Position numbers and translations under genes: made by a program. A model generated the notes under the pieces. It did not search any database. It worked only from the letters and a program-made list of their open reading frames with translations, and had not been told where the DNA came from. A DNA stretch of 64,000 bases from a virus: IMG/VR virus record IMGVR_UViG_3300037483_001116, positions 32,001 through 96,000 of that record. One strand, written 5' to 3'. Positions 1-64,000 of the stretch are shown here, piece by piece (within the stretch, counting starts at the first letter, position 1; every line of letters starts with the position of its first letter).

Positions 1-8318: not shown

Positions 8319-10553
8319 ATGGGTTTGTCACTGCAGGACCGCGTCGCGCAGCTCCCCGTCGAGGAACGGAACGCGTGGCTTGCCGAGCTGCCCGATTACC
8401 TGATCCGCGAAATGGAGAGGGGCGAATGGTGGTGGGTTAGTCGGCCAGAACAGGTGCCACCAGAAGGCGGATGGTTTATCTGTCTTGCATTAGCGGGGCG
8501 CGGATTTGGCAAGTCTAGGTCGGGTTCAGAATGGATCGTAAACCAAGCCCTAAAGCACCCATATGATAGCCAAGGCGTCCCTACTGAATGGCTAGTAATT
8601 GCGGAAACCCTATCAGACGCACGCACCATTTGCATGGAGGGGCCTGCGGGCATCATTCGGGTACTGGAGCGTCGGGAGATCAGGCACAGGTACAAACAGA
8701 GTCCTCGCCCCATGATCCTTTTCCCCAACGGATCGAAGATCTACACTGAAGGTGCCGATGATCCAGATGTGGCCCGCGGATATTCGTCGTCCGGGGCATG
8801 GCTGGATGAGATCTGTGTCGCCGAGGATGAGCCCATCGTTACGACCCGGGGCTCCATCCCGGTACAAGACGTGCTCACGGGAGACAGAGTACTAACTAGA
8901 GGTGGCTGGCGCCGAGTCACACGTGCTGGGCTCACCCAACATGATGCTGAGCTTCTGGAGATATCGACTGCTTTTGGCGGCGTTAGGGTCACCCCGGAAC
9001 ACCGGGTGTGGTGTAACGGGCGCTGGACACAGGCCAAGGATGTACGTCCAGGTAGTGTGCTGACATGCCTGACGTCAGTCGACCCACGCTCCCAGATCCC
9101 AAGCCAAGCGACGCGCCAGCCCTCTTCGAGTGGGATGGCGAGATCTGGTACTACAACAGAGCATGGGGCTACCACAACAACAGTGCTGGATACCCGCTCC
9201 ACAGAGCTGTATGGGCACGAGCGTATGGACCAATTCCGCCAGGGTTCGAGATCAATCACAAGAACCGAATCCCCTGGGACAATAGACTCGAAAATCTTGA
9301 AATCCTTACAGCGGCTGCCCATCGCCGCCTTACCTGGGAACAACGTAGAGCCCAGCCCGGGACCCGGGTTATCCGCGAACGTGGTTGGCGAACACTTACT
9401 TGCCCAGAATGCGGTGACGAATTTAAAACCACCCATTGGAAAAAGATCTTCTGCAATCGTCACTGCAATAATGCCGCAAACAAGGAAACCAAGCGGCGCA
9501 ATCGTGCTCAACGTGCAGCCGGTGAGCAAATCCAACGTCTATGACGTAACCGTAGAGGGAGACTGGCCCGAGTTCTTTGCCGGCTCGGGCCAGATCCTCG
9601 TGCATAACTGCAAGTGGAAGTACCCAAAGCTTTCGTGGGAAAGCGGGATTATGCCCTCCCTACGAGCTGACCTTATTGGGGACCATCCTCGCGCCTTTGT
9701 TACAACTACGCCTAAGCCGATCAATATTTTGGAAGAGTGGGTTAGGCGCAACGACGGTACCGTCCACGTAATTCGAGGTTCTACGTTTGACAATGCCTCG
9801 AACCTGTCGGCCCTCGTCATTACCGAATTGCGTAAAAGATACGACGGGACCGCAGTAGGTCGCCAGGAACTGTATGGCGAAATGATCGAAGGCTTCGAGG
9901 GGGCCCTCTTCACTCGCCTTGACATCGAAAATAACCGCCTCGATACCGTTCCGGATAACCTCATTGCCACCGTCGTCGGTGTCGACCCTTCCCTCACCGG
10001 CGAGGACGATGAAATGGGTATTGTCGTTGTCGCCCGGGACCGCAACAATCACCTTCACGTCCTGGCCGACCGTTCCATCATGGGCGTTGGACGATCCGCG
10101 GCCCTGGAGGCCTGGCGCGTGGTGGCCGACTGGGGCGCCAACGAATTGATCTGCGAGGTCACCATCGGTAAACGGTGGATGCAGCAGGTGTTCCACGACG
10201 CTTACTACGAGCTGGTCAAGCAGGGCATGTTCCCGGAAAACACGAAGCCGCCCATCAAGGGCGTCGACAGCAAGATTGGCAAAAAGCTCCGCGCCGAACC
10301 TATTGGTATGCGCTGCGAACAGGGACGACTCCATCACGTCGGCTACTTCGAAAAACTGGAAGATCAGATGGTGACGTTCACGGGCTGGGGAAATGAGGAA
10401 TCCCCCGACCGGCTCGACGCTATGGTCCATGCGGCCAGATATCTCCTTGAAGGGGAAAAGAAGCAGGCCCGGATCTCGTCGCCGCAGGATGTCCTTTCTT
10501 CTACGTTGCAGTCGCTTTGGGCTGAGGTGGGCAGTTACCGGGCCGACTTCTAG
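8319..10553 (+). CDS. terL: terminase large subunit, intein-containing
   Basis: Walker A AGRGFGKS, Walker B WLDE, TTTPKP, VGVDPS nuclease, PDRLDA. Confidence 0.95.
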   Translation: MGLSLQDRVAQLPVEERNAWLAELPDYLIREMERGEWWWVSRPEQVPPEGGWFICLALAGRGFGKSRSGSEWIVNQALKHPYDSQGVPTEWLVIAETLSDARTICMEGPAGIIRVLERREIRHRYKQSPRPMILFPNGSKIYTEGADDPDVARGYSSSGAWLDEICVAEDEPIVTTRGSIPVQDVLTGDRVLTRGGWRRVTRAGLTQHDAELLEISTAFGGVRVTPEHRVWCNGRWTQAKDVRPGSVLTCLTSVDPRSQIPSQATRQPSSSGMARSGTTTEHGATTTTVLDTRSTELYGHERMDQFRQGSRSITRTESPGTIDSKILKSLQRLPIAALPGNNVEPSPGPGLSANVVGEHLLAQNAVTNLKPPIGKRSSAIVTAIMPQTRKPSGAIVLNVQPVSKSNVYDVTVEGDWPEFFAGSGQILVHNCKWKYPKLSWESGIMPSLRADLIGDHPRAFVTTTPKPINILEEWVRRNDGTVHVIRGSTFDNASNLSALVITELRKRYDGTAVGRQELYGEMIEGFEGALFTRLDIENNRLDTVPDNLIATVVGVDPSLTGEDDEMGIVVVARDRNNHLHVLADRSIMGVGRSAALEAWRVVADWGANELICEVTIGKRWMQQVFHDAYYELVKQGMFPENTKPPIKGVDSKIGKKLRAEPIGMRCEQGRLHHVGYFEKLEDQMVTFTGWGNEESPDRLDAMVHAARYLLEGEKKQARISSPQDVLSSTLQSLWAEVGSYRADF
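8814..9608 (+). mobile_element. intein (265 aa) in TerL
   Basis: CVAEDEPIVTTRG start, TPEH block B, VYDVTV...ILVHN/C end; inserted right after Walker B. Confidence 0.92.
9065..9544 (+). CDS. HNH homing endonuclease nested out-of-frame in the intein
   Basis: LHRAVWARAYGPIPPGFEINHKNRIPWDNRLENLE (HNH_3) plus CPECG...FCNRHC zinc motif. Confidence 0.8.
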   Translation: MPDVSRPTLPDPKPSDAPALFEWDGEIWYYNRAWGYHNNSAGYPLHRAVWARAYGPIPPGFEINHKNRIPWDNRLENLEILTAAAHRRLTWEQRRAQPGTRVIRERGWRTLTCPECGDEFKTTHWKKIFCNRHCNNAANKETKRRNRAQRAAGEQIQRL

Positions 10554-10714
10554 CGTTTGTCCGCATTCCGCCACGGGTATGAGATGATCGTCTAGGCCCA
10601 ACCACCGGGGAGTTCACCATGTGCCAATGTCGCTGCGCGTCGCCGCCAGGACCTGACGGCACCCTCAGCGCCTTCACCCTCATTTTGATCACTCTCACCC
10701 GTATGGAGGAAACA

Positions 10715-11008
10715 ATGGCTACTGTTCTTGAGAACCTTGCCGCCGTTCAGGCCAAGGCTGACGCCCAGGGCACTGCTCTGCAGGCTCTGGCCGCCGCGTT
10801 CGCGGACCTTGCCGCTGACGTCCGCGCTGCCCTGGTCGCAGCTGCTGACCCCAGCGTCGATGAGCAGGCCGCGTTAGACGCCCTCAACACCACCCTGGAC
10901 GCCACCGCGGCTGCTGCTGCGGAGGCTCTGGCCGCCGTGGCCGCCCTCGACGTTGAGGTCGGCGACGCGGACGGCTCCGAGACCCCGCCACCGGCGCCGG
11001 TGGTCTAG
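10715..11008 (+). CDS. Ala-rich hypothetical protein
   Basis: GGAGGA RBS, ATG 10715. Confidence 0.7.
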   Translation: MATVLENLAAVQAKADAQGTALQALAAAFADLAADVRAALVAAADPSVDEQAALDALNTTLDATAAAAAEALAAVAALDVEVGDADGSETPPPAPVV

Positions 11009-11017
11009 GCTCGTCCC

Positions 11018-11221
11018 ATGACGAGCTTGAACGAAACGTGGCGCAAGAGCACCAGGTCTGGTCCGTACACCGACAACTGCGTCGAGGTCCGGAAGGTCAA
11101 CGGAACGGTCGAGGTCCGTGACACGAAGTATCAGGCCGGCCCCGTCCCGGTCCTGTCGTTCAGTGAGCAGGAGTGGGTAGCTTTCACCGCCGGTGTCGTG
11201 GATGGCGAGTTCCAGTTCTAA
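11018..11221 (+). CDS. DUF397 family protein
   Basis: WRKSTRS...NCVEV...VRDTK...EWVAF. Confidence 0.9.
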   Translation: MTSLNETWRKSTRSGPYTDNCVEVRKVNGTVEVRDTKYQAGPVPVLSFSEQEWVAFTAGVVDGEFQF

Positions 11222-11233
11222 GCTAAAAACACG

Positions 11234-11270
11234 AAGACCCCCAGGCCTGATGGCTTGCTTGGGGGTCTTC
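11234..11270. terminator. bidirectional hairpin terminator
   Basis: AAGACCCCCA...TGGGGGTCTT between convergent genes. Confidence 0.65.
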
Positions 11271-11283
11271 TGCCTGGGGGGGG

Positions 11284-11676
11284 TTAGTCATCGACCCAGC
11301 GCGGCTGCCAGCCGATGGCCTCGCGCAGCTGGTCGATCTCACGGGTCGGCATGTTCTTCGGGCTGGGGCGAGGCCGGCCTCGACTGCGGAGACGCACTCC
11401 GGCCCGTCGGAGCATTCTTCCGATCGTCTTGTCGCATACGCCGTGCCGGTTGGCGATGGTGATCAATGTGTCGCCGGCCCGGTAGTCCCGGACGATGTCG
11501 TCTATCGGAAGTTCCTGGTAGCGGATCACTGGCCCGCGGCGGGCAATCCCGGCCCGAGCCAAGGTACGGCTTATCGTGTCCCTGTCAACCCCGTACCGCA
11601 GGGCCAGGGCCGGGGTGTTGATGCCGTTCCTATAGTCGTTGACAATGACGTCGATTGGGAGATTCTTTTTGGCCAC
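11284..11676 (-). CDS. tandem HTH DNA-binding protein
   Basis: two repeats DY..G.....IA.R.GV...TI.R.L.RAG. Confidence 0.75.
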   Translation of the reverse strand: MAKKNLPIDVIVNDYRNGINTPALALRYGVDRDTISRTLARAGIARRGPVIRYQELPIDDIVRDYRAGDTLITIANRHGVCDKTIGRMLRRAGVRLRSRGRPRPSPKNMPTREIDQLREAIGWQPRWVDD

Positions 11677-11686
11677 GAATCCTTCC

Positions 11687-12166
11687 CTATCTTTCGTCCT
11701 CGTAGCAGTAGGGGCAGCCACACCGGCGGGGTTGCTCGTAGCCGCACCACCTGGCCGCGTGGAACTGCGTGTATGGGCATTCTTCCGAGGTGCAGTGCTG
11801 CGCCATCTTGATCGGCGGCGATGGGACCCCCACCCATATGAGGCGTTCCATGTACCGCCTCTGGACTTCCGGGCTGGTGGCGATGAAGTCGTTGATCACC
11901 TGGCACAAGGTAAACAGTTCGGCCTCGTCCAACCTCCAGATGTCCCCCCTGGGCATGCGCCATACCTCAACGGCGCCGGTTGTGTCGCCAGGCTCGACGC
12001 TGAATCTTTGCGTCACTGACCTACTCCTCGTGAATGACTCGTGGCCGCCGTCGTCCCCCTGGAAACAGTTGACGTTGTGGTTGTTGTCCCTGTTTTCTCG
12101 GTAAAGGTCCAACGAGACGAGGGGGGTCAGGTGGTGGCCGCAGCTCAGCAGCACGATCAGCTTCAT
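11687..12166 (-). CDS. hypothetical Cys-rich protein
   Basis: GGAG RBS, MKLIVLLSCGHH. Confidence 0.55.
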   Translation of the reverse strand: MKLIVLLSCGHHLTPLVSLDLYRENRDNNHNVNCFQGDDGGHESFTRSRSVTQRFSVEPGDTTGAVEVWRMPRGDIWRLDEAELFTLCQVINDFIATSPEVQRRYMERLIWVGVPSPPIKMAQHCTSEECPYTQFHAARWCGYEQPRRCGCPYCYEDER

Positions 12167-12167
12167 G

Positions 12168-12632
12168 TCAGGCTCTCCAGTGGTGGGGCCTGTCGCAGAT
12201 GGTCGAGTGGAAGAGGCGTGGCCTGTCGCAGCCCCGGACAGCGCAGACGCTGCCCCTGTCCGCTGCTCCGATGTCCTGGCCAATTATCTCGGCCAGGGCG
12301 TCGGTTGCCTTCACGTCCGAACCGCGCCACGGACCAGTGTAGACAGCAGCGTCACCGTGCATGAGTGACGCCGAAACGCTGCCGCCGTGCCAGTTGTACT
12401 TGATGTACCACTTCGGCTCAGGCTCTGGCGCGGGGGCCGGCGGCGCCGGAACCCGGTCTTCGATCAGGACCTCCGTCGCGAGACTGAACTCGACGATGGA
12501 GCCATGGGGACGCGTCGGCATGTAGGCCGCCATCTGCTTGCAGCCCATGGTCACGTCGGCGACGTGGAATGAGATACCGCTGACGTAGAGCTGGTCGCCG
12601 GGCCTCAGATCCATGGCCTGTACGTACTGCAT
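12168..12632 (-). CDS. hypothetical protein
   Basis: RBS and ORF in a packed minus-strand run. Confidence 0.6.
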   Translation of the reverse strand: MQYVQAMDLRPGDQLYVSGISFHVADVTMGCKQMAAYMPTRPHGSIVEFSLATEVLIEDRVPAPPAPAPEPEPKWYIKYNWHGGSVSASLMHGDAAVYTGPWRGSDVKATDALAEIIGQDIGAADRGSVCAVRGCDRPRLFHSTICDRPHHWRA

Positions 12633-12668
12633 TTCCTTGCTCCTCTGCTTGGGGGTTACCGATGGGGT

Positions 12669-12914
12669 CTAGTAGTGGAAGGCTCGGGTTTCTGCCATTT
12701 GCTGGTCCCGGTCGAGGCGCAGGTTGTACACCTCCATGATTCGCTGCATGTTCTTGCCGTCGTACCCGGCGGCCACGGTGCGGGCGTCCCGGTCCGCGGG
12801 GACGTACACCGGGTAGTCCTCGTGGTCGTAGGTGTCGACCACCACGATCATGTGCGTGGCGCCCTTTTTGACACCGCGGTCGAACCAGGCGACAAGATCC
12901 TGCTTCGTGGTCAT
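12669..12914 (-). CDS. conserved phage hypothetical protein
   Basis: GATHMIVVVDTYDHEDYPVYV motif. Confidence 0.7.
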   Translation of the reverse strand: MTTKQDLVAWFDRGVKKGATHMIVVVDTYDHEDYPVYVPADRDARTVAAGYDGKNMQRIMEVYNLRLDRDQQMAETRAFHY

Positions 12915-12961
12915 GGCTCCCGCTTCTCCGGTCTCTGGTGTTCGTCTACTTGATGTATACA

Positions 12962-12991
12962 AATATACATACCCCCAGGAGGGGGTGTCAA
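12962..12991 (-). promoter_or_regulatory. sigma70-type promoter, near-copy of 17600-17629
   Basis: TTGACA-18 nt-TATATT followed by GTATACATCAAGT. Confidence 0.65.
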
Positions 12992-13236
12992 GCCCCTTCG
13001 TCCTGCAACTTGGGCCGGCGCCCCCGGCCCGGCCGCAGATCCGCCCACTGTTCGATTTCCTTCCGGCGGCTCGGCAGCCACACCGGCGACCGGCCGAAAA
13101 TCTGGTCCGGTATCGGAAATGGATGGTGCCCGTACCGCCGACCATGCCTGGAGTCAGAGCGGTACTGGATGATGGTCTGCCGGTCGACGTCCAGGATGTC
13201 GGCCACCGCGGCCAGGTCCAGAAACTCTGGCTTCAT
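12988..13236 (-). CDS. AlpA/excisionase-like HTH protein
   Basis: LDLAAVADILDV..TI..Y...FPIPD..GRSPVW. Confidence 0.7.
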   Translation of the reverse strand: MKPEFLDLAAVADILDVDRQTIIQYRSDSRHGRRYGHHPFPIPDQIFGRSPVWLPSRRKEIEQWADLRPGRGRRPKLQDEGA

Positions 13237-13466
13237 GGCGTGGGTGCTTTATCGAGAGTCCGTTCCAGCACCCACACCGCGTCCCCTCCGCCGAAGCTGG
13301 CGTAATACAGCCAGTTGCTGATCTGCCGTTCCTCGACGGCCTCCGGGTCCCGGGCGTATGCCTGCACGAGGCTACGCGCGTAGGCGACGGCGGCCTCGGG
13401 GGTGCTGAAGACGTAGGCCTCAGCGTCTGAGTGTCGTTCTTTGGTCATGACGACGTAGAGCCTCAC
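13233..13466 (-). CDS. hypothetical protein
   Basis: RBS GAAAGGA, overlapping stop/start. Confidence 0.6.
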   Translation of the reverse strand: MRLYVVMTKERHSDAEAYVFSTPEAAVAYARSLVQAYARDPEAVEERQISNWLYYASFGGGDAVWVLERTLDKAPTP

Positions 13467-13581
13467 TGGCCGATCCTTTCTATGACGCGGACTTGTGGAG
13501 AAGGTCAGGACTGGGGCGACAGAAGTAAGGATCGCTCTCGTAGGTGCATAGCCACCGCGGTCAGGTTCAGGAACTTCGGCT

Positions 13582-13914
13582 TCACTGCGCCGGCTCCATC
13601 ATGTGACGCTTGCTCTCGACTGGACTCTGGGGACAATAGGTGACGTTGTCGAAGGTGAGTGCCCACCGGCCATCAGCGTTGCAGTACATCTCATCCCTAC
13701 ACCACCGGCACCGAACCACCCGCGTGCCTTCCGGGTTTTCCTTCATGGCCGCCAGGAACGCGGTCAACAACGGCAGCTGCCGCTCGTTGAAGCTGACGCT
13801 GTGTCCCTCGTCATCTTCCGCCAGGTAGAAGGTGGAACGGCCTTCGGTCCGGGTGGCTTCGACCTGACAGCCGCCCACATTGAGGATCCACCTGGTCTCA
13901 GTTACTTCGCTCAT
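13582..13914 (-). CDS. hypothetical protein
   Basis: RBS GAAAGGA, MSEVTETRW. Confidence 0.6.
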   Translation of the reverse strand: MSEVTETRWILNVGGCQVEATRTEGRSTFYLAEDDEGHSVSFNERQLPLLTAFLAAMKENPEGTRVVRCRWCRDEMYCNADGRWALTFDNVTYCPQSPVESKRHMMEPAQ

Positions 13915-13927
13915 GACCAATTCCTTT

Positions 13928-14422
13928 CTATGACACGTGCTTGTGGAGAAGGTCTGGACTGTGGCGACAGAAGTAAGGATCGTTCTCGTAGATGCACAAC
14001 CAACGCGCATCCACGCCTTCCCGCTCGGGCGTGACCCGCTCCCCACAGAACCTGCACTGGGCGTCACGTCGCGTATTCCAGGTGCCGTGGTGGCAGTCGT
14101 GGTCGTCGCACCGGTTGCCGGTGTTGTCGGTGTCCCGCAGCTCCGCCCCGATCCATATGGCCCGGCATTCGCACCGGACGCAGTTGACAAAGTCACTGCC
14201 CTGTGGCGCCTTGTCGAAGGCCTTGAGGAAGGCCCGCAGGATGGGCAGGTGACTTTCCAGAATGACCAAGGCCCCGTCGTCGCCGATGACGTAACGCATC
14301 GGGCCGTTGGGTATGGTCGTTTCCCGCTGCCGCGCCCGCATGGTCCGGTGCCCGATGGCATGGCCCAACTCCGGATCGCCGCTGTCGTCCAGCGGGAAAA
14401 GCCATTCCATCACTGTCGTCAC
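13928..14422 (-). CDS. hypothetical Cys-rich protein
   Basis: GTGA overlap, several CxxC. Confidence 0.6.
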   Translation of the reverse strand: MTTVMEWLFPLDDSGDPELGHAIGHRTMRARQRETTIPNGPMRYVIGDDGALVILESHLPILRAFLKAFDKAPQGSDFVNCVRCECRAIWIGAELRDTDNTGNRCDDHDCHHGTWNTRRDAQCRFCGERVTPEREGVDARWLCIYENDPYFCRHSPDLLHKHVS

Positions 14423-14751
14423 GGCCGAGTGTCCTCACGCGAATCGTCGCCGGCCGACTTCTGGCCCGCGTGGACCGCCCGTCCCAGCCAGCCGGCGGCG
14501 AACGGTACCCAGAAGAGGGCGGCCCAGCGCCAGTCCCCTGAACCGAAAGCCATCAGCGTCCAGGAGACGCCGTTACTGAAGATCAGGCCCGTTACGACAA
14601 GGCCTGCTCGACGGACAGGGGTTCGGCGCCGGACCGCAGCCTCCCGGGCCACTCGCTGAAGCTCAGGATCTGCGTTGGCCTGGATGACGATGCTGCACAG
14701 GGCAACCAGGACCGCTGAAACGGTCAACGCCCATAGGGCGAAATTCTCCAT
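14419..14751 (-). CDS. membrane protein
   Basis: three hydrophobic segments. Confidence 0.6.
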   Translation of the reverse strand: MENFALWALTVSAVLVALCSIVIQANADPELQRVAREAAVRRRTPVRRAGLVVTGLIFSNGVSWTLMAFGSGDWRWAALFWVPFAAGWLGRAVHAGQKSAGDDSREDTRP

Positions 14752-14761
14752 GACTTGTCCC

Positions 14762-15106
14762 CTAATCCTTGTAGTAGGTGGGCTTGTAGGCCACGATCCG
14801 ACACGTGCGCTTAGCGCATTCAGCCATTACAATCCAGCCGTCCCCTGGCACCTCGATGCCGATTTCCGTCGACCTTCCCCGCAGCTTTCCGTCGACATAC
14901 AGGGTGTGGTTGTCGGCCGCGAGGTGCACATAGTGGAACTGGAACTTGTCGCCGGTGACGCCGTAGCTGGAAACGTGGGCATACTTCGACCTCAGGCCGA
15001 CACTCCAAGCCTTCGCGTACTCCGCGTCCAGGACCCGGTCGATGACGTCCACGTCAATCTCGCCGGCCAGGACCTGCACCAAAGGATCATTGATGATCGC
15101 AGCCAC
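14762..15106 (-). CDS. hypothetical protein
   Basis: packed ORF. Confidence 0.6.
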   Translation of the reverse strand: MAAIINDPLVQVLAGEIDVDVIDRVLDAEYAKAWSVGLRSKYAHVSSYGVTGDKFQFHYVHLAADNHTLYVDGKLRGRSTEIGIEVPGDGWIVMAECAKRTCRIVAYKPTYYKD

Positions 15107-15345
15107 TACTCCCCCCTCTCTGCATGCAATTCCGCACGCAATTCCGCACGGATTGCTTCGCGAAGCGACCAGAGTTGTGCGTTTTGCAACGACTCATCTC
15201 CGTCGCACGCGCCGTACCACTCGTACGCCTTGCCGACCTGCTCCCAGACGTCGAGCCCAGTTGCCCAGCCATCGGCCTCCAACGTCTCGTCGGTGTGTGG
15301 GTGCTCGGGGTCGTACTCCACAGGAGTAACAGGTGCACCTCTCAC
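15106..15345 (-). CDS. hypothetical protein
   Basis: packed ORF. Confidence 0.55.
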   Translation of the reverse strand: MRGAPVTPVEYDPEHPHTDETLEADGWATGLDVWEQVGKAYEWYGACDGDESLQNAQLWSLREAIRAELRAELHAERGE

Positions 15346-15722
15346 GACGTCTCCCCCTCTCCGAAATCCGCTCGCGACAAGCCGTACGGCAGCAGCAACA
15401 TCACCAACAGCTCCACGTCGATGCTGTCACCGAGGCGGGCGATGATACGACGCTTCGCGTTGATGTCCGCCAAATGCCACCACTCGTCATAGGTGGCGTG
15501 ACTGAACTCGTGCTCCCGCACCAACTCCGGCCAACTCCCCCGCGGCCACTCGTCAGGATCCAGTGTCCACTGAAGTGGACAGTCCCCCGTGCCGCTTGGG
15601 CCTACGCAGTTAGGCACCAGCCTGGTCCGCGAATCCCCGCTGTAGCCCACGGTCTTGGGCCACCAGTACTTCTCGGCCTCGTCGAGATGTTTGGCCAAGG
15701 TCTCCAGAAGCTCGTCACGCAT
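15342..15722 (-). CDS. hypothetical protein
   Basis: packed ORF. Confidence 0.6.
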   Translation of the reverse strand: MRDELLETLAKHLDEAEKYWWPKTVGYSGDSRTRLVPNCVGPSGTGDCPLQWTLDPDEWPRGSWPELVREHEFSHATYDEWWHLADINAKRRIIARLGDSIDVELLVMLLLPYGLSRADFGEGETS

Positions 15723-16047
15723 GGCGCTCCATCGCCTCCTTCATCACGGCGTCAATCTTCGCCTTAAAAACGTCGAAGGCCGCCTGCTCCTCCGCGTCCA
15801 GCACGGCCAACAGGGCCCGGACTGCGGCCAGGTCCGAAGGGAACAGCACCAACGTCCGCCCCGTGGACTGGATTTGATAGGTCATGAGATTGTGGTTGCG
15901 ATCCACCACCTGGTATGCGATAGCTCCCACTTCTTCTAGGGGGAACTTCCTGCGCCGGGCGCTTTGTGGAGGCGAATCGATGCAACCGTTGCAGCCGTCG
16001 GCCCCGGTACTACAGTCGCGGCGGCGGTGCTCGTTGAAGCGGCCCAT
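15715..16047 (-). CDS. hypothetical protein
   Basis: ATG overlapping upstream TAA. Confidence 0.55.
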   Translation of the reverse strand: MGRFNEHRRRDCSTGADGCNGCIDSPPQSARRRKFPLEEVGAIAYQVVDRNHNLMTYQIQSTGRTLVLFPSDLAAVRALLAVLDAEEQAAFDVFKAKIDAVMKEAMERHA

Positions 16048-16364
16048 TACCATCCCCTCGTCTCGAACAAAGCGACCCGCTCCTGCACCGCAGCCTGGCT
16101 CGGGTACATGGCCTCGATGACAGCATCCGGGGTCGGCATGTAGCTGTGCATGAACAGCCTCTCGACCTGCCGCCGGGCAATCTCCAGCTCGGCAGCGGAG
16201 CGGTAGTAGTCGCGCTGGAAGCCGGCCATGAGGCCGTTGACGATGTGGTCGGTCTCCTGGCGGCTGTGCTGCATCATGAGGGTAACCATCAGGGCCAGGG
16301 CTTCGCCGCCCGTGGGGGCCAGTTCTTCCGCGGTGGGCTGGTCGTTGAGGCTGGGCTGCGTCAT
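16047..16364 (-). CDS. hypothetical protein
   Basis: AAGGAG RBS. Confidence 0.6.
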   Translation of the reverse strand: MTQPSLNDQPTAEELAPTGGEALALMVTLMMQHSRQETDHIVNGLMAGFQRDYYRSAAELEIARRQVERLFMHSYMPTPDAVIEAMYPSQAAVQERVALFETRGW

Positions 16365-16400
16365 TGTCTTGCTCCTTTGTCGCGAAGGGGATGAGAGGGA

Positions 16401-17555
16401 TTAGGCCTGGACCTTGGCCCGGGTGACCAGCGTCTGCTTGACGTCCCGGAACGTGTCCAGTTCCTTGATGGTGGCCTTGAGGGTGTACGTCTCGCCGACC
16501 TGGTCGCCGAGGACTTCGCGGCTGGCGAACCATTTGATGACGTTGCCGGCGGCGTCGAGCATCGAGTACAGGACCGTGGTGCCCCACTCGCCGCCAGGGA
16601 TGAAGGTGATGGCTTTGATGGTGGCGGTGAAGGTGAGTCGCTGGCCGACGTTGCCGAGCCAGTTGCTGACCTGCGCAGCCTCCGCCTCACGGATGAGGGT
16701 CTTCTGCTGCCACCGGGCCCATGCCTGCGGGGCGCTGGCGAGGAGGCCGATGTTGCCGAAGCTGACGCTGTCCGCACCGACGATGTTCTTCAGGTTCTGG
16801 ACGTAGTCCGAGGTGCCGGTGAAGTCGTCGCTGAGGACCCAGGCGATGCACGCAGCGGCCTGGTCTTTAGCTTCGGCGGCCAGAGTCTGGATACGGGCCA
16901 ATTCGATGCGACGGGCCAGGTCGGGGACCTTCGGTGGGAACAGCACCTCCAGGACATCACCCTTGGTGCTGTTGCTGCCCGACGCCGGCTTGTAGCCGTC
17001 CAGCTTGATCAGGGCCCAGGCAACAGCCATGGCGTATTCGGTGCCGACCCGGTCCGCGGCGCCGCCGTAGCTGCCGAACCCCAGCTCCTCGCCGAGGGCT
17101 TCGGTGTCGAGGAAGACGATCGACCCGGCCCAGCCGAGGAAGTCTTTGATGCACGTCGAACCGACCTGCAGCTGCTCGCCGGTCTCGACGTTGCGCACCA
17201 CGTACGTCTCCTTGCGGAAACGGTCGGTGCGGCAGTGGGCGCAGAAGCCTTCCTGCAGCTGGTCCCGGTCGACCGGGTCGGCGCCGGGGGCGCTGCGGAC
17301 GACGAGGCCGGCGGCCTCGTCCCAGGCGAGGGTGGCCTGGAAGGTCCAGCCGTTGTAGCTGGGGGCCTCGCCGCCCAGCTCCACGTCGAACCAGATTTCG
17401 GTCCGGTCGAAGCCGAACTCGTCCTGCGACTCGACGACAACCTGCTGGGCGTCGAGGGTGATGTGGCCGGTGAAGCCGCGCTTCTGCGCCCGCTGGTTGA
17501 TCTTCTGAACCTTGGCCTGCGTGGCCTGGAAGTTGGTCTCGTTGATGCGGAACAT
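16401..17555 (-). CDS. conserved phage protein with Zn motif and probable C-terminal OB-fold
   Basis: CAHC..R.RKETY...QVGSTCIKDF; strong GC3 bias; own promoter. Confidence 0.75.
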   Translation of the reverse strand: MFRINETNFQATQAKVQKINQRAQKRGFTGHITLDAQQVVVESQDEFGFDRTEIWFDVELGGEAPSYNGWTFQATLAWDEAAGLVVRSAPGADPVDRDQLQEGFCAHCRTDRFRKETYVVRNVETGEQLQVGSTCIKDFLGWAGSIVFLDTEALGEELGFGSYGGAADRVGTEYAMAVAWALIKLDGYKPASGSNSTKGDVLEVLFPPKVPDLARRIELARIQTLAAEAKDQAAACIAWVLSDDFTGTSDYVQNLKNIVGADSVSFGNIGLLASAPQAWARWQQKTLIREAEAAQVSNWLGNVGQRLTFTATIKAITFIPGGEWGTTVLYSMLDAAGNVIKWFASREVLGDQVGETYTLKATIKELDTFRDVKQTLVTRAKVQA

Positions 17556-17599
17556 GGTGCGCGCCTCCCTCGGAGAACTTCGTATACTTGATGTATACG

Positions 17600-17629
17600 A
17601 AGCTACACACCCCAGGGAGGGGGTGTCAA
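17600..17629 (-). promoter_or_regulatory. sigma70-type promoter
   Basis: TTGACA-18 nt-TAGCTT. Confidence 0.65.
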
Positions 17630-17659
17630 GTCTTCAGGAGAAAAAGTTAGAAGTCTTCT

Positions 17660-18424
17660 TCAGGCATCTCGGCCGCCGGCACCCCAGTCGCGCACCAGCT
17701 GAGCAATCCGGTCGCCAGCCGCCTTCGTACCCACGAACGTGGGTTCAAAAAACCTTCGCCGCACGTCCAGCAGCCACGCCTCCACCGGCGCTGTGTCCGG
17801 CCGCCGCTCCGGCAACACCGACCGAGTCTGCGCGAACAGCTCCTCATATGTGACCAGTTCACTTTCAGCGTGCTGCGGATCCCTGGCCACAGCCTCACCG
17901 AACTCCCGGTACATGTCCGGATCCTGGAGGCGAATCGTCAACTCTCCCGTCCGATACAACCCAAAACCTTGATGCAGCAACCGGAGCAGATGCTGGGCAT
18001 GCTTCTCGGTCCTTTTCTTCAGGTCCGAGGAGAAGTTGCCATCACGCTTCACCAGCCGGTCGAACTGCTGCCGGGCATACCCCAGATATGCAGCCCGGAC
18101 CCGCGGTGCTGACAGAAACGAACCCCGAATGTTGATCAGCCGCTGGCCCAGCGGATGCAGCACCTCATACTCCGGCAGCCACAGCAGCTCCATCACCGTC
18201 GGATTCCCGCCCAACGCCAGGCTGCAGAACTTTCGCGCCTCATGAAAAGTGTAATCCGACGGTTCCCTCACCACCATCGACTCGTCCGGACCTTTCAAAC
18301 CATGCAGCGTCACAGTGGGCAGCGCATACATGCCCAGCCGATCAATGTCTGACTTCGGTGTCGCCAGGCCATAAGCCTGCGACCCCACGACGCCGGACAG
18401 CAAGACAGTACCCGGCACGTTCAT
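17660..18424 (-). CDS. nucleotidyltransferase (Pol-beta superfamily, RlaP/YcgL-like)
   Basis: GSQAYGLATPKSDID motif, NPTVMELLW. Confidence 0.85.
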   Translation of the reverse strand: MNVPGTVLLSGVVGSQAYGLATPKSDIDRLGMYALPTVTLHGLKGPDESMVVREPSDYTFHEARKFCSLALGGNPTVMELLWLPEYEVLHPLGQRLINIRGSFLSAPRVRAAYLGYARQQFDRLVKRDGNFSSDLKKRTEKHAQHLLRLLHQGFGLYRTGELTIRLQDPDMYREFGEAVARDPQHAESELVTYEELFAQTRSVLPERRPDTAPVEAWLLDVRRRFFEPTFVGTKAAGDRIAQLVRDWGAGGRDA

Positions 18425-18786
18425 GCCCACTCCTCTGGTCTTAACGGGCAATACCAGGTGTCTGGCGCCCCCCCGATCCTGCCGCTCGTACTGCAGTGGC
18501 CAGAACAGCCAGCACACGGCTGCGGTCGACCGTACCTCGGCACTGACTCACCCCCGATCCAATGCCATTCATCAGCCCCAGCGTGCCTGTCGCACGTCCA
18601 CGACTCCGGCGGAACGGCGCCAACGAAACCCTGGTGATACTGCACCATGGTCCCGGGTCGACCACATGGACAGCCCCGGCGGCGGACCTCGCGGTTGTGG
18701 GCCTGCCATCGAATCTCCGCCGCCCACACCTGATCCCAGCAGTTCACCAGGTCAGCCAGGCGCATTTTCCAACGAAACAACGTCAT
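18421..18786 (-). CDS. hypothetical Cys-rich protein
   Basis: ATGA overlaps at both ends. Confidence 0.55.
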   Translation of the reverse strand: MTLFRWKMRLADLVNCWDQVWAAEIRWQAHNREVRRRGCPCGRPGTMVQYHQGFVGAVPPESWTCDRHAGADEWHWIGGESVPRYGRPQPCAGCSGHCSTSGRIGGAPDTWYCPLRPEEWA

Positions 18787-19211
18787 GGGCTCGGAGCACA
18801 CCACCCAGCACTGTGAGGCGGTTCCTCGGTCACAAACTTGTCGCCGGCCTCAAACGCGGCAACCACATCCTCGACCGACTCATCCTCTTCGAAGAAATCC
18901 TCGTCGATGACAGCGTCAACCGCTACATCCTGCCGCCGCAACGCCTCAAGGTCTTCGTCGGTGTACGTCACCCACTCCACCTCAGGCGTGGCGTAGGCAG
19001 CAGCCTTCGCTCGCTCCAACAGCGCCGCGGCGTCGGCCGCTTCCAGCTGGATACTGACATACTCCACCACAGCCTCCAACGCCTCCAGAAGCACAACATC
19101 TTTGGCGCCTGGCCCAAGAGCCAAACGTCGAAGAATCTCTGCGTTTTCAGCCACAACTCGCTCCAGGACGTCTCGGAACTGTTCGTCTCGGGTCGCGGGT
19201 TCTTCGGTCAT
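18783..19211 (-). CDS. acidic hypothetical protein
   Basis: AGGAGG RBS, MTEEPATRDEQF. Confidence 0.6.
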   Translation of the reverse strand: MTEEPATRDEQFRDVLERVVAENAEILRRLALGPGAKDVVLLEALEAVVEYVSIQLEAADAAALLERAKAAAYATPEVEWVTYTDEDLEALRRQDVAVDAVIDEDFFEEDESVEDVVAAFEAGDKFVTEEPPHSAGWCAPSP

Positions 19212-19279
19212 GAACTGATGATGCCTCCTCCTGAAAGAAAGGGAGGCCCGGGGCCGAATATCCGACGACCCCGGGCCAA

Positions 19280-19650
19280 CTGAAATAGTCTTGAGAGGAC
19301 TATGCGCGTTCAAGCGCGTTCAGTGAACCGCCAATTTGTATCGCTACCAACATTTAAGGACACGTCTAAGTCCTGCGGAACTGACGCTCTGCCGCTAAGC
19401 TACGGGTTCATGTTTGGAGAACCCGCCAGGATTCGAACCTGGGCCTTCGGTTGTTTGTGATCGTGTCCATTCGATGCAGCGAATTGCGGCAATATTTGAG
19501 TTTGTGGCAAGAGATTGAAAGGCTGCGGGACCAGTTTTAGGGGCGCCCCACTCGGGCCCTCGTACTGATGTCTTACCTGGGGCTGGTTTGGCCCGAAGGC
19601 CACCCCAGGTGACTAAGTTTGAGTTTGTGCCAACCCACCCGAAGGTGGGT
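19280..19650 (-). ncRNA. structured RNA with circularly permuted tRNA-like domain
   Basis: T-arm plus CGGGTTC-T-CCA precedes GAACCCG-TAGCTTAGCGGCAGAGC D-arm; flanked by long stems and a terminator-like hairpin (19244-19277). Confidence 0.65.
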
Positions 19651-19661
19651 GTCTATGGGAC

Positions 19662-20399
19662 CTACCAGCCCAGAGCGGCGAAGATGGCGTCGCCGATCTT
19701 CACGTCCGGGGTGTCGGTCATGTTGGCCTGCTCGCGGGCGACCTTGACGGCGGCCTGCAACTTGGTGGCCTTCTCGACCAGCTCACGCCGACGGGCCTCC
19801 GGAATAGCGCCGGAGAACTGGATCGTGGTCCAGTCGCCGACGACGACGTCCTCGTAGTACACCTCAACCTGGGCCGGGTGCTTGTCCGTCGCGGCGGCCT
19901 TGACGTGGTTGCGCGGGACCTTCTTCGACCGAGTCTTGGCGCTCGGCGTGGTCTGGAAGGATTCGGAGTTGTCCGAATAGGTCCAGGTCTCGCTCGGGTC
20001 CAGGACCGGCAGCTTGCCGACGAAGGTGACGTAATCGACGAGCTTCTTCTCCAGGGTCAGCAGCGTGGTGACCGGCACTGCCGTTAGGACTACGGCGCCG
20101 TCAACCACCACGTCCGCGCGGGCGGCCTGGTTACCGGCGTCCATCGTGGCAGTCAGGTCCAGCATCCGTACCTGCGACGCGATGACGTTGTCGAGGATCT
20201 CCTCGACTCGCAGCTGCAACTTGACGCCCTCCGACGGCAGGGTCTCGCCGTCGTCGTCGCGTGGCTTATACGTCTTGGTGATGCCGGCCAGCAGTGCGGT
20301 CTTCTGGATGGCGTGGTAGGCCTGCGTCAGGGCCGACTCGCCGTTGGACTTGGCACCCTTCGTTAGGGCGATGACCTGGTTCAGCTTGAGGTTTGCCAT
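19662..20399 (-). CDS. conserved actinobacterial/phage coiled-coil protein
   Basis: MANLKLNQVIA...KKVPRNHVKAAATDKHPAQVEVY; strong codon bias; promoter 20444-20472. Confidence 0.8.
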   Translation of the reverse strand: MANLKLNQVIALTKGAKSNGESALTQAYHAIQKTALLAGITKTYKPRDDDGETLPSEGVKLQLRVEEILDNVIASQVRMLDLTATMDAGNQAARADVVVDGAVVLTAVPVTTLLTLEKKLVDYVTFVGKLPVLDPSETWTYSDNSESFQTTPSAKTRSKKVPRNHVKAAATDKHPAQVEVYYEDVVVGDWTTIQFSGAIPEARRRELVEKATKLQAAVKVAREQANMTDTPDVKIGDAIFAALGW

Positions 20400-20639
20400 G
20401 ACTGCACTCCTGGGGTGAGGTTGAGTTTCTGTGTGACCTGGTCAACGTACCCCTACATGGGGGTGTTGTCAATGGAGCTTCGTCGGCAGCCACGCTTCAG
20501 GGCCAGGACCTTCGCCAACTCGTGCAGAGTGCCGTCGGGATCGGCCGCTCTAATCAGGGTCACGTTCTCGCTCAGGCGGACCCGGACCTGCTCTACGGCG
20601 TCAAGTAGCGCAGAATGGAGCCAGGGAGCCGACTGCGGA

Positions 20640-20846
20640 TCAAAGTCGTCGTCCCTGTTCATCGTCATCATCAGGATCAACCAACCCCCGAAGGGCCCCT
20701 TCAAGAGGGATTTCCACAGTAACCGTCGTCAACTCGCTGAGCGGAATGCCCCAAGCCTCCATGCGATCCTCGAAGTCTGTGCACTCGGGATTGCCACAAC
20801 AGCATTCATGACTGCCGAGCCTATAGGGCTCATTGCTGGTTTCCAC
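20640..20846 (-). CDS. small hypothetical protein
   Basis: GTG 2 nt after tRNA discriminator. Confidence 0.45.
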   Translation of the reverse strand: METSNEPYRLGSHECCCGNPECTDFEDRMEAWGIPLSELTTVTVEIPLEGALRGLVDPDDDDEQGRRL

Positions 20847-20847
20847 G

Positions 20848-20917
20848 TAGCGGATCCGGGTTCCGCCCCCGGCGTAGCTTGAATATGAGTCAAGCCTGAG
20901 TACCTAGCTCCTCCGCC
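20848..20917 (-). tRNA. atypical tRNA-Met(CAU)
   Basis: loop CTCATAT, degenerate D/T loops. Confidence 0.6.
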
Positions 20918-20947
20918 AAAAGAGAATCCACAGTGGACAGCATTAAG

Positions 20948-21024
20948 AGCCGCAGGGGAGAGTCGAACTCCAATTTATGCGCTTTGCAGGCGCACGGCAG
21001 CCACCCGCTACCTAAACCCACGGC
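20948..21024 (-). tRNA. tRNA-Cys(GCA), atypical D-arm
   Basis: loop CTGCAAA. Confidence 0.7.
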
Positions 21025-21125
21025 CCGAGCCGGACGCAGAGATGCCTAGGATCTTTGTCCGGCTGCCGGCCCTCACGGAAACCGGAGTCGCGCGTTACCC
21101 CAGGAATTTCACCTGGCACAAGACG

Positions 21126-21197
21126 TGCCCCTGGGGAGGATCGAACTCCCGCCCCGGCCTCCGGAGGACCGTGCTCTATCCACTGAGCTACAGGGGC
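21126..21197 (-). tRNA. tRNA-Arg(CCG)
   Basis: loop CTCCGGA. Confidence 0.9.
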
Positions 21198-21203
21198 ATG
21201 GAC

Positions 21204-21719
21204 CTACTTCACCAGGTCCAAGACTATCGACTTCACTTCACCACACAGCCGACGCCGAGACATCCGGCCAGGATCCAGGACAATTCCCGTCCGCTGAGCC
21301 CGCACCGACCTACGCAGCAAATCCCGCAGACGCAGGTTGTACTGAATAATCCACTGGACGTCATCCGGCCGGTAATGCCCGATCCGGACCTCCAGCCGCT
21401 TCTTCACGTTGGCCACCGACACGTCAATCAGGACGAAGTGCACAGGCACATCCTCCGGAAACGACCCAGACTCGATCGCCTCATGCGGCTTGGTGATGCC
21501 GCAAATGACCGTCGACTTCCCCTCCCGGGCACGGACCGCAGCCTCATGCAGCAGCAGCTCCACCCGGAAAACCCGCCAAGGGCCAGTGCCGGCCGCCGGG
21601 ATTCCGTCCTCGTCAATGTCGTGGAACTCGACGTCGGCGAGGTCCGGATCCTTGCGTAGGGTCTCGAACACTGTGGTCTTGCCTGCGGTACTGACGCCCG
21701 TAATAAATATGATGGCCAC
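21204..21719 (-). CDS. P-loop kinase (AAA_33-like)
   Basis: IIFITGVSTAGKTT Walker A; GTG at 21719. Confidence 0.75.
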   Translation of the reverse strand: MAIIFITGVSTAGKTTVFETLRKDPDLADVEFHDIDEDGIPAAGTGPWRVFRVELLLHEAAVRAREGKSTVICGITKPHEAIESGSFPEDVPVHFVLIDVSVANVKKRLEVRIGHYRPDDVQWIIQYNLRLRDLLRRSVRAQRTGIVLDPGRMSRRRLCGEVKSIVLDLVK

Positions 21720-21720
21720 G

Positions 21721-21803
21721 TGCCAGCGGAGGGATTCGAACCCCCAAGTCCCGAAGAAGGCGGATTTACAATCCGCTGAGCCATCCAATTGCTCAACGCT
21801 GGC
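21721..21803 (-). tRNA. tRNA-Tyr(GUA)
   Basis: loop TTGTAAA, long variable arm. Confidence 0.9.
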
Positions 21804-21813
21804 ATGCCTTATA

Positions 21814-22341
21814 TCACTCTTGATCCTTACGCCAATTGGTCTGACGCAAAACTTCCCAGCCCTCTTCGTCGAAAGGCTTGTCCCAAGCCCCATCGAGGCA
21901 GCAGGTAAAAGCATCGTCCAGTTCTTCCTGCGAACTGAACCAGCCGTCGTCCTCCTCCGTCACCCTGAAGCCGCCGCCGGTCACCAGCCACATGCTCGGC
22001 AGTGCATCACTATCGATGTCGTCCCACACGCCGCCGGCTACCGCCAGAGCAGCATCGTAAGCTGCCTGCCAGGCCTCGTGGGAAACCCGCGGGTCCTGGG
22101 CCGGCAACAGTCCCGGCTCATACCAGGCCGGCGCCAAGCTCACATGAGCCCAGCCGTGCCGGTACCGGAAGTAAAACACCCGGCCATCAACGAGCACGCC
22201 CCAATGCTGCACGGGGCACGCCCCGCCACCATGAGAAGTGGCCACCCGCGGGTCGCTGAGACTTGGAGCCTCGCCCGGCTCCAAGCGATGCAGTTCCTCA
22301 ATATCCTTGGGGAACCATTTGGGGATCTCGGCCATCGTCAT
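21814..22341 (-). CDS. hypothetical protein
   Basis: GGAGG RBS; ACPVQHWG..DGRVFYFRYRHG motif. Confidence 0.7.
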   Translation of the reverse strand: MTMAEIPKWFPKDIEELHRLEPGEAPSLSDPRVATSHGGGACPVQHWGVLVDGRVFYFRYRHGWAHVSLAPAWYEPGLLPAQDPRVSHEAWQAAYDAALAVAGGVWDDIDSDALPSMWLVTGGGFRVTEEDDGWFSSQEELDDAFTCCLDGAWDKPFDEEGWEVLRQTNWRKDQE

Positions 22342-22608
22342 CCTCCACGAAAAGTGCTGGGAGCTAGAATCGATCCGGAGGGGGTTCCAATGGCCCAGAC
22401 CCCAGCAAGGTATCTACGAATAGATCCGCACGTCCAAGAGAATGGACCGATCAAACGATTCAGGCACGATGACGATCGGCCCTAGCCGATGGCTTTCATG
22501 CGTGGCCGCCGCATAGTGGCGCCAAAGCCCAACCTCCTGCTCCAGCTCGGTCACCCTCTGCCGCAGCTCGACCTTCGTCATAATCTCCTCCGTGGGCTTG
22601 AAGAATGT

Positions 22609-22736
22609 TGGCTGACGGCGGGAATCGAACCCGCATAGATGTCATCTCGCACGAGGCATCGTTACCGGGCTCAGGGATCCTGCGTGCGCAGTCAAACCCC
22701 TTCCTCCGGCTCCAGGCCGCCTGGGACCATCAGCCA
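22609..22736 (-). ncRNA. enlarged tRNA-like RNA
   Basis: GGCTGATG/CGTCAGCCA acceptor, canonical T-arm, ~85-nt non-canonical core. Confidence 0.5.
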
Positions 22737-22743
22737 ACAATCG

Positions 22744-22816
22744 GGTAACTGGAGGGGGACGATCCCTCTACCTCCCGGGCCACAACCGAGCGCTCTGCCG
22801 TTGAGCTACAGCTACC
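22744..22816 (-). tRNA. tRNA-His(GUG) with encoded G-1:C73
   Basis: loop TTGTGGC. Confidence 0.85.
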
Positions 22817-22947
22817 ATCACGACCTGCTATGGCCTGGAAAAGCCACTGCACCTCCGGTCGCCCGAGGTGCGGCTCCGCAGCCGGAAACACGGAATACAG
22901 GTCGGCCGATTACATATGACCCTTCTCCACCGCCAGCTGTCGCCATG

Positions 22948-23021
22948 TACCCGCAGAAGGACTTGAACCTCCGGCCACCGGTGTGTGGAACCGGCGCTCT
23001 ACCAAGCTGAGCTATACGGGC
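22948..23021 (-). tRNA. tRNA-Val(CAC)
   Basis: loop TCCACAC. Confidence 0.85.
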
Positions 23022-23029
23022 AAACCTTT

Positions 23030-23275
23030 TCAAAGCAGTTTGATCTGCTGAAAAACCATCCCCTCCGAGTTCTCGCGGCCCAGGTGAACCGTCTCCCCCT
23101 TGGCTTGACGCTCCATGAGGTAGTCGTAGAGCTGGATGGCCCTGTTCACGGAATCGGTCTTGCTGTCCCGCGTGAGGGCCGCGACATGGTCGAGGGCCTC
23201 GGCTGCCTTGGGGATCAGGTTGACGGTCAGTCTGGTCAGCTTGCTGTCGCCCTCGGGGCGCTCATCCGTTGTCAT
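23030..23275 (-). CDS. ribbon-helix-helix DNA-binding protein (probably leaderless)
   Basis: RLTVNL...ALD......SKTDSVNRAI; promoter TTGACG-18-TACACT ends 7 nt before ATG. Confidence 0.7.
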   Translation of the reverse strand: MTTDERPEGDSKLTRLTVNLIPKAAEALDHVAALTRDSKTDSVNRAIQLYDYLMERQAKGETVHLGRENSEGMVFQQIKLL

Positions 23276-23354
23276 GAGGCAAGTGTACATACGTCATGCG
23301 CCCGACGTCAAGTCAACGTGCACCGAGTGTGGATCGAACCCGAAATGCTGCAGA

Positions 23355-23431
23355 TGGTGGGGCGGACGGGACTCGAACCCGTGACCGGGCGATTATGAGT
23401 CGCAGGCTCTAACCAGCTGAGCTACCGCCCC
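23355..23431 (-). tRNA. tRNA-Ile2/Met(CAU), CCA encoded
   Basis: loop CTCATAA. Confidence 0.9.
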
Positions 23432-23461
23432 AAACTGAACCCGAGACATTGACGCGTATCG

Positions 23462-23536
23462 CTCCCGCGGGTGGACTCGAACCACCAACCGACGCCTTAA
23501 CAGGGCGTTGCTAACTACCAATTGAGCTACGCGGGA
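23462..23536 (-). tRNA. tRNA-Asn(GUU)
   Basis: loop CTGTTAA. Confidence 0.9.
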
Positions 23537-23975
23537 ATGCTCCCCGTTTCCAGCCCGGAGGGGCTTTGACAAGGTCGTGATATTCAGTCCTCCCTGCCAC
23601 GTACATGGCCTTGGCAAACTTGCAGTCTCTGCAGCGACACTTCGCCGTTAAGTAGCTATGCACTGTTCCGCATACCGGGTCTATACGATTGTGGCCACCT
23701 CCCGTTTCACCGTTTTCTTTGGTCTTTTTACGATGACACCAGCAACAGAGAAGATCGCATTTTTCTAATTCCGCCAGAATCTTGTCCCAAGGGCCGTCGA
23801 GTCCGTACCCAGAAAGAATGAAGTCCTTTGTTTCTGGGTCCCGGTGATCGAACTCCAGCTCCCGGTCTTTGCCGCACCTAACGCACCGGCCGCCCGCAAT
23901 CCGTAAGACTTCTTCTCGTCGCTTTGCTCGACGTGCGGCCATGTACTTGCGCATGTATTCGTTGCCGTTTGCCAC
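23511..23975 (-). CDS. HNH endonuclease
   Basis: CVRCG...LEFDHRDP...CDLLCCWCHRKKT. Confidence 0.85.
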   Translation of the reverse strand: MANGNEYMRKYMAARRAKRREEVLRIAGGRCVRCGKDRELEFDHRDPETKDFILSGYGLDGPWDKILAELEKCDLLCCWCHRKKTKENGETGGGHNRIDPVCGTVHSYLTAKCRCRDCKFAKAMYVAGRTEYHDLVKAPPGWKRGAFPRSSIGS

Positions 23976-24071
23976 CTGGGCACACTAACACAGCTAGCAG
24001 AAGGATTTAATGGGGGCAGCGGTAGGCGCCGCCACCCCCGATTCCAGCCGGCCTTCAAAGCAGCTGGAGCG

Positions 24072-24144
24072 TAGTCCCAACGGGATTCGAACCCGTGCCG
24101 CCGGTGTGAAAGACCAGAATCCTAGACCGCTAGACGATGGGACC
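24072..24144 (-). tRNA. tRNA-Glu(UUC)
   Basis: loop CTTTCAC. Confidence 0.9.
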
Positions 24145-24237
24145 TTACAGTCCAAGGCGTAGCCGCCGATGGGACCGCCTCACGGCGTCGATCGGGTTGT
24201 CGGCTACCTCCGACACATACGTTGATCCTTGGACTTG

Positions 24238-24311
24238 TACCCGCACTCAGATTTGAACTGAGAACCTTTCGCATGTCAAACGAATGCTCCGCCAGATTGA
24301 GCTATACGGGC
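24238..24311 (-). tRNA. tRNA-Val(GAC)
   Basis: loop TTGACAT. Confidence 0.9.
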
Positions 24312-24748
24312 TTGCCTTTGCTCCGCTTTGCTGCGCTGAATTCCCTGTTGTACTTGCGGGCGGCTTCTCGACAAAGCTCGCAGGGGCAATTACGCCTCCC
24401 CTTGACGCCCCCTCCGTGGGGAACGCTTCTCTCGTGAGAAGTCTTAACATCGTGATGCTCTTCGCAAAGGACCTGGCACTTGACCAATTCGGCGAAGAGT
24501 TTCTTGTCGCTGGCTAAAATTACCTTCGAGATGTTGATGCTTTTCTTGGAGCGATCGATGTGATCAATCTCCAGGTCTTCCAGGGCCCCACACTTTACGC
24601 AAGCGCCGCCAAGAAAGTCGATGGCCATTTGCCTGCGTCGCGCGTACCTTTCGGCAAGATAGTTGCGCATATAGGTGTTGTAGCAGAGCCGACATTTACT
24701 GGAGTTGGGCACAGCTTCATCGACTTTACAGACATGACATAACCTCAT
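24302..24748 (-). CDS. HNH endonuclease
   Basis: CVKCG..LEIDHID...CQVLCEEHH. Confidence 0.85.
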   Translation of the reverse strand: MRLCHVCKVDEAVPNSSKCRLCYNTYMRNYLAERYARRRQMAIDFLGGACVKCGALEDLEIDHIDRSKKSINISKVILASDKKLFAELVKCQVLCEEHHDVKTSHERSVPHGGGVKGRRNCPCELCREAARKYNREFSAAKRSKGKPV

Positions 24749-24774
24749 GAGGTTAAGGTTACACCGTGCTTACG

Positions 24775-24852
24775 TGGTGGCGGGGGGAGGATTTGAACCT
24801 CCGGCTTCCGACTTATGAGGACGGCGGGCTGTCCTAGCTGCCCTACCCCGCT
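24775..24852 (-). tRNA. tRNA-Met(CAU), initiator-like
   Basis: 1:72 mismatch, loop CTCATAA, CCA encoded. Confidence 0.8.
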
Positions 24853-24911
24853 ACGGGTTGCTGCTTGTGATGCTACAGCTAGCCTACCTCAAGCGGGAGA
24901 CTGGCCGCAAG

Positions 24912-24987
24912 TGCTCCGGGATGGATTCGAACCATCGATGCACATCGATTAAAAGTCGAGGCCAATTGACCGCTCTGGCACCGGAGC
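24912..24987 (-). tRNA. tRNA-Lys(UUU)
   Basis: loop CTTTTAA. Confidence 0.85.
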
Positions 24988-25003
24988 ATGTTCCATGGGT
25001 GCG

Positions 25004-25076
25004 TCCCCCCGGCACGATTCGAACGTGCAACCATCGGAGTAGAAATCCGGCGCTCTATCCGTTGAGCTACGAGGGG
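25004..25076 (-). tRNA. tRNA-Arg(UCU)
   Basis: loop TTTCTAC. Confidence 0.85.
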
Positions 25077-25083
25077 CGGTGGA

Positions 25084-25260
25084 TCATATCGCTGACTGGA
25101 AGCCGGCGACAATGCCGTTGGATTCATCGTCCTCGGCCATGACCCGTTTGAGGCTACTTGCCAGGACCGGATTGTCCACCGCGGTCAGCAGCTCGGCGAG
25201 GCTGTATTCGGATAAGTCGGCCAGGCCCTCGGTGTCGTCGCGTTCCTTGTTGCTTGCCAC
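25084..25260 (-). CDS. FxSxx-COOH (FxsA-like) RiPP precursor-like peptide, 58 aa
   Basis: MASNKERDDTEGLADLSEYSLAELLTAVDNPVLASSLKRVMAEDDESNGIVAGFQSAI*; AAAGGGGAG RBS; not in ORF track. Confidence 0.8.
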   Translation of the reverse strand: MASNKERDDTEGLADLSEYSLAELLTAVDNPVLASSLKRVMAEDDESNGIVAGFQSAI

Positions 25261-25405
25261 TGCAGCTCCCCTTTTTTTGATGCCGGTAATGCCCTTCAGG
25301 AACCCCTACCCCCGGCTCTCTGCTCGGACTTTCACCGAAGAGTACATCCCCTCTGACCTTGCGGCCGTGGGACTGTTCCGGGAGTGCGAGGGTTCCTGAA
25401 GGTCG

Positions 25406-25477
25406 TGTCCTGTATGGGAATCGAACCCATGACTCAAGGCTTTAGAGGCCTTCTCTCTGCCACTGAGCTAACAGGAC
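25406..25477 (-). tRNA. amber-suppressor tRNA (anticodon CUA)
   Basis: stem AAGGC/GCCTT, loop CTCTAAA. Confidence 0.85.
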
Positions 25478-25704
25478 TAGCTGCGGTCGACCACTGTGCC
25501 GTTGCCGACCTGCCGACCGCTACTCGGCTTCCCGTGGACTGTGATCGTTGCCGCGTCCCAGTCCCTCTGGTCGTATTGCTTGTGGGCTGTTACTTCTACT
25601 CGGGAGGTGGGCTCCATGTCCACGCACTGGTCGACGAGCCACCGCAAATCAGCCAAGGTAATGGGCTCAGATACGGTGATTTTATTGACGATTTCTCTGG
25701 CCAT
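25477..25704 (-). CDS. small hypothetical protein
   Basis: ATG 2 nt after tRNA-Lys; MAREIVNKITVSEP. Confidence 0.6.
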   Translation of the reverse strand: MAREIVNKITVSEPITLADLRWLVDQCVDMEPTSRVEVTAHKQYDQRDWDAATITVHGKPSSGRQVGNGTVVDRS

Positions 25705-25705
25705 G

Positions 25706-25778
25706 TGCTCCCGGTCCGATTTGAACGGACGTCCATGGATTAAGAATCCACCGCTCAACCAGACTGAGCTACGGGAGC
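25706..25778 (-). tRNA. tRNA-Lys(CUU)
   Basis: loop TTCTTAA. Confidence 0.9.
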
Positions 25779-25787
25779 ATGGTGATG

Positions 25788-25994
25788 TTATTCCACGAAA
25801 ACAATGTCGATATCCTTTGACGCTATGCCCTTCACGCCTAGGGTGGCGACGTTTGACAGGCGTTCCTGTATGTAGGCGTCCCTGGCCTCCTGCCAGGTGT
25901 CGTACCGGATCGGACTCCAGTGGGGGAACCTGAACCATATTGGTTCGGGAACGAAGTACCTTTTCGTTACGTAGTAGCCGGGCATTGTCGTCAC
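25788..25994 (-). CDS. small hypothetical protein
   Basis: AGGAGG RBS. Confidence 0.55.
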   Translation of the reverse strand: MTTMPGYYVTKRYFVPEPIWFRFPHWSPIRYDTWQEARDAYIQERLSNVATLGVKGIASKDIDIVFVE

Positions 25995-26017
25995 CTCCTA
26001 TTGATCTTTTTTCTACG

Positions 26018-26098
26018 CGGAGGGTGGAGGTATCGATCCCCCAGGTTTTACCCTGGCACGACTTTCAAAGCCGCTTTGCCGCCTCGGCGCCATCCTCC
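26018..26098 (-). tRNA. tRNA-Ser(UGA)
   Basis: loop TTTGAAA, long variable arm. Confidence 0.75.
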
Positions 26099-26377
26099 AT
26101 GTGTGTCGCCGCCCAGGCCACTTGATTCAAAGTCTTCGTCAGGTGCGACAGAGATTCGAATGCGGTGCCCCACGGATTTTCGCCTGGGTCCCCGTCTGGC
26201 AGCAAGGCCAGGATCACGTCCATGTCGATGTGGCCGTCCGCGGTACGGGGCGGCCAGCCGGCTAGTTCCGTTTCTAACTCTGGCTCGCAGGAGCCAGGTG
26301 TTTCCCAGGGCAATGCCTCGGGCCATCCTGGATGAGAACTAAGCATTGATCGATTTTACTCTGCTTAGACCCCTACG

Positions 26378-26466
26378 CGGTGACTAGCGGAATCGAACCG
26401 CTGCAACGTTTATAAGCGTTGTACATTCTTTCCAGGAATGCCCCTCGAACCAACCGGACAGTCACC
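26378..26466 (-). tRNA. tRNA-Ser(GGA)
   Basis: loop CTGGAAA, long variable arm. Confidence 0.85.
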
Positions 26467-26615
26467 TCATCTGTAATGCCATCCGAACCCCTCGGGGCAT
26501 TCGGCTGCGGTCTTACCTTGTGCTGCGGCTTTGGCCTGGGCGTCGGCTGGATTCCGGTAGCCCACCATTTGGCACTGGGGGCACCAGAAACGGGCCTTGT
26601 TCCGTTTCACCCTGG

Positions 26616-27122
26616 TCACGCGGCGGGCCCACGACTTACGAAGAGGCGGCGGTAGACGGTTTCACTGACCACTGCGACCGGATACTCCGTCATTGTGATC
26701 ATTGCATCTACCTGCATGACCTGCCGGCCGAACTGGCCGGTGGCCTCAATGAGAGAGACCTTGCGGTTGTACCGCCTGGCGCCCAGCTGATTGAGGATGA
26801 GACCCAGCGGCATTGTCCTGGCGTCAAGCGCAGCCCTGGCGTCTTCCGTCAGCCGCTCAGTGGCCACCACTGAGCACACATCCGCAATCACCTGGTGCCG
26901 TCTGACTTGAAGCCGGCCGCAGCGGTACAGCACATCGCTGCCGGCCTCGACCTCCAGGGCCGCCGCATACTCTACGGTGGCCGACAGATACTCGTGACGG
27001 GTGGACACATAATCCACATTAGTCCGCAGCCAATGGGCTGCCGTGCCGGTGAAAGTCTCGGCGTCGCGAAGTTGAGCCGTAAACGACTCTATTTCCTGTT
27101 CCAGTTCCTTGGATCTGGTCAC
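26616..27122 (-). CDS. chorismate-lyase/UTRA-fold-like protein
   Basis: VLYRCGRL...SVVATERL...L....MPLGLIL...VAVVSETVY pattern. Confidence 0.55.
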   Translation of the reverse strand: MTRSKELEQEIESFTAQLRDAETFTGTAAHWLRTNVDYVSTRHEYLSATVEYAAALEVEAGSDVLYRCGRLQVRRHQVIADVCSVVATERLTEDARAALDARTMPLGLILNQLGARRYNRKVSLIEATGQFGRQVMQVDAMITMTEYPVAVVSETVYRRLFVSRGPAA

Positions 27123-27123
27123 G

Positions 27124-27206
27124 CGGTAGGCCCGGGTCTCGAACCCGGAACGGGGTTAACCGCACACGTTTTCGAAACGTGCTCCTCACCAATTCGGATG
27201 CCTACC
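27124..27206 (-). tRNA. tRNA-Ser(CGA)
   Basis: loop TTCGAAA. Confidence 0.85.
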
Positions 27207-27327
27207 ATGGGTTGGCGCCAGGACCCGAACCTGGCCTTTCTGGCCCGAGGCCGGGCGTGCTGACAGCCGTCTCACCGGGCTTGATGCCGGATAGATCAGG
27301 CTGCCGTTCCCCCTACACTATGCAACG

Positions 27328-27401
27328 TCTGGGTGGCCGGAATTGAACCGACGACCTCCTCGTCCCGAACGAGGCGTTCCACCAAGCTGAACTACACCCA
27401 G
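27328..27401 (-). tRNA. tRNA-Pro(CGG)
   Basis: loop TTCGGGA. Confidence 0.9.
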
Positions 27402-27417
27402 AAGACCTTTGTTTGCG

Positions 27418-27493
27418 TCGGGACGGAGGGATTTGAACCCCCGAATCTCCAGACCCCCAGTCTGGCGCGTTGACCAAGCTACGCTACGTCCCG
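27418..27493 (-). tRNA. tRNA-Pro(GGG)
   Basis: loop CTGGGGG. Confidence 0.9.
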
Positions 27494-28050
27494 ATGTCTT
27501 TGTGTGTACGATAGGTGCAAATTTTCCAGGCCGTTGTGCGATGCACCTGGAACTGAGCACCTATTTCGTCAAAACTGCTGCCACCAGAAAAGGCTTTCCT
27601 GATCTCTAGAACCCGTTCAGGGGTCAAATGATTACCGGTACCTTTGGGGCTTCTGTACTTTGCCGCGTACGTTTTTTGGGCGGCGCTACATGCGTCACAC
27701 CGGCAGTTCCAGGGCGCCCTATAGCCAGTAGGGGTCCCGTGGGGAAGGACAAGAATTTTGTTGTGGGCGCCGCCGGTTTCTTTATTTTCTTTACTTTTTC
27801 GGCGGTGACATTTTTCGCAGAGCAGTTGGCACTTGTCCAATTCACTAACCATGACTTGCCAGCGCCTATTGTAATTTGCGGCAATGGTAAACGACTTGGA
27901 CTTGGGGTCAATGTGATCAAATTGAAGGCTCTTTTGAGAACCGCATCTGTTGCAGAGATTACCAAGGTAATCTCTGCAACGCTGCCTTCGTCTCGCAACC
28001 CATTTTTTGTCGTATTCGCGGCGCCATCTACGTAATTCAGCCTTGTCCAT
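27484..28050 (-). CDS. HNH endonuclease with C-terminal HTH
   Basis: CNRCG..LQFDHIDP...CQLLCEKCH; visibly AT-richer. Confidence 0.85.
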   Translation of the reverse strand: MDKAELRRWRREYDKKWVARRRQRCRDYLGNLCNRCGSQKSLQFDHIDPKSKSFTIAANYNRRWQVMVSELDKCQLLCEKCHRRKSKENKETGGAHNKILVLPHGTPTGYRAPWNCRCDACSAAQKTYAAKYRSPKGTGNHLTPERVLEIRKAFSGGSSFDEIGAQFQVHRTTAWKICTYRTHKDIGT

Positions 28051-28091
28051 GACGCTATCGTAGTGCCCGCTCTAACCGTAGCGCAACGGCG

Positions 28092-28163
28092 CGCCCCCAC
28101 AAGGAGTCGAACCTTGATCTGAATCTCCGTAGGATTCCGTCATATCCGTTGGACCATGGGGGC
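28092..28163 (-). tRNA. tRNA-Arg(ACG)
   Basis: loop CTACGGA. Confidence 0.9.
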
Positions 28164-28255
28164 TTAACTGTGGGACCCGCGCCGGGCCCCACTTCCCTCC
28201 ACCGCACCATGGCGGCAGCCGCTTGATAGTGGAGGAGGCCTCGTCGGCCCGGCGG

Positions 28256-28330
28256 TAGGAACGGGAAGAATCGAACTTCCGACCTCCGAGTTATCAGCTC
28301 GGCGCTAACTAACCACTGAGCTACGCTCCC
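28256..28330 (-). tRNA. tRNA-Ile(GAU)
   Basis: loop CTGATAA. Confidence 0.9.
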
Positions 28331-28422
28331 AGGTGCCCGGAAGATGGCCCTCTCCCGGGACTTTTCGTCGACCGAACAATCGCTTCAAGGCGGCCTCTTC
28401 GTCGACTTCAATGCGCATTGCG

Positions 28423-28511
28423 CAGAGGCATAGGGATTCGGACCCTAGGGACACCTGACGATGTCCACTGGCTTAGCAGGCCAGCCCGTTAGACCACTCC
28501 GGCATGCCTCT
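28423..28511 (-). tRNA. tRNA-Ser(GCU)
   Basis: loop CTGCTAA, long variable arm. Confidence 0.85.
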
Positions 28512-28578
28512 AGGCGCCGGGGCCACCCTCCCCCGCTGGGGCTCTATGCCTGCCCTAGGCTTCCCCCACCGAGGGAAG

Positions 28579-28653
28579 CGGTCCGTAGGGAATTCGAATC
28601 CCTGGTCCCCGCCGTGACAAGGCGGTGCTTTAACCTGGCTAAGCTAACGGACC
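28579..28653 (-). tRNA. tRNA-Asp(GUC)
   Basis: loop TTGTCAC. Confidence 0.9.
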
Positions 28654-28660
28654 TTGCTCA

Positions 28661-29041
28661 TTACTTTGGATCAATATACAGGGATGTCACCGGATCCCAG
28701 ACCAGTTCCGCGTGGACCCGGTTCAGGTCCGCGGTAGCGTCTGGCGTTCCTTCCGGAACACAGACCCAGCCTTGGCCTGGGACGAGGATCGAGTACCAGC
28801 CTCTCTGTTCGGCTTCCCGCACCCCGGGCCACTCTCCACGCCAAACCTCCGGCGCACATTCATCGCAGCATTTGCCGGGGCCTTCTTCGGTTCCGTTGTC
28901 GTCCAGGCCGAAGAGGACATGCTGTAGGTGCTGTTCTCCGTCGACTATGCAACGGGCTACGTCGCAGCCGACCAGGTGCTGTTTGTTGACCCTGACGCCG
29001 CAGTCAGGGCAGTGAGGGCCGGCGACGGTCACAACCTTCAA
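28661..29041 (-). CDS. Cys-rich hypothetical protein
   Basis: CPDCG..H..GCDVARC...W.GEWPG motif. Confidence 0.65.
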   Translation of the reverse strand: MKVVTVAGPHCPDCGVRVNKQHLVGCDVARCIVDGEQHLQHVLFGLDDNGTEEGPGKCCDECAPEVWRGEWPGVREAEQRGWYSILVPGQGWVCVPEGTPDATADLNRVHAELVWDPVTSLYIDPK

Positions 29042-29065
29042 GGTTCCTCCGGTAGGGAGATGAAG

Positions 29066-29141
29066 TGCCCTGACTGGGATTCGAACCCAGACTGTACCCT
29101 GTTTAAGAGGGCTCTCTAGCTGCCAGTTGGAGTACCAGGGC
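29066..29141 (-). tRNA. tRNA-Leu(UAA), short variable arm
   Basis: loop CTTAAAC. Confidence 0.85.
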
Positions 29142-29194
29142 TCTTCACTGGCACTGATCCTAGGCGCAGCTACGGCTCCTCTGTCAAGCCTCTG

Positions 29195-29268
29195 TGCCGG
29201 CGTAGGGATTCGAACCCTAAAACACCTGATTCTGAGTCAGGCCGCTTGAGCCGTCAGCGTGCGCCGGC
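29195..29268 (-). tRNA. tRNA-Leu(CAG), short variable arm
   Basis: loop CTCAGAA. Confidence 0.85.
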
Positions 29269-29487
29269 AGGCACCCCAGCCTTTCGGGTCCTCGACCATT
29301 GCCTCGCGAGTCTGGTCGAATTCCTTGGCCCCTGTGTCCTACGTCCGTCTGGGGTTACGGCTAGGGGTACGCGTGGTGAAGGGCGACCAGGGCTACTGTC
29401 AAGCATTCAGGCCCAGCCAGCCGGCCTGCTAATCCTGGTTCTTGATCCTCGCTGTCCGGACCCTTCACGTATCCGTGGAACCGGACG

Positions 29488-29671
29488 TGGACCTGGCGGG
29501 AATTGCACCCGCGCCAATGTAGACGGTGGGATAACGCGCTTCCCTCCCGGGGGTTGAGGTTCCCTTCCCTGTGGTCTTCTACACCACTGGCCCGGCGCCG
29601 GTGCCTCCGCAAACCCTGCCGTCGTGTCGCATCCTTCGTTTTATGCCGCTCTACTTCTGAGCTACAGGCCC
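29488..29671 (-). ncRNA. Ala-identity tRNA-like RNA with ~110-nt insertion in place of the anticodon arm
   Basis: GGGCCTG/CAGGTCC-A with G3:U70, normal D- and T-arms. Confidence 0.65.
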
Positions 29672-30192
29672 TTGTTCTTTATGCGCTCTCGCCCAAGGCG
29701 AAGACCATTGGGGTTATGCGGACTTAGTTTTTTGTCGCTGAAGTATCGACCCTGATGGATCGCATAGATTGCCCATTTTGTAACACCATATTCCTCTGCG
29801 AGCGAAACTGCGCTTCTTTGCTTAGACCTGAACAGGTGTACAATTTCTTCACCTTGGTCACGAGAAATTCGACGAGGTCGCGGATGCCATGAAGCAATCA
29901 CAGAATCTATCTGTTCCTGACGGCGAATGCCCATGAATGGCCTAAGCTGCTTCATAACATGAAGTGCCGGGTACCCTGTAACACTTACGCAGAAAGTATT
30001 TTTAAACCGCAGGTTACTCGGAACATATCTTTGGTATGAAGCGTCGAGCAATTTAGCTGCCCGAGAGACTACGTCTTCATCTGTCATTTGAAGACGAATG
30101 GCAATCTTATTTGGATCTGATGGGGGACCCTTGACGAAGGTCCCTTCACCTTCCAGGAGTCCCACTAGCCAGTAGAAATCAGAGTCTTTCAT
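29662..30192 (-). CDS. LAGLIDADG homing endonuclease
   Basis: YWLVGLLEGEGTF, QMTDEDVV; AT-richer. Confidence 0.85.
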   Translation of the reverse strand: MKDSDFYWLVGLLEGEGTFVKGPPSDPNKIAIRLQMTDEDVVSRAAKLLDASYQRYVPSNLRFKNTFCVSVTGYPALHVMKQLRPFMGIRRQEQIDSVIASWHPRPRRISRDQGEEIVHLFRSKQRSAVSLAEEYGVTKWAIYAIHQGRYFSDKKLSPHNPNGLRLGRERIKNKGL

Positions 30193-30193
30193 G

Positions 30194-30266
30194 TGGAGCC
30201 TGCCCGACTCGAACGGGCCACCCCCGCCTTGCAAAGACGGTGCTCTACCAGATGAGCTAAGGCCCC
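30194..30266 (-). tRNA. tRNA-Ala(UGC)
   Basis: loop TTTGCAA, G3:U70. Confidence 0.9.
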
Positions 30267-30274
30267 TTGAGGAA

Positions 30275-30341
30275 AGCCGGGGGGGAGAGTCGAACTCCCA
30301 CCATCTCCGTCGAGTGCCCTGCCAATTGGGCTACTCCCGGC
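30275..30341 (-). ncRNA. tRNA-like RNA with truncated anticodon arm
   Basis: D- and T-arms intact, only CTC-GACG-GAG in the anticodon position. Confidence 0.55.
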
Positions 30342-30347
30342 TTCCCG

Positions 30348-30420
30348 AGCCAACGGTGCGGATCGAACGCACTACCTCTTCCGTACGAAGGAAGCGCCCT
30401 ACCTTCAGGACCTCGCTGGC
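30348..30420 (-). tRNA. tRNA-Thr(CGU)
   Basis: loop TTCGTAC. Confidence 0.85.
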
Positions 30421-30429
30421 ATTTCCTTG

Positions 30430-30720
30430 CTACCAGGACACGGATACTGGCGCGTACCAGTCCATGTCTTCACGGTCGGCGGCCTGCGTCTTCAGCAGGC
30501 CTTGGCGGACTTGCCGCCACGCTCCGCGTTCCTGCTGGCGGAGGTGCTTGCGGTACAGCTGGCCTACGCACAGGTTGCAGCCGCAGGTGTTGTACAGCGG
30601 CCACGGCTCCAGCCCCCTGCCGTTGCCCCAGCCCCAGTTGGGGCGCCACAACATCCGGTGCTGGTTGTACGGATCGGTGACCTGTACCCGGTAGGGACGA
30701 TGAACGTCGGTTCTGGACAC
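30430..30720 (-). CDS. hypothetical protein (MSRTD family)
   Basis: MSRTDVHRPYRVQ...CGCNLC. Confidence 0.65.
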   Translation of the reverse strand: MSRTDVHRPYRVQVTDPYNQHRMLWRPNWGWGNGRGLEPWPLYNTCGCNLCVGQLYRKHLRQQERGAWRQVRQGLLKTQAADREDMDWYAPVSVSW

Positions 30721-30817
30721 GTAACGACCTGTCCTTCGGCCGCCTGGAGACTTTCCCCAGGTCTAACGCCTGCCGTCGCCCATCGCGATCACGCTCCTTT
30801 AGGTCAATACTGAGCCT

Positions 30818-31030
30818 ATGAGTGAAACTGTTCAGATCATTTCCGCGGTGACCACCGGTATCGTGGCCATCATTGCCGCCTACGGCGCGATCCAGGTCCG
30901 GCGTGTACATACCTTGGTCAATTCCAAGAACGATGCGATGGCGGCTCGGATCGAGCAGCTGGCTGAGGAGTTACGCGCCAGGGGTGACGGGACCGTTCCT
31001 GAGGCCCCCGAGAAAAAGGCTCAGCTGTAG
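30818..31030 (+). CDS. small membrane protein
   Basis: N-terminal TM, VHTLVNS motif. Confidence 0.6.
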   Translation: MSETVQIISAVTTGIVAIIAAYGAIQVRRVHTLVNSKNDAMAARIEQLAEELRARGDGTVPEAPEKKAQL

Positions 31031-31410
31031 TAGCTGTTTCTGCGGTGTACCTGGTCGCGTACGGCCTTGTCGACTTTGATGCTGGCCAGGACTGTCTTCT
31101 GCTTGACCATCAGGCTGTAGCAGCGGCAGTCCTGCTGGGCGCCGAGGGGAAGGTACAGGAACGGGTCGCCTTTGTGGTGGGCTTCGAGGAATTGTTCCAG
31201 CTTCTTGAAGCCCGGTACCTTGAAGATGCGCATGTCGTACCAGTGGTAGACCTGTGCGATCAGCCAGCGATGCAGTGGCTGTTCCCATAGTTCCAACCGG
31301 TAGGTGATGCGGCGATTTTCGTCGCGTAAGTGGTGGACGGTGCTGACGTCGAATCCACGCTTTTTGATCATGTTGGCCGGCGTCACGTGCCGGAGCCGGT
31401 GTGTTGGCAT
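31021..31410 (-). CDS. hypothetical protein
   Basis: GC3-biased ORF after tRNA-Thr. Confidence 0.6.
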   Translation of the reverse strand: MPTHRLRHVTPANMIKKRGFDVSTVHHLRDENRRITYRLELWEQPLHRWLIAQVYHWYDMRIFKVPGFKKLEQFLEAHHKGDPFLYLPLGAQQDCRCYSLMVKQKTVLASIKVDKAVRDQVHRRNSYYS

Positions 31411-31419
31411 GGGGCTGCG

Positions 31420-31492
31420 AGCCGGCGACCGGGCTCGAACCGGTTGTCTTCGCGTTACAAGTGCGACGCAAGTCCTGACCTGCTCCGCCGGC
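31420..31492 (-). tRNA. tRNA-Thr(UGU)
   Basis: loop CTTGTAA. Confidence 0.85.
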
Positions 31493-31568
31493 ATTGACCA
31501 TACGGGCACCTATTGCGCCATCCGCTCCCCAGGCTCATTCGGTTTTACCTAGCGGCCAGACCCGTACG

Positions 31569-31641
31569 TGTCTCCGGGGAGGGTCGAACTCCCGCTGGCT
31601 GCCTCCTCAAGACAGTGCCTCTACCTTTGGGCTACGAAGAC
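31569..31641 (-). tRNA. tRNA-Leu(GAG), short variable arm
   Basis: loop TTGAGGA. Confidence 0.85.
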
Positions 31642-31770
31642 GTGTGGAAATCCCTGCGTGGCCCCTTGGGCCTCGCCCTCAGGAAACCTGCAGTTCCCCG
31701 GCTCCAGGGATCGATATGTTGCCGAGCGCATTTCTGGCCGGTTGATCATTCCGGCGTCCATGCGTTTCCG

Positions 31771-31850
31771 TGGAAGTGCGGGGAGTCGAACCCCGGTCCA
31801 GTGGTGTTCCGTCGTGCGGCTTTGCACCCCTGTCGTTACCAACCACCCCC
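31771..31850 (-). ncRNA. mini-tmRNA (tRNA-like domain only)
   Basis: GGGGGTG-GTTGGTAACGAC...GGAC-CGGGGTTCGACTCCCCG-CACTTCC-A; G3:U70; no D-stem; no coding domain. Confidence 0.65.
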
Positions 31851-31946
31851 GAGAACGTTTGGCCTTGTCATCCTTTCGGAAGCCCTCGCATCCGGCAGCT
31901 TTTATCGCCGCGCCCATCGGATAGCCAAACCGGCGAGTCCCTAGCG

Positions 31947-32018
31947 CTGGGAGTCCAGGACTCGAACCTGGACCAAGGCCGTCAGAGGACCTTGTGCTGC
32001 CAATTACACCAACTCCCA
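31947..32018 (-). tRNA. tRNA-Gln(CUG)
   Basis: loop CTCTGAC. Confidence 0.9.
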
Positions 32019-32161
32019 TTGGTGGGTTGGATCCGAAGACGGGGACCCCTCCGAACCCAACCCCTTACCATCCTGCAACCGGGCCCCCTGATAATTGGGC
32101 CCGGGTTCAGGTTCCTGGTTCGGGGGGCCCACAAATTCGCGGTCGGCGGGCCCCCCGAAGT

Positions 32162-32611
32162 TCAGCGCTGCAAGGTATTCCACGTCGGTGCGTAGGTCTT
32201 TACCTTGAGGGTCATGCCGGCCTCGTTGGGCAGCCGGTCGCCTTTGCGCTGGTTGCACGGGTCGCAACACGCGACGGTGTTGACCCAGGTGTTTTTTCCG
32301 TTCCGGGATACGGGCCGGATGTGGTCGACGGTGTTGCCGGCCGCGGCGCCGCAGTAGCCGCATTTGCGGCTGTCCCGGCGGAGCACACCTTGCCGGGACC
32401 AGGTAGGTCCGGCGGTGTACCGCCATTTGGTGACGATGAAGTGAATGAGCCTGACGGACAGGGGCCGTTCGTAGGGGCCTATGCGTATTTCAGGTTCCGA
32501 TTCGTGCACTTCCGCAACTCCGCGGAAGAGCATCCGGATGGCGTGCCTGAGGCTGACTCGATGCAATGGATCGAGGTCGGCGTTCAGGACCAAAACTGCT
32601 GCTCCCTGCAT
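32162..32611 (-). CDS. McrA-like HNH endonuclease
   Basis: VLVLNAD..PL; RRDSRKCGYCG...TVDHIRPVSRNGKNTWVNTVACCDPCN. Confidence 0.9.
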   Translation of the reverse strand: MQGAAVLVLNADLDPLHRVSLRHAIRMLFRGVAEVHESEPEIRIGPYERPLSVRLIHFIVTKWRYTAGPTWSRQGVLRRDSRKCGYCGAAAGNTVDHIRPVSRNGKNTWVNTVACCDPCNQRKGDRLPNEAGMTLKVKTYAPTWNTLQR

Positions 32612-32654
32612 CGAGTCACCTCCTTTGCGTGCAGAGGGTTCAATCTAGGTCACG

Positions 32655-32725
32655 AGCGGCTACGGGGGCTCGAACCCCGGTGTCCGGCATGGCGAGCCGG
32701 CGCACTACCACTGTGCTATAGCCGC
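32655..32725 (-). tRNA. tRNA-Gly(GCC)
   Basis: loop TCGCCAT, U73. Confidence 0.85.
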
Positions 32726-32843
32726 ATGTGAGGGGTGGGTTCTAGCGTCAGACTTCAACTCTCATGGAGAGGCTGCTTCCAAGGCTTCAGCGACCTAAAG
32801 CCCTACTTTCAATGCCAGGTCATTCTCCTGGACCAGAACCACG

Positions 32844-32916
32844 AGCGACCTGCGGGGCTCGAACCCGCGACCTTTTCCTTGGGAAAGAAACGCGCTACCA
32901 GCTGCGCCACGATCGC
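32844..32916 (-). tRNA. tRNA-Gly(CCC)
   Basis: loop TTCCCAA. Confidence 0.9.
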
Positions 32917-32918
32917 AC

Positions 32919-33233
32919 TTACTGTCCAGAATCTTTGCCGGTTGTACCTGGGTGCCATCGGGCCAGGGCCTCTGCTGCGAGTCGGCTTTGAGGTTGAAGT
33001 TGCTGACCTGGCGCCTTTGGCATTTGTCGACATTCAGCTGTTTCAGCTTTTGCTTGCTCCTTCTTCTCGGCCTGCCAGGTGGCTTCCAGCTGCCGGTTAC
33101 GGTCCCGCTTCTCCCTTACCTCGACCTTTTGAGCTTTCAGGATTGATCGGCGCCTCCTTCTGGAAGCATCCTGGAGCAGCACCTGCATCCGGAGGTGCTC
33201 GTACTCCTCCAGAGGAGTGTCTTGTCCAGTCAC
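32919..33233 (-). CDS. basic coiled-coil hypothetical protein
   Basis: fills the gap between two tRNAs; GTG 2 nt after tRNA-Thr. Confidence 0.55.
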   Translation of the reverse strand: MTGQDTPLEEYEHLRMQVLLQDASRRRRRSILKAQKVEVREKRDRNRQLEATWQAEKKEQAKAETAECRQMPKAPGQQLQPQSRLAAEALARWHPGTTGKDSGQ

Positions 33234-33234
33234 G

Positions 33235-33307
33235 AGCCCCAGGTCAGATTCGAACTGACAACCTTCTCCTTACCATGGAGACGCTCCACCGAGTGAGCTT
33301 CAGGGGC
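33235..33307 (-). tRNA. tRNA-Thr(GGU)
   Basis: loop ATGGTAA. Confidence 0.85.
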
Positions 33308-33340
33308 AAAAACCTGACCCACGAGGAGCCAGGTGGATAT

Positions 33341-33742
33341 TCATTTTGACGGCCGTTTCGGCCGGACTATGGGCCCAATTCCCTGCCAGCAGGGGTCAGG
33401 GCTGAGGGTGACGGCGATGATTTCCAGGGACGTGAACCAGGGAAATGGTTGGTCGTCCAAGGTGTAGTCGGGGCCGAGATCCATCGCTGGATACAGGTAT
33501 CCGGAGAATGCTCCGATTCGTTCGTGGATCTGGATTTGGGCCCAGATGGCAGTGTCGTCCAGGTCCCAGACCCGGCCCACCTTCCCTACCACTTCAGCCG
33601 AGGTGACGGCCCCAGGCATGGTCAGGAGCGGGGCGCCGCCTTTGTGGAGCCGGATGGTGGCGTCTTTGGTGATGCCACGTCCGTCAACGGTGGGAATGTT
33701 TCGAAAGGCGATGGGGCCTGCCCACCAGAAGCTGTTGTTCAC
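33341..33742 (-). CDS. hypothetical protein with prohead-protease-like motifs
   Basis: WAGPIAF..IPTVDGR...PLL...VVGKV...PAMDL...IIAVTLS.DP.W resembles the N-part of 46706-47902. Confidence 0.55.
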   Translation of the reverse strand: MNNSFWWAGPIAFRNIPTVDGRGITKDATIRLHKGGAPLLTMPGAVTSAEVVGKVGRVWDLDDTAIWAQIQIHERIGAFSGYLYPAMDLGPDYTLDDQPFPWFTSLEIIAVTLSPDPCWQGIGPIVRPKRPSK

Positions 33743-33743
33743 G

Positions 33744-33818
33744 TGCCGACCCCGGGACTCGAACCCGGACTGTCTCCCTTTTGAAGAGAGCGCCTGCTAC
33801 CAATTGGGCTAGGCCGGC
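33744..33818 (-). tRNA. tRNA-Leu(CAA), short variable arm
   Basis: loop TTCAAAA. Confidence 0.85.
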
Positions 33819-33828
33819 ATCTTGTCTA

Positions 33829-34101
33829 CTACCAGTACTCTTTCCCCGGCTCGTAGTCTTCCCACACGATCTGTGGCTCGGCGTGGACGACGGTCCGCAG
33901 CTCGACCAGTTCCTTGTGGGCGTCGATGCAGTCGTCACAGATCCAGACCACCATGACGGGGGCGCTGTGGGTTGGGTCCCAGATGCGGCTGCCGTAGTTG
34001 CCGCCGGCCGTAAACCGGAGGCCGTGGCTGGGAGTTTTCTCGCCGAGGTCGTGTTCGCCGAAGACCAGCTCCAGCTTCTTGGCGCATTTGAAACAGTTCA
34101 C
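33829..34101 (-). CDS. Zn-ribbon hypothetical protein
   Basis: CFKC...GNYGS..WDP...ICDDC. Confidence 0.65.
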   Translation of the reverse strand: MNCFKCAKKLELVFGEHDLGEKTPSHGLRFTAGGNYGSRIWDPTHSAPVMVVWICDDCIDAHKELVELRTVVHAEPQIVWEDYEPGKEYW

Positions 34102-34102
34102 G

Positions 34103-34177
34103 TTGGGCCGACGGGCCTCGAACCCGCTTCTCTCTCGTTATCAGCGAGGGGTTTTCACCGGATTAAACTACCGCCCA
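34103..34177 (-). tRNA. tRNA-Ile(GAU), second copy
   Basis: loop CTGATAA. Confidence 0.8.
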
Positions 34178-34187
34178 CGTTTTTGCG

Positions 34188-34258
34188 CTCGGGTACCTAG
34201 ATTCGAACTAGGACTACTGCATCCAAAGTACAGTGGGCTTCCATTACCCCATACCCGA
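34188..34258 (-). tRNA. tRNA-Gln(UUG)
   Basis: loop CTTTGGA. Confidence 0.85.
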
Positions 34259-34265
34259 TCGTACG

Positions 34266-34338
34266 AGCGGCCTGCGGGCACCGACCCCGCTGCTTCAGTT
34301 TGGAAGACTGACGTGTCCGCCGAGTTCACCAAGGCCGC
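34266..34338 (-). tRNA. tRNA-Gly(UCC)
   Basis: loop CTTCCAA. Confidence 0.8.
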
Positions 34339-34342
34339 ATGT

Positions 34343-34406
34343 TTCCCCTGCGGAGCTGAACCGCTCTGCCTGCATACAGGTGTGCTGCCGTTACACTAAC
34401 GGGGAA
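34343..34406 (-). ncRNA. tRNA-like RNA with tetraloop anticodon arm
   Basis: TAGTGTAACGGCAGCAC D-arm, CCTG-TATG-CAGG, T-arm. Confidence 0.5.
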
Positions 34407-34540
34407 TTGGCCTGGGCGGCGAGGCATTGCTGCCCGACGCCTTGCATGTCCCCACCCTATGGGCGCGGCCCAGGCTACGAAACTGACGTTGGCCCCTGAG
34501 TCAGTCAATCAGGGATGACGGGCACTAAGCGCCCATGCCG

Positions 34541-34613
34541 TACCCCACGCGGACTCGAACCGCGACTCCGAGCTTCTGATGACACGGTGTGTTGCCATTT
34601 ACACCAAAGGGGC
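34541..34613 (-). tRNA. atypical tRNA with expanded anticodon loop (centred on TCA/TCAG)
   Basis: CCGTG-TCATCAGAAG-CTCGG. Confidence 0.6.
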
Positions 34614-34699
34614 TTGAGACTGGCGTCGGCTCCCTGGGCCAGTCAACCGGGGTGGTGTAGCCGCGAATCCCGGGGAAGAATCCGGGGGCAGCATTGCCG

Positions 34700-34771
34700 T
34701 AGAGCGTAGGAGAATCGAACTCCTCTTCTTCTCGCTGAGAACGAGACGGGACACCACTACCCCAACGCTCC
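34700..34771 (-). tRNA. tRNA-Glu(CUC)
   Basis: loop TTCTCAG. Confidence 0.8.
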
Positions 34772-34807
34772 ATTGGCCCTGGGAGGCGGTATCTCCCAGG
34801 GAGCTTG

Positions 34808-35830
34808 CTACTTGATGAGGTACAGGTACCGGGTGCCAGCGATCAACTTCCGGTTGATCGACGTCGACTGGACGAAGATGTCGAAGTCGGCGTTGTGGTT
34901 GGGGCTGACCCGTACGTTCATGTCGGGCAGGCCAATCATCTGCCGCGCGTCCCGGCCGCTGTACACCTTGTGGTCTTTCTTGCCGACCACGATGATGTCC
35001 TTCGACGCCTGGATCTCTTCGCGCTTCATCAGCTGGTAGAACCCGCGGCCGACCTGATAGGTGTGGCCACACTGCTTGGTGAACTCGTCGATGCGGCCGT
35101 CGGTAGGCACCGGCACCAGGATGTAGCTGCCTCGGGCCAGCGGCGCGAGGCCAGCCTGGGCGATGGTCTGGACGTTGACGGCGTCAGCCCCGGTGGAGAA
35201 CAGGCTGCGGGTTGACCGGACGCCGGTGGCTCGGGCCTGCATGTAGCTGTCGGTGGCGGCCCTGACCCTGTCGCCAGCCTCCGAGACACCCTTGGCGGAA
35301 TTCGCGTCCCAGATTTCGATGTTGCCGGCCGGGAAGCCGAACTTCTTCGCCTCGTGCACGCCGCGGGCGTTGGGCACCAAGGCGGCCAAGGTCCAGTGGT
35401 CTTTGAGGTCCTTGAGGGCCTGCTGCAACGTGTAGGCGGTATTGCGGCTGCGGTTTTCTTCGCCGTCGGTCAGGACGTAGACCAAGAACGAATGGTCCCC
35501 ATACCGTTCTGGTGTTTCGCCCAGGTCCCGGATGCTCTGCAAGGTGGCGTCGATGAACGCGGTGTTGCCGTTGGGGCGGTAGTACTGGGCGATGCTCGGC
35601 AGCCGGAGCACGTCCTTGTCCCACACGACGCAGTGAATGTTGGTGGGGTCGGCGAACGTCCAGACCGAGATGCGGGTTTCTTGGTCCAGTTCGCGGGACC
35701 GGCGGGCTAAGTGCTCGATCTGGCTGTCGGCGACTTTGACCAGGTCGTGCTTGTACGGGTCCATGGAGGTGGAGGCGTCTAACACGAGGCCGATGTGGTT
35801 GATGATGTTCGCGGCGGCTGCGGCGGGCAT
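34808..35830 (-). CDS. vWA-domain protein
   Basis: LVLDASTSM MIDAS, NGNTAFIDA, VLTDGEENRS. Confidence 0.85.
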   Translation of the reverse strand: MPAAAAANIINHIGLVLDASTSMDPYKHDLVKVADSQIEHLARRSRELDQETRISVWTFADPTNIHCVVWDKDVLRLPSIAQYYRPNGNTAFIDATLQSIRDLGETPERYGDHSFLVYVLTDGEENRSRNTAYTLQQALKDLKDHWTLAALVPNARGVHEAKKFGFPAGNIEIWDANSAKGVSEAGDRVRAATDSYMQARATGVRSTRSLFSTGADAVNVQTIAQAGLAPLARGSYILVPVPTDGRIDEFTKQCGHTYQVGRGFYQLMKREEIQASKDIIVVGKKDHKVYSGRDARQMIGLPDMNVRVSPNHNADFDIFVQSTSINRKLIAGTRYLYLIK

Positions 35831-35974
35831 GCGTGGCTCTCTTCCAGGCGGAGGTACGGTGTGCCCCGTATCTTCCGGCTGGGGTATGACATTTTTGGCT
35901 AGGGAGGAACCGTGTACCCGGTCTTCCTGTCTCCCGCGAGACGCAGACCGTACGGCCGGTCTCTGTCCCTAACG

Positions 35975-36046
35975 TGCTCCCGGGCGGAATCGAACCGCCG
36001 TATCTCGGGCTTCAACCGAGTGCTACACCATCTCAGCTACAGGAGC
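35975..36046 (-). tRNA. tRNA-Phe(GAA)
   Basis: loop TTGAAGC. Confidence 0.9.
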
Positions 36047-36157
36047 GCAGGATTCCTTTTCCCCCGACGCCGTGGCGCCGTGTGTGGTGGTACTGGGGAA
36101 TCCCTAGGACCGTCACCGTTGAGTCTGCCCGCACGGTCCCTGACACGAGCAGCGGAG

Positions 36158-36340
36158 CTATAGAGATTCCGGTTGCCGTACATCACCTTTGGCGAAGCTC
36201 AAAGTGACCACGGCCGACTTCGCCACGTTGGGGTGGTCGTAGAATTCGATGTACCTGGACTTGTGGCTCTTGAATTTGGCGACGAAACGGGTGCCGTTCC
36301 GCATCCAGACGATGACGCGTTTGCCTTGCTGTACGGACAT
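36158..36340 (-). CDS. small basic protein
   Basis: MSVQQGKRVIVWMRNGTRF. Confidence 0.5.
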   Translation of the reverse strand: MSVQQGKRVIVWMRNGTRFVAKFKSHKSRYIEFYDHPNVAKSAVVTLSFAKGDVRQPESL

Positions 36341-36378
36341 GTGGCCGCTGCGTCTCACTGGATTCCTCCAAGAGGATT

Positions 36379-36455
36379 TGGGCCCCGCCGAGGAATCAAA
36401 CCTCGGACCTCCAGCCCGATCGCGGGCTGGCGCTCTATCGATAAGCTATCGGGGC
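36379..36455 (-). ncRNA. tRNA-like RNA with 8-bp anticodon stem and tetraloop
   Basis: CCAGCCCG-CGAT-CGGGCTGG; ends CCCA. Confidence 0.55.
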
Positions 36456-36568
36456 TTGTCGGCCCCGGCCCTTCACCGGCCAGTCCATGGCCGGCGGGTA
36501 CCGGGGCCTCTAAATGCTGCACCGTCCGGGGAAGGTGTTGGTGCAGCAGCTACGCGCGGGTCATGGCG

Positions 36569-38125
36569 TTACGCTACCGCGACCCGGTACACGTGGTGGC
36601 TGTACTCAGCTGCGAACGTGTCGGTGAATCGGCCACCGGTCACAGTCAAGGTCCGGTTCTCGCCGACGACCTCGACGCTTGTGCCGGTCACGCCGGCCGG
36701 CAGGGTGAACGTCTTGGCGCCAGCCGTTTCCTTAAGGCCGATGTCCGCGAAGATGTACGCCGAACCCTGGTAGACCTTCAGCATCGTGTCTGTACCGTTG
36801 TCGAAGTCATACCGGTAGGACTGGGTGTTGATGACCGGCGCCAGACCGCGCACCGTGGCGTTGAGGGCGGTGAGACTGGTTTCCATCGCACGCTCGCACG
36901 CAGATCCCTCGTCGCATGCCGGGTCGTTGTTGTGCATGAAGTACGAGATACCGCGCGCCTCGTGGATGATCATTGACCAGACGGCGCCCTCGATTTGGTC
37001 GGGCGTGATCGTCCGGGCACCAGCGTCGCCGAGTAGCGGCCGTGCCGTTTCGACAAATCCCCACGCCGGCTTGAGGGTGTTCGGCGCCATGAACGAGCGC
37101 ATTTGGTCGACCTGCCAGCCGTACGCCGCCGCGGTTGCCGGGTCCGCTCCGGCCGGCCAGTCCGGGGAGTGGAGCAATAGGTCGTCGACGTCGGGGCTGG
37201 TGTACGAGTACTTGTCGGCGCTGACCGAGTCCATCAGGGCAACGTGGTCGTCCATTGTGGTCGGTGCCCACCAGGTACGCGTGATGCCGTTGCCGAAGTT
37301 GGCGTGCTTGAACCGGCCGTCGTTGTATGCCGTTACTTTGTCCACGTAGGACTGCTGCACGGCCAGGCGGCCGTACTCGCCGTTGTCGTTGTTCCAGTCG
37401 GGGGTGCAGTCGCTGTAGCCCATCTCGCACTCATCGGAGATGAACCACGACACCACGCGCGGGTCGTTGCCCACCTCCGCCGGGGTCCATTCTTCTTGCT
37501 GGGCCATGACGAACATGCCCTGATTGGTCACGGTCGACATCGGCCAGATCGCGACGTTGTGCTCCATGGCCTGATACGTGTTGATGCCCAGGCTCTTGTA
37601 CCGGGCCGCGTCCTGCATCTTGCCGAGGAACACGCTGATCGGGAAGAAGTTGGGATCGGTCCAGCCGACCGACTGAGCTTTCGGGAAGTTGGTCCAGTAT
37701 GTCGATCCGCCCTCCCATGGGATGCGCGGCAGAGTGAGCACACCGCCCGATGGGGTCACGGTCGGCGTTGGCGTCGGAGTGGGCGTACCTGTCGACGGGC
37801 TTGGCGTCGGCGACACCGACGGACTTGGGCTGGCGGATGGGCTCGGGCTGGCGGACCCAGTTGGGTCCGGCGTCAGGCCGGCGCCGAAGATGGCGATGCA
37901 GTCGGTCAGCCAGTTCCGGGCTCGGGCCGACAATCCGGCCGTGCCCTGCGCCTTGCGGTCCACGCACCATTGGCCGAGCTGGTCGGGGGCCAGTGCCGGT
38001 ACCGACAGGTCCACCGGTGCGGCGGCAAGCTGACGTGGCGTGCCCCAAGATGACAGAAGAGTCCCTGCCACAAGAGCGACGGCGATGAGGGCCGACGTGA
38101 AAGCAATGCGTTTACTGCGTATCAT
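36569..38125 (-). CDS. secreted glycoside-hydrolase-like protein
   Basis: signal peptide, S/P/T linker, FFPISV..WFISDE..WGFVET..IHEARGISYF TIM-barrel-like motifs. Confidence 0.6.
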   Translation of the reverse strand: MIRSKRIAFTSALIAVALVAGTLLSSWGTPRQLAAAPVDLSVPALAPDQLGQWCVDRKAQGTAGLSARARNWLTDCIAIFGAGLTPDPTGSASPSPSASPSPSVSPTPSPSTGTPTPTPTPTVTPSGGVLTLPRIPWEGGSTYWTNFPKAQSVGWTDPNFFPISVFLGKMQDAARYKSLGINTYQAMEHNVAIWPMSTVTNQGMFVMAQQEEWTPAEVGNDPRVVSWFISDECEMGYSDCTPDWNNDNGEYGRLAVQQSYVDKVTAYNDGRFKHANFGNGITRTWWAPTTMDDHVALMDSVSADKYSYTSPDVDDLLLHSPDWPAGADPATAAAYGWQVDQMRSFMAPNTLKPAWGFVETARPLLGDAGARTITPDQIEGAVWSMIIHEARGISYFMHNNDPACDEGSACERAMETSLTALNATVRGLAPVINTQSYRYDFDNGTDTMLKVYQGSAYIFADIGLKETAGAKTFTLPAGVTGTSVEVVGENRTLTVTGGRFTDTFAAEYSHHVYRVAVA

Positions 38126-38290
38126 CTGCGATCCTTTTCGGTGACCCCGTGTGGCCATTCGAGAAGATCCCGAATAGTTTGCACGGGCCAGCTTGTTGCT
38201 GGCCGTACGCGATTTGGAAGTTCGATGAGCTATGGAACGTGGAGCCGGTGCGGGCGGAGGTACTCGCTCCGGAGTTTCCCAACACCGACG

Positions 38291-38363
38291 TGGAGATGAG
38301 GAGATTCGAACTCCTTGCCTCTGCGTTGCGAACACAGCGCTCTACCAAGTGAGCTACACCCCC
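38291..38363 (-). tRNA. tRNA-Ala(CGC)
   Basis: loop TTCGCAA, G3:U70. Confidence 0.9.
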
Positions 38364-38558
38364 AAGGGCCAGGTTGCGGAGAGGGATCGCACCTTCCGAT
38401 GGCCCTGAGGACCATTCCCCACTAAGGGAACCTAGAACACGACCTGGCCGAAAGAAAACGATCGCGCATCGATCCTCCCGAACCCCGCTGCAAACGGTAC
38501 TGGGTCAACCCCTGGAGGGGCAGCCTTTGCAGGACTGCCCCCTACGGGAGGATCAACG

Positions 38559-38633
38559 TGGAGGTAAACGGATTCGAACCGATGACTCCCACACTGCCAG
38601 TGTGGTGCTCTGACCGGACTGAGCTATACCCCC
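38559..38633 (-). tRNA. tRNA-Ala(GGC)
   Basis: loop CTGGCAG. Confidence 0.9.
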
Positions 38634-38852
38634 AAAGTTTTGACCCGCCTTTCTGGCCCTCAGGACGGGTCCACCGAGGCATCATCCAGCCGGCACAAAC
38701 GGCTGCTGCCATATCGGAAAGCTTGGTTGCGCTGGTCGTTGCTCCTTCGGCGACTTAATCCGACTCCCGGACCAACAAGGGACCACATGTCCGCCCCACG
38801 ATCCGGGCCGGGCTACCAGTCACGGCGCCCATATTTGCATCAACCAGCACAG

Positions 38853-38926
38853 TCGGGACGGAGCGATTTGAACGCTCGACCCCTCGCTCCCAAAGCGAGT
38901 GCCCTACCTGACTGGGCCACGTCCCG
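38853..38926 (-). tRNA. tRNA-Pro(UGG)
   Basis: loop TTTGGGA. Confidence 0.9.
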
Positions 38927-39139
38927 AAGTTCCGGGCCCTTGGTCGATAAGACATCGGCTTTCGCCTAGACCATGCGCAACCAAGGGCCCGGAGCAATAT
39001 GAAGAAGTCCTGGCCCCAAACCCGAGAAGGTTCCTCGGACCGGCCTAGGCCCCTTGAGACAGGGGGGCCAGGACTTTTACACACATGCTGTCCACTGTGA
39101 AGTTCTCAAGGAACACCCCGAAGCACTGGGGTTCTTGCG

Positions 39140-39212
39140 CAGGGGCGACAGGATTCGAACCTGCGACCTTCGGTTTTGGAGACCGACGCACCACCAGTTG
39201 TGCTACGCCCCT
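39140..39212 (-). tRNA. tRNA-Trp(CCA)
   Basis: loop CTCCAAA. Confidence 0.9.
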
Positions 39213-39503
39213 ATGTATTCAGTTATGGAAGAGCCGCCCTTGTCCGAGATTCTAGTCCCGGGGGGCGGCTCCAGCTTCTTGAGCTTGAGCGGCCCTACAC
39301 CTTGGGCTCCCGGTAGAAGGAGGCTGGTCGGCTGGGGTTCAGCATGGCAGTATCGCCACACGGGAGCACCAGGTGCAACCGGTTGTGCGATTCTGTCCCG
39401 AACATGCTGTTACCTCCGACTAGGCGGCTCATCTGGAGCCTGTCACATTGTGGTGGCCTTCCGCAAGGATGTTCGTTCCTGTGTTGTCCGGCCTGACACG
39501 AGA

Positions 39504-39533
39504 ACCGTACCCGTACCCAGGGGTGTGGGTCAA
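39504..39533 (-). promoter_or_regulatory. promoter at the head of the tRNA cluster
   Basis: TTGACC-18 nt-TACGGT. Confidence 0.5.
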
Positions 39534-39553
39534 GGGGTTTGGTTCAAGATCTT

Positions 39554-39940
39554 CTACTCGCAGGCGACCCCGTCGCTGTCCCCGTCCCGGTACCAGCCGT
39601 ACTCCCCGTCCACCCCCTTGACGTACGGCCCGAGCCCATGCTGCTTGACCTCGGCACAGGTGGCATACCGAGGGTCCATCTGGTCTGGATGCGGGGCTAC
39701 CACGGGAGCCGGCGGGGCTGTGGTGGGTGTCGGCGGCATGGTGGTTGGCGCAACGGTCGCTGACGCAGGGGCCGGTGAGGATGTAGCTGACGACTCCGAG
39801 GCGACGACGCCGGAGATTGTTGGTATGACCTTGTCCTGGCCGGAGCCGAAGACCTTGGCCGCGCAGCAGCAAACGAGGACCAACGCCACGGCGACGCCCA
39901 GAGCGATGAGCCAGGGCCGGATCGATGGATTCAGCTTCAC
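39554..39940 (-). CDS. Excalibur calcium-binding domain membrane protein
   Basis: YATCAEV...YRDGDSDGVACE C-terminus; N-terminal TM. Confidence 0.85.
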   Translation of the reverse strand: MKLNPSIRPWLIALGVAVALVLVCCCAAKVFGSGQDKVIPTISGVVASESSATSSPAPASATVAPTTMPPTPTTAPPAPVVAPHPDQMDPRYATCAEVKQHGLGPYVKGVDGEYGWYRDGDSDGVACE

Positions 39941-39949
39941 GTCGACAGG

Positions 39950-40147
39950 CTAGCGCGGCTTGGCCGGATCGTTCGAGGTAGCCCACACCAGGGCGCCCGT
40001 GCCGACGGCGGCGATGGCCCCAAGCGCAATCTCCCACACGGTGATATGCCCGTCGGCCAGGGCCGCGGTAATAGCTACGCCTAAAGAACCAGTGACGGCG
40101 ACAACGGCCTTAGCGATTGTCGGGCCTTGATCCAGGGGTTGTGTCAT
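39950..40147 (-). CDS. small two-TM holin-like protein
   Basis: AKAVVA...ALADGHITVWEI...GALVW. Confidence 0.55.
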   Translation of the reverse strand: MTQPLDQGPTIAKAVVAVTGSLGVAITAALADGHITVWEIALGAIAAVGTGALVWATSNDPAKPR

Positions 40148-40182
40148 AGCTTCCATTGTGCCCTGAAGATCGTGAACACAAA

Positions 40183-40212
40183 AGGGCCCCGGAGCCGAAG
40201 CTCCAGGGCCCT
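40183..40212 (-). terminator. Rho-independent terminator
   Basis: AGGGCCCTGGAGCTTCGGCTCCGGGGCCC-TTTT on minus strand. Confidence 0.7.
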
Positions 40213-40223
40213 TTCCGAGCGAC

Positions 40224-40349
40224 TTAGCGACCAGTGGTGGTCGCCGACGGAACGATGCTGAGGATCTGGAAGATCCACGGCTTGAATAGAACGATCAGAG
40301 CTATGGCTCCAATGATGGCCAGGACAGTTTTGACGTTCATCGGGGTCAT
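40224..40349 (-). CDS. small TM peptide
   Basis: AAAGGA RBS; MTPMNVKTVLAIIGAIALIVLFKPW. Confidence 0.5.
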   Translation of the reverse strand: MTPMNVKTVLAIIGAIALIVLFKPWIFQILSIVPSATTTGR

Positions 40350-40383
40350 CATCCTTTGTCGTTGTTGTCGAACGCCGACAACC

Positions 40384-41997
40384 TCAGTCCTTGTGAGTCC
40401 AAGGCCACTCGGCTCGCTGTCCCGATTCGATCATCGGGATCATAGCGAAAGTTGCATCCGTCAATCCCGCGAGCTGGTGCCGGGTGCTGGAGGTGTCCAA
40501 CATAGCCGGTGCGTAACCCGCAAGATTGAGTGAATAGATCGGAACTGATGTCGGGATCTGGGATCCGACGTCGCCCTGCCAGTAGCCCCGGCCGGGCCCG
40601 AAGGTTTGCTCATCGGTGAAGATGGCAACCCGGTCGTGGCCCTTGAAGGTGGCCTTCAAGGCCGCCGCGGTGTGGGTGCCACCGCCGCGGACTTTTCGGT
40701 TGAACTCTTCCACCGACCGTAGAACGCTAGCGCCCTTCCGATGCTTGTGCTCCCAGACAGTGTCGTCGAACCCATACAGGTCCACCTGCTCGCCCTTGTT
40801 CGCCAAGGCGACACCGAACAGGGCCGCAGCGTGCAGAATCTGGATCTTCGACTCCTTGGACAGAGTCTTGCCGACCATCGACCCAGACGTGTCGATCAGC
40901 ACCAAGGTGCGATGCCGCCACGCCGGGATGTTGGCCGTCGAATACTGCAGCGCGGTCTCCAGGGCCTGCACCCACTGTGACCCTTGGGCGTACAGGTATG
41001 CCGTCAGGAACCGGAACGGCAACTGCCGCGAGTTCATGACGCCGGTCTGGCTTTCCAACCGCTCGCAGACCAGCCTGGTGGCCTCGCGCGAGATGCCGGC
41101 CTCCTGGAGGTTGCGCAGGTTCTTCAGCAATGCGCCGAAGCCCATGACTGGGATCAGGTTCTCCCAGACGTCGGCGGTCATGGCACCCCACGAGGAGGCC
41201 TGCTCCCACGTGATGCCGGCAGCCCGCAGAATCTCCTCCGAGTCGTCGCCGAACATCAGGTCCCGCTTCGCCCTGTCCGGCAGGGCCAGGATCGCCGCCC
41301 GCTTCTGCAGCATAGGCAGCTCTTCCGGGATCGGCGTCTTCGAGTCTCGCCGCGAATCCAGGATGTACTTGAACAGCGCCGACTGGGCGAACGACTTCGG
41401 CTCCGGGTGGCACAACTCGATCACGTCAGCCATGGTGACGGCCTTGTCGCCGCCGTTCCACTTGATCAGGGCGTATTCGTTGTACTTGGCCCGTGCCGCG
41501 TCCCCGAATCCACGCCGGATACCGGCTGGAATCTTGCGGCCGTAGGTGGCCAGCCAGTAGGCCAAGCCGTCGGCGACTTCGTCAGGCCGGGCGACCATGT
41601 AGAAGTCGCGCAGCAGCTGACGGGAAGGTCCGGCGGCCGAGCCTGGCTGACCGGCGGCCAGCATCGTCTTCGCGGCTTCGACGGCGGCGACGACCGCGGC
41701 GGTGCGGATGTTGGCCTTGTCCCGCAGCCAGGGGATGAACTCCAGAATCCAGGCCGGGTCCTCGGCGGCAACGGTCCGGACCAGAGTGGCGAGACGCGCA
41801 TTGCGGTCGTTGGCCTTCTCGTGGAAAGTCTCTTCGCCGTAGAAGGTAGACACGGCCAGGAGGAACAGGTCTGACTTGGCGTCACGGCTGTACGCCGGGG
41901 CACCTAAGTAGGTCTTGGTGTCCTGGGCGACAGTACGTAACGGAGAGCCGGCGTTGGGTGTGGCCGTCTTGGTGCCGCGCTTGTTGACGGTGGCCAT
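40384..41997 (-). CDS. rsr: Ro60/TROVE RNA-binding protein
   Basis: DLFLLAVS.FYGE.TFHE, YALIKW, ALLKNLRNL, SRQLPFRFLTAY, vWA IDTSGSM, FTDEQ. Confidence 0.92.
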   Translation of the reverse strand: MATVNKRGTKTATPNAGSPLRTVAQDTKTYLGAPAYSRDAKSDLFLLAVSTFYGEETFHEKANDRNARLATLVRTVAAEDPAWILEFIPWLRDKANIRTAAVVAAVEAAKTMLAAGQPGSAAGPSRQLLRDFYMVARPDEVADGLAYWLATYGRKIPAGIRRGFGDAARAKYNEYALIKWNGGDKAVTMADVIELCHPEPKSFAQSALFKYILDSRRDSKTPIPEELPMLQKRAAILALPDRAKRDLMFGDDSEEILRAAGITWEQASSWGAMTADVWENLIPVMGFGALLKNLRNLQEAGISREATRLVCERLESQTGVMNSRQLPFRFLTAYLYAQGSQWVQALETALQYSTANIPAWRHRTLVLIDTSGSMVGKTLSKESKIQILHAAALFGVALANKGEQVDLYGFDDTVWEHKHRKGASVLRSVEEFNRKVRGGGTHTAAALKATFKGHDRVAIFTDEQTFGPGRGYWQGDVGSQIPTSVPIYSLNLAGYAPAMLDTSSTRHQLAGLTDATFAMIPMIESGQRAEWPWTHKD

Positions 41998-42076
41998 GTC
42001 TTTCTCCCTCCAGGGGCAAACGAAGGCAGGGGCGGATCCTCGTCAGAGAATCCGCCCCCTGCTGGGACGTTGATAC

Positions 42077-42183
42077 TGTCAGGCGACGAGGTGACCCAAG
42101 AGTCCGCACCTTTGCGGCCTAGCCAACGAGTGGCTGGGGAGGAATTGAACCTTCGAAGTATCTCGGGCCGAACAGATCTGACA
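42077..42183 (-). ncRNA. Y RNA-like gene 5
   Basis: TGTCAGATCTG...GATACTTC...GTCGCCTGACA closing stem. Confidence 0.7.
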
Positions 42184-42194
42184 ACGAAGCTAAG

Positions 42195-42280
42195 GCTGGC
42201 ACGGGCAACAAGGGTGGGGCAACGCGATTTGGTCAAATTTGCAATTTGAAGTAGCGCTACTCCGGCGGATCCGTGCCAGC
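42195..42280 (-). ncRNA. Y RNA-like gene 4
   Basis: GGCACGGATCCG...GCTACTTC...GTTGCCCGTGCC. Confidence 0.7.
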
Positions 42281-42378
42281 GATCTTGAAGCAGGCCCATG
42301 TCCTGCAATGGGGTGTGGCTAGTCGGGCGGGGAAGGGTAAGGCCCGGAGTGGGCTGGTCGGGGATGGCCAGTCGATGG

Positions 42379-42445
42379 GTCGCCAGACAACTAGACGGCT
42401 TTTATCCCATTGATGAAGTAGCCCGAACCAAACGGACCTGGCGCC
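42379..42445 (-). ncRNA. Y RNA-like gene 3 (minimal)
   Basis: CGCCAGGTCCG...GCTACTTC...GTTGTCTGGCG. Confidence 0.7.
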
Positions 42446-42501
42446 CCGTTCGTGATCAAAACCTTGCCGGTCCCGGAGGACGACAAGGAGCAATATATTG
42501 C

Positions 42502-42635
42502 CCACCAGGCAACAAATCGGCGCGAGGTATAGAGTTCTACCAATTAAACTACATCGCCATAGCGGCGACGCCGGGACTCGAACCCGGGCCTCTTCATTAA
42601 CAGTGAAGTAACCCCATCGCCAGCGGATCTGGTGG
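42502..42635 (-). ncRNA. YrlA-like Y RNA 2
   Basis: CCACCAGATCCG...T-arm, loop-closed acceptor, D-arm...GTTGCCTGGTGG. Confidence 0.8.
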
Positions 42636-42644
42636 AAAGCTGTG

Positions 42645-42790
42645 TGTCGCCAGGCAACGTTTCGACTGAGGCAACGTTACGCGCTCTAGCCAGGCTGAGC
42701 TATACGGACATGGGTGCCCGCACCTGGATTTGAACCAGGGACCTCGCCCTCCGCATGGAAGTAGCCCCGATGTCCTCGGATCTGGCGACA
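42645..42790 (-). ncRNA. YrlA-like Y RNA 1
   Basis: GTCGCCAGATCCG...GGTTCAAATCC...TAGCTCAGCCTGGCTAGAGC...GTTGCCTGGCGAC. Confidence 0.8.
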
Positions 42791-42837
42791 AACGATCTTT
42801 AGTTGTCAGATGGTGCGGTCTGTGTGAGAACTTCTGA

Positions 42838-42867
42838 AACCTACCCCCGGGTCCGGGTGCCGGTCAA
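42838..42867 (-). promoter_or_regulatory. promoter for the Y RNA-Ro60 unit
   Basis: TTGACC-18 nt-TAGGTT. Confidence 0.5.
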
Positions 42868-43155
42868 GGGCCTTTGTGTAGATGGGAAGCCCTTGACCGG
42901 CAACCTGGGAAACTCCGACACGAAGGTGTGATTCATGCGCCTCACCCCTTTAGAGGCTGCCTGGCACATCTCCAGGACCACGCCTCCTTCGCGTCGGGCC
43001 CGTTCCCCCAGGAACGACCAACGGAACGAACCATACCCCGACGTGGGGGTAGGGTCAAGGGCAAGGCGAGGTGAGGCTAGGCCGAATCTGGCAGGGCATG
43101 GCAGGCAGGGCAGCGGCGGGAGCGTAGGCCCCCGGTCCACCAAGGGACCGGGGGC

Positions 43156-43461
43156 CTACTGCTGTCCGAGATCAAGTAGCAGGTGCACGTGCTGGTGCAG
43201 CCAGGCACGAAGCTGGGCGTCTTCGGCCCGGTCGAAGGCGTGCAGGCTAGCCAGCGCCGGTACCAGGTAATGCCTCTTCGGGGCGAAGACCGGCCGCCTG
43301 CGCCACAGCTCGTGGCGACGTTCCACGTGCAGCCGCACCGTTCTCCGGCCGGCGCGGTACACCTTGCCGACGTACACGCACCAGATCCCAGGCCCCACGT
43401 GGCAGGCGGGGCACTCGACTTCCAGGGACTCTTCGTCGTCGTGCCGCCAGTATTGCCGCAT
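43156..43461 (-). CDS. zinc-finger hypothetical protein
   Basis: VECPACHV.PG.WC...H.ERR. Confidence 0.6.
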   Translation of the reverse strand: MRQYWRHDDEESLEVECPACHVGPGIWCVYVGKVYRAGRRTVRLHVERRHELWRRRPVFAPKRHYLVPALASLHAFDRAEDAQLRAWLHQHVHLLLDLGQQ

Positions 43462-43573
43462 ACCCGCGAGGCTAGCACCCCCACCTAGGGGTCATTGATT
43501 TGTATCTGTATCCCCTCGTGGGGGTACGCAATTCGCCACGGGTGAACTATCCTTATTCCCCCCTCTTGCCATT

Positions 43574-43885
43574 ATGATTCTCGGCATGATAGTGGGCACC
43601 TTTCTGCTGGTCACGCTCGCCGTAGCGCGCGGGACCCTGCTGGTGACCAGCGACCGAATCATGCTGCCTTTCCGCCGCTGGGTAGTCAACCGCTCCGGCG
43701 AGGAATCTCTCTGGGCCTACTGGGTGCACTGTGTCCGTTGCACCTCGATCTGGATTGCGCTGCCGGGGGCCGCATTCTGGGCCGGATTCACCCTGCCGTG
43801 GAAGTCCTGGTGGCTGATTCTGCCGGCCTGGTTCGCCATGTCCTACCTGACAATCCTGGCGTCCCGACTGGAGGAGAAGGAGTGA
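43574..43885 (+). CDS. DUF1360-like membrane protein
   Basis: LAVAR.T.LVTSDRI...CVRCTSIW; precedes portal. Confidence 0.7.
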   Translation: MILGMIVGTFLLVTLAVARGTLLVTSDRIMLPFRRWVVNRSGEESLWAYWVHCVRCTSIWIALPGAAFWAGFTLPWKSWWLILPAWFAMSYLTILASRLEEKE

Positions 43886-44008
43886 GCCGACTGGTTTACG
43901 CCTCCACCGACAAGCGCAGGGCGCGTGCCAAGACAAAAAACCGTACGCCCTGGACCTTGTGCTACGGGGGACGGCGTGACCGCGAACGACGGAAGGCGGC
44001 GGCTTTAG

Positions 44009-45985
44009 ATGGCCTTCGGTAGAAAAGCGGCAATCACAGCCTCAGCGGCTCCAATAGCCGGTTCCGTGCCCCAAAAAAAGTCTCTGATTGCATCGGCCCT
44101 GCGCTTTAGGTTTGACGATGCCAGTTATCACTCTTACAGGTTCAGAGACGAAGCATGGCAAAGAGAGCTCTGGCGATTGTGGCGCTGTACTCCGGAGCTT
44201 CATTTTGCCGCTAGCTGGGTCGGACAATGCTGTTCCAGGGTCCGAATCTATGTCGCTGATGTTGATGAATTGGGCCGGGTTCAGGGCGAGACGAAGAATA
44301 AGCAGATTCAGTCGTTAAGCGACAAGCTGCTGGGTGGTCCGTCCTCTAAGGCTGAGCATTTGCGCATGATGGGCATTGACCTCAGCGTTTCTGGCGAGTG
44401 CTATATCATCGGCAATCCTGGCGATGCGGTAGGCCCCGATAAGTGGTACATCGTGACGCCTACGGAGTTCCGGCGGATCCGTGGCAGCAACGGCGAATGG
44501 GACTGGGCTTGGGGCCCTAAGGGTAATCCCATGAAGCTCGACCTGGAGAAGCAGGTCGTTACCAGGGTGTGGAAGCCGGATCCGGAACGTGTCTGGTGTG
44601 CTGACTCGCCAGCCAGGGCTTGTTCTTTGATTCTTCGGGAACTAGAACAGTTAACCAAGCTGGTCGCCGCCGAGATTGATTCCCGGCTCATTGGCAACGG
44701 TCTGCTCATCATCCCCAACGACCTGGATTTGCCGCAGGAAGAAAACACCACCAACAACGCCGACTCTTTGATGATCCGTATGGCCACTGCGGGTGCCCAG
44801 GGCCTCAAAGGTGAAGGCTCAGCACTGGGTGTTTTACCACAGATCATTGAAGCCCCCGATCCGGACCGGTTCCGGCATTTGACCTTGTCGACGGAGCTGT
44901 CGAAAACGGCTCACGAGCTGCGCAAGGAATGCATCGAACGGCTTGGCGTCGGCATGGACATGCCGCCCGAGGTGCTGTCCGGAACTGGCGATAGCAATCA
45001 CTGGAACTCGTACCTGATCGAGGGCCAGGGAATCAAGACCCATATTGAACCTCTGATGAATCTGATCTGTCAAGCCCTGACAGAAGCGTATCTGTATCCA
45101 GCGCTGGTCCTCATGGGCAAGGATCCCAGCCGCTACACCTACGCCTTTGACACGTCGCCGCTGATCGTCCGGCCGCAGCGACTGCAGGACGCATTGAACC
45201 TGTACGAGAAGGATCTGATCAACGCCCAGGCCGTCCGTGAAGCCGGGTTCTTCCGCGAAACCGACGCCCCCACGGTCCAGGAATCTGCCGGCCGGAAAAC
45301 GTACGAGGTCCTTCTCCGCGATCCGCAGCTATTCCAGAACCAGAACGTACGCGAAGCGGTCGGCATCCCCGAGTCGGTCATTTCGCAGTTGTCGATGGTG
45401 GCGCCGACCGCCCAGTCGATCGGCATGGGTCCCGGGGGTAGCCCCGGTGGTGGCGGTAGCGGACCGCCGCCGCCGATGCCGCCGCCCACCGGTATTCAGT
45501 CGGAGTTGCCGCCTCCGATCCCGGACACGTTGGGCAAGGTGGGCGCCCCGCCGACCCAGCCGGGTGGACCGATCGGCCGGCCGCCGGACAACAGCCCCCC
45601 GCCGACGGGTCTGACCGCTTCGGCGATGACGACGCAGCAGATGGGCGTCGTGGTCCTGGCCGAGGCCACTGTCCGGCGGGCCCTCGAACTGGCCGGGAAG
45701 CAGCTGTTGGACAGGAACAACCGCAACCGCTGGCCCGACGTCCCAGCCCACGAGCTGCACACCCGCATCACCGTCGAGGACGCGGCGAGGGCCAACCGGC
45801 TGTTGCTGCGGGCCTGGACGCAGCTGGCCAGCTTGGTGGCCGTGGTCGACGAGGAGTTCGACGTCAACCCGTTGGAGAAGAGCCTGCACAAGTACTGCGC
45901 CAACCTGCTGGTCCGGGGCGTGGCGCATCAGCCCCCGATGCTGCTGAGCGCCTTGATTCAGGACGGCGTGATTCATGGGCGCTAG
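44009..45985 (+). CDS. portal protein
   Basis: WQRELW...PELHFAASWVGQCCSRVRIY, ADSPARA, IDSRLIGNG, DMPPEVLSG...NHWNSY. Confidence 0.85.
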   Translation: MAFGRKAAITASAAPIAGSVPQKKSLIASALRFRFDDASYHSYRFRDEAWQRELWRLWRCTPELHFAASWVGQCCSRVRIYVADVDELGRVQGETKNKQIQSLSDKLLGGPSSKAEHLRMMGIDLSVSGECYIIGNPGDAVGPDKWYIVTPTEFRRIRGSNGEWDWAWGPKGNPMKLDLEKQVVTRVWKPDPERVWCADSPARACSLILRELEQLTKLVAAEIDSRLIGNGLLIIPNDLDLPQEENTTNNADSLMIRMATAGAQGLKGEGSALGVLPQIIEAPDPDRFRHLTLSTELSKTAHELRKECIERLGVGMDMPPEVLSGTGDSNHWNSYLIEGQGIKTHIEPLMNLICQALTEAYLYPALVLMGKDPSRYTYAFDTSPLIVRPQRLQDALNLYEKDLINAQAVREAGFFRETDAPTVQESAGRKTYEVLLRDPQLFQNQNVREAVGIPESVISQLSMVAPTAQSIGMGPGGSPGGGGSGPPPPMPPPTGIQSELPPPIPDTLGKVGAPPTQPGGPIGRPPDNSPPPTGLTASAMTTQQMGVVVLAEATVRRALELAGKQLLDRNNRNRWPDVPAHELHTRITVEDAARANRLLLRAWTQLASLVAVVDEEFDVNPLEKSLHKYCANLLVRGVAHQPPMLLSALIQDGVIHGR

Positions 45986-46709
45986 CCGCGGTGCGGAAGA
46001 CGGAGTGTTCCGGGCAGCCAAGGAAGGGCTGGTCCGGTGGCTTGGTCGTGCCCGCGAGGCGGTGATGGCGCCGTGGCGGCAATTCGGGGCGACGCCAAAT
46101 CCGCAGGCTATTGCCTCGACGGTGCCGTTGTGGCAGGCGCAGGTCGACAGGATTCTGCCGGCGTTGACTCCGGCGCAGCGGGAAGGGTGGGCCGCGGCGC
46201 ACCTGCCTGGCGACTTTGAGCCCAATGACCCGTTCATTCAGGCCAACCTGGCTCTTACGCACAATCTGCTGGTGCGGATTCCGGACGAGGTTCATGCCAT
46301 GGTGGTCGGCGCCATTTTGGAAGGGGCCCAGAAGGCGGAGTCAACGGAGCAGATCGCGAACCGGGTCGACGACATCCTGACCTATACCGGGTCCGAGAAT
46401 TGGGAATCCAGGGCCCGAACGATTGCCCAGACGGAGTCAAATAGGCACTACTCGGGTTCCATGCTGGCCCATGGACTTCTACGCGAGCAGATGGGGGACG
46501 CATCGCTCACCAAGCGGTGGGACACCCGGATGGATGGCAAGGAACGGGACTGGCACAAGGATGCTAACGGCGACGTCAAGCTCTTGAAACAACCTTTCAT
46601 AGTCGGCGGCGAGGGGCTGCTGTTCCCCGGCGATCCCACCGGCAAGCCATCGAATGTTATCAATTGCCGGTGTGAACTTCGGCTCCTGAAGAATGGCGGG
46701 TTGCAATGA
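45975..46709 (+). CDS. MuF-like minor head protein
   Basis: RARTIAQTE, KRWDT..D.KER.WH, FPGDP...NVINCRC. Confidence 0.88.
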   Translation: MGASRGAEDGVFRAAKEGLVRWLGRAREAVMAPWRQFGATPNPQAIASTVPLWQAQVDRILPALTPAQREGWAAAHLPGDFEPNDPFIQANLALTHNLLVRIPDEVHAMVVGAILEGAQKAESTEQIANRVDDILTYTGSENWESRARTIAQTESNRHYSGSMLAHGLLREQMGDASLTKRWDTRMDGKERDWHKDANGDVKLLKQPFIVGGEGLLFPGDPTGKPSNVINCRCELRLLKNGGLQ

Positions 46710-47902
46710 CAGTACGCTTCCGTGGCCTCCTGGCTCCAACGGAGGTCCCCACTGGCGATGGCCGCATGTTCGCCTCTGGAAAGTTAACCAGTCGCCCGAT
46801 GCCGATTCCGCTGATGGTGCGGTTCGGGTCCGGCGGCCACGACGGCGCCACAGTGGTTGGAAAAGTCAACCGGATCTATGACGGCCCGGGTGGCTATTGG
46901 GGTGAAGGAGAATTTCTTGACCCCACGATGGTGCCGGAAGTTCCCAAAGCGATCTACATGCTGAACAATAAGGTCATGGGCCCGTCGGTGGACTTAGACC
47001 GGGACTTCACTGTTGAGGCAGTGAAGCACCCGACTCGTGCCGACAAGAAAGCCGGATTATTCAAGGAGTACAACGTTATTGGCGTGACGTTGGTACCCAT
47101 GCCGGCGTTCCATCAGGTGCACATGGCGATCGACAACGATGACGACAAGGCCCTCGTCGCTTCCGTGTTGCCCGAAATGGACATGTCCGATTGGCACCCT
47201 TTTGCGGTGAACGGGGACAGCTGGAAGCAGTGGCCGCTGGCCCCCAGGGACTACAAGTTCGACGCCGACGATGCCGTGAAGCGGATCGCATTCTGGTCTG
47301 GCATCGGGTCGAAGGAGCCGAACCTGAACGGCTACGCGTCGGCGTTCCTGTGGCGCAACGGCAACCAGGTCGGCGACAGCCTGGCCCAGGACTCGTTCCG
47401 GCTGCCCCTGGCGGACGTCATCAATGGCGAACTGCATCTGATCTACCACGCGGCGTACGCCGCGGCAGCCCTACTGTCTGGCGCCCATGGCGGCCTGCCG
47501 AACATCCCGGAGGAAGACAAGCAGGCCATGGTGCCGGTCCTCAACGAGGTCTACGCGGCCTGCGCTGAGGCCTTCGGGGATCCGAACCTGGTCTCACCGT
47601 TCATGCGGGACCGGGAAGGCGCCAAGCCCCAGTATTCGGTCACGTTCCAGGACGAAGACTGTGGCTGCGACGACCTCCAGTCGCACGTAGAGCCGTTGAA
47701 GAGCTACAACGCAGCCAACGGCCTGCTGACCATCGTCAACTCCGACGGCACCACGACAGTGGTTCCAGTCGATAACTTCACCCTCAGCTTCGCGCCGCTG
47801 CCGCCGGACGTGCTGAAGAGTATGGGTGAAGAGAAGGAGCCGTACGACGGGGGCGGTTGCCATCTAGACGATGACGGTTTTTGCATGGCGTGTGGTTACT
47901 GA
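46706..47902 (+). CDS. capsid maturation protease-like protein, N-part
   Basis: PTGDGRMF...PIPL...GHDGA.VVG...GPSVDLD...TLVPMPAF. Confidence 0.7.
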   Translation: MTVRFRGLLAPTEVPTGDGRMFASGKLTSRPMPIPLMVRFGSGGHDGATVVGKVNRIYDGPGGYWGEGEFLDPTMVPEVPKAIYMLNNKVMGPSVDLDRDFTVEAVKHPTRADKKAGLFKEYNVIGVTLVPMPAFHQVHMAIDNDDDKALVASVLPEMDMSDWHPFAVNGDSWKQWPLAPRDYKFDADDAVKRIAFWSGIGSKEPNLNGYASAFLWRNGNQVGDSLAQDSFRLPLADVINGELHLIYHAAYAAAALLSGAHGGLPNIPEEDKQAMVPVLNEVYAACAEAFGDPNLVSPFMRDREGAKPQYSVTFQDEDCGCDDLQSHVEPLKSYNAANGLLTIVNSDGTTTVVPVDNFTLSFAPLPPDVLKSMGEEKEPYDGGGCHLDDDGFCMACGY

Positions 47903-48549
47903 TGGCAAAAGACTACATTGGCGCCCGCTTCGACAGACTGATTGTCGTCAGAGAGGTCGAACGGGTCAAAAATAATCGTCGCTTTGACTGTAGGTGCGAC
48001 TGCGGCAACACGACCGTGAAGTATCTTGCAAATCTGACTCAGGGCAAGTCTAGGTCATGTGGTTGTAGATGGAAGGACAGTAGCCGCAACGCCCGGGAGG
48101 CAATAGTTGCCGCCCGGCGTGAGCGTTCACAAGAGTCTGATGAGGGAAGAATTTGCCTCACATGCGATACCTGGAAGCCCTGGGCGGCGCTTGCCGGAGA
48201 TAAGAGAAGAGTGCGTGGCAAAGCGTCCAACTGCACAGAGTGTGGCAACTGGAGATCCATAAAAGCAAACTTCGGCATCACTAAAGAGCAATGGGGCTGG
48301 CTTCTTAATCAACAAGGTGGGGCTTGCGCTCTATGTCTTATGCTGCCCGCTCGTAAGCGTCGGATGAGCGTCGACCATGACCATCGGTGTTGCGGCGAGA
48401 GCCGGGCATGCCTTAATTGCATAAGAGGCCTTTTGTGTACTGACTGCAACCTCATGTTGGGGTATGCGGAGAAGTCGGAGACCAATCGTTTGCGGTTCTC
48501 GGACTACCTCAAGGTTCGTCCGTTTGTAGAGCTTGGAGAACGCCGGTGA
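47902..48549 (+). CDS. endonuclease VII-family homing endonuclease
   Basis: CRCDCG N-terminus; QGGACALC...SVDHDH..CIRGLLCTDCN. Confidence 0.85.
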   Translation: MAKDYIGARFDRLIVVREVERVKNNRRFDCRCDCGNTTVKYLANLTQGKSRSCGCRWKDSSRNAREAIVAARRERSQESDEGRICLTCDTWKPWAALAGDKRRVRGKASNCTECGNWRSIKANFGITKEQWGWLLNQQGGACALCLMLPARKRRMSVDHDHRCCGESRACLNCIRGLLCTDCNLMLGYAEKSETNRLRFSDYLKVRPFVELGERR

Positions 48550-49790
48550 CCGACAAGACGCCGTATGGCCCTAAATCGAAAATTGACTATGGCGACCCTG
48601 GATACCAGTCGGACGGCAGAGCTAGGTATCCCCTTAATACCCCAGCCCACGTGAGAGCAGCGCTTGCCTATTTATCAATGCCCAAGAACGCTGCCAAGTA
48701 CAGCAAGGATCAACTGAAGAAGATCTGGGTACGGATCAAGGAAGCTGCCGACAAATATGGGATTGAGGTCTCGTATGACACTGGGGAAATGGGCACTGCA
48801 GCTGTTTCGATGGGAGACGACCCCGCCGCGCTGCTGGCATCAATCGCGCCCGTCGCCCCTCCGTCCGCATGGTTCCACGATCCCCGGCTGTCGGCGCCCA
48901 CGCCGCTGACCATCGAGGACAACGGCCGCGTCTATGGCCACTTGGCCCAGTGGAAGGTATGCCACGTCGGCATCGGCAACAAGTGTGTGATGGCGCCGAA
49001 GACCAGGACCAACTATCAGCTGTTCCGGGTCGGCACCGTCCGAACCGATGACGGGAAGACCATCCCCATTGGCAAGATCACCTTGGGGACGGGTCATGCC
49101 AGTGACCGGTGGGGCATCATGCCCAGCCGCGAACACTACGACAACACCGGCTGGGCCGCCGCTGTGGTCAATGTTGGTGAGGATCGGCATGGCATCTGGG
49201 TGAGTGGTTCGTTGACCACGACAATGACCCCGGAGCGTATTGCCGAGTTGCGTGCTGCGTCGTTATCTGGCGACTGGCGCGAGGTCAACTACAACCTGGA
49301 ACTGATCGCGGCCCTGGCCGTCAATAGTCCAGGTTTCCCGGTGTATCGGGAGCAGGGTGGCAGGAGTTTCAGCCTGATGGCGGTTGGCGTCATCGGCCAG
49401 GAGGAGGAGTACATGGACGAGGATGCTGAATTCTCCGTCGAGGAGATGGAAGAGGCTACCGGCTTCGCCGCCGCTAAAGACGCCGATGTCGAAGATGAGG
49501 AAGTCGACGAGGACGACGGCGAGTCTGGCGACGAGGATGACGATGGTGAAGACGACGACGATGCGGAGCTGTCGGCTCGGCTGGAGCGTTGGACCGCCAT
49601 CGAGGAAGAGCTGGAAGAGCATCAGCTAGAACGTCGGGCCGCTCAGCTGGCCGCCATTGATGATGAGCGGATGGCCCTGGCCGAAAAGTCGGAGCGCGCT
49701 GCACCGGCTGGGTCCGTGTCGCCGACCGCTGAGGATGACGCGGTTTTCATCCAGTACAACGCCCGCTTCCAGGCTTTAGCGCAGGAGTGA
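48546..49790 (+). CDS. head morphogenesis protein (DUF6582-like N-terminus, protease-associated domain, acidic tail)
   Basis: RYPLNTPAHVRAAL.Y; WF.DP.L.APTPL...GRVYGHLAQW..CH; SGDWR...LELIAALAVNSPGF. Confidence 0.7.
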   Translation: MTDKTPYGPKSKIDYGDPGYQSDGRARYPLNTPAHVRAALAYLSMPKNAAKYSKDQLKKIWVRIKEAADKYGIEVSYDTGEMGTAAVSMGDDPAALLASIAPVAPPSAWFHDPRLSAPTPLTIEDNGRVYGHLAQWKVCHVGIGNKCVMAPKTRTNYQLFRVGTVRTDDGKTIPIGKITLGTGHASDRWGIMPSREHYDNTGWAAAVVNVGEDRHGIWVSGSLTTTMTPERIAELRAASLSGDWREVNYNLELIAALAVNSPGFPVYREQGGRSFSLMAVGVIGQEEEYMDEDAEFSVEEMEEATGFAAAKDADVEDEEVDEDDGESGDEDDDGEDDDDAELSARLERWTAIEEELEEHQLERRAAQLAAIDDERMALAEKSERAAPAGSVSPTAEDDAVFIQYNARFQALAQE

Positions 49791-49799
49791 GGATCTTCG

Positions 49800-52700
49800 G
49801 TGGCTATCGACCTTAGCCGGTGGAAGCCGGAATTGCACCCTCGTGACTCGAAGGGTCGGTTCCGCGACAAGTGGGGGCTGTCGCCTAAAGCCCGGTCCGA
49901 GGTGGACCGGCTGCTGGCGAACTTCACTGACACCCCCCCTCTTCGCAGCAATGAACATGCTGCGAGCTACCTGCGTACGCAGGCACCACCAAAGAGGTCG
50001 GACCGCCAGAAGGAAGCTATTCGGAAGTTCTTGAGCCGCGAAGGTAACGAGAACATCCAGTCGACGTTGCGGGCGCACGACAAGCCGACGCCCGACATCA
50101 AGGAACTTGACGGCATGATGGTGCCGTTGGAGCACGATCTGGTTCTGAGTCGAGTGGTAGGTCCGGACGCTTTTGGTCTCCGCGGCGAGGATATGGCCGG
50201 GGTCGAGGAGTGGAACGGCCAGAAGCTGATGGACTACGGCTTCTCGCCGTACAACATCGGTGACGCCTATCAGATCGCTGGACCGCATATCGAGATGCGG
50301 GTCCTGGTGCCGAAGGGCACTCCGGCTCTTATTGTCGGCGGTGACGGAAACAGCGCTGACGATGCCCGTACTGTCATTTTGCCGCGTGAGCTACCGACGC
50401 AGAACATCAAGATTCAAGATGATGGTCGCGGTGGCTGGTATGCCATGTCGGTTGTGGCTCCAGAGCAGGGTTCCGGGAAGGTGGCCCGAGGGCTGGCGGG
50501 TCGGCCGTTGCCGGCTCGGGACAAGTCGCCGGCTATTGAGGCCACGCCTGACGAGCTGGAGCGTCGTGGCATCTCCCCGGAGGAAGCTGGTGTCCCAGCC
50601 CCCCAGGAGCAGCCTGGACGGTTCGGCCCGGCGACTCCTGCGCCCGGCGCCGGGCAGCAGGTGTTGCCGCAGGCCGCCCCGACGGCGCAGAGTATCCCGA
50701 ACCCGGCCGCAGGCCCACCCGGCGACGCACCTGTACCTGAGGGTGTGGCCCAGCCAGCAAAGGCCATTAAGAAGGCCCAGGGTCAGATCCCAGTTGGTGC
50801 CGGCGGCGTTCCGGAGGAGGGTGTTGAGCCGACGCCTCGCGGAAAGATGCCTTCCCGGTCGGCCCGGGGTGTGGCAACTCCCGAGTCGCAGGCCGCCGAG
50901 GACGCGAAGACGCGGGCAGCGGCCGACAAAGAGGCCAAGGCCCGCGAGGATCGCCGGGTGGCGGCCGAAGAGGTCATGGCTCGGCGTGAGGAGCACATCG
51001 CCAGGCGCGAGACGCAGGTTGCCGAGCAGCAGGCGCAGATCAATGATCTACAGGCGCAGCAGATCGGTCAGCAGCAGGAGCTGATCGACCGGCTGATGCA
51101 GACACCTCCAGCCGCCGGTGGCGGGTCCGAGGGTGGTACCCGGGCCGCAGGTCTGTCTCCGGCGCAGAAGAGGGCCGTTAAAGGTCGGTTCCGGCCGGAA
51201 GGCACCTCGGACGAGGACCGTCGTCAGCAGGAGCTGGTCCGTCAGATCGACGCCGAGGAAGCTGCGGCGGCGGGCACGGGCGGAGATGGCGTTCCGGCGC
51301 CGACCAAAGCCGCTGGGGCTCCGGCTGCACCGCCAGCGCCGCCGGCCAAAAAGGGTATCAAGAAGGCCGCGAAGAAAGCTGCGCCTGAGGCAGCGGAAGC
51401 CGCCCGGGAAGCGCCAGGAACGGGCGGCGGCGAAGCGGAACAGGCTCCCGAGGACATCACCTTGGAGCAGGTCCGGGCCTACGGCGACGCAGACCGGGCC
51501 GCCATCGCCGACGTCAAGGATGAAGAATTCCCGGCCCTGACTCCCGAAGAGGCCACCGACGTTGAGCGCCTGTCACCGGAGCAGGAAGAGGTTTACTGGG
51601 CCCGGCGGGCGGCGGGCGCCATCCACACCCGGGCAATGCGTGGCCTGGGACCGCAGCCAGGGGCCAGGAAGAAGGCCGCGGCGGCCCGACTTGCGCCCGG
51701 GGCTCGACGCAGGAACTTCATCGGCCGGCAGGTCCGCGGCGAGCAGCTGAAAGAACTCCGCCCCGGCGACGTGGTCGAGGTTCCTTCCACCCGTGGCGGC
51801 AAAGGCGTCCAGCAGAAAACCGTTCGGGCCGTTGATGACGACGGCACCTTGATCTTCACCGACAATGAGCGTTTCGGCCGGGACCGCGGCTCAGTCAAGG
51901 TCGTTTCGCAGGGCAAGTTGAAGCCTTCGGCTGCCGCCCAGGGTAAGGCGCGGCGCTTGTCCGACCGCGTTGCTGCGGGCCTGAGTACCGACGAGACGAT
52001 CAAGGCTGTCCGCGACGGCCGGATCACGCCGGAGCAGGCCGCCAATAACCTCGACTCTAAGATCTACGGCTACCGCAAGCAGCAACTGCAGCTGGGCGAC
52101 AACGCCCCGCCGGAATTGACACGGGTTATTGACGCCCTGGTGAAGATGCGGGCTGACCTGCGGGGCGAAGGCACCCCGTCGGCAGACGAGGCCAAGAAGA
52201 CCACGGCTGCGGTCAAGCGCGCGACCAAGAAGGTCGCCGCGGACCGCGAAATCAGCGGCGAAGAGGTGCCGCTGGAGGCTGTCCGTCAGACCCCGGCGTT
52301 GAAGAAGGCCGCCGCCAAGTCAATCAAGAAGACCGCAGCAGCTGCCGGTCCCGACCTGGTTGATGCGGACCGGCCGGATGCCGCCAACGTCAATGCGGTG
52401 CGGCAGGCGAAGAGCCTGGGCGACGTGAACGCAGTCGCTGGCCGGCTTGGGGTCCGGATTCCGGCAACTGTGGGTCGACGGGAAGACCGGCGGGCCTTCC
52501 TGGAGAAGGCACTGTCCATGCAGGACGGTGAGTCGAAGGCTGATTACGACGCCCGGATCACGGAGCTGGGTAAGGCTCCGACGGGACCGGTGCGTGGTCG
52601 GCCGCGGAAGGCACGCCCAGGGGCGCCTGAAACTGTTGCGCCCGAGACGCCAGCGGCGGCTCCGGCCAAGAAGGCCAGCCGTCTGGCAAGGAAGGCTGCT

Positions 52701-55700
52701 CCAGTAGCCGAGGCCCCACCGGCCAAGAAGGCAGCCAAGAAGGTTGTTGCCGCCCCCGAGGGCCCGAAGCCCGTCAAAGCCCGTAAGGGTGCGGCCCCGG
52801 CGAAGGTAACCAAGGCTGCGAAGGCCACACCGGAGGCCCCGGCTAAGAAGGTTGCCGCCAAGGCTCCAGCGAAGGCCATCAAGAAGGCTGCTCCCGTCAA
52901 GGCCGCTAAGGCTGCGCCCGAGAAGCCGACCATCACCCGGGCCACGCCTCTGGCCAAAATGTCAGATGACGACGTCCTGGCCGAAGCCGGCCGCATCGAG
53001 GGTGCGCCTGAGACTCCACGCCAGCGGGCTGTTGCCCGTCGTGCCGCTGCGATCAACACTCGTCGCGAACGTACGCAGGCGCGGGAGCAGGTGCAGGCCG
53101 CTCGTGCCTCCGAAGCCGAGGCCCGCAAGGCGACCGCAGAGGCCAAGAAAGAGGCCGCTGCCGCACGGCTGGACGCTGCCAACGCCCGGAAGGAAGCCGC
53201 TGCCGCGAAGAAGACGGCTGCCGCGGCCAAGAAGGCTGCGCCAGAGAAGAAGGCTGCGGCGCCAGCCAAAAAGGTGGCCAAGGCAGCTACGACCAAGGTC
53301 GTAAAGAAGGCCTCCGCGCCAGAGAAGGCCGCCCCGGCCAAGAAGGTCGCTAAGGCTGCTCCTGAGCGGCCGGTTAAGGTTCTCCGTAAAGGTGCAGTCA
53401 AGAAGGCGCCAGCGTCAGCCTTTGATCGGGCCGACGCCATGTCACGGCTGCAAAACTTTGAAAACCCGCCCAGCCGCGAAGAGGCCGGAGCGTTGCTGGA
53501 GAACGCTTCCCGTGCGGATCTCGTTGCCATGGCGAAGGAAATAAGCGTTCCGGGTGCCTCCCGGAAGACGTCGCCGGAGCTGCGTCGGGAAGTCGTCGAG
53601 GCCACGGCTGGTCGGCGCCTTGATTCGATTGCCATCCGCGGATTCCGTGGCAAACGTCCAGGACAGAGGGCACCTGAGGAGCGGTCTGTCCGTCGCGTCA
53701 AGGCCCCGGTTGAGGATGCGGGGATTGGTCGTCGGGAGATTGCACCCATCCCAGGCGCTGTTCGTCGGCCGGGATTGGCAAATCCATCTGCATCTGCCAT
53801 CAAGCGCGGCGACCGGATCATGGTCACACGGAACGCCGATGGCCAGTGGGTTCGCACCATGAACAAGGGCGGCGCGGTTCCGCTGACTGTTGATTCAGTC
53901 GAGCGGGCGCTCGCTGGAAATCAGACTGGATACGTCTTCCACGGCAAGACGGACGACGGCAAGGACATCAGCACTGCCCCAGTGTTCGGGCAGAACGTTT
54001 TCAAGCGGGCCCCCGAGAAGGTGGCGGCGCCAGCGGTTGCGAAGAAGGCCCCAGCTAAGGCCATCAAGAAGGCCGCTCCCGCCGCACCAGAAAAGCCGAC
54101 CGTCACTGCGAAGAAAACCGCTAAAGCTGCCCCTGGTGGGCTGTTGCAGCGGGTTGTGGCTGACCTGGAGCAAGACAAGCAGGATCGTGCGGCAGCCAAA
54201 AAGGCTCCAGCGAAGAAGGTCCCGGCTAAAGCGATCAAGAAGGCGGCTCCGGAGAAGCCGGTCATCACCCGAGCTGCGCCAGTGTCCAAGATGGACGATG
54301 ACGCAGTCGTGGCCGAGGCCGCCAAGATCGAAGGTGCGCCTTCAACGCCTCGCGAGCGGGCGGTTTCCCGTAAGGCCGGACTCATCAGTGCCCGTCGTGA
54401 GCGGGGAGCGGCCAAGGCCGCAAAGGCTCCGGCGAAGAAGGCCACCAAGGCGCTTGCTGAGCCCAAGAAGCCGATGGCCGGCTACCGCGACACCGGTGAA
54501 GTTGTTCCCGAGGCAGACCGCGAAGGACTGCACGTCTCGCCGCAGAAATGGGGCGGCTACGGCGTTTACGACGGCAAGCAGGACCGCGTCGAAGCCGACT
54601 ACAAGACCGAGGCCACGGCACGGCGCCGGGTCCGGGAACTGCAGGCCGGCGACACGGTCAAGGCCATCATCCCCAAGGAGCGCACCGCCCGGCAGCAGGC
54701 CGCGGACAAGAAGGAAGCCGACCGTCAGAACGCTTTGGCGCGGGCGGCTGGGCGTGGGTCTGAGGTTGAGGCTCCTGCCGCAAAGAAGGCTCCGGCGAAG
54801 AAGGCCGCAGCTCCGACGCCCCTCGACGAGGACGAACGGCTTCTCGGCCCGGCGCTGTCCCGGGTGACTCGGGCGCAGCGCGCACAGGGCATCCCTGACG
54901 ACAAGATCCTGACCAATCCGGCTGACGCCAAGGCCGGCATGTACGTCTACTGGTCGCCCTCGAATCGGTTCAACAAGTTGGTCCGTCCACGCACCCGCCC
55001 CGGCAAGGGCTGGCACGTGGAGGATGGCAACCCGCAGTACCTGGGCTCCTTGCCGCAGGCCCAGGTTGATTCAGCGGTTGCTGAGTACAACCGCATGGCC
55101 GACCAGATCAAGGCTGCCCGCAAGAAGGTGCCAGCCAAGGCGGTCAAGAAGGCTGTACCTGAGAAGGCTGTACCTGAGAAGGTGGCGCCGGCCAAGGTGA
55201 CCAAGGTCGCACCGGCCAAGGAGGTTGTCGCTAAGGCTGTTCCTGGAAAGGCAACAGTCGCCAAGGCTGCACCCGAGAAGCCGGTCATCAAGCGCGCCAG
55301 CAAGAAGGCCCCGGCCACCCGCGGCATCACCGAGGCGGAGAAAAAGGCCCCGCCAACACCGGTGGGTGCCGCACGTCCTGAGGCCGCTGCCGCAACCGTC
55401 CGGCCCGCAGCGTCGTGGACTCCCGGTAGCGGTATGGATACGTCGCTGTACCTGTCGCTTCAGCAGTCGCTCGGCAAGGCCAAGGTCAAGAACCTCAACA
55501 CCTTGGACCGTGAGACCCGCGTTGCCAGCCGGCACCAGAATGTGCCGGCTGCCTACCAGGCTTTGCGTGCCGATCTGGCCGGCAGTCCCGACCTACAGGA
55601 CCGGCTGGACCGTTGGTACCGGTCCACATTCAAGCCGGCCGGCGGCAAAGACAAGGACCTGACCCGGTCGCTGCGTCGCGGTGTCACGGTTGAAGATGCA

Positions 55701-58700
55701 CCGCGGACGCCGCGGAAGGTCATGCCGTCGACCCCTGCGGCTGACGCTAAGATCCGCGCCACCGTCAAGGGACTGTCGCCGGAACTTCAGAAGGAATTGC
55801 TGGACAGCATGACTCCGGAGCAGCGGAAGGCTGTTCAGGATGCGATTGACCGTGTCGATGTGAAACTGGCGGCCCGGAAGGTCACCAAGGCAGCGAAGGC
55901 GGCCCCTGAGGCGCCGGCTCCGGCAAAGGCGGCCAGAAAGGTTACCCGGAAGGCAACAACGGAGGCCGTTCCCGCCGCTCCGGCGAAGAAGGCTTCGATC
56001 AAGAAGGCGCCAGCTAAAGCCGCTGCTCCTGAGCGGCCAGTCAAAGTCACCCGCAGAGGAGAAGCAGAGTCGCCAACAGCTGCTGCCCGTCGGGAGCGGG
56101 CAGAGCGTCGAGCGCAGCGACCGGCCCTGGAGTCGAAGGAGCGGAAGGCCGCCAAGGCTGAGGTTGCCCGTAAGGCGAAGGCCACTGATGCCCGCATCGC
56201 GGCGGAGCGGAAGGTCGAAGATAAGGCCCATGCTGACTTCATCCGGCCGATCCTCAAAGACGCTGGGGTCAAGCGGTCGGACCTGTCGGACCTGGACCAG
56301 ACTGGGCTGCGGGTGGTCAGCGACAAGCTGCGCGCCGGCCGGATCAGCAAGGCTACGGCGGCTCGGCGGCTGCGGACCGACCGTGACTCGCCGCTCAACA
56401 AGATCGCCGACGCGATTGAAGCCAAGCCCCGTAAGGCCGCAGTCAAGAAGGCTGCACCTGAGGCCCCAACGAAGGCTGCCAAGGCTCCAGCGAAGGTCAT
56501 CAAGAAGACAGCCACTAAGGCTGCTCCGGGGAGGCCAGTCAAGGTCACCCGGCGGGCGGACGAGAAAGCCGCCGCCATTGAAGCTCCAGCTAAGGCCGCA
56601 AAGGCGCCAGCGAAGGCCATCAAGAAGGCCGCCGTCGCCAAGAAGGCTGCACCAGAGGCAGCTCCGGCAGCGAAGCTGACCCGTGCCCCTAAAGGCGTGG
56701 ACAGTAAGCTGGTCGACGACCTCACCCCGGACCAGGTCGCACAGATCAACGACTTGAGCCCGGACAGTCAGGACCAGTACTGGGGCCGGCGGGTCACCCG
56801 CGGCATTGGTCACGACAGCGCCTGGCGGTCCGTACCGAAGGGCGACGTTGAGGCCCTTCGCGTTCCGAGTCAGGAGCCTCGTACACCGAGCCCGGCCCGT
56901 GGGCCTGGCGATGCGGCAGCAGTGGAGGCGTTGCGTCGTCCTACCATTGGCCGTCGCGGGACTGGTTCCCAGCGGCTGACCGAAGACGAAAAAGACAGCA
57001 TCATTCGACAGGCCGCCGACGCCAAGGCCGCCAATCCGAACTTCCCTGTGACACGAGAAGACCAGGACTTGGCCCGGGAGGCCGCAGAAATCCAGGAGGC
57101 CCGCGGCTCCACCACCAAGGCCGTCAAAGCCACCAAGAAGGTAGCCCCGAGGGAGGTCGTCAAGAAGGTCGCCCCGAACGTTGTCAAGACCCGGGAACGT
57201 CGGGCCAAGCAGTATGACGAGGCCGTCGGTGACGTTCCCGGCGACAGGGGTGGCCTGCTGCGCAGCACCAAGAAGGCCCTCGCGGAGGGGGAACCGGCAG
57301 CTACCGCCAAGAAACGTCTCGGCGACCGGGCTGAAAGTCTCCGAACTCAGGCCGAGCTGCTGCGCGAAAAGGGCAACAGTGACGTCCTTGGTCAAGAAAT
57401 CGCCAAACTTGAACGCGACGCCGACACCTATCAGCGTGCCGCAGACCTGGCCGGTAAGCGGGTTGTGCCGGTCAAGAAGGCCGTTAGGCCTGGCGAAAAG
57501 GTAGCCGTCAAGGATCTGGAAGACGGTGACGTTGCTGTTCTTGACGGCAAGAAGGGTGTGTTCCGGCAGCCGAAGCCTCGGACTACGTTCATTGAGTTCC
57601 CGGACGGTAGCCAGGAGAAGGTTCAGAAGTCGCGTCTGGCGTCGATGGTGCGGGAGAAGCGCCTTGCCCTCACCGGCGGCCCTCAGCGCACCGGTGTGCC
57701 GGAAGCTGAAGTCCCAGCGGCGGCGAAGAAGGCCCGACCCAGCATCAAGCGGCCACCGGCCACCGCGGCGGCTGAAACGCCTGGCAACGTGGGGGATCGG
57801 CGCCGGCTGGATGCCCTTGGTGACCGGCGGGATATGGCCAAGGCCCGCGCCGACGAGCTGGTCCAGGACGGTAAGACGTCCCCGGCGGCGTGGCGACAGG
57901 CTCTGGACGAGGTTGGCGCGCTTCCGGAGGAGAGGTCTGTCCGGCGCCGCTTGACTGGCCCCGTGGGTGGGGAAGGCAACGTCGACACCAGTCTCGAATC
58001 CCGACGGGCCAAGAAAGCGGTCCGGACCGTGACGCCGGGCGGCGAGTCACAGGTCGTGCCGTTGAAGCGGGGTGCGAAGAAAGCTGCTGCGCCCGAGGTT
58101 GAGGCTCCAGCGGCGAAGAAGGCTACCAAGAAGGTGGCGGCGGCTAGGCCTGAACGGCCAGTCAAGGTCACCAAGGCGGCGGAGACGCGGGCCGCGAAGA
58201 AGGCAGCTAAAGCTGCACCGGCGGCGCCAGCGGGACCGACGCCGCAGGAGGCACGTCGGGCCGCCCAGGCGGAGGCACGTCGGGTCCGGGAAGATGCCCG
58301 CCGTCAGGCCCGCGAGGCGCGGGAGGCAGTGTCGGCGGGACGGGCCAGCGAACGGCAGAAGAAGTACGGCCCCGGCGGCCCCAGTCACATCGACATGGCC
58401 CAGGTCGGCGACATTCGCAATGTGGATGTCACCGACGAACAAGCCGACCTTAACAACGGCAAGACGCCGACTGAGGTTGCCAAGAAACTGGACTTCCGCG
58501 CCCGCGGCACCAAGAACAGTGCGGCGATTATCGACGGCGGATGGGACAACGAAGCCAACCAGCGGCGCCTGGCTGACGACCCCGAATACTACGGACCCCT
58601 TCTCAGGGCACAGCGGGAAAGGTACGAGGAGGGAATCGCGCGTGGCGACCGGCTTCAGGAGCTGGCCGACAAACTGCGCGCCACCCGCCGCCCGGTGGCC

Positions 58701-61700
58701 CGTAAAGCTGTAGCCAAGAAGGCGGCGCCTGAGGCCCCAGCGCCGACTAAGGCAACCAAGGCTGCGAGGAAGGCTGCGCCCGCGGCCCCAGCGAAGGTGG
58801 CAAAGGTCGCCGCCAAGAAGGCGGCCCCTGAAGCTCCAGCTAAGGTGGCCAAGAAGGTTGCGGCTAAGGCTCCCGCTAAGGCTCCCGCAAAGGCCATCAA
58901 GAAGGCTGCCCCGGCTGAAGTTCCCGTGCATGAACGGCCTGACGTTAAGGCCGTCACCGACCGGCTGCCGGAAGTCCACCAGGACCAGATCCGACGGATG
59001 CTGACCGGCGACTACCGGGTGGCGAAAAACCGTCGCAGCCAGGCCTCGGCGCTGCGCAAGCAGGCCGCGTTCCGCCGCAACAGTGCCGACTCGTCGCTGC
59101 GGCAGAATCCTAACCTGCAGCGGGTCCGAGATGAACACGCCCGCGACATGGCCATTGCTGACCACTACGACCGGGTCGCGGACCTGATCTACCCGAAGCC
59201 AGGGTCGACGCCGTCGCGAAAGAAGCTTCCCGACGTTCAGGAAACGTTGGCGTCGAAGGTCAACGCCGCGGCGAAAATCATGGGCAACAGCCCTGCCGAC
59301 GAGCCGGTCCGCAAGGCCCTCGACTCGGGCGACAACAGCAATGTGGTCAGTGTCCGCAGCCGGGCGCAGGACCTGCGTGACGGGGCGAAGCGGATGCGGG
59401 CCGCGGGTGTGCTGCGCCGCCGGTCGAAGGACAAGGACGAACGGGAACTGGGTCTGCGGCAGGTTGCCGCGGCGAAGGAAATGGAGACGGCGGCCGGCGC
59501 GTTTGACGCCCACGCCGACACCATCCCAGAAGCCAGGGCCACCAAGCAGTTGGCCGCCGAGGTCCGTCGTACTGATCTGGTGCAGCGGCGGGAGCAGGCC
59601 CGGTTTGACCGGCGCCGGCAGCAAGGTATCGGTGCCGGCCTGGATGAGGCCGAGGCTGACGACTTTGCCCGCGGGGCGTCGACCATTGGCCAGTGGCGCC
59701 GCCGCAACGCCCCAGTTCCGGAGAAGAAGGCCGTTCCGGCGAAGGCGGCCAAGAAGGTAGCGAAGAAGGCTCCGGCGGAGGCCCCTGAGCGGCCAGTCAA
59801 GGTTATCCGTAGAGCCAAGAAGGCGACGGCCGCGGAGGCGCCGCCAGAGCGTCCAGTTCGACGCAGCAGCAAGGCTGTGCCGGACGCCGAGTCCGCCACG
59901 CCAGCCAAGAAGGCCCCGGCAAAGGCTGCCGGAAACGTGCAGTTGGACCGGGACCTTGATGTGTGGGAGAAGACCCGCATCAAGATCGAGGATCACCTTG
60001 GAAAGCTGCGGGCTCAACGCGAGAAGTCTGGTGACACGACACCAAGCGCCGATGAGCAGCGTTCAGCGCGCGCCTTGGGTCGGGCCATCAAGAGGATCGA
60101 CGGGCTGAAGGCAGAGAAGGCGTCGGTTGCCAAGAAAGCTCCGGCGAAGGCCATCAAGAAGGTTGCTCCTTCCGCTCCGGCCGCCAAGAAGGCGGTGCCG
60201 GCGAAGAAGACGGTGCCACTGAAGAAGGCTGCACCCGAGGCTCCGGCCAGGGCAGCGAAAAAGGCCGCCCCGGAAAAGCCGACTATCACCCGTAAGGCGA
60301 CCAAGGCAGCAGCTCCGGCGGCGACTCCTCGTCGCACCGCGGCTCAGAAAATTGCCGGGTCGAGGAAGTCTCGCGTCGAGGCGCCGGAGGGCTATGACCG
60401 GAAGACTGTTCCGGTCAGCAAGGCGTCGTGGGGTATCAAGTACCCGGACTACAAGCCGAACAGGTTCACCGCTGACGTCGTCAAGAAGAACGACGAAACG
60501 CTGCGCCCCCCAGGCAACACCGATCCCACCAAGTACTGGGCCGACCCGCCGAACGTCAAAGACGTCAAGCGGGAGTTCCGCAGCTACGAGGGCCCGGTCA
60601 AGCTGGACGCCGAGGGCCGGCCGCAGAACCCGTACACCCGCACCGGCGTGCAGGACCGCGGCGAGCTGGGTAAGTGGGGCGCCAACTTTGCCGGCGACGC
60701 CATTGTCACCCGGGTAGATCCGGAGACTGGCCGCTTGCAGATGCTGACCATTCGCCGTAAAGATGGTCAGCCCGCTATTCCTGGCGGAATGGTCGACTTC
60801 AACGAAGACATCTGGAAGACCCGCCGCCGGGAACTAAAGGAAGAAACCGGCGTCGACCTCGACCTCGCTGACTCCAAGGAAATCTACAAAGGTTATGTCG
60901 ATGATCCACGCAACACCGACAACGCGTGGATGGAAACGTCGGTTGGCCACAAGCACCTGAGCCCAGAAGAGGGTGCCAGGACCGACAAGTTCAGGCCCGA
61001 CAGCGAAGACGAAATCAAGGGCGTCTACTGGGCTGACGTCGACCCGGACATGATGGATGGTCTGTTCGCCAGCCACGGCGACTTCGTTGCCACCATGGCC
61101 GAACAGATGGCATCCGATAGGGGCCTGTCGCTAGCTGAGCGTCGCCGGCTGCGTTCTGCGGTCCGGACCCGCGCTGCCAGAAAGGTTGCCGCACCGAAGA
61201 AGAAGGTCCTGTCGAAGGCTGCCGTCAAGGCGTTGCCGGATCAGCCGGACCAGCCGACCGCCGCTAAGGCCACGAAGGCTGCCAAGGCTCCCGCGAAGGC
61301 CATCAAGAAGGCTGCCCCGACCACCGCAGAGGCTGCCCCGGCCAAGAAGGCGGTTCCGCCGACCAAGCGGACCCTTGGGCAGAACATGGCCAACCTTCGC
61401 GCCGCTACGACACCGGAGGAAGCCGACGCTGCGCTGGACAAGCTCACCGAGAATCAGCTGTGGTGGATCCGCCAGGAGCTGAAGACAGCTACCGAGAAGC
61501 AGGGTTCGAGCTGGACCCGGGCTCATTCACGTCGCGCCATCGTCGAGAAGCTCTTCCCTGCCAAGAAGGCTGCCCCAGAGAAGCCGACCATCACTCGCAG
61601 GGCTACTAAGGCTGCCGCCCCTGAGGGGCCAGCGAAGGCCACAAAGGGGCTGCGCCGCGCCGGCAGCAACGACGAAGCTCCGGGGCGTCTTGATGCCGAG

Positions 61701-64000
61701 GAGGCTCGGGACCGGCTGGAGGCGGAGCTGACCGTCCGCCAGCGCGGTCAGGTGGACAGCTTGTCCACGCTGCAGGACAAGGAGGACTACTGGACTCGGC
61801 GGGCTAATGGCGAGTCCCACCTCAAGGCCTGGAGCGGACGCACCGGGCGACCCGCGGCCAAGAAAGCCGCCGCACCCGTTGCTGCAGAAACACCAGCAGT
61901 CAAGAAGGCTGCACGGTCGATCAAGAAAACAGCCGCAGAGGTTGCACCTGAGGCGCCGGTCAAGAAGACGGCGGCGAAGAAGGCCGCTAGGAAGGCCATT
62001 CCGGAGAAGCTGCCGACAGGTGCAGCGGCCCTGGTCCGTCTCGGTCAGGAGCAGGGCATCCTCGGTGCTGGTGATTTGAGCCCGGAGGCTTTGCGTTCGG
62101 CGTTGGAGGCGAAGCGTCGGGACCCGAACCTGGTGCCGATCTCAACGGAGCTGATCCCTGACGTCATCAAGTCCGCAGATACGAAGAAGCTGCGGGCCAT
62201 CGCCAAGGTGGGGAACCTCGGCGAGCTGGAAGGCGACACTCCTGACGCGTTACGTGAGGATCTGCTCCGGAAGGCCATCGTCAAGGCGGCGCGGGAACGG
62301 CTGGAAGGCCCCCCTGCGAAGAAGGCTATCCGTAAGGCCACCAAGGCAGCTCCGGCTAAGGCGGCCAAGAAGACGGCAAAGGCCGCACCGGAAGCTCCGA
62401 CTGAAACTGTCCGTAAGGTCCGCGCCGCTGACTCCATGTCCGATGTGGACAAGGTCCTGGCCGACAAGGATCTGCAGCAGCTGCGGGCCATCGCCAAAGC
62501 TGACGACACCCCTGGGGTCACCACTCGGGACAGTCGAGCCTCCATCCGGCAGAAGATTCGTCAGGCAGAGGAGGCTCGACGCAGCCACAAGGTGTTGCAG
62601 CGTCTCGGCCACCGCGGCCTCGATGAGAAGGCCGTTGGTTCCACCTGGAGCCGCAACGTCGTCAAGGACGCCAACAAGGACCTAGCCCGCGGCGAAAGTA
62701 ACGAAGACGTTGCCGCCAGTTTACGCGGCAGGGCGGAAGAGCTTCGCTCTGAAGGCTTGAATGACGGCGACTTCCCGGACCGTGTGCACCGTGACGATGA
62801 CGACCGGCGCGAAGTTGCTGGTACGGAGGCGCGGCGGCTGGAAGAAATGGCCGACAGCCTCGATCCGCCGGAGCGTTCGGTTCGTAGGGGTGGCCCAACG
62901 CCGGAGCCCGCCGCGGCGAAGAAGGCCGCCAAGAAAGTGGCTCCCACCAAGGCCGTGAAGGCGACCAAGGCCGCGCCGATCAAGAAGGTAGCTGCGAAGA
63001 AGGCCGCGGAGCCGGCCGAGAAGTTCCTGCCGGCGCTGGCCGACGGCACCCAGCGGAAGAGCCTGACCAATGTCAAGGTCGGTGACACTGTCCGCGTGGG
63101 CAACAACCTGGGCGACCTTGGTGTCCCCCAGCGCGTGACCAAGGTCGAGCGGGACGGCAACGGCGTCAAGCTCACCCGGGCTGACGGTTCCGTCATCAGC
63201 GGCAACAACAACACAGCCGTATGGCTGGGCGATAAGCTCCGCCCCGGAGAGCGGTCAGGATCCAGGGCCACTAAGGCGGCAGCGAAGGCCGTCCCCGCCA
63301 GGCCGACCATCACCCGGGCGGCGAAGAAGGCGGCGACAGCGCCTGAGGCCGAGGTCCCAGCGACTCCGGCGAAGCGCACCACCCGGCTGGCCAAGAAGGT
63401 GGCACCCGAGGCCCCGAAGTCGGACCTGACGGCACGGCAAAAGAGCGAGGCCTCCAACCTGACGCCGGCCCAGCGGCCGGGCTACGACAAGCTCACCGAC
63501 GAGCAGAAAGACCTGTACTGGCCTTACCGTGGAACCCGGAGCCACGCGGCTGCGGTCCGCGACGCGAAGGCTTACACCCGACTCAGCCAAGGCATCAAAG
63601 ACCTTGATGAGGCCGAGTCCTATGACGCAGCTCGCGCTTCATTGAAGAAGTACAGCGACAACGACCTTGGCGACATGCTTCGTCGGGACCGCGGGCGCCC
63701 ATTGGGTTCACGGTTCCCGTCGGACATGAACCGCGAGGAGCTGGAAACAGCCACCGTCAACACCTACATCGGCGAAAAGGCCCGCAAGCGCCTGACTGCC
63801 GAACGCGAGGGCCGTGAGGGTGCTGTTAATTCTGTTGTTGATGACCTGAACGCTAAGAAGATCGACAAGCGGGAAGCTGTTCGCCAGCTACGGGACCTGG
63901 ACACAGCCGAGTCGCGTGAGCTGGCCGACGGCCTGGAGGAGTCGGGCGACCTGGAGGCGGCCAGCTTCCGTGACCTGAAGTCCGGCGACACGATCATTGA
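49800..64000 (+). CDS. giant (>4,700 aa) multidomain protein: ART-like fold, Lys/Ala-rich repeats, NUDT9-type Nudix; runs off window
   Basis: GTG at 49800, MAIDLSRWKPELHPRDSKGRF; same frame checked at 60783 and 63960; no ORF in this frame appears in the track, consistent with no stop inside the window. Confidence 0.88.
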   Translation, partial: MAIDLSRWKPELHPRDSKGRFRDKWGLSPKARSEVDRLLANFTDTPPLRSNEHAASYLRTQAPPKRSDRQKEAIRKFLSREGNENIQSTLRAHDKPTPDIKELDGMMVPLEHDLVLSRVVGPDAFGLRGEDMAGVEEWNGQKLMDYGFSPYNIGDAYQIAGPHIEMRVLVPKGTPALIVGGDGNSADDARTVILPRELPTQNIKIQDDGRGGWYAMSVVAPEQGSGKVARGLAGRPLPARDKSPAIEATPDELERRGISPEEAGVPAPQEQPGRFGPATPAPGAGQQVLPQAAPTAQSIPNPAAGPPGDAPVPEGVAQPAKAIKKAQGQIPVGAGGVPEEGVEPTPRGKMPSRSARGVATPESQAAEDAKTRAAADKEAKAREDRRVAAEEVMARREEHIARRETQVAEQQAQINDLQAQQIGQQQELIDRLMQTPPAAGGGSEGGTRAAGLSPAQKRAVKGRFRPEGTSDEDRRQQELVRQIDAEEAAAAGTGGDGVPAPTKAAGAPAAPPAPPAKKGIKKAAKKAAPEAAEAAREAPGTGGGEAEQAPEDITLEQVRAYGDADRAAIADVKDEEFPALTPEEATDVERLSPEQEEVYWARRAAGAIHTRAMRGLGPQPGARKKAAAARLAPGARRRNFIGRQVRGEQLKELRPGDVVEVPSTRGGKGVQQKTVRAVDDDGTLIFTDNERFGRDRGSVKVVSQGKLKPSAAAQGKARRLSDRVAAGLSTDETIKAVRDGRITPEQAANNLDSKIYGYRKQQLQLGDNAPPELTRVIDALVKMRADLRGEGTPSADEAKKTTAAVKRATKKVAADREISGEEVPLEAVRQTPALKKAAAKSIKKTAAAAGPDLVDADRPDAANVNAVRQAKSLGDVNAVAGRLGVRIPATVGRREDRRAFLEKALSMQDGESKADYDARITELGKAPTGPVRGRPRKARPGAPETVAPETPAAAPAKKASRLARKAAPVAEAPPAKKAAKKVVAAPEGPKPVKARKGAAPAKVTKAAKATPEAPAKKVAAKAPAKAIKKAAPVKAAKAAPEKPTITRATPLAKMSDDDVLAEAGRIEGAPETPRQRAVARRAAAINTRRERTQAREQVQAARASEAEARKATAEAKKEAAAARLDAANARKEAAAAKKTAAAAKKAAPEKKAAAPAKKVAKAATTKVVKKASAPEKAAPAKKVAKAAPERPVKVLRKGAVKKAPASAFDRADAMSRLQNFENPPSREEAGALLENASRADLVAMAKEISVPGASRKTSPELRREVVEATAGRRLDSIAIRGFRGKRPGQRAPEERSVRRVKAPVEDAGIGRREIAPIPGAVRRPGLANPSASAIKRGDRIMVTRNADGQWVRTMNKGGAVPLTVDSVERALAGNQTGYVFHGKTDDGKDISTAPVFGQNVFKRAPEKVAAPAVAKKAPAKAIKKAAPAAPEKPTVTAKKTAKAAPGGLLQRVVADLEQDKQDRAAAKKAPAKKVPAKAIKKAAPEKPVITRAAPVSKMDDDAVVAEAAKIEGAPSTPRERAVSRKAGLISARRERGAAKAAKAPAKKATKALAEPKKPMAGYRDTGEVVPEADREGLHVSPQKWGGYGVYDGKQDRVEADYKTEATARRRVRELQAGDTVKAIIPKERTARQQAADKKEADRQNALARAAGRGSEVEAPAAKKAPAKKAAAPTPLDEDERLLGPALSRVTRAQRAQGIPDDKILTNPADAKAGMYVYWSPSNRFNKLVRPRTRPGKGWHVEDGNPQYLGSLPQAQVDSAVAEYNRMADQIKAARKKVPAKAVKKAVPEKAVPEKVAPAKVTKVAPAKEVVAKAVPGKATVAKAAPEKPVIKRASKKAPATRGITEAEKKAPPTPVGAARPEAAAATVRPAASWTPGSGMDTSLYLSLQQSLGKAKVKNLNTLDRETRVASRHQNVPAAYQALRADLAGSPDLQDRLDRWYRSTFKPAGGKDKDLTRSLRRGVTVEDAPRTPRKVMPSTPAADAKIRATVKGLSPELQKELLDSMTPEQRKAVQDAIDRVDVKLAARKVTKAAKAAPEAPAPAKAARKVTRKATTEAVPAAPAKKASIKKAPAKAAAPERPVKVTRRGEAESPTAAARRERAERRAQRPALESKERKAAKAEVARKAKATDARIAAERKVEDKAHADFIRPILKDAGVKRSDLSDLDQTGLRVVSDKLRAGRISKATAARRLRTDRDSPLNKIADAIEAKPRKAAVKKAAPEAPTKAAKAPAKVIKKTATKAAPGRPVKVTRRADEKAAAIEAPAKAAKAPAKAIKKAAVAKKAAPEAAPAAKLTRAPKGVDSKLVDDLTPDQVAQINDLSPDSQDQYWGRRVTRGIGHDSAWRSVPKGDVEALRVPSQEPRTPSPARGPGDAAAVEALRRPTIGRRGTGSQRLTEDEKDSIIRQAADAKAANPNFPVTREDQDLAREAAEIQEARGSTTKAVKATKKVAPREVVKKVAPNVVKTRERRAKQYDEAVGDVPGDRGGLLRSTKKALAEGEPAATAKKRLGDRAESLRTQAELLREKGNSDVLGQEIAKLERDADTYQRAADLAGKRVVPVKKAVRPGEKVAVKDLEDGDVAVLDGKKGVFRQPKPRTTFIEFPDGSQEKVQKSRLASMVREKRLALTGGPQRTGVPEAEVPAAAKKARPSIKRPPATAAAETPGNVGDRRRLDALGDRRDMAKARADELVQDGKTSPAAWRQALDEVGALPEERSVRRRLTGPVGGEGNVDTSLESRRAKKAVRTVTPGGESQVVPLKRGAKKAAAPEVEAPAAKKATKKVAAARPERPVKVTKAAETRAAKKAAKAAPAAPAGPTPQEARRAAQAEARRVREDARRQAREAREAVSAGRASERQKKYGPGGPSHIDMAQVGDIRNVDVTDEQADLNNGKTPTEVAKKLDFRARGTKNSAAIIDGGWDNEANQRRLADDPEYYGPLLRAQRERYEEGIARGDRLQELADKLRATRRPVARKAVAKKAAPEAPAPTKATKAARKAAPAAPAKVAKVAAKKAAPEAPAKVAKKVAAKAPAKAPAKAIKKAAPAEVPVHERPDVKAVTDRLPEVHQDQIRRMLTGDYRVAKNRRSQASALRKQAAFRRNSADSSLRQNPNLQRVRDEHARDMAIADHYDRVADLIYPKPGSTPSRKKLPDVQETLASKVNAAAKIMGNSPADEPVRKALDSGDNSNVVSVRSRAQDLRDGAKRMRAAGVLRRRSKDKDERELGLRQVAAAKEMETAAGAFDAHADTIPEARATKQLAAEVRRTDLVQRREQARFDRRRQQGIGAGLDEAEADDFARGASTIGQWRRRNAPVPEKKAVPAKAAKKVAKKAPAEAPERPVKVIRRAKKATAAEAPPERPVRRSSKAVPDAESATPAKKAPAKAAGNVQLDRDLDVWEKTRIKIEDHLGKLRAQREKSGDTTPSADEQRSARALGRAIKRIDGLKAEKASVAKKAPAKAIKKVAPSAPAAKKAVPAKKTVPLKKAAPEAPARAAKKAAPEKPTITRKATKAAAPAATPRRTAAQKIAGSRKSRVEAPEGYDRKTVPVSKASWGIKYPDYKPNRFTADVVKKNDETLRPPGNTDPTKYWADPPNVKDVKREFRSYEGPVKLDAEGRPQNPYTRTGVQDRGELGKWGANFAGDAIVTRVDPETGRLQMLTIRRKDGQPAIPGGMVDFNEDIWKTRRRELKEETGVDLDLADSKEIYKGYVDDPRNTDNAWMETSVGHKHLSPEEGARTDKFRPDSEDEIKGVYWADVDPDMMDGLFASHGDFVATMAEQMASDRGLSLAERRRLRSAVRTRAARKVAAPKKKVLSKAAVKALPDQPDQPTAAKATKAAKAPAKAIKKAAPTTAEAAPAKKAVPPTKRTLGQNMANLRAATTPEEADAALDKLTENQLWWIRQELKTATEKQGSSWTRAHSRRAIVEKLFPAKKAAPEKPTITRRATKAAAPEGPAKATKGLRRAGSNDEAPGRLDAEEARDRLEAELTVRQRGQVDSLSTLQDKEDYWTRRANGESHLKAWSGRTGRPAAKKAAAPVAAETPAVKKAARSIKKTAAEVAPEAPVKKTAAKKAARKAIPEKLPTGAAALVRLGQEQGILGAGDLSPEALRSALEAKRRDPNLVPISTELIPDVIKSADTKKLRAIAKVGNLGELEGDTPDALREDLLRKAIVKAARERLEGPPAKKAIRKATKAAPAKAAKKTAKAAPEAPTETVRKVRAADSMSDVDKVLADKDLQQLRAIAKADDTPGVTTRDSRASIRQKIRQAEEARRSHKVLQRLGHRGLDEKAVGSTWSRNVVKDANKDLARGESNEDVAASLRGRAEELRSEGLNDGDFPDRVHRDDDDRREVAGTEARRLEEMADSLDPPERSVRRGGPTPEPAAAKKAAKKVAPTKAVKATKAAPIKKVAAKKAAEPAEKFLPALADGTQRKSLTNVKVGDTVRVGNNLGDLGVPQRVTKVERDGNGVKLTRADGSVISGNNNTAVWLGDKLRPGERSGSRATKAAAKAVPARPTITRAAKKAATAPEAEVPATPAKRTTRLAKKVAPEAPKSDLTARQKSEASNLTPAQRPGYDKLTDEQKDLYWPYRGTRSHAAAVRDAKAYTRLSQGIKDLDEAESYDAARASLKKYSDNDLGDMLRRDRGRPLGSRFPSDMNREELETATVNTYIGEKARKRLTAEREGREGAVNSVVDDLNAKKIDKREAVRQLRDLDTAESRELADGLEESGDLEAASFRDLKSGDTII

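Follow-up and report, generated by a model that had tools for sequence, protein, structure and literature searches.

The closest described counterparts of the RNA reported here are the YrlA Y RNAs, tRNA mimics built into Ro60 (Rsr) particles in bacteria and phages. In these RNAs, a T arm, a loop-closed acceptor stem, a D arm and an anticodon-stem analogue form a permuted domain that sits on a stem made by the flanking sequences; a conserved loop in that stem offers a plausible handle for protein, and several units or modules per locus are possible (RF02553; PMC4201824; 10.1101/312249). All of these traits recur in the RNA family described below. The YrlA of M. smegmatis, which is encoded next to rsr and bound by Rsr, is the sole YrlA with a 7-bp acceptor stem; RNase P cleaves it both in vitro and in living cells, where the resulting 5′ piece gains a CCA (PMC4201824). 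A 2021 jumbo-phage paper has TROVE acting with a tRNA-like partner. Two further systems show a comparable arrangement. In two-piece (permuted) tmRNA, the T arm and the 3′ strand of the acceptor (plus CCA) precede the acceptor 5′ strand, and a short intervening segment is removed. The circularly permuted tRNA genes of Cyanidioschyzon merolae, as presented through the citation of Soma et al. 2007 in 10.1101/312249, have the same order of halves and a loop that closes the acceptor stem in the precursor.

A domain of this type is found in an uncultured phage. The window, i.e., the whole 64,000-nt stretch of DNA that was analysed, comprises bases 32001-96000 of the 158-kb record IMGVR_UViG_3300037483_001116. 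ARAGORN identifies 44 tRNA genes on its minus strand. The downstream end of this array is made up of a gene for a DUF7873 protein and, on the same strand, a non-coding unit (approximately 19233-19661) that fills the ~430 nt between the DUF7873 stop codon and the next gene, whose ATG is at 19211 (Table 1). The unit contains no credible ORF. It ends with a 9-bp GC hairpin followed by a T-rich tail, to judge from sequence a probable terminator; GC hairpins at the equivalent 3′ place covary in relatives. Simple promoter and terminator scans of the window made no calls, this hairpin included, and no promoter-like site was found between the DUF7873 gene and the RNA. The first-pass annotation had described an RNA of about 370 nt with a terminator-like hairpin after it. 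Both are present, the hairpin lying just outside position 19280 where the annotated interval began, and inclusion of the terminator corrects the length to ~430 nt. The small hairpin directly 3′ of the stop codon belongs to the end of the mRNA or else forms the 5′ part of the unit: hairpins of different sequence occupy the equivalent position in relatives, and the unlinked Herpetosiphon RNA (see below) has none of this type and begins at the next motif. Elsewhere in the window the phage encodes a tmRNA-like element (31768-31850) and Ro60 (TROVE; 40384-41997), the latter ~21 kb from the RNA unit and directly preceded by five Y RNAs with a common handle, AGAUCCG...CUACUUC...UUGCCUG.

Table 1. Features of the DUF7873 gene and of the adjacent RNA unit (window coordinates)
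Feature	Position	Strand	Basis
DUF7873 protein gene, 245 aa	19662-20399	-	ORF; stop TAG 19662-19664; Pfam PF25283
7-bp hairpin ACCCACC/GGUGGGU, loop UUCG, directly 3′ of stop codon	19633-19650	-	sequence
RNA 5′ domain	19507-19632	-	alignment with two-headed RNAs; variant common to L104 and L016
First CACAAACUCAAA copy	19618-19629	-	
Long hairpin of 5′ domain, followed by GC-rich segment	~19576-19609	-	
Second CACAAACUCAAA copy (19495-19506); central linker motif in the family	19490-19506	-	alignment
Conserved 3′ core	19332-19489	-	R1 covariance model, 93.8 bits; helix covariation
Helix 1	19476-19482 with 19341-19347	-	
Internal loop AUCGAAU, opposite CUUAAAUG, between helices 1 and 2	19469-19475, opposite 19351-19358	-	
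Helix 2 (outer, GGACACG/CGUGUCC)	19462-19468 with 19358-19364	-	
Permuted tRNA-like domain	19380-19451	-	sequence, pattern scan, R1; weak Rfam YrlA match
T arm CCAGG/UUCGAAU/CCUGG	19426-19442	-	
Acceptor 3′ strand CGGGUUC	19419-19425	-	
UCCA	19415-19418	-	
Linker AACAU, 5 nt	19410-19414	-	
Acceptor 5′ strand GAACCCG	19403-19409	-	
D arm	19386-19400	-	
3′ tail: two small hairpins, then GC hairpin and T-rich tail	19233-19331	-	sequence
GC hairpin, 9 bp	19245-19277	-	
T-rich tail at end of unit	19233-19244	-	

The core of the unit is a YrlA-like, circularly permuted tRNA mimic that lacks an anticodon loop and stands on a long stem with an internal loop. Its elements come in the order ACCGA (3′ strand of the anticodon-stem analogue), variable loop AGGCC, T arm, acceptor 3′ strand, UCCA, linker, acceptor 5′ strand, UA, D arm and UCAGU, which is the 5′ strand of the stem analogue and forms 5 bp with ACCGA. 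All seven acceptor pairs form. The first-pass annotation had reported the permuted order, and every element that it named could be located on the minus strand. The same is true of the proposed outward extension of the anticodon stem by GGACACG/CGTGTCC and further helices: past the 5-bp stem analogue the structure widens into an asymmetric internal loop, which is conserved, and continues in two helices, both of which covary in relatives. The elements are beyond chance since an independent covariance model (see below) recognizes them with an E value of 1.6e-24 and the helices covary across relatives. ARAGORN made no tRNA or tmRNA call in 19233-19661, and the Rfam tmRNA and permuted-tmRNA models found no match there. 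A 12-mer reported to occur twice upstream of the domain, CACAAACTCAAA, is indeed present in exactly two copies (19495-19506 and 19618-19629; chance expectation 0.20), a count reached in one of 100 shuffles. The copy nearer to the core aligns with a conserved linker of bacterial relatives, AAACUCAGA...CAGCAUUCGCC.

Homologues of the DUF7873 protein populate 3849 protein clusters. Among cultured phages they occur in 48 records (phages of Gordonia, Arthrobacter, Rhodococcus, Pseudanabaena, Microcoleus and Vibrio), and among bacteria in the genomes of at least 585 species. Every annotated phage locus has an unannotated gap of 350-1100 nt on the 3′ side of the gene, often inside a tRNA cluster. Pattern scanning of these gaps revealed permuted tRNA-like modules, usually two in tandem, lying about 100 and 245 nt past the stop codon. 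The bacterial RNAs follow a common plan: a 5′ hairpin, CUGA-type repeats, module 1 and a conserved linker are followed by module 2, the motif CUUAAAYG, a 3′ segment pairing back to the linker, and a GC hairpin. The two-module plan of most relatives had not been seen by the first-pass annotation. The window RNA is a one-headed variant that corresponds to module 2. Where most relatives have module 1, it has a long hairpin and a GC-rich segment instead, and a pattern scan of 19507-19632 found no T arm or acceptor. An equivalent replacement, with two CACAAACUCAA copies as conserved flanking motifs, occurs in L104, whose protein is 73% identical to that of the window and whose sequence ends after 249 nt, and in the phage contig L016; among the loci compared, these are the only other one-headed forms. 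The part that is never lost consists of module 2, the internal loop AUCGA(A/C) opposite CUUAAAYG and the two helices of this loop. Since the window RNA makes do with one head, module 2 and the internal loop appear to be the indispensable part.

A covariance model, R1, was built on an alignment of 35 two-headed RNAs over their module-2 region; neither the window nor L016, the RNA closest to it, was included. Six helices were written by hand on the seed alignment, and the model spans 154 positions. In the seed, pairing holds in 90.1% of cells, and in 34 of 37 pairs both bases have changed; none of 500 shuffles reaches the observed pairing values, and slid partners give only 40-47% pairing. R1 matches the window at 19332-19489 from position 1 to position 154 with a score of 93.8 bits, the DUF7873 gene ending 173 nt upstream of the match. 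This is the only strong match in the whole phage. The Ro-linked Y RNAs align with positions 43-103 only (36 and 26 bits). The end-to-end match of the one, against the partial match of the others, places the window RNA in the DUF7873-linked family and outside the local Y RNA set. The phage therefore holds both kinds of RNA, which differ everywhere except in the tRNA-like core. Across the family, the 154-position core is kept from phages to Streptomyces and Chloroflexota. The relatives from Vibrio phages (28% identity at the protein level) gave no R1 match; there, the module was recognized by pattern scan only.

The association between gene and RNA was assessed in several genome sets. In 78 of 80 species genomes, 47 of the 78 being outside the R1 seed, a full-length match lies 150-260 nt downstream of the gene, on the gene's strand. 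In one of the two exceptions (L030) a repeat inserted in the acceptor loop interrupts the RNA; in the other (L083, Herpetosiphon aurantiacus) the RNA is elsewhere in the genome. Eighty metagenome loci gave 68 full matches, two contig-cut ones and eight loci too short to judge, i.e., 70 positives among 72 assessable; the remaining two (L148 and L174) had no RNA within 1.5 kb of flank. Cultured phages with the RNA are GodonK, Mimi, NiceHouse, Keelan, Ziko and Pam2. Beside the RNA, the DUF7873 gene has no conserved neighbour, the next commonest gene family being present in 18 of 80 loci. For a phyletic test, 302 genomes were drawn evenly, 151 from Chloroflexota and 151 from Actinomycetota. The gene is present in 10 Chloroflexota, eight of which have a strong full-length R1 match as opposed to none of the other 141; the remaining two carriers show a divergent match directly downstream of the gene. 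In Actinomycetota, the three carriers are exactly the three genomes with a strong match, adjacent to the gene each time. Overall, a strong full-length RNA is found in 11 of 13 carriers and in none of 289 other genomes (Fisher p 2e-18), and all 13 carriers have the RNA once the two divergent copies are counted. A weaker full-length match in a genome devoid of DUF7873 (G185) was rejected: it is a tRNA-Pro/tRNA-Gly tandem, tandem tRNAs being a known class of false positives (PMC4201824). These data support gene-RNA pairing as the rule in Actinomycetota, Chloroflexota and actinophages. The two are co-inherited, whether adjacent or unlinked, and the structure that the first-pass annotation would have expected to be lacking downstream of homologues, were its idea wrong, is conserved in bacteria and phages alike.

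The protein itself gives few clues. It matches Pfam PF25283 over residues 5-243 (309.7 bits, E 2.1e-92), and searches of PHROGs, PADLOC and NCBIfam returned no match. The AlphaFold2 model (mean pLDDT 88.7) has long helical hairpins around a beta sheet. The gene had been described as encoding a conserved coiled coil; conserved it is, but with this mix of helix and sheet it is not simply a coiled coil. Foldseek against the PDB returned nothing at E ≤ 0.001, and a sequence profile search of the PDB nothing below E 0.1. The best VIA match, 3kdq, has a Z of 9.9 but an rmsd of 8 Å, the remaining VIA matches being generic helical hairpins; in the ESM Atlas only unnamed clusters with scores of 0.80 appeared. 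The best-conserved stretch of the protein is basic, R-T-K-K-x-P-R-N-H, a composition that would suit nucleic-acid binding and proves nothing. No paper containing "DUF7873" was found in the literature, nor any on the RNA family; the only paper from 2018 on that was found to connect YrlA with phage and tRNA-like RNA is the one on the Rtc operon. The family is absent from Rfam.

The reading that we favor, with a probability of roughly 0.6, is that the unit specifies a stable structured non-coding RNA of a widespread family and that this RNA serves the DUF7873 protein as a dedicated partner. The obvious objection is that an element lying directly downstream of a gene, co-oriented with it in ~97% of loci and, in the window, separated from it by no promoter-like site, might simply be a cis-acting 3′ UTR of the DUF7873 mRNA: a signal for processing or stability, or an autoregulatory site, without any independent function. 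Processing signals of tRNA-like shape do exist, RNase P punctuation being the case in MALAT1/mascRNA. This explanation seems improbable in light of six Chloroflexota (Herpetosiphon-like) genomes that have kept gene and RNA on different contigs or 1.8 Mb apart. The latter is the distance in the complete H. aurantiacus genome, where each is present as a single copy and the RNA lies between a glycosyltransferase gene and a chloride-channel gene, with a promoter-like sequence (TTGCCC-17-TACAAT) just upstream and a U-tailed terminator just downstream. Moreover, a tRNA gene intervenes between the DUF7873 gene and the RNA core in Keelan, as does an ORF in the Microcoleus phage My-WqHQDG, and the covarying structure that comes on top of one tRNA-like signal, some 300 nt, exceeds the needs of a processing site. 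Co-retention without linkage argues for an RNA that works in trans as a partner of the protein, and against a mere 3′ UTR of the mRNA. It is still less credible, to the point of being negligible, that the unit is a functionless, decaying relic of a tandem tRNA pair. Such tandems do match YrlA and R1 weakly and the unit does stand at the end of a tRNA array; in a relic, however, one would not expect the two acceptor halves to pair with each other in seven positions out of seven, the flanks to pair and covary, or the whole 154-position core to be kept from phages to Streptomyces and Chloroflexota. The idea was rejected on account of the covariation, the full-length R1 match and the presence of the RNA downstream of the gene in 78 of 80 species genomes.

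Two other explanations concern the tRNA-like head. The RNA could be an additional Ro60-bound Y RNA, a divergent YrlA serving the Ro60 of a phage that already encodes this protein and five Y RNAs, DUF7873 being then accessory or an unrelated neighbour. The topology is that of YrlA, and the YrlA model RF02553 aligns full-length with 19356-19467. The score, however, is 26.6 bits where Rfam's gathering threshold stands at 69, with an E value of 0.0035 for a 1.2-kb stretch and of 0.18 for the window; relatives score between 25 and 38 bits. The unit does not score like an ordinary YrlA; had it done so, the first-pass proposal of a distinct protein-RNA pair would have been undone. As that proposal had also noted, the unit lacks the signature of the five Y RNAs: AGATCCG, present in Ro-linked Y RNAs at 42624 and 42777, is absent from 19233-19661. 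The Ro-contact motif GNCGAAN0-1G is not found near the 5′ end, the nearest sequence, AUCGAAUG, being one base off and located in the internal loop. The YrlAs reported so far are encoded at most 4 kb away from a Ro60 gene and on its strand; here the distance is ~21 kb. The pair occurs without TROVE in all five complete carrier phages, in 12 of 32 carrier bacteria and in five of 10 carrier Chloroflexota, and where TROVE is present it is not adjacent. Absence from carriers means that Ro60 cannot be the general partner; the RNA tracks DUF7873, not TROVE. Beyond missing the Ro handle, the family differs from YrlA in being much longer (~370-430 nt), usually two-headed, and endowed with conserved motifs of its own, AUCGA(A/C) and CUUAAAYG. 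On the other hand, TROVE is more frequent in Chloroflexota carriers (5/10) than in non-carriers (2/141; p 8e-6), the five carriers forming one clade, and in one genome (G176) the unlinked RNA is ~4.5 kb from a TROVE gene. Because of this enrichment, and of the loop motif AUCGAA being one base away from GNCGAA, we retain the Ro link as a minor and unlikely rival. Alternatively, the unit might specify the precursor of a chargeable RNA used in translation, from a permuted tRNA gene or as a two-piece tmRNA-like molecule. In favor of this are the 7-bp acceptor stem with its fully encoded UCCA and the precedent of M. smegmatis YrlA; furthermore, an NCCA is encoded far more often than expected by chance, by 36% of the module-1 copies and 22% of those of module 2. 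Yet the NCCA is not conserved in the family. Unlike two-piece tmRNA, whose removed segment has its counterpart here in the linker with its predicted cleavage, the window RNA has neither a tag reading frame nor a pseudoknot region, and ordinary helices close its anticodon side; unlike permuted tRNA genes, it has no anticodon loop to regenerate, the stem analogue opening instead into the internal loop and two helices. To our knowledge, the splicing endonuclease pathway is absent from bacteria and phages. As the ARAGORN and Rfam searches yielded no tRNA or tmRNA call and the anticodon loop is missing, both the permuted tmRNA and the permuted tRNA gene readings were rejected. The phage already has its tmRNA-like element, and a chargeable precursor appears a poor prospect.

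Under the favored reading, i.e., an RNA dedicated to the DUF7873 protein, the two probably form an RNA-protein particle that is undescribed, resembles Ro60/Y RNA in shape and is independent of Ro60. From their co-inheritance we infer that the protein binds the RNA; contact would most likely be at the internal loop and stem, in the manner of Ro60 with the Y RNA stem. The tRNA-shaped head, or heads, would offer a tRNA-like surface to factors that handle tRNAs, candidates being RNase P, the CCA-adding enzyme, modification enzymes and toxins that target tRNAs. In the phage, the pair is probably made and processed together with the tRNAs.

Features of the acceptor bear on the fate of the head. All seven pairs are maintained in 126 of 130 distinct module-1 copies and in 84 of 86 module-2 copies. 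The stem is followed by A in module 1 and by U or G in module 2, and then nearly always by C. Applying the rule drawn from M. smegmatis, where a 7-bp stem goes together with cleavage and CCA, the processing envisaged in the first-pass annotation, we infer that the DUF7873-linked family should be an RNase P substrate. A stem of this length makes it probable that the acceptor loop is opened by RNase P, as happens in M. smegmatis YrlA, to give a two-piece RNA; it is plausible that cleavage of the linker would leave such an RNA with a chargeable CCA end. A full version of this scheme, in which a Ro60-independent particle has its heads opened by RNase P, completed with CCA and perhaps aminoacylated, so as to present an anticodon-less "tRNA" that engages translation or tRNA maintenance, is speculative and, in our estimate, has the odds well against it. 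A protein-held anticodon-less "tRNA" could serve as a decoy or sensor for toxins attacking the acceptor ends of tRNAs, and for phages, the benefit of having the pair in their tRNA arrays would be that translation is protected while they infect.

If the pairing is what we propose, permuted tRNA mimicry would be a general design for RNA-protein machines and not a peculiarity of Ro60; a second and much more widespread RNA would have the YrlA-type head with a different protein partner. Tractable carriers include Streptomyces, Herpetosiphon aurantiacus DSM 785 and the SEA-PHAGES phages GodonK, Mimi and NiceHouse. The phage studied here is a useful case, having both RNA systems in one genome with clearly different handles and showing that a single head suffices. 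For genetic work, gene and RNA come naturally separated at the unlinked loci of Herpetosiphon.

Physical linkage between the DUF7873 gene and its RNA is not universal. The Herpetosiphon aurantiacus DSM 785 chromosome carries a lone RNA of this type, with a promoter-like site and a terminator of its own, 1.8 Mb away from the sole DUF7873 gene (3008209-3008934). The same unlinked arrangement is found in five related genomes. In a Herpetosiphon-like genome (G176), about 4.5 kb separates the unlinked RNA from a Ro60 (TROVE) gene on the opposite strand; in sister genomes of G176, the two lie far apart.

An uncultured phage contig (L018) harbors three additional modules, approximately 1 kb downstream from its DUF7873 RNA, that may constitute a Y RNA set. 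In Vibrio phages D517 and K479, a single permuted module comes after a distant DUF7873 homologue (28% identity). Its acceptor loop, starting with GCCA or ACCA, contains a 25-nt hairpin, and the module was not detected in searches with R1, the covariance model of the conserved 3′ core. Hairpins of 20-35 nt are present in the module-1 acceptor loop of some Streptomyces RNAs. That the module 2 acceptor loop tolerates large insertions follows from a metagenome-assembled actinobacterium (L030), in which this loop has gained approximately 100 nt of short, GGGAGTCTT-like direct repeats.

In the window, five Y RNAs precede the phage Ro60 gene, all sharing the handle AGAUCCG...CUACUUC...UUGCCUG. Two of them (42503-42615 and 42648-42768, minus strand) include permuted tRNA-like domains, their matches to YrlA being weak (29.3 and 26.4 bits, respectively). 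Between tRNA genes lies an element that matches R1 weakly over its full length. It has a perfect T arm (GCGGG/UUCGAUU/CCCGC) and poor acceptor and D arms, and elicited no call from ARAGORN; decay of a tRNA-like element may account for it. The tRNA array includes an 83-nt element that clears Rfam's cut-off for tmRNA, solely by virtue of a tRNA-like domain.

Coordinates of the loci discussed (R1 scores in bits)
Feature	Source	Position	Strand	Remark
R1-matching element between tRNA genes	window	22536-22677	-	26.2; full-length but weak
Amber-reading tRNA (CUA anticodon), tRNA array	window	25405-25477	-	Pyl in ARAGORN
83-nt element, tRNA array	window	31768-31850	-	above Rfam tmRNA threshold
tRNA with four-base anticodon (tcag), tRNA array	window	34540-34614	-	
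Ro60 (TROVE) gene and Y RNA set	window	40384-42790	-	
Ro60 (TROVE) gene	window	40384-41997	-	
Lone DUF7873-type RNA	H. aurantiacus DSM 785 (G028) chromosome	1172188-1172452	-	locus L185, ~1501-1765
TROVE	G176, contig C8	80088-80291		
Unlinked DUF7873-type RNA	G176, contig C8	84841-84996		
Region of module 2 acceptor-loop insertion	L030	4990-5140		
Three additional tRNA-like modules	L018	5092-5555		34-39
Single permuted tRNA-like module	Vibrio phages D517 (L021), K479 (L022)	2950-3100 in each

What the first reader, a model, noticed from the sequence alone, without database searches (positions are those of the whole stretch)
25084..25260. Phage-encoded orphan FxSxx-COOH peptide
Seen: an unlisted 58-aa ORF with RBS, LxDLSxxSLxEL...VLASSLKRV leader and C-terminal AGFQSAI. 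Known: this matches FxSxx-COOH (FxsA) precursors, normally encoded beside the radical-SAM FxsB and FxsC/TPR proteins in actinomycetes. None of those genes is present in this window. Inference: a mimic or decoy of a host peptide system, which would imply that system has a role in phage conflict.
Basis: partly seen in the sequence, partly recalled or inferred. Interest (0 to 1): 0.72.

Follow-up and report, generated by a model that had tools for sequence, protein, structure and literature searches.

The report
Phage-borne orphan FxsA peptide precursor
An uncultured 158-kb phage of actinobacteria carries, in its tRNA gene array and with no modifying enzyme, a well-conserved copy of a small peptide gene that its likely hosts keep inside a predicted immune gene cluster, so the phage probably feeds a look-alike peptide into that host system.

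Summary
Window 25084-25260 (-) is a 58-codon gene with a GGGGAG ribosome-binding site. It scores 41.6 bits on NCBIfam TIGR04268 (FxSxx-COOH; cut-off 28) over the whole profile and ends ...VAGFQSAI-stop.

It is a real gene. Across six natural variants there are 9 synonymous and 3 conservative changes (pN/pS 0.10, P 2.6e-4).

It is a true orphan. The 158,018-bp virus record (97% complete) has no FxsB, no radical SAM domain, no aKG-HExxH hydroxylase, no FxsC C-terminal domain and no FxsT.

Compared with a sister phage (portal 84% identical), the gene is a 208-nt insertion between a structured RNA element and tRNA-Arg(TCT). That sister phage and two other relatives carry their own FxsA (59-70% identical) in three other positions. 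Unrelated siphovirus-like and temperate phage contigs carry orphan copies too.

Published comparative genomics places cellular FxsAB inside predicted TIR/STAND/VMAP conflict systems of filamentous actinomycetes. The best reading is a mimic that depends on the host's maturase and steers or silences that system. This function is inferred, not shown, and the host is unresolved.

Unchecked notes of this scan report the same phenomenon on at least four other genomes. I found no paper on it and no copy in 50,697 GenBank phage records.

The parts
25084..25260 (-). fxsA: 58-codon FxSxx-COOH (FxsA-family) triceptide precursor gene with a GTG start and a TGA stop directly after ...VAGFQSAI
   Evidence: ORF list. 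TIGR04268 scores 41.6 bits against cut-off 28 over the full profile. PF27839 is precomputed for it. pN/pS is 0.10 across variants.
25266..25271 (-). Shine-Dalgarno GGGGAG, 5 nt before the GTG start and preceded by an A-run
   Evidence: Read from the sequence. It is invariant in all five aligned phage variants.
25079..25286 (-). Minimal fxsA cassette of 208 nt (RBS plus ORF plus a few flanking bases). It is present here and absent from the homologous slot of the sister phage G004.
   Evidence: Pairwise alignment A4 of the window with L015 shows a clean 208-column insertion between the structured element and tRNA-Arg(TCT). The portals of the two phages are 84% identical.
25293..25402 (-). Conserved structured RNA element of about 110 nt with a 14-bp closing stem, immediately 5' of the cassette. 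It probably forms the 5' end of the fxsA message after tRNA processing. It is not specific to fxsA, because G004 has it without fxsA.
   Evidence: MFE -67.3 kcal/mol, z -3.4, 0 of 200 shuffles as stable. It is about 97% identical between G000 and G004, and no substitution breaks a predicted pair: one G-C to A-U pair change, two wobble-compatible changes, and a fourth change in an unpaired column. No Rfam family matches. It is single copy in the genome.
25405..25477 (-). Upstream neighbour: tRNA with anticodon CTA (amber-suppressor type; ARAGORN labels it 'Pyl')
   Evidence: ARAGORN. Rfam tRNA model 64.2 bits. It is conserved in variants L002-L007 and in L015.
25003..25076 (-). Downstream neighbour: tRNA-Arg(TCT), starting 7 nt after the fxsA stop codon
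   Evidence: ARAGORN. Rfam tRNA model 63.2 bits.

Best explanation
The ORF is a genuine FxsA-family (FxSxx-COOH, triceptide) precursor gene. The phage carries it as a 208-nt minimal cassette (ribosome-binding site plus 58 codons) inside its tRNA array, and carries no Fxs enzyme. My proposed mechanism has four steps. First, the cassette is transcribed on the same strand as the tRNAs, and the message is released by tRNA processing. Second, the peptide is translated from its own Shine-Dalgarno site. Third, its intact leader and host-identical core (...GIVAGFQSAI) make it a substrate of the host's FxsB cyclophane synthase and aKG-HExxH hydroxylase. Fourth, the resulting look-alike peptide enters the host Fxs module, which in filamentous actinomycetes is embedded in predicted TIR/STAND/VMAP suicide-type conflict systems. 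I think the most likely benefit to the phage is keeping that system from firing. It could do so by replacing a short-lived host peptide whose level falls when the phage shuts off host expression, which is the logic of an antitoxin mimic. Alternatively it could saturate the maturase or the peptide's receptor. Shown here: the gene is real, belongs to the family, is orphan in the genome, is under purifying selection, and recurs as independent insertions in phages. Inferred: the host has an Fxs system, the host enzymes modify the peptide, and the peptide affects immunity in the stated direction.
For: Family membership: TIGR04268 scores 41.6 bits against cut-off 28 over the full profile. Every invariant or near-invariant FxsA column is present (L13, D15, L21, L24, P31, D45, A52, G53-S56, I58).

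Real gene: 9 synonymous and 3 conservative changes, pN/pS 0.10, P 2.6e-4. The SD and GTG start are conserved.

Orphan: the 97%-complete record has no FxsB, no radical SAM at E<=1, and no mod_HExxH, FxsC C-terminal domain or FxSxx_TPR.

Bona fide phage: portal, large terminase and head protease are present. All portal relatives are actinophages.

Recurrence:
- Sister phage G004 (portal 84% identical) lacks the gene in this slot. It has its own FxsA (59% identical) between tRNA-Arg(CCG) and tRNA-Cys.
- L009 has one between two tRNA-Thr genes.
- L028-L030 have one 3.8 kb past the array.
- Unrelated viral contigs L011, L013, L014 and L016, and a 38-kb temperate-phage contig, carry orphan copies. 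FxsB was searched for and not found in the records holding L011, L013, L014, L015 and L016.

The exact core is kept in phage and cellular copies, which argues that the mature product matters, not only leader binding.

Cellular context: FxsA-FxsB-aKG-HExxH beside FxsT/SAV_2336 and a MoxR-like ATPase in Actinoplanes. The closest cellular FxsA sits next to FxsB. FxsB is over its cut-off in 29 of 301 sampled genomes of the class, nearly all of them large.

Literature: FxsAB is coupled to VMAP-ternary and TIR-ParA conflict systems, and the peptide is predicted to be a toxin or signal (PMC7159879; bioRxiv 10.64898/2026.10.19.760177).
Against: The host is unknown beyond Actinomycetota, so it is not shown that the host has an Fxs system. 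Only about 10% of sampled genomes of the class carry FxsB. No experiment links any Fxs locus to phage defence, and PADLOC has no Fxs model. The defence role is a comparative-genomics prediction. If the mature peptide is an alarm signal, making more of it would seem to harm the phage, so the direction of the effect is open. No isolated phage carries a copy, so there is no experimental handle yet. Expression is inferred from the RBS, the strand and selection only.
Confidence: 0.55

Rival explanations
1. Enzyme jammer. The phage peptide acts unmodified, or as a dead-end substrate. Its leader occupies the host FxsB (or the hydroxylase) and blocks maturation of the host's own FxsA, so no signal or toxin peptide is made.
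For: The leader motifs are fully conserved. High-level expression from a tRNA-array transcript is plausible. An unchecked note of this scan describes a phage FxsA look-alike that keeps the leader but replaces the core (e1-5358630).
Against: The core ...GIVAGFQSAI is kept letter for letter in all variants and in other phage copies. A pure leader decoy would not need this.
Confidence: 0.17
2. Phage-serving signal. The phage uses the host enzymes to make the mature peptide for its own ends. Possible uses are communication between infected cells, manipulating uninfected neighbours in the mycelium, or excluding competing phages by pre-arming the host system.
For: The core is identical to cellular peptides. 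Published models consider the peptide a diffusible signal in multicellular actinomycetes. One carrier is a temperate phage contig with an integrase, where helping the lysogen would pay.
Against: No receptor or regulator gene accompanies the peptide in any phage copy examined. The 158-kb phage shows no integrase in the regions annotated here. There is no evidence of export.
Confidence: 0.15
3. Neutral passenger. The gene is a fragment of host DNA picked up by illegitimate recombination, with no function in the phage.
For: Phage tRNA arrays are hot spots for insertions (HNH and other small ORFs). The gene is tiny.
Against: There is purifying selection (pN/pS 0.10). The cassette has its own conserved SD and carries no flanking host sequence. 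At least four separate positions occur within one phage group, plus copies in unrelated phages.
Confidence: 0.06

Closest known systems
FxsA/FxsB (FxSxx-COOH) triceptide system of Actinomycetota (NCBIfam TIGR04268, TIGR04269, TIGR04267, NF040586; Pfam PF27839)
   Same: The peptide has the same length class, the same leader motifs and the same F-x-S-x-x-COOH end, and scores above the curated HMM cut-off. The core VAGFQSAI is identical to that of cellular precursors that sit next to FxsB. Triceptides are three-residue cyclophanes made by radical SAM enzymes on aromatic-X-X motifs (PMC11499958).
   Different: There is no FxsB, hydroxylase, FxsC or FxsT anywhere in the genome. The carrier is a phage, and the gene sits in a tRNA array as a 208-nt cassette. 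Modification is untested.
Predicted VMAP-ternary and TIR-ParA (FxsC/FxsT) conflict systems with a coupled FxsAB peptide module (Kaur et al. eLife 2020, PMC7159879; bioRxiv 10.64898/2026.10.19.760177)
   Same: The phage peptide belongs to the FxSxx peptide type that these papers tie to TIR, AP-ATPase and TPR effectors and predict to be a toxin or an alarm signal. The Actinoplanes locus L018 shows the FxsA-FxsB-HExxH module beside FxsT/SAV_2336 and a MoxR-like ATPase.
   Different: Neither paper's passages on the Fxs peptide system read here mention a virus-encoded FxsA. The 2020 paper calls the HExxH protein a peptidase, whereas NCBIfam now names it an aKG-dependent beta-hydroxylase (Morishita et al. 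2024 as cited in PMC12912966). Their defence role is itself unproven.
Phage-encoded mimics of labile host immune components, such as T4 Dmd and phage pseudo-ToxI antitoxin mimics (from my own knowledge, not checked here)
   Same: The logic is the same. The phage supplies only the small, fast-turnover component of a host suicide system and relies on the host for everything else.
   Different: Those are antitoxin proteins or RNAs of toxin-antitoxin systems. Here the component is a RiPP precursor that would need enzymatic maturation, and its regulatory role is hypothetical.
Arbitrium (AimP) phage signalling peptides (from my own knowledge)
   Same: Both are a small phage-encoded precursor peptide that is matured by host enzymes.
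   Different: Arbitrium phages also encode the receptor AimR. No receptor gene accompanies the phage FxsA copies. AimP is not a radical SAM RiPP.
Earlier unchecked notes of this scan on phage-borne orphan FxsA genes (e1-5611230, e1-5785253, e1-5680190, e1-3414655)
   Same: They report the same phenomenon on other genomes. One concerns a 148-kb phage with the gene in its tRNA array, probably the sister phage G004 that I analysed independently.
   Different: This window is a different phage, with the cassette in a different slot and a 59%-identical peptide. Comparing the two shows insertion and turnover rather than vertical inheritance.

Membership tests
FxsA / FxSxx-COOH precursor peptide family (TIGR04268, PF27839) | Score at or above the curated HMM cut-off over the full profile | tested here: met
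   41.6 bits against cut-off 28, E 1.1e-10, profile 1-44 of 44. PF27839 is precomputed for it.
FxsA / FxSxx-COOH precursor peptide family (TIGR04268, PF27839) | F-x-S-x-x at the extreme C-terminus, with the stop codon directly after it | tested here: met
   The peptide ends ...VAGFQSAI followed by TGA. G53, F54, Q55 and S56 are invariant in 16 aligned homologues.
FxsA / FxSxx-COOH precursor peptide family (TIGR04268, PF27839) | Small precursor of about 50-70 aa with the conserved leader (LxDL..xxLxELL, NPVL) | tested here: met
   It is 58 aa, and L13, D15, L21, L24 and P31 are all present.
Fxs gene cluster (FxsA with FxsB and accessory genes) | Adjacent FxsB radical SAM/SPASM maturase (TIGR04269) | tested here: not met
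   The whole 158-kb record has no TIGR04269 match and no PF04055 match at E<=1. The complete sister phage G004 also has no FxsB match.
Fxs gene cluster (FxsA with FxsB and accessory genes) | aKG-HExxH protein, FxsC (TIR-like) and FxsT (TPR/NTPase) nearby | tested here: not met
   TIGR04267, TIGR04276 and NF040586 have no match in the record at E<=0.1. The TIR domain proper was not searched with its own model. A cellular reference locus has FxsB, HExxH and FxsT.
Triceptide RiPPs | Three-residue cyclophane cross-link (aromatic carbon to C-beta) installed on the core | not testable with these tools
   This needs mass spectrometry or NMR after co-expression with an FxsB. The complex predictor was unavailable.
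Anti-defence (counter-immunity) gene | Demonstrated inhibition of a host defence system | not testable with these tools
   Only contextual and evolutionary evidence exists. The defence role of Fxs-linked systems is itself only a prediction.

The most novel reading that the evidence does not exclude
Phages of filamentous actinomycetes repeatedly capture only the precursor gene of the host FxsAB peptide and use the host's own radical SAM maturase to make a counterfeit of the peptide that controls a TIR/STAND suicide-type immune system. This would be immune evasion by RiPP mimicry. It would also be the first genetic evidence that the Fxs peptide is the regulatory ligand of that system and that the system is antiviral.
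Probability: 0.35. Interest if true: 0.85.

Novelty: new variant of a known kind. Interest (0 to 1): 0.7.

Why it matters
The Fxs peptide and its radical SAM maturase are chemically characterised as a family, but their biology is unknown. The large TIR/STAND/VMAP loci around them are among the most widespread predicted immune systems of multicellular actinomycetes that remain untested. A virus that keeps only the peptide, under selection and through repeated independent insertions, is the kind of evidence that has flagged real defence systems and their regulators before. It gives a simple experiment: express the 58-aa phage peptide in an Fxs-positive strain, then look for modification and for loss of phage resistance. 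That experiment could settle both what the peptide does and whether the system is antiviral. It would also add RiPP precursors to the list of molecules that phages mimic.

Tried and rejected
- Close relatives among isolated phages. Megablast of the locus and tblastn of three different phage FxsA peptides against 50,697 GenBank phage records found nothing. No cultured phage is available as a handle.
- IMG/VR scan with the single peptide found nothing. Only the alignment-based scan worked.
- The local Pfam-A copy gave no FxSxx hit, only an irrelevant weak match. The family PF27839 appears only in precomputed annotations.
- Host identification. Searching the phage peptide in 401 sampled genomes of the class gave three weak hits at 38-52% identity. 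The genome-contig scan gave only Nonomuraea and Actinoplanes at 38-40%. The host is not resolved beyond Actinomycetota.
- Complex prediction (FxsB alignment A3 with the phage FxsA) was not available. Nothing was folded.
- PADLOC has no Fxs-specific model. There were only generic AAA and viperin-like radical SAM hits, so this gives no independent support for a defence role.
- Stop-codon recoding, suggested by the adjacent tRNA(CTA), is rejected. TAG ends 54 of 163 long ORFs, and reading it through does not improve the gene structure more than reading TGA through does.
- Rfam found no family for the 5' structured element. A motif search for a second copy gave only chance-level matches.
- Chance ORF and host-DNA contamination are both rejected. 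The gene lies about 57 kb into a 158-kb phage record, between phage tRNAs, and has the same flanks in six metagenome variants.

Full report
**1. The observation**

The window holds a 58-codon ORF at 25084-25260 on the minus strand. Its product reads MASNKERDDTEGLADLSEYSLAELLTAVDNPVLASSLKRVMAEDDESNGIVAGFQSAI. It starts at GTG and stops at TGA immediately after the final Ile. A GGGGAG Shine-Dalgarno lies at 25266-25271, five bases upstream, behind a run of A.

NCBIfam TIGR04268 ('FxSxx-COOH cyclophane-containing RiPP peptide') matches at 41.6 bits against a curated cut-off of 28 (E 1.1e-10). The match covers profile positions 1-44 of 44. The protein collection's precomputed annotation gives Pfam PF27839 FxSxx-COOH. 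The local Pfam copy lacks that model. In an alignment with 15 homologues, every invariant or near-invariant column of the family is present in the phage peptide: L13, D15, L21, L24, P31, D45, A52, G53, F54, Q55, S56 and I58.

**2. It is a real, selected gene**

The 90%-identity cluster of this peptide has six members from independent metagenome assemblies. DNA was available for six contigs, L002-L007. Among the distinct sequences there are 12 variable sites. Nine are synonymous. The three replacements are conservative (A2T, K5R, M41V). This gives pN/pS = 0.10 and a binomial P of 2.6e-4 against neutrality. The SD and the GTG start are invariant.

**3. The carrier is a phage and the gene is an orphan**

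- The window is bases 32001-96000 of an IMG/VR virus record of 158,018 bp, which CheckV estimates to be 97% complete.
- It encodes a portal (phrog_776, E 5e-135), a large terminase and a head protease.
- Its portal matches only actinobacteriophages, at 36% identity or less. The best overall match is Actinoplanes phage phiAsp2 (32% identity over 93% of the portal).
- GC content is 62%.
- The gene sits in an array of about 45 tRNA genes, all on the minus strand.
- Six-frame searches of the whole record found no FxsB (TIGR04269) and no radical SAM domain even at E<=1 (PF04055). They also found no aKG-HExxH domain (TIGR04267), no FxsC C-terminal domain (TIGR04276) and no FxSxx TPR protein (NF040586).

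**4. Anatomy of the insertion**

A sister phage, G004 (IMGVR_UViG_3300036861_000610, 147,889 bp, 100% complete), has a portal 84% identical to this one. In G004 the tRNA(CTA), a 110-nt structured element and tRNA-Arg(TCT) are contiguous. In the window, 208 nt are inserted between the element and tRNA-Arg(TCT), at 25079-25286. The insertion consists of the RBS, the ORF and a few flanking bases. It is a minimal cassette with no flanking host sequence. The stop codon is 7 nt from the tRNA-Arg gene.

I infer that the message is released from the array transcript by tRNA processing, with the stable element (25293-25402) at or near its 5' end.

**5. Recurrence**

G004 has its own FxsA, 59% identical, at a different slot between tRNA-Arg(CCG) and tRNA-Cys. 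The homologous slot in the window is empty.

Two further tRNA-carrying phage contigs that share small genes also carry a copy. The shared genes are Ricin-B lectins and Inhibitor_I36; DUF7873 links L028 to the 71-kb contig that encodes this window's peptide.
- L009 has a 60%-identical FxsA between tRNA-Thr(TGT) and tRNA-Thr(CGT).
- L028-L030 have a 70%-identical copy 3.8 kb beyond tRNA-Cys.

Outside this group, orphan FxsA genes occur in several other phage-type contigs:
- L013: a 57-kb siphovirus-like contig, next to the tape-measure gene.
- L014: next to RecT and a methyltransferase.
- L011: near a polynucleotide kinase.
- L016: a 46-kb, 95%-complete record.
- A 38-kb temperate-phage contig with integrase, holin and amidase.

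The virus records holding L011, L013, L014, L015 and L016 have no FxsB match. Five of the six other viral peptides pass the TIGR04268 cut-off.

Pairwise identities among phage copies (34-72%) are no higher than between phage and cellular copies. Together with the different positions, this points to repeated capture or rapid turnover rather than one inherited gene. The last ten residues, GIVAGFQSAI, are nevertheless kept almost unchanged.

**6. What the cellular system is**

The closest non-phage homologue (68% identical) lies directly upstream of an FxsB fragment.

A full reference locus in Actinoplanes sp. NPDC049599 (L018) reads as follows:
- FxsA.
- FxsB (430 bits).
- An aKG-HExxH-type peptide beta-hydroxylase.
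- On the other strand, a 1,430-aa protein combining the SAV_2336 N-terminal domain with the FxSxx TPR module (FxsT).
- A MoxR-like AAA ATPase.

FxsB exceeds its cut-off in 29 of 301 evenly sampled genomes of the class. Almost all of these are 5-10 Mb genomes.

FxsB is one of the radical SAM/SPASM enzymes reported to form cyclophanes on their precursors (PMC10114670). Triceptides are three-residue aromatic-to-C-beta cyclophanes on aromatic-X-X motifs (PMC11499958). The HExxH partner is now regarded as an aKG-dependent beta-hydroxylase (Morishita et al. 2024, as cited in PMC12912966).

Kaur, Burroughs, Iyer and Aravind (eLife 2020, PMC7159879) found the FxSxx peptide module coupled to VMAP-ternary conflict systems with TIR/AP-ATPase/TPR effectors. 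They predicted that the peptide acts as a toxin or as a signal alerting neighbouring cells. A 2026 preprint (10.64898/2026.10.19.760177) maps FxsC to an active TIR and FxsT to a ParA plus an inactive TIR. It repeats the prediction of an antiviral molecule or a diffusible alarm.

None of this has been tested experimentally. PADLOC contains no Fxs model.

**7. Mechanism**

The phage keeps both the enzyme-recognition leader and the exact core, and nothing else. The simplest reading is that the peptide is made for the host's FxsB and hydroxylase to act on, so that the phage injects a counterfeit of the host peptide into the Fxs-linked system.

I favour suppression of that system, with confidence 0.55 for dependence on and interference with the host Fxs module. 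There are two ways this could work:
- The peptide replaces a labile host peptide whose loss would report host shut-off.
- The peptide saturates the enzyme or the receptor.

The rivals are:
- A pure enzyme jammer (0.17). The perfectly conserved core argues against it.
- A phage-serving signal (0.15). This is possible, especially for temperate carriers, but no receptor gene travels with the peptide.
- A neutral passenger (0.06). Selection, the gene's own RBS and recurrence argue against it.

The main weaknesses are that the host is unknown and that the direction of the effect cannot be deduced from sequence.

**8. Novelty**

The peptide is an ordinary member of a known family. What is unusual is the setting and what it implies. 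I found no paper describing virus-encoded FxsA and no copy in GenBank phage records.

Unchecked AI notes of this same scan report the phenomenon on at least four other genomes. One of them is probably G004. My analysis agrees with them and adds the slot-by-slot comparison.

I rate it a new variant of a known kind, with interest 0.7.

**9. Tool not available**

The complex predictor was unavailable.

Noticed in passing
window 25293-25402 (-): An RNA-like element of about 110 nt lies between tRNA(CTA) and the fxsA cassette. It is strongly structured (14-bp closing stem, MFE -67 kcal/mol, z -3.4). It is about 97% identical between this phage and sister phage G004, although the flanking tRNAs differ much more. 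No substitution breaks a predicted pair (one G-C to A-U pair change, two wobble-compatible changes, one change in an unpaired column). There is no Rfam match and it is single copy. G004 has it without fxsA, so it goes with the suppressor tRNA and not with the peptide gene. The phage also encodes a Ro60-like protein (window 40384-41997, phrog_850), so a Y-RNA-like role is one idea.
   Followed up: partly
window 25405-25477 (-): A tRNA with anticodon CTA (amber-suppressor type) is conserved in all variants and in G004. TAG nevertheless terminates 54 of 163 long ORFs, and reading TAG through does not improve the gene structure, so there is no sign of general recoding.
   Followed up: partly
window 49800-64000 (+), continuing to genome position 101725: One open reading frame of 6,641 codons follows the head protease gene.
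   Followed up: no
window 23511-23975, 24302-24748 and 27484-28050 (-): HNH-type endonuclease-like ORFs (CxxC ... HxxDH motifs) are interspersed between the tRNA genes on the same strand as the tRNAs.
   Followed up: no
window 31169-31863 (-): ARAGORN calls a permuted 'tmRNA*' that overlaps two ordinary tRNA genes (Thr, Leu). It is probably a false or partial call.
   Followed up: no
L018:9001-9174 (Actinoplanes sp. NPDC049599): A bona fide cellular FxsA, directly upstream of FxsB, scores only 26.4 bits on TIGR04268. That is below the 28-bit cut-off and well below the phage peptide's 41.6 bits. The curated model therefore misses some genuine precursors.
   Followed up: no
L009, L028-L030 and the 71-kb Logan contig that encodes this window's peptide: Some of the tRNA-carrying phage contigs with an FxsA share small genes for Ricin-B lectin domains (L009, L028-L030), a protease Inhibitor_I36 domain (L009, L028) and DUF7873 (L028-L030 and the 71-kb contig) in or near the tRNA array.
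   Followed up: no

Follow-up and report, generated by a model that had tools for sequence, protein, structure and literature searches.

A phage mini-tmRNA gene lacking the mRNA-like domain and the viral RNA family in which it is placed by comparative analysis

Background

Trans-translation is the main ribosome-rescue and protein quality-control pathway of bacteria, and the G3:U70 pair is the determinant of tmRNA for alanyl-tRNA synthetase. The D-loop/T-loop elbow of the tRNA-like domain (TLD) of tmRNA is bound by SmpB (Bessho et al. 2007 and Gutmann et al. 2003, as cited in PMC4131195 and PMC11090510). The closest described system was listed by Hudson et al. 2014 as "Mycobacterium phage DS6A (TLD only)" (PMC4131195). 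According to the account of Mao et al. 2009 relayed there, a similar molecule, whether chargeable or not, strongly inhibits tmRNA, perhaps via titration of SmpB. In the 2025 tmRNA database paper (PMC11915505) the DS6A RNA is termed CDS-less and is said to inhibit endogenous tmRNA in E. coli. CDS-less tmRNAs are also described from organelles, namely jakobid and oomycete mitochondria and, as genes of ~65 bp, the plastids of Mallomonadaceae (PMC11915505). The first-pass annotation of the locus studied here held that tagless forms are known mainly from some mitochondria; the mitochondrial forms are indeed on record, but the statement was incomplete, the TLD-only RNA of phage DS6A having already been published (PMC4131195; PMC11915505). 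The two functions which it suggested, sequestration of SmpB and rescue without a tag, are the same as those proposed in the literature.

The window, meaning the whole stretch of 64,000 nt analysed in this paper, corresponds to bases 32001-96000 of a 158-kb IMG/VR virus record. The portal protein of this phage is nearest to those of actinobacteriophages, with 32% identity to Actinoplanes phage phiAsp2, followed by Arthrobacter, Microbacterium, Mycobacterium and Gordonia phages. Comparison of the region with cultured phages by megablast and blastn produced T-arm-sized matches only and no relatives, and an exact 32-mer search of IMG/VR produced no match. Relatives were reached through the portal protein and their genomes were then searched whole, and further copies of the RNA were collected with degenerate patterns.

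Results

Anatomy of the mini-tmRNA gene

As seen in Table 1, the elements of the gene follow one another without interruption. Read on the minus strand from 31850 to 31771, the 80 nt are GGGGGUG-GUUGGUAACGAC-AGGGGUG-CAAAGCCGCACGACGGAA-CACCACU-GGAC-CGGGG-UUCGACU-CCCCG-CACUUCC-A. The 7 pairs of the acceptor stem are, in order, G:C, G:C, G:U, G:U, G:C, U:A and G:C. The D-loop analogue terminates in GGUAACGAC and agrees with both the Rfam tmRNA consensus uGGaUU.CGAC and the family consensus GGUuUcGaC. Between this element and the GGAC connector lies a middle of 32 nt, in which a 7-bp helix closes an apical region of 18 nt (AGGGGUG / CAAAG-CCG-CACGA-CGG-AA / CACCACU). CCA is not encoded, and the sequence at the end of the gene is A-C-G-G.

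Table 1. Parts of the mini-tmRNA gene and its genomic surroundings (positions in the window)
Feature	Position	Strand	Remarks
Mini-tmRNA gene, entire	31771..31850	-	80 nt; G1 at 31850, discriminator A at 31771
Acceptor stem, 5' strand GGGGGUG	31844..31850	-	G3 at 31848; partner 31772-31778
D-loop analogue GUUGGUAACGAC	31832..31843	-	No D stem; GG and CGAC conserved
P2a-like helix, 5' strand AGGGGUG	31825..31831	-	Partner 31800-31806
Apical region CAAAGCCGCACGACGGAA	31807..31824	-	A-rich 5' side, then 3-bp CCG/CGG stem around CACGA
P2a-like helix, 3' strand CACCACU	31800..31806	-	6 Watson-Crick pairs and one G.A
GGAC connector	31796..31799	-	tmRNA hallmark; precedes T-arm; agrees with Rfam consensus cGGACGcGGG
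T-arm CGGGG-UUCGACU-CCCCG	31779..31795	-	Canonical
Acceptor stem, 3' strand CACUUCC, and discriminator A	31771..31778	-	U70 equivalent at 31774, paired with G3 at 31848
Co-oriented tRNA array with embedded mini-tmRNA	7590..39212	-	~44 tRNA genes; ARAGORN and Rfam
Immediate context	31568..32018	-	tRNA-Gln(ctg) 31946-32018 upstream, tRNA-Leu(gag) 31568-31641 downstream

The whole 32-nt middle consists of the helix and the apical hairpin, and an mRNA-like domain (resume codon, tag reading frame and stop codon) is absent; therefore, the RNA cannot template a degradation tag. Pseudoknots PK1-PK4 are also absent, the Rfam match deleting all model positions between both strands of helix 2. Neither a D arm nor an anticodon arm with a 7-nt loop was found in the RNA, and the apical region in the family measures 16-18 nt and carries its own 3-bp stem.

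The first-pass annotation had described a tRNA-like domain of tmRNA without the mRNA-like domain, and this description holds: Rfam matches both ends, as had been anticipated, with a score above the gathering threshold, and no tag frame is present. The GGGGGUG end, the D-loop analogue ending in GGUAACGAC, the GGAC, T-arm and CACUUCC-A series and the G3:U70 pair all lie where they had been placed, and the helix of about 35 nt said to join the ends is close to the measured 32 nt.

Scores on covariance models

On the Rfam tmRNA model RF00023, the gene scores 50.3 bits against a gathering score of 47 (E 6.8e-17), aligning with model positions 1-374 with the middle deleted, and in Rfam clan competition this model beats that of tRNA (RF00005). 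Across the whole 158-kb genome (CheckV 97% complete) it is the sole RF00023 match over the cut-off, and no other tmRNA was found there. On the same model, none of the ~44 true tRNAs of the genome exceeds 29 bits. The scores of the family members nevertheless straddle the gathering threshold, with 50.3 bits for the window copy, 48.4 and 46 bits for the copies of two related phages, and 43.2 bits, below threshold, for DS6A.

A second covariance model, R2, was built from 31 environmental copies unrelated to the window, with the window and DS6A copies excluded. The mini-tmRNA matches R2 in full length with 81.4 bits (E 4.8e-19), and full-length matches were also obtained with the copies of the relatives G003 (76.9 bits) and G001 (67.4 bits) and with DS6A (66.8 bits). 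The best tRNA on R2 reaches 37 bits, and the real tRNA-Ala genes (tgc, cgc, ggc) elsewhere in the array reach no more than 30 bits on the family model. Since the window RNA and the DS6A RNA both match R2 over positions 1-78, they are assigned by their sequences to one family.

Compared with shuffles, the single sequence has no exceptional folding energy (z = 0.36), and its D-loop region is mispaired in the MFE structure. Single-sequence folding is uninformative for a GC-rich tRNA-like RNA, and the support for this gene is comparative rather than thermodynamic. Comparative sequence analysis confirms the element as a real, conserved TLD-only tmRNA gene.

The surrounding tRNA array

The order Gln / mini-tmRNA / Leu is also found in G001. 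About 40 of the 44 array tRNAs end in N73-C followed by a non-CCA trailer, as does the mini-tmRNA. A search of 31300-32700 for promoter and terminator consensus sequences found neither.

ARAGORN reads the locus differently, as a permuted (two-piece) tmRNA of 695 nt at 31169-31863 (-) with the tag AASPTGWNYGNSHCIAG. Its own output speaks for this reading, but the call takes in two independent tRNA genes, Leu-gag and Thr-tgt, and its supposed tag is an off-frame read within a plausible ORF (the frame of 31021-31509, (-)). The tag segment of ~400 nt is missing from G001, and ARAGORN calls no tmRNA in G001 or G003. A permuted gene would also not show both acceptor strands in normal order on one 80-nt unit. 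Contradicted by the tRNA overlap, the off-frame tag and the lack of conservation, the 695-nt call is rejected as an artefact and is given practically no credence.

Several other features can be seen in the array. At 25405-25477 (-) and 34540-34614 (-) lie a tRNA with a CUA anticodon (amber-suppressor type, "Pyl" in ARAGORN) and a tRNA with a 4-base anticodon (tcag, 8-nt loop); the CUA tRNA also exists in the relative G005 (L020:2421-2493). A weak tRNA match of 65 nt at 30276-30340 (-), between tRNA-Ala(tgc) and tRNA-Thr(cgt), is just over the gathering score (RF00005, 31.7 bits) and has no ARAGORN call; it may be a degenerate tRNA. HNH endonuclease ORFs are found among the tRNA genes at 32162-32611 (-) and 27484-28050 (-). 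On the strand opposite to the array, a 70-aa ORF at 30818-31030 (+) (MSETVQIISAVTTGIVAIIAAYGAIQ…) has an apparent hydrophobic helix and no Pfam match, and is conserved in G001 (L019:935-1141, +).

Beyond the array, an orthologue of Ro60 (Pfam TROVE 73 bits, plus vWA) is encoded at 40384-41997 (-). Directly upstream on the same strand (42503-42768, (-)), two weak matches to YrlA (Y RNA-like) follow in tandem; 42503-42615 scores 29.3 bits and 42648-42768 scores 26.4 bits, where the gathering score is 69. What Rfam lists as a 59-nt "tRNA" (42563-42621) is the tRNA-like module of the match at 42503-42615. Together, the gene and the YrlA matches probably represent a Ro60 / Y RNA pair of the phage. 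The portal and head-maturation genes (44009-49790) are followed directly by a giant open reading frame at 49800-63998 (+), which encodes more than 4733 aa and continues past the window end.

Copies in related phages

Among the relatives, G001 (148 kb, portal protein 85% identical) has a compact copy of 79 nt and G003 (118 kb, portal protein 68% identical) a compact copy of 80 nt, each matched by RF00023 at both ends. The copy of G001 occupies the same site, between tRNA-Gln(ctg) and tRNA-Leu(gag). The helix that follows CGAC is AGGGGUG/CACCACU, GGGUAGC/GUUGCCU and UUGGCUG/UAGUCGA in the three copies, which are compensatory changes. The acceptor stem shows compensatory changes as well, and G3:U70 is kept in all three. 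The complete relatives G002 and G004, searched whole, have neither a mini nor a full tmRNA, which indicates that the mini-tmRNA is dispensable in the clade.

The compact form could in principle be a decaying, functionless remnant, left by a recent internal deletion in a full-length phage tmRNA or by a tmRNA attachment-site fragment. Full-length tmRNAs do exist in actinophages, such as that of Mycobacterium phage Kumao with 407 nt, and the element is absent from the two complete relatives mentioned above. However, the first-pass annotation had named full tmRNAs in relatives as the sign of such a deletion, and G001 and G003 carry the 79-80 nt form instead. More than 50 distinct sequences share the architecture of 77-81 nt; their identity elements are invariant, and two of the helices show compensatory changes. 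An attP fragment would not contain both halves of the acceptor stem, as this gene does, and no integrase is adjacent, the neighbours being tRNAs or replication genes; a link to attP or integrase finds no support. The remnant reading is contradicted by these comparative data and is considered very improbable.

Distribution and conservation in viral contigs

A first scan of IMG/VR with a degenerate pattern from the 3' half gave 62 loci, of which 33 distinct sequences close into the architecture of 77-81 nt. Full acceptor pairing, GGG/CCC in the T-stem and CGG in the apical stem were required in this selection, and the P2a helix, G3:U70 and the CCG side were left free. A second scan, anchored across the apical loop on the opposite side (CCG imposed, CGG free), gave 20 further members. 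Together, the two scans place over 50 distinct copies in viral contigs other than that of the window, and the copies scored are pattern-seeded subsets of the family.

In the 31 unrelated copies, standard pairs make up 96.2% of the pair cells, compared to 37-52% when the partners are slid by 1-3 columns. Changes on both sides occur in these copies at all 7 of the 7 P2a pairs and at four acceptor pairs; across the family, acceptor pairs 4-7 covary, and so do the first two pairs of the T-stem. G1:C72, G2:C71 and G3:U70 are present in 31/31 unrelated copies, and G3:U70 in 20/20 of the second, independent set. The discriminator is A in 34/35 copies of alignment A2 and in all 20 later copies, and the G, A and C of the GGAC connector are invariant in alignment A2. 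These patterns are taken to show that the structure and the alanine identity set are both under purifying selection. The invariance of G3:U70 and of the rest of this set suggests that charging matters.

The apical stem is equally constant: CCG was found in 31/31 copies when only CGG was imposed, and CGG in 20/20 when only CCG was imposed, while the AA 3' of CGG is variable in the 20 members of the second scan. The signature of the family, as defined in the present analysis, is the apical hairpin CCG-CAYG(N)-CGG, which is conserved in sequence and always placed on a 7-bp helix. A very short resemblance was noticed between the apical GCAYG and GCAUGUAG, which is conserved in helix 2 of full tmRNAs.

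Co-oriented tRNA arrays harbour 13 of 35 members, and the other 22 are solitary. Since these 22 exist without tRNAs, the RNA is retained for its own sake. One solitary lineage has the RNA beside replication genes (DnaB-like helicase, primase, endonuclease VII and PD-(D/E)XK nuclease). Across the lineages compared, no protein family is consistently found with the RNA, and the neighbours are lineage-specific, either tRNAs or replication genes. The Streptomyces phages LuckySocke (OR725497, 17977-18054), pSt2308 and BRock have a copy which is not annotated. In Streptomyces phage GiJojo (PP725410, 17025-17102) a copy lies under a "hypothetical protein" CDS (gene 44), probably a spurious ORF over the RNA gene. 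A match in phage Kumao was rejected, being the 3' end of its ordinary tmRNA and not a family member.

Search of representative bacterial genomes with the family pattern yielded 3 members among the 80 matches listed, the rest being mostly chance. The three lie on contigs binned to Sideroxyarcus, Pseudonocardiaceae and Synechococcaceae MAGs, and no host assignment could be made from the bacterial-genome matches listed. The family is essentially phage-borne, yet wider than the actinophages.

Discussion

Interference with the host SmpB pathway

From established knowledge of tmRNA, we infer how the RNA would be processed, charged and bound by SmpB and how it would affect trans-translation. The mini-tmRNA would be co-transcribed with the surrounding tRNA array and excised by tRNA-processing enzymes, with RNase P cutting at G1 and trimming at the 3' end. 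The host enzyme would then supply CCA, as in the case of the adjoining tRNAs, whose genes likewise do not encode it. With G1:C72, G2:C71, G3:U70 and A73, the product is a predicted substrate of the host alanyl-tRNA synthetase, and the D-loop analogue, GGAC connector and T-arm may form the elbow that SmpB binds in real tmRNA. SmpB was not found in the phage genome, and any SmpB partner would therefore be that of the host. The RNA would then compete with host tmRNA for SmpB, and probably also for EF-Tu and stalled ribosomes; competition is expected because an RNA with no resume codon, tag frame or pseudoknots can add no tag. The outcome would be that SsrA tagging of nascent proteins is lowered or bypassed during infection.

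Interference with host trans-translation through SmpB is favoured as the role of this RNA, with a probability of roughly 0.55, because inhibition is the only effect reported experimentally. A phage RNA that blocks or short-circuits trans-translation would be a compact natural tool and a part of the phage takeover of translation. The simplest form of this role, a pure SmpB sponge, appears insufficient: inhibition did not depend on chargeability in the work relayed in PMC4131195, while the alanine identity set of the family is invariant. Nor does a pure sponge account for an apical hairpin that is invariant and kept at a fixed distance of 7 bp.

Rescue without a tag

As a sponge needs no strict conservation of charging determinants, the main rival is that the alanylated RNA is delivered by EF-Tu and host SmpB to ribosomes halted on broken mRNAs of the phage or host and accepts the nascent chain. 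The peptidyl-RNA would be freed by drop-off and peptidyl-tRNA hydrolase, or by a GGQ release-factor-like protein, so that ribosomes are recycled and phage proteins are left unmarked for proteolysis. G1:C72 and G3:U70, kept at 31/31 and 20/20, and the nearly invariant A73 would be unexpected if charging were irrelevant. For the mitochondrial and plastid tmRNAs without a CDS, the same mechanism has been put forward (PMC11915505). The clade encodes a small protein with an RF-1/GGQ domain, and the neighbouring tRNAs presumably sustain late-infection translation. However, the RNA has no stop codon for termination and a release route must be assumed, and inhibition is the only experimental report that the literature cited above relays. 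The GGQ protein and the RNA are not distributed together: in G002 the protein is found without the RNA, and in the window's phage the protein is truncated to ~62 aa, against 130 aa in G001. Rescue without a tag is thus possible but rather doubtful.

The truncated protein (…FRCGGNGGQNVNT…) is encoded at ~21091-21300 (+) of G000:C1 (L093:1465-1674), outside the window, and the 130-aa homologue of G001 at L094:1465-1857; others exist in G002, G003 and G005, but not in G004. As an obligate partner within the clade, the GGQ/RF-1 protein was rejected on this distribution and on the truncation.

The constancy of the apical hairpin permits another explanation, in which the RNA is a decoy for targets outside ribosome rescue, such as host defence proteins that have SmpB-like RNA-binding domains, tRNA/tmRNA nucleases or RNase R, and the hairpin is the specific binding site. 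The CCG-CAYG(N)-CGG element is kept in sequence and not by covariation, on a helix of fixed length, which suggests sequence-specific recognition. CoCoNuT defence systems have SmpB-like OB folds predicted to bind tmRNA (PMC11090510), and a phage anti-CRISPR employs RNase R-binding t(m)RNA fragments (PMC11662646). No tie was found between such systems and the window phage or its host, however, no neighbouring protein is conserved alongside the RNA across lineages, and the full alanine identity set and SmpB-type elbow are kept, pointing to canonical partners. A decoy role is therefore regarded as improbable.

It can also be proposed, tentatively, that the DS6A-type mini-tmRNAs are a distinct class. 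Charged with alanine and no mere SmpB sponges, they would join host SmpB in stalled ribosomes and resolve the stall without tagging, and the hairpin CCG-CAYG-CGG, exactly 7 bp from the TLD, would be a docking site for a ribosomal element or a release/hydrolysis factor, replacing the mRNA-like domain. If true, this would represent a phage-specific, tag-free pathway of ribosome rescue. For the favoured interference through SmpB as well as for its main rival, the strict alanine identity set offers a concrete handle for separating a sponge from tag-less rescue.

Comparison with known systems

The mini-tmRNA shares with canonical one-piece tmRNA (RF00023, e.g. that of Kumao) the acceptor with G3:U70 and A73, the stemless GG..CGAC D-loop, GGAC, the T-arm and the base of helix 2. 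In contrast, ~300 nt between the helix-2 strands are missing from it, together with the pseudoknots, resume codon, tag frame and stop. With tRNA-Ala it has in common the 7-bp acceptor with G3:U70 and A73, the T-arm and the 3' processing context of the array tRNAs; unlike tRNA-Ala, it has no D stem, anticodon arm or anticodon, and ARAGORN makes no tRNA call. The CDS-less organellar tmRNAs are likewise cut to little beyond the TLD and kept under selection, a likeness at the level of the shared TLD. They co-occur, however, with a dedicated nucleus-encoded SmpB, whereas the RNA described here is viral, belongs to a phage without SmpB and has the family-specific apical hairpin.

The closest counterpart is the DS6A element, which was located in an unannotated gap (JN698994 28478-28557; tmID 11587 of the tmRNA Website) and reads GGGGCCG-CAAUGGUGGUCGAC-CGCCG..GAAAACCGCACGCGGUAC..CGGCG-GCAC-T arm-CGGCUCC-A, with the apex GAAAA-CCG-CACG-CGG. 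Both RNAs have 80 nt, a G3:U70 acceptor, a GG..CGAC D-loop analogue, a short P2a helix, the apical AAAACCGCACGCGG hairpin, a GCAC or GGAC connector, a T-arm and a discriminator A, and neither gene encodes CCA. The window copy differs in that its apical region is the 18-nt variant, with one additional C and a CACGA loop of 5 nt, and in that P2a contains one G.A mismatch. It lies in the tRNA array of a 158-kb phage, whereas the DS6A copy is solitary, beside a DNA pol III gene in a temperate phage of 60 kb.

As a homologue of the published DS6A RNA, the window copy alone adds little. The comparison shows, rather, that the family is widespread, with DS6A as its only published phage example, and that routine annotation almost always misses it: ARAGORN fails on 32 of 35 copies, the Streptomyces phage copies are unannotated or covered by a spurious CDS, and the Rfam threshold splits the members. 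How broad the family is, which hairpin marks it and how nearly universally annotation fails to find it go beyond what PMC4131195 and PMC11915505 describe.
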